From Alphaproteobacteria bacterium (GTDB lineage: Bacteria > Pseudomonadota > Alphaproteobacteria > CACIAM-22H2), in NCBI GenBank assembly GCA_016793165.1, contig JAEULA010000054.1, positions 66,269 to 90,268 of the forward strand: DNA of 24,000 bases, given 5' to 3'. The notes under the pieces are model-generated. The model was not told the DNA's origin and made no database searches. It was given only the letters and a program-made list of their open reading frames with translations. This document shows, one piece after another, positions 1-24,000 of the stretch (positions within the stretch are counted from its first letter, which is position 1; every line of letters begins with the position of its first letter). The translations under genes were made by a program, and so were the position numbers.

Positions 1-199
1 CCGCCATCGCTGGCGCCTCGGCGACGTGATTCTGTGGGACAACATCATCCTGCAGCATGCGCGCGAGCCCTTCGACAAGAGCGAGCGACGCACGCTGCGA
101 CGCACGCCGATCGCCGAGACCGACGGACCGCGGCGGTTCCCCGGCTCGCGCAGCGTTCAGGGGCCGATGTCGCGGGCGCAGTTCGCGACCGCGACGTGA
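1..199 (+). CDS. TauD/TfdA-family Fe(II)/2-oxoglutarate dioxygenase, C-terminal fragment (5' part outside window)
   Basis: Frame 2 is open from the window edge and reads ...RHRWRLGDVILWDNIILQHAREPFDKSERRTLRRTPIAE..., ending at TGA 197-199. The GD-V-x-x-WDN-x(4)-H-x-R block resembles the C-terminal His/Arg strand of TauD/TfdA enzymes. It is missing from the ORF track because there is no ATG in the window. Confidence 0.5.
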   Translation, partial: RHRWRLGDVILWDNIILQHAREPFDKSERRTLRRTPIAETDGPRRFPGSRSVQGPMSRAQFATAT

Positions 200-510
200 C
201 CGCCGCATTGCCGCCCGCGACGTTCCGGCATACCTGCCTGTTCGCACTGCGGCGGCCCGTCGACGATGCGCTGCTCACGGCGCTCGAAGCCTTTGCCGGC
301 CGCTTCCGGGAAGCCTTCCCGGCGATCCGGCGCTACCGATTCGACCGCAACCTCTCGCGCAAGGCCGGCCGCCACACGCTCGTCCTGTACAGCGAATTCG
401 ACGACGCGGCCGCCTTCCAGGCCTATGTGCGGTCGGCGCTGCACGACGAGATCGCGGCGTTCCTGGCCCCGCTCGTCGAGGAAACCCTGATCGCCGACCT
501 CGTCTGCTGA
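196..510 (+). CDS. Dabb (stress-responsive alpha/beta-barrel) domain protein, about 104 aa
   Basis: GTG at 196 overlaps the upstream stop (GTGA). The sequence FRHTCLFALRRP...HTLVLYSEFDDAAAFQAYVRSALHDE...LIADL has the typical size and pattern of a Dabb domain. The track ATG at 34 would run through the upstream CDS. Confidence 0.6.
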   Translation: MTAALPPATFRHTCLFALRRPVDDALLTALEAFAGRFREAFPAIRRYRFDRNLSRKAGRHTLVLYSEFDDAAAFQAYVRSALHDEIAAFLAPLVEETLIADLVC

Positions 511-633
511 CGGCGCGCGCCGCCGCGGGTCCGTCAACCTTAAGGCCGGGGGATCGCCCACCCGTGCTGTTGCGCCGTTCCGCCCGTTCTCCTAGAACGC
601 TTCGCCATCCATTCCGGAGGAGATTTCCGTCCC

Positions 634-1554
634 ATGCGCATCAGCCAGAAAGTGAAGAAGATCCTCGACAACTACGAGAGCGACAATCCGGGAACCAAGA
701 CCAATCTCGCCCGCATCCTGATGCACGGAAAGCTGGGCGGCACGGGGCGCATGATCATCCTGCCCGTCGACCAGGGCTTCGAGCACGGCCCGGCGCGCAG
801 CTTCGCGCCGAACGCGGCCGGCTACGATCCGCACTACCATTTCCAGCTCGCGCTCGATGCCGGCTGCAACGCCTACGCCTCGGCGCTGGGGATGCTCGAG
901 GCCGGCGCCGACAGTTTCGCGGGCGCCATCCCCACGATCCTCAAGGTCAACTCCTCGAACTCCCTCGCGCGCCCGAAGGACCAGGCGGTGACCGCCAGCG
1001 TCGACGACGCGCTTCGGCTCGGCTGCTCCGCGATCGGCTTCACGATCTATCCCGGCTCGGACGACTGCTTCGAGATGATGGAGGAGATCCGCGAGATGGC
1101 GCTCGAGGCGAAGAGCGTCGGCCTCGCCGTCGTCATGTGGAGCTATCCGCGCGGCGGCGACCTGACCAAGGAGGGCGAGACGGCGATGGACGTCTGCGCC
1201 TATGCCGCCCACATGGCGGCGCTGATGGGCGCGCACATCATCAAGGTGAAGCCGCCGACCGCGCATCTCTACCAGGACGCGGCGAAGAAGGTGTACGAGG
1301 CGCAGAAGATCGACATCTCGTCGCTCGAGAAGCGCATCGCCCATGTCGTCCAGAGCTGCTTCAACGGCCGCCGCCTGGTCGTCTTCTCGGGCGGCGAGGC
1401 GAAGGACGAGGCGGCGATCCTCGCGGAGGCCAAGGCCATCCATCTCGGCGGCGGCAACGGCTCGATCGTCGGCCGAAACTCCTTCCAGCGCCCGAAGGAC
1501 AAGGCGCTCGAGCTGCTCGGCAAGATGGCCGACGTCTATCTCGGCAAGGCGTGA
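634..1554 (+). CDS. fbaB: Class I fructose-bisphosphate aldolase (DeoC/FbaB family)
   Basis: The 306-aa product has GGTGRMIILPVDQGFEHGP, IPTILKVN and IIKVK motifs that align with E. coli FbaB (GTGYLSILPVDQGVEH...). GGAGGAG RBS lies about 10 nt upstream, and GC3 is high. Confidence 0.85.
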   Translation: MRISQKVKKILDNYESDNPGTKTNLARILMHGKLGGTGRMIILPVDQGFEHGPARSFAPNAAGYDPHYHFQLALDAGCNAYASALGMLEAGADSFAGAIPTILKVNSSNSLARPKDQAVTASVDDALRLGCSAIGFTIYPGSDDCFEMMEEIREMALEAKSVGLAVVMWSYPRGGDLTKEGETAMDVCAYAAHMAALMGAHIIKVKPPTAHLYQDAAKKVYEAQKIDISSLEKRIAHVVQSCFNGRRLVVFSGGEAKDEAAILAEAKAIHLGGGNGSIVGRNSFQRPKDKALELLGKMADVYLGKA

Positions 1555-2168
1555 AGCGCCCCTCCACGCGCCTCTACCTCGTGACGCCGCCGGCCTTCGA
1601 GCCGGCGGCGTTCGCGTCTCTGCTCGCGCGCACGCTCGATGCCGCGCAGGCGGATTCCGGCGGGGTCGCCGCGCTGCGCCTGCGGCTGCCGGGCGCCGAC
1701 GCCGACACGCTGGGCCGGGCGACGACGGCCATCATCACCGTCGCCCAGTCGCGCGGCGTCGCCCTGCTCATGCACGGCGAGGCCGCGCTCGCGCGCCGGC
1801 TGGGCTGCGACGGCGTCCACGTGCCGCCGCGCGACGTCGCCGCGGCGCGCGCGCTGTTCGGCGCCGAGGGCAGCGTCGGGGCGGGCTGCGGGCGCTCGAC
1901 CGACGCCGCGATGGCGGCGGCGGAGGCCGGCGCCGACTACGTGGCGTTCGGGCCGTGCACCGGCGCCGATGCGGTCGATCCCGAGCGCGTCGCCGACTGG
2001 GCCGTGGCCATGGTCGTGCCCTGCGTCGCGGGGGGCGGCCTCGATGCGACGACCCTGCCCGCCTGGGCCGCGACCGGGGCCGAATTCCTCGCCGTCGGGC
2101 GCGCGGTCTGGGATGCCCCGGAAGGCCCCGAGTCCGCCATCAAGACATTGATGAACGGCCTGAAATAA
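1551..2168 (+). CDS. Thiamine-phosphate synthase (ThiE) family protein, divergent
   Basis: GTG at 1551 overlaps the fbaB stop (GTGA). RLYLVTP, GCDGVHV, GADYVAFGP, PCVAGGGL and GAEFLAVGRAVW follow the TMP-TENI/ThiE fold motif order. Only the last 205 codons of track ORF 57..2168 are credible. Confidence 0.6.
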   Translation: MKRPSTRLYLVTPPAFEPAAFASLLARTLDAAQADSGGVAALRLRLPGADADTLGRATTAIITVAQSRGVALLMHGEAALARRLGCDGVHVPPRDVAAARALFGAEGSVGAGCGRSTDAAMAAAEAGADYVAFGPCTGADAVDPERVADWAVAMVVPCVAGGGLDATTLPAWAATGAEFLAVGRAVWDAPEGPESAIKTLMNGLK

Positions 2169-2249
2169 CCGTCCCGGATCGGTTGAAGCTCAGGGGGCAC
2201 CCTGTTAGGTTCCGCGCCGCTTTCCCTCCCCAGACAGAAGATTTGAGCC

Positions 2250-2816
2250 ATGAAGATCATCGGCAGCGCCGTCCGCGCGGGCAACATCATCGAGTACGAC
2301 GGCAAGATCTGGCGCGTGGTGAAGCACAACGTCGTCAGCCCCGGGAAGGGCTCGGCGTTCAACCAGATCGAGATGCGCGACGCCAAGACCGGCACGAAGA
2401 ACAACGTGAAGCTCCGCGCCGACGAGACGGTCGAGCAGCTGCGCGCCGATCAGAAGGAGATGCAGTACCTGTTCCACGACGGCGACGCGTACACGTTCAT
2501 GGACCAGGAGAGCTTCGAGCAGGTCATGGTCAATCGCGACATGATCGGCGACGCGGCCGACTTCCTCACCGACAACATGATCTGCACGGTCGACCTGATC
2601 GAGGGCGAGATCGTCGGCGTGACGCTGCCGCAGTCGACGATCTGCACGGTCGTCGAAGCCGATGCCGTGGTGAAGGGCCAGACCGCCGCGTCGTCCTACA
2701 AGCCCGCCGTGCTCGACAACGGCGTCAAGATCATGGTCCCGCCCTTCATCGCGACCGGCACGCGGATCGTCGTGAACATCGAAGAGCGGTCGTACATGGA
2801 GCGATCGAAGGACTGA
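2250..2816 (+). CDS. efp: Translation elongation factor P
   Basis: The 188-aa product has the hallmark EF-P region: GNIIEYDGKIWRVVKHNVVSPGKGSAFNQIEMRD...FMDQESFEQ...VKGQTAASSYKPA. Confidence 0.95.
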   Translation: MKIIGSAVRAGNIIEYDGKIWRVVKHNVVSPGKGSAFNQIEMRDAKTGTKNNVKLRADETVEQLRADQKEMQYLFHDGDAYTFMDQESFEQVMVNRDMIGDAADFLTDNMICTVDLIEGEIVGVTLPQSTICTVVEADAVVKGQTAASSYKPAVLDNGVKIMVPPFIATGTRIVVNIEERSYMERSKD

Positions 2817-2841
2817 CGCGCAATCGTCGGGCGCGCGCGCC

Positions 2842-3651
2842 ATGGTCTCCCGCACAGCAATCTACACGGTCATGGAGCGCGCGGTCCGCAAGGCGGCGCG
2901 CGGTCTCGTGCGCGATTTCGGCGAGGTCGAGCATCTCCAGGTCTCGGTCAAGGGCCCCGGCGACTTCGTCTCCAACGCCGACCGGAACTCGGAGCGGATC
3001 CTGCGCGAGGAGCTCGAGCGCGCGCGGCCCGGCTACGGCTTCCTGATGGAGGAAGGCGGCGAGATCGCCGGCGACGGCACGAACCGCTGGATCATCGATC
3101 CGCTCGACGGCACCACCAACTTCCTGCACGGCATCCCGCAGTTCTGCATCTCCGTCGCGCTCGAGCGCAGCGGCGAGGTCGTCGCGGGCATCGTCTACAA
3201 CCCGATCCAGGACGAGCTCTACTGGGCAGAGCGCGGCCACGGCGCCTTCCTGAACGAGCGCCGCCTTCGAGTCTCCGGCCGCCGCAACCTCGAGGACGCG
3301 CTCATCGGCACCGGCATCCCCTTCGGCGATCGCGGCGACCACGCCGTGTATCTGCGCACGCTCGCCGCGGTGATGAACCGCACCGCGGGCACCCGCCGGG
3401 CCGGCGCCGCAGCGCTCGACCTGGCCTATGTCGCGGCCGGCCGCCTCGACGGCTTCTGGGAGTTCGGGCTGCACCCCTGGGACATCGCCGCGGGCATGAT
3501 CCTGATCCGGGAGGCCGGCGGCTTCGTCGAGGATCTCGGCGGCCGCGAGAACCCCATGAAGACGGGCAACGTCCTCGCCGCGAACAGCCACCTGCTCGGG
3601 CCGCTCGGGCGACTCCTGCGCAGCGCCACGGACGGGCCGGGCGCGGCGTGA
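2842..3651 (+). CDS. suhB: Inositol monophosphatase family protein (SuhB-like)
   Basis: FLMEEGG and WIIDPLDGTTNFLHG are IMPase metal-binding signatures, and WDIAAG is the C-terminal motif. Length is 269 aa. Confidence 0.9.
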   Translation: MVSRTAIYTVMERAVRKAARGLVRDFGEVEHLQVSVKGPGDFVSNADRNSERILREELERARPGYGFLMEEGGEIAGDGTNRWIIDPLDGTTNFLHGIPQFCISVALERSGEVVAGIVYNPIQDELYWAERGHGAFLNERRLRVSGRRNLEDALIGTGIPFGDRGDHAVYLRTLAAVMNRTAGTRRAGAAALDLAYVAAGRLDGFWEFGLHPWDIAAGMILIREAGGFVEDLGGRENPMKTGNVLAANSHLLGPLGRLLRSATDGPGAA

Positions 3652-3738
3652 AGCCGCGGCGATCGCACGCGACGAACTCGCGCGCCCGCCGCGAAGTCCG
3701 TTGTCGCCCTGCGCAACCGTGAGTAAGTTGCGGTCCTG

Positions 3739-4938
3739 ATGGCGAAAACGCGGTCGATTCCCGCTCGTTCCGTCTTGCGCGGTGCGCTGGCGGCAGCTCT
3801 CGTCGCGGCTGGCGTGACGGCCGCCGACGCCCAGCAGCAATTGCGTCAGCGACAGTCCAGCGTGACCGTGGACTGGAGCGTCCTGGAGCAACTGCAGCGC
3901 GGCGGCGCCTCGGGAGCTGCAACGCTGACACCGCCATCACGTCAGCAGAAGGTGCAGCGCAGCGCAGCGCGCCCTGCCAGCTCCGCAAACTCGGCCAAAT
4001 CGCGCGCCGCGGCCCGCCGGCCGGCAACGCCCGCGCGCCAGAGCGCACCCGCGGCCGACGTCGCGGAGGAGCCGCCGGTCCTGCTCCGCCCGCCGCCGCC
4101 GGCCCCGCCGCCGCCCGACACCCGCTCGGTGACGGCCGCGGCGCCACCGCCGGAGCCGCCGCGAAACGTGGCAGCGCCAACGCCGCCCGCCGCCGGAAGC
4201 GGCGGCGGATTCGTGCCGCCTGCCCCGCCGCCTGCTTTCGGCGAGCGGCCGCCCGCCGCCACCCCTTCCGTCCCGGTCTCGCCGACGCCGCCCCCGCCGA
4301 GCGTCAGCTCACCCGCTGTCGTCGCCGCGCCCCCGACGCCGCCGGCCGCGGCGGCGGCCCCTGCGGCGCCGCCGGTCGTCGCGACGCCCGCGCCGACACC
4401 GTCGCCCCGGTCGCCCACAGCCGTCGAGTCGGCGCCGGTCGCGCCGCCACCTGCAACGGCGTCGCCGGCACCCCCGCCGAGCGTACCCCCGACGGTCGCC
4501 GCCGCGCCGCCTGCCGCATCGCCGCCGCCCAGCGCGTCCCCGCCCGCCGCGCCGGCTCCGAGCGCGACCCCGGCACCGGAGGCGCCGCAGGTCGCCGCGG
4601 CGCCGCCCGTCTCGCGCGCCGCGGGGCCGCCGCCGAATGCGCGCCTCAGCTTCAGCGGCGAGAGCAACGATCTCCCGGCCGACGGCCGCACCGAGCTTCG
4701 CACCGTCGTCGACCAGATGAAGCGCAGTACCGACCTGCGGCTGCGCATCGAGGGCTATGCGAGCGGCGGCGACGACGCCAACCGCTCGCGGCGCCTGAGC
4801 CTCAGCCGCGCGCTCGCGGTGCGGTCCTACCTGATGGACCAGGGCATCGCGTCGACGCGCATGGACGTCTATGCGCGCGGCCCCCAGACCGACGGCGGTC
4901 CCGCCGACCGCGTCGACCTCACCGTCTTCCGGCGCTGA
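3739..4938 (+). CDS. Secreted or anchored Pro/Ala-rich protein with C-terminal OmpA-like peptidoglycan-binding domain
   Basis: The N-terminus looks like a signal peptide (LRGALAAALVAAGVTAADA|QQQ). About 290 aa of P/A/S/T low complexity follow. The C-terminus is LRLRIEGYASGGDDANRSRRLSLSRALAVRSYLMDQGI...DRVDLTVFRR, which is an OmpA_C-like pattern. Confidence 0.75.
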   Translation: MAKTRSIPARSVLRGALAAALVAAGVTAADAQQQLRQRQSSVTVDWSVLEQLQRGGASGAATLTPPSRQQKVQRSAARPASSANSAKSRAAARRPATPARQSAPAADVAEEPPVLLRPPPPAPPPPDTRSVTAAAPPPEPPRNVAAPTPPAAGSGGGFVPPAPPPAFGERPPAATPSVPVSPTPPPPSVSSPAVVAAPPTPPAAAAAPAAPPVVATPAPTPSPRSPTAVESAPVAPPPATASPAPPPSVPPTVAAAPPAASPPPSASPPAAPAPSATPAPEAPQVAAAPPVSRAAGPPPNARLSFSGESNDLPADGRTELRTVVDQMKRSTDLRLRIEGYASGGDDANRSRRLSLSRALAVRSYLMDQGIASTRMDVYARGPQTDGGPADRVDLTVFRR

Positions 4939-4944
4939 TCGGCG

Positions 4945-6081
4945 ATGACAAAGCCGGTCCGATACCTGATCCGCATGGTGCTCTTCCTCACCTGCGTGGC
5001 CGCGGTGATCTTCTTCCTGCACGAGCAGCTTTTCGTCGCCTTCCGCAACACGCCGATCCTCAACAGCATCATCGTCGCCGTCCTCGTGCTGGGCATCGCG
5101 GAGAATTTCCGGCAGGTCCTGATCCTCAATCCCGAAGTCCTCTGGATCCGCAGCTTCCGCAGCGACCGCCCTGTCGCCGCGCCGCGGCGCCTCAAGCTCC
5201 TCGCGCCGATGGTGGCGATGCTGGGCGAACGCAAGAGCGGCCGGCTGCAGCTGTCGGCGGTCGCCACCCGCGCGCTGCTCGACGGCATCGGCTCGCGCCT
5301 CGACGAATCGCGCGACCTGTCCCGCTACCTGATCGGGCTCCTGATCTTCCTCGGGCTGCTCGGCACGTTCTGGGGCCTGCTCGAGACGGTGAGCGCCGTG
5401 TCCGGCGTCATCTCGAGTCTCAGCGGCGCCACGGACGCGAGTTCGCTGTTCAACGATCTCCAGGCCGGCCTCAAGGCGCCGCTCGGCGGCATGGGCACGG
5501 CCTTCGGGACGTCGCTTTTCGGGCTCGCCGGCTCGCTCGTGGTCGGTTTCCTGGACCTGCAGTCGAGCCAGGCGCAGAACCGCTTCTACAACGAGCTCGA
5601 GGAATGGCTGTCGGGCATCACCCGGCTCGGTGGCGGCGGCCCCGTCGGCGATAGCGACCAGTCGGTCCCCGCCTACATCCAGGCCCTGCTGGAGCAGACC
5701 GCCGACAACCTGGAGAACTTCCAGCGCACCGTGCAGCAGTCGGAACTGGGCCGCCAGGGCGCGAACACCGCGCTGGTGACCCTGGGCGAACGCCTCACCC
5801 AGCTGACCGAGCAGATGCGCACGGAACAGCAGCTCATGACGCGCCTCGCGGAGGCCCAGCTCGAGATCAAGCCGGCACTCCAGCGCTTCGCGGAGTCCGC
5901 CTCGCGCCCGAGCACCGGTGGCGACGAGACGCTGCGCGCCTCGCTCAAGAACATGGAGGCACTGCTCTCGCGGATCCTGGAGGAGACGCAGGCCGGCCGT
6001 TCGCAGCTCACCCAGGACATCCGGAACGAGTTCCGCCTGCTGGCGCGGACGATCGCCGCGCTCGCCGAGGAAGAGCGCTAG
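4945..6081 (+). CDS. MotA/TolQ/ExbB-type proton-channel family protein with about 175-aa helical C-terminal tail
   Basis: Four hydrophobic segments are present. TM3/TM4 carry the family signature (LIFLGLLGTFWGLLETV and GMGTAFGTSLFGLAGSLVVGFL). The gene starts 6 nt after the upstream stop. The tail (residues about 204-378) is Q/E/L/R-rich and heptad-like. Confidence 0.8.
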   Translation: MTKPVRYLIRMVLFLTCVAAVIFFLHEQLFVAFRNTPILNSIIVAVLVLGIAENFRQVLILNPEVLWIRSFRSDRPVAAPRRLKLLAPMVAMLGERKSGRLQLSAVATRALLDGIGSRLDESRDLSRYLIGLLIFLGLLGTFWGLLETVSAVSGVISSLSGATDASSLFNDLQAGLKAPLGGMGTAFGTSLFGLAGSLVVGFLDLQSSQAQNRFYNELEEWLSGITRLGGGGPVGDSDQSVPAYIQALLEQTADNLENFQRTVQQSELGRQGANTALVTLGERLTQLTEQMRTEQQLMTRLAEAQLEIKPALQRFAESASRPSTGGDETLRASLKNMEALLSRILEETQAGRSQLTQDIRNEFRLLARTIAALAEEER

Positions 6082-6162
6082 GGCCCCGGCGATGCGGCCC
6101 CGGGCCGACGAGACTCCTCCCCGCGATCTCGATGACCGTGCCCGTCGCGGCGGCGCACGGCC

Positions 6163-7899
6163 ATGAGGACGACAGGAAGACGGCGCGGCCACGCGCTCGA
6201 CATCTGGCCGGGCTTCGTGGACGCCCTGGCCACGCTGATCATGGTCATCGTCTTCCTGCTGATGATCTTCACGCTGTTCCAGTTCCACCTGAAGGACCTG
6301 ATCAGCGGGCGCGACCAGGCGCTCGACCAGCTGTCGCGACGCATCGGCGACCTCGCCGACCAGCTCGCGCTGGAGCGTCGCGGGGCGGCCGACCTGCGGG
6401 ACCAGATCGACCTCCTGTCAGGCGAGCTCGCGTCGTCGATCACCATCCGCGACCGCCTGCAGTCCGAGCTCGCGACCGCCGAGGGCCGGGTGCGCGCGGT
6501 CGAAGGCAACCTGTCCGCCGAGGAGGCGCGCCGGCGACAGATCGAGGCTCTTCTGGCTGCCGCCGAGACGCGCGGCCGCGATCTCGACGCGCGCCTCGCC
6601 GCGCGCGACGCCCAGGCCCGCGATCTCGACGCCCGCCTTGCAACGCGCGACGCCGAGGCACGCGATCTCGCTTCGCGCCTGGCTGCGCGGGAAGGCGAGG
6701 CGCGCGATCTCGCGACGCGCCTGGCATCGCGCGACGGCGAAGCCCGCGACCTCGCGAACCGGCTGGCGACGCGCGACGGCGAAGCGCGAGAACTGGCCCA
6801 GCGCCTCTCGGACGCCGAGGGCCGCATCCAGCTCAGCGCGCGGGAGGCGGCCGCCCTCACCCAGCGGCTCGCCGCGGCCGAAGGCCGCGCCGCCGAGGCC
6901 GAGGCGCGCGCCACGCGTTCCGACGCCCGCAGCGCCGATCTCGCGCGCCGCATCGAGGAGGCCGAGGCCCGTGCGCGCGACGCCGGCAGCCGGGTCACCC
7001 TCAGCGCGAACGAGGCCGCCGCACTCGCGCAGCGTCTCGCGGCCGCCGAGGCGCGCCTGCGCGAGGCGGACGGCCGGCTCGAGGACGCCTTCAAGTCGAT
7101 CGCGGCGGACCGCGAGAAGATCGAGGTGCAGCTGCGCGAGCTCGACGCGCTGCGGCAGAACATCCAGACGCTGACGATCCTGCGCGACCAGCTCGAGCGC
7201 GACCTCGCGGCGCGCAGCGTCGAGCTGCGCGGGGCCGATCAGGCGCTGACCGCGGAGCGCAAGCTGTCGAGCGACTCCCAGCTCCGGATCGACGCGCTGA
7301 CGCGCCAGATCAACGCGCTGCAGCAGCAGCTCGGCCGGCTGGAGACGGCGCTCGACGCGAGCGAGGCGAAGTCCCGCGAGCAGCAGGTGCAGATCGTCGA
7401 TCTCGGCCGGCGCCTCAACCTGGCGCTGGCGAGCAAGGTCGAGGAGCTGGCGCGCTACCGCTCGGAGTTCTTCGGCCGCCTGCGCGAGGCGCTCGGCGAT
7501 CGCAACGACGTGCGCGTCGTCGGCGACCGCTTCATCTTCGAGACCGAGGTGCTGTTCGAGTCCGGGTCCGCGGCGCTCCAACCCGAGGGCCGGCGTCAGA
7601 TCGACCGCGTCGGCGCCGCGCTGCGCGAGATCACCGCGCAGATCCCGGCCGACGTCAACTGGATCCTCCAGGTCGACGGTCACACCGACCGGCGTCCGGT
7701 CCTGCGCGCCTTCGCCTCGAACTGGGAGCTGTCGCATGCCCGCGCCATGTCGGTCGTGCGCGCGCTGATGGCCGCCGGCATCCCGGCCGAGCGCCTCGCC
7801 GCCGCCGGCTACGCGGAGTTCCAGCCGCTCGATCCGCGCGACGACGAGGCCGCGTTCCGGCGCAATCGCCGCATCGAGCTGAAGCTCACCAACCGCTGA
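6163..7899 (+). CDS. MotB-like protein: N-terminal TM anchor with conserved Asp, long coiled coil, C-terminal OmpA/MotB peptidoglycan-binding domain
   Basis: The N-terminus DIWPGFVDALATLIMVIVFLLMIF (Asp20, codon 6220-6222) resembles the MotB/ExbD/TolR plug-TM region. The C-terminus FESGSAAL...VDGHTDRRP...SNWELSHARA...NRRIELKL is OmpA_C-like. Residues about 45-430 are A/R/E/L-rich coiled coil. An in-frame stop at 6133 fixes ATG 6163 as the first start. Confidence 0.8.
   Translation: MRTTGRRRGHALDIWPGFVDALATLIMVIVFLLMIFTLFQFHLKDLISGRDQALDQLSRRIGDLADQLALERRGAADLRDQIDLLSGELASSITIRDRLQSELATAEGRVRAVEGNLSAEEARRRQIEALLAAAETRGRDLDARLAARDAQARDLDARLATRDAEARDLASRLAAREGEARDLATRLASRDGEARDLANRLATRDGEARELAQRLSDAEGRIQLSAREAAALTQRLAAAEGRAAEAEARATRSDARSADLARRIEEAEARARDAGSRVTLSANEAAALAQRLAAAEARLREADGRLEDAFKSIAADREKIEVQLRELDALRQNIQTLTILRDQLERDLAARSVELRGADQALTAERKLSSDSQLRIDALTRQINALQQQLGRLETALDASEAKSREQQVQIVDLGRRLNLALASKVEELARYRSEFFGRLREALGDRNDVRVVGDRFIFETEVLFESGSAALQPEGRRQIDRVGAALREITAQIPADVNWILQVDGHTDRRPVLRAFASNWELSHARAMSVVRALMAAGIPAERLAAAGYAEFQPLDPRDDEAAFRRNRRIELKLTNR
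6574..6825 (+). repeat. Six tandem 42-bp (14-aa, two-heptad) repeats inside the MotB-like coiled coil
   Basis: The units are GRDLDARLAARDAQ / ARDLDARLATRDAE / ARDLASRLAAREGE / ARDLATRLASRDGE / ARDLANRLATRDGE / ARELAQRLSDAEGR. The repeat is visible at DNA level as reiterated gcgcgatctcg...cgc units. Confidence 0.9.
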
Positions 7900-7907
7900 C
7901 GGCGAGC

Positions 7908-7933
7908 GGGTCGCGGCGCCGCTGCCGCGACCC
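7908..7933. terminator. GC-rich stem-loop between convergent genes (possible terminator, no U-tract)
   Basis: gggtcgcggc (7908-7917) and gccgcgaccc (7924-7933) form a perfect 10-bp stem with a 6-nt loop. It sits between the MotB-like stop (7899) and the ABC transporter stop (7957). Confidence 0.35.
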
Positions 7934-7956
7934 CTCGGCGAGCGACCCGGCGCGGC

Positions 7957-9732
7957 TCAGCTCGGCATGTCGGCGAGGAGCTGCAGCGAGGCGAGGCGCG
8001 CATAGAGTCCGCCGGCCTGCGCGAGCACGGCGTGCGGTCCCGTCTCGACGACCCTGCCGCGATCGAGCACGACGATGCGATCGGCACGCTGCACGGTGGC
8101 GAGGCGGTGCGCGATCACCAGCGTGGTCCGGCTGCGCGCCAGCCCGTCCAGCGCCTTCTGGACGAGCCGCTCGCTCTCGGCGTCGAGCGCCGAAGTCGCC
8201 TCGTCCAGCAGCAGCACGGCCGGATCGCGAAGGATCGCGCGGGCGATCGCGAGCCGCTGCTTCTGCCCGGTCGAGAGCCGCTGCCCCTTCTCGCCGAGCT
8301 GCGTGGCGAAGCCCTGCGGCAGGCGCTCGATAAACTCCAGCGCATGCGCGGCATCGGCCGCGGCGCGAAGCTCGGCATCGCTCGCCTCCGGGCGCGCGAA
8401 TCGGATGTTCGCCGCGACGTCGGTCGCGAAGATCACGGGCTCCTGCGGTACGAGCGCGACGCGACGGCGAAGGTCGGCCGGATCGCAATGCCGGATGTCG
8501 ACCCCGTCGAAGAGGATCCGGCCCGCCTGCGGATCGTAGAACCGCAGCGCGAGCTGGAGGATCGTCGACTTGCCCGATCCGGAAGGGCCGACGATCGCCA
8601 CCGCCTCGCCAGGCGCGACGTCGAGGGACAGCTCGTCGATCGCCGGGCGCTCCGGCCGCGTCGGATAGGTGAACCCGACCCGGTCGAAGACGAGCGCGCC
8701 GCGCGGCGGCACGGGGAGCGGCAGCGGCGCGGCCGGCACGGCGATGTCGGAGCGCGCGTCGAGCAGCTCGAACAGGCGCTCGGCGGCGCCAGCGGCGCGC
8801 TGCAGGTCGCCGATGAACTCGCTGAGCGACCCGACCGACCCCGCCACGACCACGGCATAGAAAACGAAGGCCGACAGCTGCCCGGCCGAGATGTCGCCGG
8901 CGATCGCGGCGTGGCCGCCGATCCACAGCACGATCCCGATGGCGCCGAACACCAGCATGATGACGACGGCGGCGAGCGCCGCCCGCGCCCGGTTGCGCCG
9001 ATGCGCGGCCGCGACGGTGGCCTCGACCCGCGCGGCGAAGTGGTCGCGGCGCTCGGGCTCCCGGCCGAAGGCCTGGACCGTGCGCACCGCGTTGAGCGTC
9101 TCCTCGATGTCAGCTCCGGTATCGGCCAGGCGATCCTGGCTCGCCCGCGAAAGGGCGCGCACGCGCCGCCCGAAGACGATGATCGGAGCGACCACGAGCG
9201 GCAGCACGCCGAAGGTCAGCAGCGTCAGCTTCGGCGACGTCACCGCCATCATCGTCGTCCCGCCGACGACGAGCAGGACGTTGCGCAGGGCCATCGACAG
9301 CGACGAACCCACGATCGTCTGCAGCAGCGTGGTGTCGGCGACGAGGCGCGAGATCACGTCGCCGACGCGCGTCGTCTCGAAGAACGCCGGCGACAGCGAC
9401 AGCACATGGTCGAAGACGCTCCGGCGCAGGTCGGCGGCGATCCGCTCGCCGATCCATGCCACCATCAGCGCGCGCGCGAAGGTCGCGATCGACAGCGCCG
9501 CCACGACGACGAGCAGCCCCAGCAGCGCCTGGTCGAGACGGGAGGAATCGCCCGTGGCGAAGCCCGTGTCGACCAGCCAGCGCAGGCCGGCGCCGAACCC
9601 GAGCACGGCCAGCGATGCCGCCGTCAGGGCGATGGCCGCGACGGCCACGCGGCCGCGATAGGGGCGGACATAGCCGCCGAGGCGGCGCAGCACGCCGAGG
9701 CCTGCGCGCGGCTTGTCCTGGTCGTCGCTCAT
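7957..9732 (-). CDS. ABC exporter, fused permease/ATPase half-transporter (ABCB/MsbA class, ABCB10/Mdl1-like)
   Basis: The 591-aa product has Walker A GPSGSGKST, signature LSTGQKQRLAIARA and Walker B LLLDEATSALD. TMD motifs GDVISRLVADTTLLQ and VRTVQAFGRE resemble the ABCB10/Mdl1 subfamily. Confidence 0.85.
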   Translation of the reverse strand: MSDDQDKPRAGLGVLRRLGGYVRPYRGRVAVAAIALTAASLAVLGFGAGLRWLVDTGFATGDSSRLDQALLGLLVVVAALSIATFARALMVAWIGERIAADLRRSVFDHVLSLSPAFFETTRVGDVISRLVADTTLLQTIVGSSLSMALRNVLLVVGGTTMMAVTSPKLTLLTFGVLPLVVAPIIVFGRRVRALSRASQDRLADTGADIEETLNAVRTVQAFGREPERRDHFAARVEATVAAAHRRNRARAALAAVVIMLVFGAIGIVLWIGGHAAIAGDISAGQLSAFVFYAVVVAGSVGSLSEFIGDLQRAAGAAERLFELLDARSDIAVPAAPLPLPVPPRGALVFDRVGFTYPTRPERPAIDELSLDVAPGEAVAIVGPSGSGKSTILQLALRFYDPQAGRILFDGVDIRHCDPADLRRRVALVPQEPVIFATDVAANIRFARPEASDAELRAAADAAHALEFIERLPQGFATQLGEKGQRLSTGQKQRLAIARAILRDPAVLLLDEATSALDAESERLVQKALDGLARSRTTLVIAHRLATVQRADRIVVLDRGRVVETGPHAVLAQAGGLYARLASLQLLADMPS

Positions 9733-9757
9733 GTCCGGCGGCCTCGCTGGGGAACCG

Positions 9758-10084
9758 TCACTCGAGCCGCAGACCCAGGCCGCGGCCGAGCGCCGCGTCG
9801 AGGTCGTCGGCGAGGCAGCCCGTCAGGGTCGCGTCGCCCCGGGTCGACCGCCACGCCTCGGCACGCCAGGCGAAGTGGTGCGCTCCGGAGACCGGGCTCG
9901 ACAGCCAGAGTTCGCGGTTCGGCGCGTGCTTGTTGACGATGAACTGTCGCCCGTCCGCGAGCTCGAGGGTCAGGATGCCGCCGCGCAACTCCACGTCGAG
10001 ATCGTCCGCCAGCTCGGCCTCCAGCCGCTCTGCCAGTCGCGCCAGCGTCGCCGCAGCCTTGGTCTCAAACGCACGCTCGTCCAT
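9758..10084 (-). CDS. cyaY: Iron-sulfur cluster assembly protein CyaY (bacterial frataxin)
   Basis: The 108-aa product reads DDLDVELRGGILTLELADGRQFIVNKHAPNRELWLSSPVSGAHHFAW, which aligns with E. coli CyaY ([43 protein letters not shown]). Confidence 0.85.
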   Translation of the reverse strand: MDERAFETKAAATLARLAERLEAELADDLDVELRGGILTLELADGRQFIVNKHAPNRELWLSSPVSGAHHFAWRAEAWRSTRGDATLTGCLADDLDAALGRGLGLRLE

Positions 10085-10169
10085 GGCACCCCGGGAAAAT
10101 CGCGTCTGGTCAGCGGTCTATCATGCGCGCCGGACGGCTCAAAGCCGCCGCGCGACGACGCCTCGTCGC

Positions 10170-10198
10170 TTGATTCATCCCCCCCGCTTCGCTATACC
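10170..10198 (+). promoter_or_regulatory. Candidate sigma70-type promoter for rpmE
   Basis: TTGATT (10170-10175), a 17-nt spacer, then TATACC (10193-10198). The extended -10 GCTATACC resembles the alphaproteobacterial GCTANAWC. A GANTC site (GATTC 10172-10176) overlaps the -35. Confidence 0.35.
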
Positions 10199-10248
10199 CC
10201 GCCGTCATTTTTCGGCCGCCCAGGCGGCGGCCGCTGGAGAGCCCGATC

Positions 10249-10506
10249 ATGAAGCCGAACATCCATCCCGAGTACCACGACATCACCGTCGTGATGACCG
10301 ACGGGTCGCAGTTCACGACCCGCTCGACCTACGGCAAGGCGGGCGACGTGCTGCGGCTCGACATCGACCCGAAGACCCATCCGGCCTGGACGGGTCAGCA
10401 TCGCGAGATCAAGTCGGGCGGCCAGGTTTCCAAGTTCAACAAGCGCTTCGGCAACCTCGGCAACGCGGGCAAGGGTGCCGCAGCCAAGGCCACCACCAAG
10501 ACCTGA
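10249..10506 (+). CDS. rpmE: 50S ribosomal protein L31
   Basis: [27 protein letters not shown]...[13 protein letters not shown]...[10 protein letters not shown] is the canonical L31 sequence (the form lacking the CxxC zinc motif). Confidence 0.95.
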
Positions 10507-10566
10507 GGGCGCGCCGGGACGGCCGTCGGCTCGCCGCCGCTCAGCCGGCGACAATATCCGGACATG

Positions 10567-10598
10567 AAAAAGGGCGTCCCCACGGGACGCCCTTTTTT
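10567..10598. terminator. Bidirectional rho-independent terminator
   Basis: The layout is aaaaa-gggcgtccc(10572-10580)-cac-gggacgccc(10584-10592)-tttttt. An A-tract lies upstream and a T-tract downstream, between convergent rpmE and the DUF1465 gene. Confidence 0.85.
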
Positions 10599-10625
10599 GC
10601 TGGCCTCGCGAGGGGCCGGACCGCG

Positions 10626-11048
10626 TCAGTCGGCGGCGCTGACGGCCGCGGCGTCGCTGACCAGCGCATTGAGGTGGCGGACCCGCACATAGAGGCGCCG
10701 GCTGCGCGAGAGCAGCTGCACGAGCCGCGCGGGCAGTTCGGTTGCTCCGGACTCGGTCTCCGCCAGGCAGGTCGGGTCGTCGGGCACGCTGAACGCCGGC
10801 CCGCTCGCCTCGAGCGGCGTGATCTCTCCGGCGGCGGCGGCCTTCTGCGCCAGCATCCACGCCATCACCTGCGCGAGCCGGGCCGTGACGCGCATGGTTT
10901 CGGCGCTGATCTGGAGCCGTTCGATGGCCGGGATGTCGTCGCCCGCCGCGGGATCCATGTACGCGATGTAGTTGCGCGTCTCGACGAGGAGCTCGACCGC
11001 CTCGTCGTAGGTCTTCTTGAAGAACACGCTGTTCGCCGCCATCGCCAT
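10626..11048 (-). CDS. rcdA: DUF1465 family protein (RcdA-like regulator of CtrA degradation / protease adaptor)
   Basis: The 140-aa product starts FFKKTYDEAVELLVETRNYIAY... and is helical with an acidic C-terminal tail. This fits my recollection of the DUF1465/RcdA family. The start (11048 or 11042) is uncertain. Confidence 0.55.
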   Translation of the reverse strand: MAMAANSVFFKKTYDEAVELLVETRNYIAYMDPAAGDDIPAIERLQISAETMRVTARLAQVMAWMLAQKAAAAGEITPLEASGPAFSVPDDPTCLAETESGATELPARLVQLLSRSRRLYVRVRHLNALVSDAAAVSAAD

Positions 11049-11164
11049 GCGCGGACTCTGCGTTCCGGACCCGTCCGGGACAAGCTTAACGAGGAACTAC
11101 CCCTCGCGCCCTTGACGGGTCCAAGGGGCCTACCCACCTGCATCGATGCGTCGGCACCGTCGCC

Positions 11165-11265
11165 CGTTCGGGGGTGGTCGCCATCGCGAAAGCAGACCCG
11201 CCGGCGGTTCCCCGCGGAACGTCGGCATCCCACACCCTCGCTTCCTCAAGGAGGATCTTGTGATG
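11165..11265 (+). promoter_or_regulatory. ROSE-like RNA thermometer in the hsp20 5' UTR (5' boundary uncertain)
   Basis: The 3' segment GCUUCCUCAAGGAGGAUCUUGUGAUG closely parallels Bradyrhizobium ROSE1 ...GCUCCUUGGAGGAUUUGGCUAUG. UCCUC pairs with the GAGGA Shine-Dalgarno and CAUC pairs with GAUG around the start codon. Confidence 0.45.
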
Positions 11266-11718
11266 ACCCATCTCGACTTCAGCCCCCTGTTCCGCACCGG
11301 CATCGGCTTCGACCGCGTCAGCCGGCTGATCGACTCCGCCCTGAGCGGCAACGAGCAGGCGGCCAGCTATCCGCCGTACAACATCGAGGTGACCGGCGAC
11401 GACAGCTACCGACTCACGATGGCGGTGGCCGGATTCGGTCCCGACGACATCTCGATCACGCAGCAGGAGAACGCGCTGTTCGTCGCCGGCCGGGTCAAGC
11501 CGGTCGAGGGCGAGCGCCGCTACCTGCATCGCGGGATCGCCGGCCGCGCCTTCGAGCGCCGCTTCCAGCTCGCCGACTTCATCAAGGTGAGCGGCGCGCA
11601 GATCGCCAACGGCCTGCTGCACGTCGACCTCGTGCGCGAAGTGCCCGAGGCGATGAAGCCGCGGCAGATCAAGATCGTCGGCGCCGAGCCGCAGTCGATC
11701 GAAGCCAAGGCGGCCTGA
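11263..11718 (+). CDS. Small heat-shock protein, Hsp20/IbpA family
   Basis: The product shows the alpha-crystallin domain pattern: SYPPYNIEVTGDDSYRLTMAVAGFGPDDISITQQENALFVAGR...YLHRGIAGRAFERRFQLAD...NGLLHVDL. AAGGAGGA RBS lies 7 nt upstream of ATG 11263. Confidence 0.9.
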   Translation: MTHLDFSPLFRTGIGFDRVSRLIDSALSGNEQAASYPPYNIEVTGDDSYRLTMAVAGFGPDDISITQQENALFVAGRVKPVEGERRYLHRGIAGRAFERRFQLADFIKVSGAQIANGLLHVDLVREVPEAMKPRQIKIVGAEPQSIEAKAA

Positions 11719-11755
11719 GCGCGCGACGTCGCACGCACGGCCCACCGAGCGCGAC

Positions 11756-11786
11756 GGCCGGGGATCCACGATCCCCGGCCGTTTTT
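11756..11786 (+). terminator. Rho-independent terminator of hsp20
   Basis: ggccggggatc(11756-11766)-cac-gatccccggcc(11770-11780) forms an 11-bp stem, followed by g-ttttt. Confidence 0.8.
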
Positions 11787-11822
11787 CGTCGATGTACTTG
11801 ACGCGACCCGCCGGTTCGCCGC

Positions 11823-12626
11823 TTGCTCGCGTCCATGACCCGCTCCGACTTCGACCCTCGCCCCTGCGCCGACTGGATCGTGGCCCGCCGACACGCCGGC
11901 ACCGCGATCGCCGCACTCCCGGCGGACCTGAAGCCGCGCACCGAGGACGAGGGCTATGCGGTCCAGGCGCTGGTTCGCGACGGCCTGTCCGCGCGCGGCC
12001 CGTCGATCGGCTGGAAGGTCGGCGCGACGACGCCCGCCATGCAGGGCCTCCTCAACGTGCCGGCGCCGTGCGCTGGCGAGATGCATGCCGCCGGCCGCCA
12101 TGACCGCCATGCCCGGCTCGCCGCCGCGTCGTTCACCCGCGTCGGGATTGAATGCGAGATCGCCGCGGAGCTCGCCACGCCGCTCGGCGGCGCCGGGAAG
12201 GTCGATCTCGCGCAGGCGCGCGCCGCCGTGCGCAACCTGCACGCCGCCGCGGAGATCGTCGACGACCGCTACGGCGACTTCCGGCATTTCGGCGTGCCGA
12301 GCCTGATCGCCGATTTCTTCTTCCATGCCGGGGTCGTGCTCGGGCCGCCGGTGGCCGCGTGGCGCGACATCGATCTCGAGCGCGTCGAAGGCACGACCGC
12401 GGTCGACGGCGAGGTGAAGCTGCGCGGCCGCGGCGCCGACGTGCTCGGCAACCCGTTGGCCTCGCTCGTCTGGCTCGCGAACCGGCTGACCGCGCTCGGC
12501 CGCCGGCTCGAAGCCGGGCAGATCGTGATGCTCGGGAGCCTGCCCCTGCCCTACTGGGCGAAGGCCGGCGACCGCGTGACCGTGACCCTCAACGGGCTCG
12601 GCGCGGTCACGATCGACCTGGACTGA
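11823..12626 (+). CDS. 2-keto-4-pentenoate hydratase / 2-oxohepta-3-ene-1,7-dioate hydratase family (MhpD-like)
   Basis: YAVQ...GWKVGATTP, IECEIA, AAAEIVDDRY, GNPLASLVWLANRL and AGQIVMLGSL are collinear with E. coli MhpD. The start could be 11823 or 11835. Confidence 0.7.
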   Translation: MLASMTRSDFDPRPCADWIVARRHAGTAIAALPADLKPRTEDEGYAVQALVRDGLSARGPSIGWKVGATTPAMQGLLNVPAPCAGEMHAAGRHDRHARLAAASFTRVGIECEIAAELATPLGGAGKVDLAQARAAVRNLHAAAEIVDDRYGDFRHFGVPSLIADFFFHAGVVLGPPVAAWRDIDLERVEGTTAVDGEVKLRGRGADVLGNPLASLVWLANRLTALGRRLEAGQIVMLGSLPLPYWAKAGDRVTVTLNGLGAVTIDLD

Positions 12627-12636
12627 GGCGGCGCGC

Positions 12637-13083
12637 TCAGCTGCCGACGCGCAGGCGCTCGAACGAGGCGCGGATTCGCTCGGGGATCGGCGCCGGCCGC
12701 TCGGTCGCGCGATCGACGAAGACGTGCACGAAATGGCCGTCGGCGCGCGCCTCGTTCTCGCCGACGCCGAACAGCCCGAGTTCGTAGCGCACCGAGCTGC
12801 GGCCGAGATGCCCGACGCGCAGGCACGCCTCGATCGGTTCCGGATAGGCGAAGGGCCGGTGGAATCGGCACGCGGTTTCGATCGCATAGCCGATGACCGG
12901 CGAGCGCAGGATGTCGAAGCCGCCCTCGTCGATCAGCCAGCGGTTCACAAGCGTGTCGAAATAGCTGTAGTAGACGACGTTGTTGACGTGGCCGTAGGCG
13001 TCGTTGTCCATCCAGCGGGTCTGCAGCACGAGCATGTGCGCGAAGCCGGAACGCCGCTCCGGCGGCCGTCGCGGCGCGCTCAT
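12637..13083 (-). CDS. Acyl-CoA thioesterase, hotdog fold (4HBT/YbgC-like)
   Basis: TRWMDNDAYGHVNNVVYYSYFDTLVNRWL matches the 4HBT catalytic Asp/His region. The 148-aa gene starts in an ATGA overlap with the upstream hydrolase stop. Confidence 0.75.
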   Translation of the reverse strand: MSAPRRPPERRSGFAHMLVLQTRWMDNDAYGHVNNVVYYSYFDTLVNRWLIDEGGFDILRSPVIGYAIETACRFHRPFAYPEPIEACLRVGHLGRSSVRYELGLFGVGENEARADGHFVHVFVDRATERPAPIPERIRASFERLRVGS

Positions 13084-13868
13084 ACGATCTCCGTCAGGGC
13101 ATCGAGGACGGCGTCGGGCCGCTCGACCATCATCATGTGGCCGCAGCCTTCGATCGCGACCACCCGCGCGCCCTCGATCAGCGCACCGAGCTCGGCCGCG
13201 CCGCGCGGAGGCGTCATGCGATCCTGGGCGCCGGCAAGGACGAGTGCGGGGCAGCGTACGCGTCCCGCGGCGTCGCGCGCCCCGTCATAGGCGGCGCATG
13301 CCGCGAGATCGGTCGCGAGAGTGCGCCCCTGATCGCGTTCGAGCAGGCGCACGCCCTGGCCGAGCAGCCACATCCCCGGTGCTTGCGCGCCGCCGAGATG
13401 GGCGCGGCGGCCGAAGCCCCACGACGCCACCAGATCGATCGCGTTGTGATCCTGCGCCCGCGCCTCGCGGAGCAGGTCGGGATGCACCGGCATCGCCGGC
13501 GCCGCGCCGAGCAGCGCGACGGCCCAGATCCGCTGCGGCGACACGGCGGCGGCGGCCAGGGCGATCAATGCGCCCATCGAATGTCCGACGATCGCGGCGC
13601 GCTCCAGCCCGGCCGCATCCATGGCGCGCAGGATCCAGGCCGCATAGGCCTCGATGCTCTCGCAGGCCTCTCCGGCCGAGCGTCCGTGGCCCGGCAGGTC
13701 GAGCGCGAAGACGTTGCGGCCGTGATGCGCGAAGAATCGCGTCTGCAGCGTCCACACCGTGTGATCCATTCCGGCGCCGTGCAGGAAGATCACATTCGGG
13801 TCGGGCGCGCGCGCAACGCGTCCGCCGGTCGCCGCGAAGACGGGAAGGCCGTCGACGGTCAGATTCAC
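13080..13868 (-). CDS. Alpha/beta-fold hydrolase
   Basis: The product has the oxyanion motif VIFLHGAGMD, then LDLPGHGRS, then the nucleophile elbow GHSMGA, and a C-terminal GCGHMMM (catalytic His region). Length is 262 aa. Confidence 0.8.
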   Translation of the reverse strand: MNLTVDGLPVFAATGGRVARAPDPNVIFLHGAGMDHTVWTLQTRFFAHHGRNVFALDLPGHGRSAGEACESIEAYAAWILRAMDAAGLERAAIVGHSMGALIALAAAAVSPQRIWAVALLGAAPAMPVHPDLLREARAQDHNAIDLVASWGFGRRAHLGGAQAPGMWLLGQGVRLLERDQGRTLATDLAACAAYDGARDAAGRVRCPALVLAGAQDRMTPPRGAAELGALIEGARVVAIEGCGHMMMVERPDAVLDALTEIV

Positions 13869-13871
13869 GGC

Positions 13872-15167
13872 TCAGCCCCGTTGCGCGGCGCGCAGCGCCT
13901 GCCCGAGGTCGTCGATCAGGTCGCCGACGTCCTCGAGGCCGACCGAGAGCCGGATCATCTCCTCGCCGACACCGGCGGCCTTGAGCGCCGCCGCGTCCAT
14001 CTGCTGATGCGTCGTGCTCGCCGGGTGGATGACCAGCGACTTGGCGTCGCCGACATTGGCGAGATGCGAGAAGATCTTCAGCGCCTCGATGAAGCGCCGG
14101 CCGGCGGCCCGGCCGCCCCGGATCCCGAAGCTGACCATCGAGCCGCATCCCTCGGGCAGCAGCCGCGCCGCCAGCGCGCGATCCGGATGCGACGGCAGCT
14201 CGGGATAGTTCACCCAGTCGACCTCGGGCGCGGCGGCGAGGAACGCGACCACCTTGCGCGCATTCTCGACGTGCTGGCGCATGCGCAATGCCAGGGTCTC
14301 GACGCCCTGAAGGATGTGGAAGGCGTTGGTCGGGCTCATGCTGGCGCCGAAGTCGCGCAGCCCTTCGGCACGCGCGCGCATGATCAGGGCGGCCGGCCCG
14401 AACTCCTCGGCGAAGTCCAGGCCGTGATAGCCCGCATAGGGCTCGGTGAGCGTCGGGAAGCGGCCCGACGCCTCCCAGTCGAACCGGCCGGAATCGACGA
14501 GCACGCCGCCGATCGCCACGCCATGTCCGCCGAGCCACTTGGTGGCCGAATGCATGACGATGTCGGCGCCGTGCTCGAAGGGACGGAACAGCGCCGGCGT
14601 GGCGAAGGTGTTGTCGATCATGAGCGGCACGCGCGCCTCGTGCGCGATCGCCGCGATCGCCTCGATGTCGAGCACCTCGAGGCCGGGATTGCCGAGCGTC
14701 TCGCCGAACACGAGCCGCGTGTCCGGCGTGATCGCGGCGCGGAACGCCGCGTGGTCGCGCGGCGGCACGAAGGTGGTGGTGATCCCGAAGCGCGGCAGCG
14801 TGTGGGTGAACAGGTTGTGAGATCCGCCGTAGATCGACGCGGAGGAGACGATGTGACCGCCCTGCCCCATCAGCGTCGCGATCGCGAGATGCAACGCGGC
14901 CTGGCCGCTCGCCGTGCAGATGGCGCCGACACCGCCTTCGAGCGCGGCGACCCGCTCCTCGAGCACGGCCACGGTGGGGTTCGAGATGCGCGAGTAGATG
15001 TGCCCGGCACGCTCGAGGTTGAACAGCGATGCCGCATGATCGACGCCCTGGAAGACGAACGACGTCGTTTGATAGATCGGCACGGCGCGGGCGCCGAAGA
15101 CCGGATCGGGATGCTGGCCCGCATGCAGGCCGAGCGTGTCGAATCTCAGGAACTTGGGATCGGGCAT
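13872..15167 (-). CDS. metY: O-acetylhomoserine aminocarboxypropyltransferase (sulfhydrylase), PLP-dependent
   Basis: FDTLGLHAGQ, PIYQTTSFVF, YSRISNPT and SATKWLGGHG (PLP-Lys) are typical of the MetY/Cys-Met metabolism PLP family. Length is 431 aa. Confidence 0.9.
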   Translation of the reverse strand: MPDPKFLRFDTLGLHAGQHPDPVFGARAVPIYQTTSFVFQGVDHAASLFNLERAGHIYSRISNPTVAVLEERVAALEGGVGAICTASGQAALHLAIATLMGQGGHIVSSASIYGGSHNLFTHTLPRFGITTTFVPPRDHAAFRAAITPDTRLVFGETLGNPGLEVLDIEAIAAIAHEARVPLMIDNTFATPALFRPFEHGADIVMHSATKWLGGHGVAIGGVLVDSGRFDWEASGRFPTLTEPYAGYHGLDFAEEFGPAALIMRARAEGLRDFGASMSPTNAFHILQGVETLALRMRQHVENARKVVAFLAAAPEVDWVNYPELPSHPDRALAARLLPEGCGSMVSFGIRGGRAAGRRFIEALKIFSHLANVGDAKSLVIHPASTTHQQMDAAALKAAGVGEEMIRLSVGLEDVGDLIDDLGQALRAAQRG

Positions 15168-15212
15168 CTCGGACGCGGGCCTCGTCTGGCGGAAGCGGCC
15201 GCGGACCGTAGG

Positions 15213-15254
15213 CCAAAAAGAAAGGGCCGCTCAACGGCGGCCCTCAGTTTTTGG
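15213..15254 (-). terminator. Intrinsic terminator-like hairpin inside the metY leader (attenuator candidate)
   Basis: On the minus strand the sequence is ccaaaaacuga-GGGCCGC-cguuga-GCGGCCC-uuucuuuuugg. The stem is 15224-15230 with 15237-15243. It ends only about 45 nt upstream of the metY ATG. Confidence 0.6.
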
Positions 15255-15290
15255 TTTTCCCTGTTCAACTCGGTGCGTGTGATGGGGCTT

Positions 15291-15319
15291 GGATAACGCC
15301 GCAGTCCGGCGCCGGTCAA
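15291..15319 (-). promoter_or_regulatory. Candidate sigma70-type promoter for the metY leader
   Basis: On the minus strand: TTGACC (complement of 15314-15319), a 17-nt spacer, then TTATCC (complement of 15291-15296). It lies downstream of the bdhA terminator. Confidence 0.35.
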
Positions 15320-15335
15320 GATGGCTGCCGCGGGC

Positions 15336-15465
15336 ATGAAAAAAGGGCCGTCTGCGGAAGCAGACGGCCCGAGTTGGACAGGGATTGCGCCAGGAAGAGC
15401 CCGGGGGCTGCGTCCCGGCGCTTCCGGCCCTGGAGGGGGTAGGGCCGGATCGCCACGAAGGCACC
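15336..15465 (-). ncRNA. Candidate small RNA with C/U-rich (anti-SD-like) hairpin loops (hypothetical)
   Basis: This non-coding stretch lies between the CtrA-like box and the strong terminator. Hairpin ccggccc-UACCCCCUCCA-gggccgg is at 15424-15448 (minus sense). A second hairpin, closed by gcgcc/ggcgc (15387-15421), contains CUCUUCCU. No credible ORF is present. Confidence 0.25.
15339..15370 (-). terminator. Rho-independent terminator (ends bdhA 3' region and/or the candidate sRNA)
   Basis: On the minus strand: GGGCCGUCUGC-uucc-GCAGACGGCCC followed by UUUUUU. This is an 11-bp stem (15345-15355 with 15360-15370) with a tetraloop. Confidence 0.85.
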
Positions 15466-15480
15466 CTAGGCGTGCATGGG

Positions 15481-15495
15481 TTAACAAAAGGTTAA
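15481..15495 (-). promoter_or_regulatory. Perfect CtrA-type binding motif TTAA-N7-TTAA(C)
   Basis: Plus strand reads ttaacaaaaggttaa. Minus strand reads TTAACCTTTTGTTAAC. It sits in the only AT-rich island of the bdhA-metY spacer and is the only such motif I found in the window. Confidence 0.4.
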
Positions 15496-15590
15496 TGCTT
15501 AGCGGATTTTTCACCATAGGTAGGGCGCCGAACCCGAAGTGCGGGCGGGTCTTCCGCCGGCGACCGCGCCTGTGGGACGACCGCCGAGGA

Positions 15591-16376
15591 CTATTGGGCC
15601 GTCCAGGCCCCGTCGACCGGCAGGGCGGCGCCGCGGATCTGGTCGGCCGCCGGCGAGCACAGGTACAGGGCGAGTTGCGCCAGGGCCTCGGGCGCCACGG
15701 CCTCGGCCGAGGGCATCTTCTCCGACAGCAGCCGGACCTTGGCCTCTTCCTGGGGCACCCCATCGCGCTGGGCGCGATCGAGGATCTGCTTCTCGACCAG
15801 GGGCGTGAGGACGAAGCCGGGGCAGATCGCGTTGCAGGTCACCGGCGTCCGCGCCGTCTCGAGGGCGACGACCTTCGTCAGCCCGATCAGGCCATGCTTC
15901 GCCGCGACATAGGCCGCCTTCTGGACCGAGGCGACGAGTCCGTGCACCGAGGCGATGTTGATGATGCGCCCGAAACCGCGCCGCTTCATTCCCGGCAGCG
16001 CCGCCCGGATGGCGTAGAAGCTGGACGAGAGGTTGATGGAGAGAATCGCCTCCCAGCGCTCCGGCGGGAAGTCCTCGACGTTCGCGGTGTGCTGAACGCC
16101 GGCGTTGTTCACGAGCACATCAAGGCGGCCGAACTGCCGTTCCGTCTCGGCGACGAGCCCGGCGACCTGCTCGGCCTTGGACATGTCGGCGGCCGAGTAG
16201 CCGACGCGCACCCCGGCCGAGCGGGCAAGGTTGCCACGCAGGGTCTCGATCGCCGCGGCATCGCCGAAGCCGTTCAGCATCACGTCGGCGCCCGCCTGCG
16301 CCATCGCGGTCGCGATCGCGAGGCCGATGCCGCTCGTCGAACCGGTCACCAGGGCGACCTTGCCTTTGACTGTCAT
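15591..16376 (-). CDS. bdhA: D-beta-hydroxybutyrate dehydrogenase (SDR family)
   Basis: MTVKGKVALVTGSTSGIGLAIA, NNAGVQH, the YVAAKHG catalytic Y-x3-K, and NAICPGFVLTPLV are collinear with BdhA. AAGGAGA RBS lies upstream of ATG 16376. The upstream 36 codons of the track ORF were rejected. Confidence 0.85.
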   Translation of the reverse strand: MTVKGKVALVTGSTSGIGLAIATAMAQAGADVMLNGFGDAAAIETLRGNLARSAGVRVGYSAADMSKAEQVAGLVAETERQFGRLDVLVNNAGVQHTANVEDFPPERWEAILSINLSSSFYAIRAALPGMKRRGFGRIINIASVHGLVASVQKAAYVAAKHGLIGLTKVVALETARTPVTCNAICPGFVLTPLVEKQILDRAQRDGVPQEEAKVRLLSEKMPSAEAVAPEALAQLALYLCSPAADQIRGAALPVDGAWTAQ

Positions 16377-16427
16377 CTCGATACGTCTCCTTGTTGGAAG
16401 GGGATGCGGCGCGCTAGAGGGACCATC

Positions 16428-16661
16428 ATGACTCCCGGCCTCGCCTGGACGCTCCTCGTCGTGTGGATCGCCGGCCTGATCCACGTCGCGGCCTCGCCGC
16501 AGGGTGGCGCGTGGCGCAGCCCGGCCGGGTCGCGCTGCCCGATCGCGCCGCGCCTCGGCTGGCTCGTCCTCGCCCTGATGCTGGGCCCCGTGGGCTGGAT
16601 GCTGTTCCTGCGCAGTCGGCGCCGGGTGCCCGCGCCATCGCGCCCTCCTAGCCCTTCTTGA
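16428..16661 (+). CDS. Small two-TM membrane protein (PLDc_N-like)
   Basis: MTPGLAWTLLVVWIAGLIHV...LGWLVLALMLGPVGWMLFLRSRRR shows the W...P.xG...F.R motif of small PLDc_N membrane proteins. GC3 is very high, and a GAGGGA RBS is present. An alternative ATG is at 16404. Confidence 0.55.
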   Translation: MTPGLAWTLLVVWIAGLIHVAASPQGGAWRSPAGSRCPIAPRLGWLVLALMLGPVGWMLFLRSRRRVPAPSRPPSPS

Positions 16662-16833
16662 AGAACAGATCGGCGGCGGCCTTCTGGGCTTGCTTCGCCT
16701 TGATCGCCTCGCCGGCGCGCCGGATCTCGGCCTCCATGGCGGCGATATAGGCCTGCAGATCCTCGACCGACCACCCGGAAAGGTCCTTGGGCTTGGGCGG
16801 TTGGCGCCGCGGCTCGAGATCGTCGAGGTCCAT
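16648..16833 (-). CDS. DUF1192 family protein
   Basis: The 61-aa product MDLDDLEPRRQPPKPKDLSGWSVEDLQAYIAAMEAEIRRAGEAIKAKQAQKAAADLFFKKG matches the conserved alphaproteobacterial DUF1192 pattern. Confidence 0.75.
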   Translation of the reverse strand: MDLDDLEPRRQPPKPKDLSGWSVEDLQAYIAAMEAEIRRAGEAIKAKQAQKAAADLFFKKG

Positions 16834-16918
16834 GGTCCGGCTCCTTTCGGCTGGCTCGCCTGCCCTGCTAAAGCTCTCCGATCGATCCCGCAACCGATCC
16901 GAGCCGGAGCCCGACCGC

Positions 16919-17917
16919 ATGCCCGTACCGTCGACGATGACTGCCATCGAGATCGTCAAGCCCGGCGGCCCCGAGGTGCTGGAGCCGACGACCCGGCCGG
17001 TACCGACGGCCCAGGCCGGCGAGGTGCTGATCCGCGTTCGTGCCGCCGGCGTCAACCGGCCGGACGTTCTGCAGCGCCAGGGCGGCTATGCGCCGCCCCC
17101 CGGCGCCTCGGACATTCCCGGCCTCGAGGTCGCGGGCGAGATCGTCGCGACGGCCGGCGATGTCCTCGGCTTGACGGTCGGCGACCGGGTCATGGCGCTG
17201 GTCGCCGGGGGCGGCTATGCGGAGTACTGCGTCGCCCCCGCCGGCCAGTGCCTGCCGATCCCGGGCGGGGTCTCGGTGATCGAGGCGGGCGGCATCCCGG
17301 AGACGTTCTTCACCGTCTGGACGAACGTGTTCGACCGCGCTGCGCTCGGGCACGGCGAGAGCTTCCTCGTCCACGGCGGCGCCTCGGGGATCGGGACCAC
17401 GGCGATCCAACTCGCCCGCGCCGCCGGTGCGCGGGTCTTCGCCACGGCCGGCACTGGCGAGAAATGCCGAGCCTGCATGGCGCTCGGAGCCGAGCAGGCC
17501 GTCAACTACCGCGAGGCGGATTTCGAGCAGTCTATTCGCGAAGCCACGCAAGGTGCTGGCGTGGATGTCATTTTGGATATGGTCGGCGGCGACTACACGG
17601 CTCGGAACCTGGCGCTGCTGCGCGAGGAAGGCCGGCTCGTCCAGATCGCCTTCCTCAAGGGCAGCAAGGTCCAGGTCGACCTCAATGCCGTGATGCGCAA
17701 GCGACTGACCCTGACCGGGTCGACCCTCCGCCCTCGCACCGTCGCCCAGAAATCGGCCATCGCCGACAAGCTCCGGAGCCGCGTCCTGCCTTGGCTCGAG
17801 GCGGGCAAGGTCCGCTCCGTCGTCCACGCCACCTATCCGCTGCGCGCGGCCGCCGCCGCGCATGCCGCGCTCGAGGCCGACCGCCACGTCGGCAAGATCG
17901 TGCTTGAGCTTGGCTGA
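16919..17917 (+). CDS. qor: NAD(P)H:quinone oxidoreductase, zinc-independent MDR family (Qor/PIG3-like)
   Basis: EVLIRVRAAGVNRPDVLQRQGGYAPPPGASDIPGLEVAGEI and the nucleotide-binding motif LVHGGASGIGTTAIQLA are present. GGAG lies about 10 nt upstream of ATG 16919. An alternative start is at 16937. Confidence 0.85.
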   Translation: MPVPSTMTAIEIVKPGGPEVLEPTTRPVPTAQAGEVLIRVRAAGVNRPDVLQRQGGYAPPPGASDIPGLEVAGEIVATAGDVLGLTVGDRVMALVAGGGYAEYCVAPAGQCLPIPGGVSVIEAGGIPETFFTVWTNVFDRAALGHGESFLVHGGASGIGTTAIQLARAAGARVFATAGTGEKCRACMALGAEQAVNYREADFEQSIREATQGAGVDVILDMVGGDYTARNLALLREEGRLVQIAFLKGSKVQVDLNAVMRKRLTLTGSTLRPRTVAQKSAIADKLRSRVLPWLEAGKVRSVVHATYPLRAAAAAHAALEADRHVGKIVLELG

Positions 17918-17951
17918 GTAACCCGTTGATCGGCCGCAGCAACCGAAGTCT

Positions 17952-17980
17952 TTGACCCGCCGGAAGGAGACTTATATAAC
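17952..17980 (+). promoter_or_regulatory. Candidate sigma70-type promoter for the DUF1013/trcR gene
   Basis: TTGACC (17952-17957), a 17-nt spacer, then TATAAC (17975-17980). It would give a leader of about 140 nt. Confidence 0.4.
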
Positions 17981-18123
17981 GCTCGCGTTTCCGCGACATC
18001 GAGACTGGTGTGGGCGGGTGCCTCGGTTGGATCCACGCCGGTCCGGCTGAGCTCTCGGCCCGCTCCTGTTTCGGCGGATGTCCTCACGTCGATAGCCCGT
18101 TACGCCTGGAGGTAGACAAGGCC

Positions 18124-18771
18124 ATGAGCTTGCCCCTGATGCCAAAGGCGACAGCAGTCTGGCTGGTGGAGAACACCGGCCTGACCTTCGAACAGATCGC
18201 CGAGTTCTGCGGCATGCACGCGCTCGAGGTGCAGGGCATCGCCGACGGCGAAGTCGCGATCGGGATCGTCGGCGCCGATCCGATCGCCAACAGCCAGCTG
18301 ACCCGCGAGGAGATCCAGCGCTGCGAGGCCGATCGCAAGGCGCGCCTCAAGCTGCTTGCGACGGAGATCCCGCCGCCGATGGTGCGCTCGAAGGGCGCGC
18401 GCTACACGCCGATCGCCAAGCGCCAGGACAAGCCCAGCGCGATCGCGTGGCTGCTGCGCCATCATCCCGAACTCACCGACGCGCAGGTCGGCCGCCTGCT
18501 CGGCACGACCAAGGCGACGATCCAGAAGGTCCGGGATCGCAGCCATTGGGACATGCAGAACATCAAGCCGACCAGCCCGGTCATGCTCGGCCTTTGCAGC
18601 CAGAATGCGCTCGACGATGCGATCGCCAAGGCGGCACGGGTCGCCGAGCGGCGGCGCAAGGAATCGGAGCGCGCCCAGCGTCGCAGCGAGCGCGACAAGG
18701 CCGACGCCGCGGCCGCCAAGGCGGACGAAGCGGTGGCCGGCGATGACGGCGAGCCGGCGGCGAATTCCTGA
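18124..18771 (+). CDS. trcR: DUF1013 family protein (TrcR-like cell-cycle transcriptional regulator)
   Basis: MSLPLMPKATAVWLVENTGLTFEQIAEFCGMHALEVQGIADGEV... is the hallmark DUF1013 N-terminus. GGAGG RBS lies upstream of ATG 18124. The C-terminal tail is charged and K/R/E/A-rich. Confidence 0.7.
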   Translation: MSLPLMPKATAVWLVENTGLTFEQIAEFCGMHALEVQGIADGEVAIGIVGADPIANSQLTREEIQRCEADRKARLKLLATEIPPPMVRSKGARYTPIAKRQDKPSAIAWLLRHHPELTDAQVGRLLGTTKATIQKVRDRSHWDMQNIKPTSPVMLGLCSQNALDDAIAKAARVAERRRKESERAQRRSERDKADAAAAKADEAVAGDDGEPAANS

Positions 18772-18786
18772 GGCGCGGCGCCCGCC

Positions 18787-19560
18787 TCAATCCACCGCCA
18801 CCGTGTAGTTCAGTCCGAGGCGCCCGCCGTCGGGATAGATCGTCGTTCCGGTGATGTAGGAGCTCTCGTCGCTGGCGAGGAACACCACCACCGAGCCGAT
18901 TTCCGACGGCTCCCCGAGCCGCTTCATCGGCGTGCGGCTCATCACCCGCCGCCGCGCCTCGTCGCTCGACAGCACCGAGGCCTTGGCGAGGTCGGTGGCG
19001 ATCGTCCCCGGGCCGATGGCGTTGACCCGGATCCCGTGATCGACCAGCGACAGCGCCATCACCTTGGTCAGCTGGTTCACCCCGCCCTTGGCCGCGACAT
19101 AGGCCGGGATCGACGGGATGGCGAGCACCGCGTTCACCGACGACATGTTGATGATCGCATAGCTGCCCTTCGCGGGCTTGCCCTGCTTCACCATCTGACG
19201 CGCCGCAGCCTGGCCGGTCAGGAAGACGCCCTTCAGGTTGACGCGCATCACGCGGTCCCAGTCCTCCTCCTTGAGCGTGAGGAAGTCGCCCGACAGCGAG
19301 ATGCCCGCATTGCTCACCATGATGTCGAGCCGGCCATGGCGCGCGACCGCCGCCTCGACGAGGGCATTCACCTGTGCGCTGTCACCGACGTCGCATCGCA
19401 CGAAGCTCGCCGCCGCCCCCAGCTTCGCCGCCGCCGCCGCGCCGTCGTTCACGTCGCTGAGCACGACCTTCGCGCCCTCGCGCAGCAGCGCCTCCGCGCA
19501 GGCATGGCCGATGCCCTGCGCCGCGCCCGTGACGATCGCGACCTTGTCCTTGAGTCTCAT
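18787..19560 (-). CDS. SDR-family oxidoreductase
   Basis: MRLKDKVAIVTGAAQGIG, SNAG, the YVAAKGG catalytic Y-x3-K, and RVNAIGPG are present. The start is in an ATGA overlap with the upstream acyl-CoA ligase stop. Confidence 0.85.
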   Translation of the reverse strand: MRLKDKVAIVTGAAQGIGHACAEALLREGAKVVLSDVNDGAAAAAKLGAAASFVRCDVGDSAQVNALVEAAVARHGRLDIMVSNAGISLSGDFLTLKEEDWDRVMRVNLKGVFLTGQAAARQMVKQGKPAKGSYAIINMSSVNAVLAIPSIPAYVAAKGGVNQLTKVMALSLVDHGIRVNAIGPGTIATDLAKASVLSSDEARRRVMSRTPMKRLGEPSEIGSVVVFLASDESSYITGTTIYPDGGRLGLNYTVAVD

Positions 19561-21482
19561 GACGGTGCACTCCGTGAATCGGCCTTGGCATAGCCCAGCG
19601 GCTGCAACGCAGCCTGGATCTCTTCGAGAATGGCGGGATCGTCGATCGTCGCGGGCATCTTCCACGCCTCGCTGTCGGCGATCTTCTGCATGGTGCCGCG
19701 CAAGATCTTGCCCGATCGCGTCTTCGGCAGGCGCGGCACGACGATCGCCTGCTTGAAGAAGGCCACCGGACCGATCCGCTCGCGCACCATCTTCACCAGG
19801 TCGGCGACGATCTCGCTATCGGCCGTCTTCACCCCGGCCTTGAGAACGACGAAGCCGAGCGGCACCTGGCCCTTCAACTCGTCGCCGACGCCGACCACCG
19901 CGCACTCGGCGACGGCGGGATGGCTCGCGAGCACCTCTTCCATCTGCCCCGTGGAGAGGCGATGGCCCGCGACGTTGATGACGTCGTCGACGCGGGTCAT
20001 GATGTGGACGTACCCGTCGGCATCGACCATCCCGGCATCGCCGGTCTTGTACCAGCCCGGGTATTCCTCGAGATACGCCTTGAAGAACCGCTCCTCCGCG
20101 TTCCACAGCGTCGGGAAGGTTCCCGGGGGCAGCGGCAACCGGCAGCAGATCGCGCCGATCTCGCCGGGCTTGACGGGATGGCCGTCGGCGCCGAGCGCCT
20201 GCACGTCCCAGCCCGGCATCGGCTTCGTCGTCGATCCGGCCTTGAGCGGATAGCTGTGCACCCCGACCGGATTGCCGGTGATCGCGTGCCCGGTCTCCGT
20301 CTGCCACCAGTGGTCGACCACGGGCACGCCGAGGATGCGCTGCGCCCAGTGCAGCGTGTCGGGATCGCAGCGCTCGCCGGCAAGGAACAGCGCCTTGAAC
20401 GCCCCGAGGTCGTAGCGCTTCACCAGTGCGCCCTCGGGATCCTCGCGCTTGATCGCGCGGAACGCGGTCGGCGCGGTGAACAGCGCCTTGACCTTGTGCT
20501 GGCTCGCGACGCGCCAGAACGCGCCGGCATCCGGCGTCCCGACGGGCTTGCCCTCGTAGAGCAGCGTCGTGCAGCCCTGCAGCAGCGGGGCATAGACGAT
20601 GTAGCTGTGCCCGACGACCCAGCCGACGTCGCTCGCCGCCCAGAACACCTCGCCCGGCTTCATGTCGTAGAGGACCGACATGCTCGCCTTCAGCGCGACG
20701 GCGTGGCCGCCATTGTCGCGCACGACGCCCTTGGGCTGGCCGGTCGTGCCGGACGTGTAGAGGATGTACAGGGGATCGGTGGCGGCGACCGGCACGCAGG
20801 CGGCCGGCGCCGCGGTCTTCATCGCCTCCGCCCAGTCGATGTCCCGGCCCGGCGTCAGCGCGCAGACCTGCTGCGGCCGCTGCAGGATGATGCAGCGCCC
20901 CGGCTTGTGGCGCGCGATGTTGATCGCCGCATCGAGCAGCGGCTTGTAGGGGATGATGCGCGTCGTCTCGATGCCGCAGGAGGCCGAGACGATCGCCTTG
21001 GGCTGGCAGTCGTCGATGCGCACCGCCAGCTCGTTCGCCGCGAAGCCGCCGAAGACGACCGAGTGCACCGCGCCGAGCCGGGCGCAGGCGAGCATGGCGA
21101 TCGCGGCCTCGGGCACCATCGGCATGTAGACGATCACGCGGTCGCCCTTGCCCACGCCCTGGGCTCGCAGCACGCCCGCGAAGCGCGCGACCTCGTCGCG
21201 AAGGTCGCGATAGGTGAAGCGCCGGATCGTGCCGCCGGTCACCGGGCTGTCGTAGATCAGCGCGATGCGGTCGCCGTGGCCGGCGTCGACATGGCGGTCG
21301 AGCGCATTGAAACAGGTGTTGATCTCGCCGCCCCGGAACCAGCGGTAGAAGGGCTTGCGCGCATCGTCCAGAACCTTGTCCCAGCGCCGCGTCCACACCA
21401 GGTCGCCCGCGCGCTCGGCCCAATAGGCCTCCGGCTCGTCGAGCGATCGGCGATGCATCGGCGCGTAATTGTCCCCGGCCAT
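19557..21482 (-). CDS. prpE: Propionate--CoA ligase / acetyl-CoA synthetase-like enzyme (PrpE-like)
   Basis: The 641-aa product has PEAYWAERA...W, YTSGTTGQPKG (AMP-binding), WWQTETG, YKTGD and PKTRSGKILR. GGGAGGA RBS lies upstream of ATG 21482. The upstream part of the 1277-aa track ORF was rejected. Confidence 0.8.
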   Translation of the reverse strand: MAGDNYAPMHRRSLDEPEAYWAERAGDLVWTRRWDKVLDDARKPFYRWFRGGEINTCFNALDRHVDAGHGDRIALIYDSPVTGGTIRRFTYRDLRDEVARFAGVLRAQGVGKGDRVIVYMPMVPEAAIAMLACARLGAVHSVVFGGFAANELAVRIDDCQPKAIVSASCGIETTRIIPYKPLLDAAINIARHKPGRCIILQRPQQVCALTPGRDIDWAEAMKTAAPAACVPVAATDPLYILYTSGTTGQPKGVVRDNGGHAVALKASMSVLYDMKPGEVFWAASDVGWVVGHSYIVYAPLLQGCTTLLYEGKPVGTPDAGAFWRVASQHKVKALFTAPTAFRAIKREDPEGALVKRYDLGAFKALFLAGERCDPDTLHWAQRILGVPVVDHWWQTETGHAITGNPVGVHSYPLKAGSTTKPMPGWDVQALGADGHPVKPGEIGAICCRLPLPPGTFPTLWNAEERFFKAYLEEYPGWYKTGDAGMVDADGYVHIMTRVDDVINVAGHRLSTGQMEEVLASHPAVAECAVVGVGDELKGQVPLGFVVLKAGVKTADSEIVADLVKMVRERIGPVAFFKQAIVVPRLPKTRSGKILRGTMQKIADSEAWKMPATIDDPAILEEIQAALQPLGYAKADSRSAPS

Positions 21483-21578
21483 GACGAGTCCTCCCGTTTG
21501 GCGAAATCTGCCTGCTGGGCCATGTCTTGCAAAGCCCGGGCTGTGGCAGATTGCGCGCCCGACGAGGAGGACTTCACG

Positions 21579-23276
21579 ATGGCAGCGAAGCGCAAGGCGG
21601 CAAAGCGTCGCAAGGCGGCGGCGAGAGGCAGGGCGGCGGCGCAGCGGCCGGCGTCGCGTCACGCCTTCGACACCGGTCTCGACAAGAACGCCGCGAACTA
21701 CGCGCCGCTGACGCCCGTCACGTTCCTCGCGCGCGCCGCCGCGACCGCCCCGCGCCACACCGCCATCGTCCACGGCGCGATCCGCCGCAGCTGGGCCGAG
21801 ACCTACCGCCGCTGCCGGCAGCTGGCATCGGCGCTGCGCCGGCACGGCGTCAGGCGCCTCGATACCGTCGCGCTGATGGCCCCCAACACGCCCGCCGCCT
21901 ACGAATGCGCCTTCGGCGTGCCGATGGCCGGTGCGGTGCTGAACGCGATGAACGTGCGCCTGGATGCGGCGACGATCGCGTTCATGCTCGATCACGGCGA
22001 GGCGACGGTCCTGATCACCGACACCGAGTTCGCGCCGGTGATCGCCGAGGCCCTCAGCCTGGCCAGGCGCAAGCTGCTGGTGATCGACGTCGCCGACCCC
22101 GAGGGGCCGGGCGGAGCAAGGGTCGGGACGATCGAGTACGAGGATTTCCTCGCCGCCGGCGATGCCGAGGACGACTGGCTCATGCCGCGCGACGAGTGGG
22201 ATGCGCTGGCGCTCAACTACACCTCCGGCACGACCGGCAATCCCAAGGGCGTCGTCTACCACCATCGCGGCGCCTACCTGAACGCCGTCGGCAACGTCAT
22301 GGTCTGGAACCTGCCGAGCCGGCCCGTCTATCTGTGGACGCTGCCGATGTTCCACTGCAACGGCTGGTGCTTTCCATGGACCATGGCCGCGATGCTCGGC
22401 ACCAACGTGTGCCTGCGCCGCGTCGAGGCGAAGGCGATCTTCGACGCGATCCGCGACCATCGCGTCACGCATTTCTGCGGCGCGCCGATCGTGCTCGGCC
22501 TGCTTATCAACGCGCCCGAGGAGATGCGCGCCGATCCCACCCACACGGTCGAGGTCATGACGGCCGCCTCCGCGCCGCCCGCGGCGGTCATCGAGAAGAT
22601 GGAGCGCATGGGCTTCCACATCACGCATGTCTACGGCCTGACCGAGGTCTACGGCCCAGCGGTCGTCTGCGAATGGGACCCGGCCTGGAATGCCGAGCCC
22701 GCCGAAGCGCGCGCGACGCTCAAGGCGCGCCAGGGCGTGCGCTATCCGGTCCTCGAGGGGCTGATGGTCGCCGACCCCGCGACGCTCGAACCGGTCCCGT
22801 CCGACGGCGCGACGATCGGCGAGGTCTTCATGCGCGGCCACATCGTCATGAAGGGCTACCTCAAGAACCCGAAGGCGACGACGGCGGCCTTCAAGGGCGG
22901 CTGGTTCCACACCGGCGACCTCGGCGTGATGCACGCCAACGGCTATATCGAGCTCAAGGACCGCTCGAAGGACATCATCATCTCGGGCGGGGAGAACATC
23001 TCGACCATCGAGATCGAGGGCGTCCTTTATCGCCACCCCGACGTCGTCGAGGCGGCCGTCGTCGCGCGACCCGACGAGAAATGGGGCGAGACGCCCTGCG
23101 CCTTCGTGATGCTGCGCGCCGGCGCCAAGGCCGGCGCCGAGGACATCATCGCGCACTGCCGGCGCAACCTCGCGCACTTCAAGTGCCCGCGCACCGTGGT
23201 CTTCGGACCGCTGCCGAAGACGTCCACCGGCAAGATCCAGAAATTCGTGCTGCGCGAGCGCGCCCGCGCGCTGTGA
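21579..23276 (+). CDS. AMP-dependent acyl-CoA synthetase/ligase (medium/short-chain acyl-activating enzyme type) with basic N-terminal extension
   Basis: YTSGTTGNPKG, LPMFHCNGW, HTGDLG and PKTSTGKIQK are present. GAGGAGGA RBS lies 7 nt upstream of ATG 21579. No alternative in-frame start occurs before the conserved FDTGLDKNAANYAPLTP block. Confidence 0.85.
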   Translation: MAAKRKAAKRRKAAARGRAAAQRPASRHAFDTGLDKNAANYAPLTPVTFLARAAATAPRHTAIVHGAIRRSWAETYRRCRQLASALRRHGVRRLDTVALMAPNTPAAYECAFGVPMAGAVLNAMNVRLDAATIAFMLDHGEATVLITDTEFAPVIAEALSLARRKLLVIDVADPEGPGGARVGTIEYEDFLAAGDAEDDWLMPRDEWDALALNYTSGTTGNPKGVVYHHRGAYLNAVGNVMVWNLPSRPVYLWTLPMFHCNGWCFPWTMAAMLGTNVCLRRVEAKAIFDAIRDHRVTHFCGAPIVLGLLINAPEEMRADPTHTVEVMTAASAPPAAVIEKMERMGFHITHVYGLTEVYGPAVVCEWDPAWNAEPAEARATLKARQGVRYPVLEGLMVADPATLEPVPSDGATIGEVFMRGHIVMKGYLKNPKATTAAFKGGWFHTGDLGVMHANGYIELKDRSKDIIISGGENISTIEIEGVLYRHPDVVEAAVVARPDEKWGETPCAFVMLRAGAKAGAEDIIAHCRRNLAHFKCPRTVVFGPLPKTSTGKIQKFVLRERARAL

Positions 23277-23475
23277 GCGTCGGCGCCGCCAGACGCACGC
23301 CGCGAGCGGCCCGGTCGGCCGGTTGCGAGCGATGAGGTGGCAGAGGTTGCGCTCGCGGATCCGAACACGGCGGCGCGCCGGCCGCTCCAATTCCGGTCCG
23401 CGCTGCCGAGTTCGCGACCCGGCCTAATCCGCGCGACGGCGCGAGGCGCCGTGGAAGTGACGGTCGCCGCGGGCG

Positions 23476-23514
23476 CCAAAACAAGACCGGCGGCGTGAGG
23501 GGCACGCCGCCGGT
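23476..23514 (-). terminator. Rho-independent terminator downstream of the DUF465 gene
   Basis: On the minus strand: ACCGGCGGCGUG-ccccu-CACGCCGCCGGU followed by CUUGUUUUGG. This is a 12-bp stem (23486-23497 with 23503-23514). Confidence 0.7.
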
Positions 23515-23541
23515 TGTCGCTCGTCGCCCGCGAGGGCGATG

Positions 23542-23712
23542 TCAGTGGGGAAGTGTTCGTCGCGCGATCTCGTCCTTCAGTCGGAGCTTCTCGCGCTTGA
23601 GCTTGGCGATTTGAGCGTCGTCGGGCATCGGTCGATGGGCTTCTTGATCGATCAAGTGCTCCAGCTTGGCGTGCTTGACCTTCAGGGACTCGATACGCTC
23701 GTCACCGGTCAT
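23542..23712 (-). CDS. DUF465 family protein (YdcH-like)
   Basis: The 56-aa product is MTGDERIESLKVKHAKLEHLIDQEAHRPMPDDAQIAKLKREKLRLKDEIARR. AGGAGG lies 6 nt upstream of ATG 23712. The upstream part of the track ORF was rejected. Confidence 0.8.
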   Translation of the reverse strand: MTGDERIESLKVKHAKLEHLIDQEAHRPMPDDAQIAKLKREKLRLKDEIARRTLPH

Positions 23713-23842
23713 CCACATCCTCCTTCGGATTGGGTCGACGGAAGGAAGCTTACGCCCGTTCGGCGCGGCCGGGCCATAGATCCATGGCCCGATCCGCGAT
23801 GCGGGTAAGGGGCCGGCGCGCCGGAAATTTCCTAACGAATGC

Positions 23843-24000
23843 CTAGCGCTGGGCGGTGCCGGTGGAAATTTCCGCCAGTGCCGCGGCAAATGGCGCAAGC
23901 TCCGCAGCCGCCCGCGGGTCCGCGCCGCGCCAGACGAGATACGCCGTGACATTGGCGAGCGCGTCGGCGACGGAACCGACCGCGCGCATGCGCGCGCCGG
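23843..24000 (-). CDS. C-terminal fragment of an unidentified protein (possibly a LysR-type regulator C-terminus); 5' part outside window
   Basis: The minus-strand frame is open to the window edge and reads ...MRAVGSVADALANVTAYLVWRGADPRAAAELAPFAAALAEISTGTAQR*, with the stop at the complement of 23843-23845. GC3 is high. The family assignment is weak. Confidence 0.3.
   Translation of the reverse strand, partial: GARMRAVGSVADALANVTAYLVWRGADPRAAAELAPFAAALAEISTGTAQR

What the first reader, a model, noticed from the sequence alone, without database searches (positions are those of the whole stretch)
3739..7899. Orphan MotA/MotB-like stator pair preceded by a Pro/Ala-rich OmpA-domain protein: candidate uncharacterised ion-driven envelope module
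What the sequence shows:
- Three co-oriented genes with 6-nt and 81-nt gaps.
- Gene 2 carries the MotA/ExbB/TolQ channel signature in its last two TM helices (GLLGTFWGLLE; GMGTAFGTSLFGLAGSLVVGF).
- Gene 3 has the MotB/ExbD/TolR-type single TM preceded by the conserved acidic residue (FVD20ALATLIMVIVFLL) and ends in an OmpA/MotB peptidoglycan-binding domain (NWELSHARA...NRRIEL). Unusually, about 390 aa of coiled coil lie between them.
- Gene 1 adds a second OmpA-like domain on a roughly 290-aa proline-rich spacer.

Established knowledge: MotAB, ExbBD, TolQR and ZorAB are 5:2 ion-driven rotary motors built from exactly this pairing.

Inference: nothing else in the 24 kb belongs to flagella, Tol-Pal, TonB-dependent uptake or Zorya (no ZorC/D-like genes). 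The architecture, with the long coiled coil on the B subunit and an extra PG-binding partner, does not match any of those characterised systems. It may therefore be a distinct stator-like machine that couples the inner membrane to the cell wall.
Basis: partly seen in the sequence, partly recalled or inferred. Interest (0 to 1): 0.7.

Follow-up and report, generated by a model that had tools for sequence, protein, structure and literature searches.

The report
Conserved ZorAB-like envelope motor genes
Three adjacent genes encode what looks like a proton-driven inner-membrane motor tied to the cell wall by a very long coiled-coil stalk. The set sits at the same chromosomal spot across Alphaproteobacteria and is closest to the motor of the Zorya phage-defence system. 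It is not a defence, flagellar, Ton or Tol system, and what it does is still unknown.

Summary
Three co-oriented genes are present: g1 3739-4938, g2 4945-6081 and g3 6163-7899, with 6-nt and 81-nt gaps.

- **g2** is a four-helix MotA/ExbB/TolQ-superfamily channel subunit. It fails the curated MotA, TolQ and ExbB models. In profile comparison it is clearly closest to ZorA (90% probability, against 21%, 27% and 4% for TolQ, ExbB and MotA).
- **g3** has the invariant transmembrane Asp20, an unbroken heptad coiled coil of about 390 residues, and a MotB/PomB-type peptidoglycan-binding domain.
- **g1** is an exported protein with a conserved N-terminal motif, a Pro/Ala spacer and a divergent OmpA-like domain.

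The order efp-suhB-[g1]-g2-g3 is conserved in 80 alphaproteobacterial genomes and in Sinorhizobium meliloti, which lacks g1. No Zorya effector, flagellar, Ton or Tol genes lie nearby.

New here: the coil length varies from about 140 to 490 residues across the family, almost always in whole heptads.

The pair is catalogued (NCBIfam PRK09039). Its probable orthologues in non-flagellated Komagataeibacter were overexpressed in two applied studies and gave elongated cells. No mechanism is known.

Best reading: a vertically inherited housekeeping 5:2 motor anchored to peptidoglycan. It is a new variant of a known kind.

The parts
3739..4938 (+). g1: exported accessory protein of 399 aa, made of a signal peptide, a conserved N-terminal motif, a Pro/Ala-rich spacer and a divergent OmpA-like domain
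   Evidence: ORF. Pfam OmpA matches aa 305-383. An OmpA-like hit lies directly upstream of g2 in 57 of 80 related loci. The long in-frame form is conserved.
3739..3831 (+). g1 signal peptide (aa 1-31, predicted cleavage ADA|QQQ)
   Evidence: Read from the sequence. Orthologues have the same n-h-AxA|Q layout. The cleavage site is inferred, not predicted by a tool.
3859..3894 (+). g1 conserved mature N-terminal motif SVTVDWSVLEQL (family pattern sVxVDxSVLDxL)
   Evidence: A regular expression finds it in 34 of 49 orthologues, always about 10 residues after the signal peptide. It is also present in L081.
4651..4887 (+). g1 divergent OmpA-like domain (family consensus AYAxG...ARRLSLSRALAVRSYL; the canonical GHTD Asp is missing)
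   Evidence: Pfam PF00691 E 8.3e-13. Column counts over 49 orthologues are.
4945..6081 (+). g2: A subunit of 378 aa, a ZorA-like member of the MotA/ExbB/TolQ channel superfamily with four hydrophobic segments
   Evidence: - Pfam MotA_ExbB scores only 14.1 bits, below the 22.9 cut-off.
- NCBIfam gives no MotA, TolQ or ExbB hit.
- PADLOC ZorA3 gives E 2.1e-15.
- hhalign against EcZorA2 gives 90% probability and E 1.5e-6.
- The top Foldseek hits are TolQ, ZorA and ExbB.
5317..5553 (+). g2 channel core: TM3 (GLLGT141FWGLLE), a periplasmic loop and TM4 (GMGT185AFGTS190LFG)
   Evidence: This is the region that matches the ZorA profiles. Thr141, Thr185 and Ser190 are invariant. AF2 pLDDT here is 80-88.
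5665..6081 (+). g2 cytoplasmic helical C-terminal domain (aa 241-378), joined by a Gly-rich linker (aa 229-240)
   Evidence: AF2 helices at 242-320 and 327-377, with low pLDDT at 229-245. Heptad phase covers 242-312. VPAYIQALLEQTADNLE and RLLARTIAA are invariant or nearly so.
6163..7899 (+). g3: B subunit of 578 aa, made of a transmembrane helix with Asp20, a continuous coiled coil and a MotB-type peptidoglycan-binding domain
   Evidence: NCBIfam NF006543 scores 435 bits against a cut-off of 305. g3 follows g2 in all 73 loci with enough downstream sequence.
6205..6282 (+). g3 transmembrane helix with the WPGFVD20AL motif (Asp20 codon at 6220-6222)
   Evidence: The motif is invariant.
6283..7482 (+). 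g3 periplasmic coiled coil (aa about 41-440)
   Evidence: A single heptad phase and a Fourier peak at 3.5. AF2 predicts it as all helix. The family-wide length is quantised in heptads.
6576..6782 (+). Tandem 42-nt repeat, 4.9 copies, encoding 14-aa double-heptad units (ARDLxxRLAxRDGE) inside the coil
   Evidence: Tandem Repeats Finder score 215 with 80% matches.
7552..7869 (+). g3 OmpA/MotB-type peptidoglycan-binding domain, with GHTD and NWELSHARA both present
   Evidence: Pfam PF00691 E 4.6e-15. PDB PomB, MotB and MotS at E 1e-12. hhalign against E. coli MotB gives 96.7% probability.

Best explanation
g2 and g3 form a ZorAB/MotAB-type ion-driven inner-membrane motor, presumably with five A subunits and two B subunits. 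It is a vertically inherited housekeeping module of Alphaproteobacteria.

**Proposed mechanism**
- Two g3 transmembrane helices carrying Asp20 sit inside a ring of g2 subunits.
- TM3 and TM4 of g2 supply the invariant Thr141, Thr185 and Ser190.
- Proton flow via Asp20 turns the g2 ring relative to the g3 dimer.
- g3 is fixed to peptidoglycan by its MotB-type C-terminal domain. That domain sits at the end of a continuous, probably parallel two-stranded coiled coil: about 390 residues here and about 140-490 in the family.
- The g2 ring is therefore the moving part.
- Its likely output element is the conserved cytoplasmic helical domain (aa 241-378), which hangs on a Gly-rich tether.
- g1 is an exported accessory present in about three quarters of lineages. 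It has an N-terminal strand-like motif, a Pro/Ala spacer and a divergent OmpA-like domain.
- The physiological role is probably in envelope organisation or cell division.

**Shown:** homology, the invariant residues, coil continuity, synteny, and the absence of flagellar, Ton, Tol and Zorya partner genes.

**Inferred:** the 5:2 stoichiometry, proton coupling, which part moves, the output, and the physiological role.
For: **Motor membership**
- The Asp in WPGFVD is invariant in 73/73 and 46/46 sequences.
- Thr141, Thr185 and Ser190 of g2 are invariant. They correspond in position to ZorA Thr147 and Ser184, which contact ZorB Asp26 (PMC11946911).
- The AF2 model of g2 has as its best solved matches only A subunits of 5:2 motors: TolQ 8odt, ZorA 8vvn and 8qyd, and ExbB 5sv0, all at probability 1.0.

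**ZorA affinity**
- PADLOC ZorA3 gives E 2e-15 for g2 and ZorA1 gives E 1e-12 for the S. meliloti orthologue. E. coli TolQ reaches only E 2.5e-3, and ExbB and MotA give nothing.
- hhalign probabilities are 90% for ZorA2 against 21%, 27% and 3.6% for TolQ, ExbB and MotA.

**Peptidoglycan anchor**
- The g3 C-terminal domain keeps GHTD and LSxxRA.
- It matches PomB and MotB.

**Continuous coil**
- One heptad phase runs from aa 41 to about 400.
- The distance from the transmembrane Asp to the RYRSEFF motif takes 50 distinct values between 160 and 510 residues. Of these, 35 are congruent to 6 mod 7 (binomial P 6e-19).
- Ten of the remaining fifteen values fall in the +3 and +4 offset classes.

**Housekeeping and vertical inheritance**
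- efp-suhB-[g1]-g2-g3 is conserved in 80 genomes spanning Rhodospirillales-like lineages, Asaia, Novispirillum, Ferrovibrio, Kordiimonadales, Minwuia, Kiloniellales and Stellaceae.
- It is also conserved in S. meliloti.
- g2 identities across these genomes are 50-85%.

**Function hint**
- The probable orthologues in non-flagellated K. hansenii gave elongated cells, filaments or chains when overexpressed.
- The GFP fusions were polar (PMC6315621, PMC6570709).
- Orthology is supported by the primer-encoded peptides.
Against: - No stoichiometry, ion dependence or rotation has been measured for any family member.
- g2 is very distant from every solved motor. A profile search of PDB sequences found nothing. 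The Foldseek E-values are only about 2e-3, on a model with mean pLDDT 67.6.
- The C-terminal domain of g2 is joined by a Gly-rich linker. It is only about 140 aa, unlike the continuous ZorA tail of 400 aa or more, so the tail analogy is weak.
- Even the shortest coil, at about 21 nm, exceeds the roughly 9 nm from inner membrane to peptidoglycan quoted for E. coli. The longest, at about 73 nm, cannot stand upright in a periplasm. The geometry is unexplained.
- The AF2 monomer model of g3 breaks the coil at aa 217-227, 275-281 and 358-368, at low confidence (pTM 0.32).
- The Komagataeibacter data are weak:
  - Only overexpression was tested.
  - GFP was placed on the periplasmic end of MotB.
  - Polar foci can be aggregates.
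  - Orthology rests on short primer-encoded peptides.
Confidence: 0.55

Rival explanations
1. Static tether or scaffold. g3 is mainly a structural periplasmic coiled-coil strut or filament that links the inner membrane to peptidoglycan. g2 is only its membrane anchor or chaperone. No rotation takes place.
For: - The coil is very long and of variable length (160-510 residues from Asp to domain). This fits a spacer or cytoskeletal element better than a torque-bearing linker.
- There are weak similarities to crescentin, tropomyosin and SMC coils.
Against: - The transmembrane Asp and the Thr/Ser residues of the channel are invariant across roughly 50% sequence divergence. This is hard to explain without ion coupling.
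- g2 and g3 are always adjacent.
Confidence: 0.15
2. Tol-Pal/TonB-like periplasmic force transducer. The motor's output is periplasmic. It pulls on or remodels the wall or outer membrane through the g3 stalk, with g1 as the transducer or target.
For: - The layout of g1 recalls TonB and TolA spacers: an N-terminal motif, a Pro-rich spacer (29% Pro) and a C-terminal binding domain.
- g1 stops 6 nt before g2 starts.
- TM3 of g2 carries the TolQ/ExbB-type GLxGTxWG motif.
- Overexpression of the Komagataeibacter genes gave a division-type phenotype like that of Tol defects.
Against: - g1 has a cleavable signal peptide, not a TonB/TolA-type membrane anchor. It therefore cannot dock on the motor's rim in the known way.
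- g1 is missing from Stellaceae, S. meliloti and others, while g2 and g3 persist.
- The spacer length of g1 does not co-vary with the coil length of g3 (rho -0.17, n=22).
- g3 has no ExbD/TolR-type domain.
Confidence: 0.12
3. A Zorya-type anti-phage defence module, or a degenerate remnant of one.
For: g2 and g3 give their best family-level matches to the ZorA3 and ZorB3 profiles. g2 also matches E. coli ZorA2.
Against: - No ZorC, D, E, F or G, and no other defence gene, lies within the window.
- The pair sits at the same core locus (efp-suhB...) in all 80 genomes and in S. meliloti, which is the opposite of defence-island behaviour.
- The tail is about 140 aa, against 440 aa in EcZorA2.
- ZorB has its peptidoglycan-binding domain fused without a linker, whereas g3 has a coil of about 400 aa.
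Confidence: 0.04
4. A divergent flagellar stator paralogue (MotAB/PomAB), as many public annotations state.
For: - NCBI and JGI name the homologues 'flagellar motor protein MotA' and 'chemotaxis protein MotB'.
- The topology has four transmembrane segments.
- The peptidoglycan-binding domain of g3 is closest to PomB and MotB.
Against: - Pfam MotA_ExbB is below threshold and no NCBIfam MotA or PomA model hits.
- hhalign against E. coli MotA gives 3.6% probability.
- MotA and PomA appear only from rank 41 in the Foldseek list.
- The cytoplasmic loop between TM2 and TM3 is only about 65 aa.
- There is no flagellar gene context anywhere.
- S. meliloti has this pair outside its flagellar regulon.
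- The probable orthologues exist in non-flagellated Komagataeibacter.
Confidence: 0.03

Closest known systems
ZorAB, the motor core of the Zorya anti-phage systems (ZorA5B2; Hu et al. 2024, PMC11946911)
   Same: - It is the best profile-level relative of g2. PADLOC ZorA3 gives E 2e-15. hhalign against EcZorA2 gives 90% probability and 36% identity over 112 columns that cover both channel helices and the start of the tail.
- The B subunit has a transmembrane Asp and a peptidoglycan-binding domain.
- The A subunit has a helical cytoplasmic C-terminal extension.
- The Thr/Ser pair faces the Asp.
   Different: - There are no effector genes and the locus is core and syntenic.
- The C-terminal domain is about 140 aa and follows a Gly-rich linker, rather than being a continuous pentameric tail of 400 aa or more.
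- g2 has an extra N-terminal transmembrane helix: four hydrophobic segments against three in ZorA.
- ZorB fuses its peptidoglycan-binding domain directly to the transmembrane helix, whereas g3 inserts 140-490 residues of coiled coil.
Flagellar stators MotAB, PomAB and MotPS
   Same: - The B subunit plan is the same: an N-terminal transmembrane Asp followed by a C-terminal OmpA-like domain.
- These are the best solved matches for that domain (PomB, MotB and MotS at E 1e-12; hhalign 96.7%).
- The A subunit has a four-segment topology.
   Different: - The A subunit fails all MotA and PomA models.
- It has no large FliG-facing cytoplasmic domain.
- There is no plug or flexible linker. A rigid heptad coil starts right at the membrane.
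- There is no flagellar context.
TolQR-TolA-Pal and ExbBD-TonB
   Same: - TM3 of g2 carries GLLGTFWG, matching GLFGTVWG in TM2 of TolQ and ExbB.
- TolQ and ExbB top the structural matches.
- The likely setting is the envelope or cell division.
   Different: - The B subunit has an OmpA-like domain, not an ExbD/TolR domain.
- There is no TolA or TonB-type anchored partner.
- Only 19 columns align.
- S. meliloti has a separate Tol-Pal system (PMC7327166).
'MotA/MotB' of non-flagellated Komagataeibacter hansenii ATCC 23769 (Jacek et al. 2018, PMC6315621; 2019, PMC6570709)
   Same: They are probably true orthologues.
- The primer-encoded peptides VTRPTTY (MotA N-terminus), EFRLTDR-stop (MotB C-terminus), AITVVK and QPLDNG match the family-specific motifs MTRPxRY, RIE[LF][KR]LTxR-stop, RAISVVK and FQPLD.
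- The genes are adjacent, the A subunit has four transmembrane segments, and the B subunit has one plus an OmpA-like domain.
   Different: - The proteins are shorter (348 and 321 aa).
- The papers treat them as flagellar-type stators and offer no mechanism.
- The data are overexpression phenotypes (elongation, colony spreading, looser cellulose) and polar GFP foci.
NCBIfam PRK09039 sub-models NF006542-NF006546 ('peptidoglycan-binding protein')
   Same: g3 scores 435 bits against NF006543, whose cut-off is 305, so it is a catalogued family member.
   Different: The family carries a name only. No function is attached, and no curated model exists for the A subunit or in Pfam.

Membership tests
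5:2 ion-driven motor superfamily (MotAB/ExbBD/TolQR/ZorAB/GldLM) | Invariant acidic residue in the single transmembrane helix of the B subunit | tested here: met
   Asp20 in WPGFVD is invariant in 73/73 orthologues and 46/46 homologues.
5:2 ion-driven motor superfamily (MotAB/ExbBD/TolQR/ZorAB/GldLM) | A subunit whose last two transmembrane helices carry conserved Thr/Ser facing the Asp, and which has the A-subunit fold | tested here: met
   Thr141, Thr185 and Ser190 are invariant. The best Foldseek matches are exclusively TolQ, ZorA and ExbB at probability 1.0 but E about 2e-3, on a model with pLDDT 67.6.
5:2 ion-driven motor superfamily (MotAB/ExbBD/TolQR/ZorAB/GldLM) | A5B2 stoichiometry and ion-driven rotation | not testable with these tools
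   Complex modelling was not available. This needs cryo-EM or biochemistry.
Flagellar stator MotAB/PomAB | A subunit reaches the curated MotA/PomA model thresholds | tested here: not met
   Pfam PF01618 scores 14.1 bits against a cut-off of 22.9. No NCBIfam MotA or PomA hit at E<=0.1. hhalign against EcMotA gives 3.6%.
Flagellar stator MotAB/PomAB | B subunit with a plug and flexible linker between the transmembrane helix and the OmpA-like domain | tested here: not met
   A continuous heptad coil starts at aa 41, directly after the transmembrane helix. The OmpA-like domain itself is MotB-like.
Flagellar stator MotAB/PomAB | Flagellar or chemotaxis gene context, or dependence on a flagellum | tested here: not met
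   The neighbours are housekeeping genes in the window and in 81 other loci. Probable orthologues occur in non-flagellated Komagataeibacter.
ExbBD/TolQR | A subunit reaches the TolQ/ExbB models; B subunit has the ExbD/TolR periplasmic domain | tested here: not met
   No NCBIfam TolQ or ExbB hit. hhalign aligns only 19 columns at 21-27% probability. The B subunit has an OmpA-like domain, not ExbD.
ExbBD/TolQR | Membrane-anchored TonB/TolA-type transducer encoded nearby | tested here: not met
   None in the window. g1 has a cleavable signal peptide instead of an anchor.
Zorya (ZorAB plus effectors) | ZorA and ZorB profile matches | tested here: met
   g2 hits ZorA3 at E 2.1e-15 and g3 hits ZorB3 at E 5.5e-22. 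Controls: TolQ 2.5e-3, and ExbB and MotA none. hhalign against EcZorA2 gives 90%. For g2 the match covers only the channel core.
Zorya (ZorAB plus effectors) | Adjacent effector genes (ZorC/D, ZorE or ZorF/G) | tested here: not met
   Pfam and PADLOC scans of all neighbours are negative.
Zorya (ZorAB plus effectors) | Long continuous ZorA tail; ZorB peptidoglycan-binding domain fused to the transmembrane helix without a linker | tested here: not met
   A C-terminal domain of about 140 aa follows a Gly-rich linker, against 550-aa EcZorA2. g3 has a coil of about 400 aa, against the linker-less ZorB.
Zorya (ZorAB plus effectors) | Patchy distribution in defence islands | tested here: not met
   The same core locus is found in 80 genomes and in S. 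meliloti.
NCBIfam PRK09039 'peptidoglycan-binding protein' (NF006543) | Whole-protein score above the curated cut-off | tested here: met
   435.2 bits against a cut-off of 305.

The most novel reading that the evidence does not exclude
Alphaproteobacteria carry a universal, vertically inherited housekeeping rotary motor that is the sister of the Zorya sensor motor.
- It is leashed to the cell wall by a 20-70 nm parallel coiled coil whose length drifts by whole heptads.
- It works in polar or septal envelope organisation through a rotating cytoplasmic domain.
- Zorya's ZorAB would then be a defence-island offshoot of such housekeeping motors, or the reverse.
- The long stalk would represent a new way of coupling a 5:2 motor to the sacculus.
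Probability: 0.4. Interest if true: 0.8.

Novelty: new variant of a known kind. Interest (0 to 1): 0.6.

Why it matters
Known 5:2 motors power flagella, gliding and type IX secretion, TonB uptake, Tol-Pal constriction and Zorya defence. Each new output has taught new biology.

- This pair is conserved at 50-85% identity across Alphaproteobacteria, a class that includes rhizobia, Brucella relatives, acetic acid bacteria and marine lineages. It has no Pfam family for its A subunit, is widely mis-annotated as flagellar MotA/MotB, and has no known function.
- Its closest relative is the Zorya motor. It therefore offers a non-defence comparator for asking how ZorAB senses envelope perturbation and where that system came from.
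- The heptad-quantised coil of 140-490 residues is a natural length series. It allows a direct test of whether stalk length or register matters for a peptidoglycan-anchored motor.
- A practical point: correcting the 'flagellar motor protein' annotation matters when motility is inferred from genomes and metagenome-assembled genomes.

Tried and rejected
- **Rgs polar-growth proteins of S. meliloti.** None is MotA- or OmpA-like. RgsF (SMc03995, Sel1 repeats) is merely a neighbour of the S. meliloti pair. The supplements do not mention the genes.
- **ChvI-binding fragment inside SMc03993 (PMC3687685).** SMc03994 is rpsU, so SMc03993 is probably not the orthologue. The lead was dropped.
- **Literature searches.** Searches for PRK09039, stator-like, MotA-like/MotB-like, ZorAB homologues and surveys of 5:2 motor families found no mechanistic study. 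The mBio 2025 survey (flagellar versus generic ion transporters) and the MBE 2025 force-transducer paper do not describe this family.
- **Profile search of PDB sequences with the g2 family.** It returned only spurious coiled-coil hits.
- **Shared-ruler idea.** The spacer length of g1 does not correlate with the coil length of g3 (rho -0.17, P 0.46, n=22). g3 is somewhat shorter where g1 is absent (median 344 against 390, Mann-Whitney P 3e-4), but this is confounded by phylogeny.
- **Promoter and terminator scan of 2100-8200.** Nothing useful.
- **AF2 monomer model of g3.** The coil breaks are low-confidence and cannot decide between a hairpin and an extended coil.
- **Taxon names for distant g2 homologues.** The cluster look-up returned no names.
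- **Arcobacter plasmid g2-like gene in a type I secretion cluster.** Too weak to use, and it has no Pfam match.

Full report
**1. What is in the sequence**

The window is about 70% G+C. It carries three co-oriented ORFs exactly as described: g1 3739-4938 (399 aa), g2 4945-6081 (378 aa) and g3 6163-7899 (578 aa), separated by 6 and 81 nt. g2 and g3 show the codon-position GC pattern of real genes in this genome, with GC3 of 0.93.

Pfam finds an OmpA domain in g1 (aa 305-383, E 8e-13) and in g3 (aa 464-569, E 5e-15). For g2 it gives only a sub-threshold MotA_ExbB match of 14.1 bits against a cut-off of 22.9.

NCBIfam places g3 above the curated cut-off of NF006543, the PRK09039 'peptidoglycan-binding protein' family (435 bits against 305). 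It has no model at all for g2, and no TolQ, ExbB, MotA or PomA hit.

The surroundings are housekeeping genes:
- a DeoC-type aldolase, EF-P and SuhB upstream;
- a convergent MsbA-related ABC exporter (TIGR02204), frataxin, an RcdA-like DUF1465 protein, Hsp20 and others downstream.

No flagellar, Ton, Tol or defence genes are present.

**2. The A subunit (g2)**

Hydropathy gives four hydrophobic segments at about aa 8-30, 37-58, 126-150 and 180-203. These are followed by a Gly-rich linker (aa 229-240) and a helical C-terminal domain (aa 241-378) with heptad character over aa 242-312.

The family is large and strongly conserved:
- at least 8000 homologues, the top 120 of which are at least 60% identical;
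- 3626 clusters at 50% identity with E<1e-3, and 770 with E<1e-30;
- invariant Thr141 (GLLGTFWG), Thr185 and Ser190 (GMGTAFGTS), plus the tail motifs VPAYIQALLEQTADNLE and RLLARTIAA.

A profile search of all PDB sequences found no motor protein.

An AF2 model has mean pLDDT 67.6, rising to 80-88 in the membrane helices. Its best solved matches are only A subunits of 5:2 motors: TolQ 8odt, ZorA 8vvn and 8qyd, and ExbB 5sv0, at probability 1.0 and E about 2e-3. MotA and PomA appear only from rank 41.

Like-for-like profile comparisons rank the relatives clearly:

| Compared with the g2 family | Probability | E-value | Aligned columns |
|---|---|---|---|
| E. coli ZorA2 (EDL933) | 90% | 1.5e-6 | 112 |
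| E. coli ExbB | 27% | 6.8e-4 | 19 |
| E. coli TolQ | 21% | 1.1e-3 | 19 |
| E. coli MotA | 3.6% | 0.012 | 53 |

The ZorA2 alignment spans both channel helices and the start of the tail.

The PADLOC profiles agree. g2 hits ZorA3 at E 2e-15 and the S. meliloti orthologue hits ZorA1 at E 1e-12. E. coli TolQ reaches only 2.5e-3, and ExbB and MotA give nothing.

In ZorAB, Thr147 and Ser184 of ZorA contact Asp26 of ZorB (PMC11946911). The invariant Thr/Ser residues of g2 sit at the corresponding positions. This equivalence is inferred from the alignment.

**3. The B subunit (g3)**

The N-terminus carries WPGFVD20AL. The Asp is invariant in 73 of 73 genome orthologues and 46 of 46 database homologues.

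The C-terminal domain keeps GHTD and NWELSxARA. It is closest to PomB, MotB and MotS among solved structures (E 1e-12). hhalign gives 96.7% against E. coli MotB and 88.8% against ZorB2. PADLOC ZorB3 gives E 5.5e-22.

Between the two ends, a single heptad phase runs from aa 41, directly after the membrane helix, to about aa 400. There is one short local excursion and a sharp Fourier peak at 3.5 residues. There is therefore no MotB-type plug or flexible linker.

Part of the coil is a recent expansion: 4.9 copies of a 42-nt repeat (6576-6782) encode 14-residue double heptads.

**4. A new observation: the stalk length is quantised in heptads**

I measured the distance from the transmembrane Asp to the conserved RYRSEFF motif at the base of the peptidoglycan-binding domain.

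- In 75 genome orthologues it ranges from 160 to 412 residues. Fifty of the 75 are congruent to 6 mod 7. Another 23 fall in the +3 and +4 classes, the offsets expected for coiled-coil stammers and stutters.
- In an independent set of 116 database homologues, 110 are congruent to 6 mod 7, over a range of 216-510 residues.
- Counting distinct lengths only, 35 of 50 fall in one residue class (binomial P 6e-19).
- The window protein, at 412, is in the main class.

Steps of a single heptad occur (216, 223, 230; 398, 405, 412, 419). By inference, this favours one continuous parallel coil over an intramolecular hairpin.

What this shows directly is that the membrane-proximal and domain-proximal conserved coil segments belong to one register-preserving coiled coil in all members.

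At 0.1485 nm per residue the stalk would be about 21-73 nm long. That is longer than the roughly 9 nm from inner membrane to peptidoglycan quoted for E. coli. The longest versions are longer than any periplasm is wide. The geometry, whether tilted, in-plane or a leash, is unexplained. The AF2 monomer model (pTM 0.32) cannot settle it.

**5. g1**

All orthologues share the same plan:
- a signal peptide ending AxA|Q;
- about 10 residues later, a conserved sVxVDxSVLDxL motif (34 of 49 by regular expression);
- a Pro/Ala-rich spacer, here 29% Pro and 24% Ala over aa 32-300;
- an OmpA-like domain whose family consensus (AYAxG...ARRLSLSRALAVRSYL) lacks the Asp of the canonical GHTD motif.

Peptidoglycan binding by g1 is therefore not assured.

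Many public gene calls truncate this gene to the last 100-200 codons. The long in-frame form with signal peptide and motif is nevertheless conserved.

**6. Conservation and context elsewhere**

In the best 80 loci the order efp-suhB-[g1]-g2-g3 is essentially invariant.

- g3 follows g2 wherever the contig allows: 73 loci have both ends of g3, and the rest are cut by contig ends.
- g1 is present in 57 of the 80.
- In 20 loci suhB lies only 38-618 nt from g2, leaving no room for g1. These are Stellaceae and some marine lineages.

The taxa include Rhodospirillales-like metagenome-assembled genomes, Asaia, Novispirillum, Ferrovibrio, Defluviicoccus, Kordiimonadales, Minwuia and Kiloniellales.

A mislabelled S. 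meliloti chromosome in PLSDB shows thiE-sel1(RgsF)-suhB-'MotA/TolQ/ExbB family protein' (368 aa)-'peptidoglycan-binding protein' (342 aa)-ABC exporter-rpmE-DUF1465, without g1.

This is the pattern of a vertically inherited core module, not of a defence island or a flagellar regulon.

**7. Literature**

I found no mechanistic study. Recent surveys of MotAB relatives and of periplasmic force transducers do not describe this family.

Two applied papers on non-flagellated Komagataeibacter hansenii ATCC 23769 studied adjacent 'motA' (348 aa, four transmembrane segments) and 'motB' (321 aa, one transmembrane segment plus an OmpA-like domain). The authors describe them as the only motility-like genes in that genome.
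- Overexpression gave elongated cells, filaments or chains, more colony spreading and looser cellulose.
- C-terminal GFP fusions were polar.
- The authors state that the role is unclear (PMC6315621, PMC6570709).

Their primers encode VTRPTTY, EFRLTDR-stop, AITVVK and QPLDNG. These match the family-specific motifs MTRPxRY, RIE[LF][KR]LTxR-stop, RAISVVK and FQPLD. I take the genes to be orthologues, but this is an inference from short peptides.

The phenotypes are weak evidence. Only overexpression was tested, GFP sat on a periplasmic terminus, and the foci may be aggregates.

**8. Interpretation**

Best explanation (confidence about 0.55): a ZorAB/MotAB-type proton-driven motor, presumably A5B2.
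- Its B dimer is anchored to peptidoglycan through a long continuous coiled coil.
- Its A ring is the moving part, with the conserved cytoplasmic C-terminal domain as the likely output.
- It is a housekeeping module of Alphaproteobacteria, plausibly acting in envelope organisation or cell division.
- g1 is a lineage-variable periplasmic accessory.

Shown: homology, invariant coupling residues, coil continuity, synteny, and the absence of known partner genes. Inferred: stoichiometry, ion coupling, which part moves, and the physiological role.

Rivals:

| Rival | Confidence | Main objection |
|---|---|---|
| Non-rotating structural tether | 0.15 | Disfavoured by the invariant Asp/Thr/Ser residues |
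| Tol/Ton-like periplasmic force transducer using g1 | 0.12 | g1 has no membrane anchor, is dispensable in many lineages, and its length does not co-vary with the coil |
| Zorya-type defence | 0.04 | No effectors, core synteny, short tail, long stalk |
| Flagellar stator paralogue | 0.03 | Fails all A-subunit tests and the context test |

**9. Verdict**

- the pair is specifically ZorAB-like at the subunit level;
- it is catalogued, and its probable Komagataeibacter orthologues have been studied, though only by overexpression;
- g1 is an accessory with a non-canonical OmpA-like domain.

It is a new variant of a known kind. Its interest is moderate to high because of its breadth, its kinship with the Zorya motor and the heptad-quantised stalk.

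Noticed in passing
window 3739-4938; L081 3883-4938: Public gene calls for g1 homologues are mostly truncated to an OmpA-only protein of 100-200 aa. In L081 a spurious opposite-strand ORF is called over the Pro-rich part. The long in-frame form with signal peptide and the VDVDWSVIDEL-type motif is nevertheless conserved.
   Followed up: yes
L082 (CP090106.1): The PLSDB record 'Sinorhizobium meliloti Ak57 plasmid pSymB' is 3.72 Mb and carries core genes (purE, thiE, suhB, rpmE). It looks like the chromosome under a wrong label. Three 3.52-Mb Sinorhizobium records and a 4.6-Mb Shinella record in the same collection are similar.
   Followed up: partly
L086 5525-8370 (Arcobacter plasmid CP146529.1): A weakly g2-like hypothetical protein (375 aa, tblastn E 5e-4) is followed by a 250-aa hypothetical protein. 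Both sit inside a type I secretion cluster (ABC, HlyD, TolC). Neither has a Pfam match. This may be another uncharacterised motor-like pair.
   Followed up: partly
window 6163-7899 (aa about 220-240 and 273-293): Besides the 42-nt tandem repeat, g3 has a longer duplicated unit with the motif xLSAxEAAALxQRLAAAExR about 53 residues apart. The AF2 monomer model places its low-confidence helix breaks next to these units.
   Followed up: no
window 10626-11048 (-) and 18010-18771 (+): An RcdA-like DUF1465 protein and a TrcR-family cell-cycle regulator lie in the window. DUF1465 is also near the pair in S. meliloti. This is probably conserved alphaproteobacterial synteny rather than a functional link.
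   Followed up: no
window 7957-9732 (-): The convergent downstream gene is an MsbA-related ABC exporter (TIGR02204, 824 bits, above its cut-off). A matching ABC exporter recurs downstream of g3, convergently oriented, in many of the related loci and in S. meliloti. A functional link to the envelope module was not tested.
   Followed up: partly
L082 3430-4575 (S. meliloti): In S. meliloti the pair lies two genes downstream of a sel1-repeat gene that corresponds to RgsF (SMc03995). RgsF is an essential polar-growth and septation factor. RgsB (SMc04006) and RgsC (SMc04010) have nearby locus numbers. This may be coincidental.
   Followed up: partly
window 19557-23390: Two AMP-binding (acyl/acetyl-CoA synthetase-type) genes lie on opposite strands, one of them with an ACAS_N domain. 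Long overlapping antisense ORFs here are artefacts of the high GC content.
   Followed up: no
window 6082-6162: The 81-nt gap between g2 and g3 starts with a GC-rich near-palindrome (GGCCCCGGCGATGCGGCCCCGGGCC). It was not examined as a possible RNA structure.
   Followed up: no
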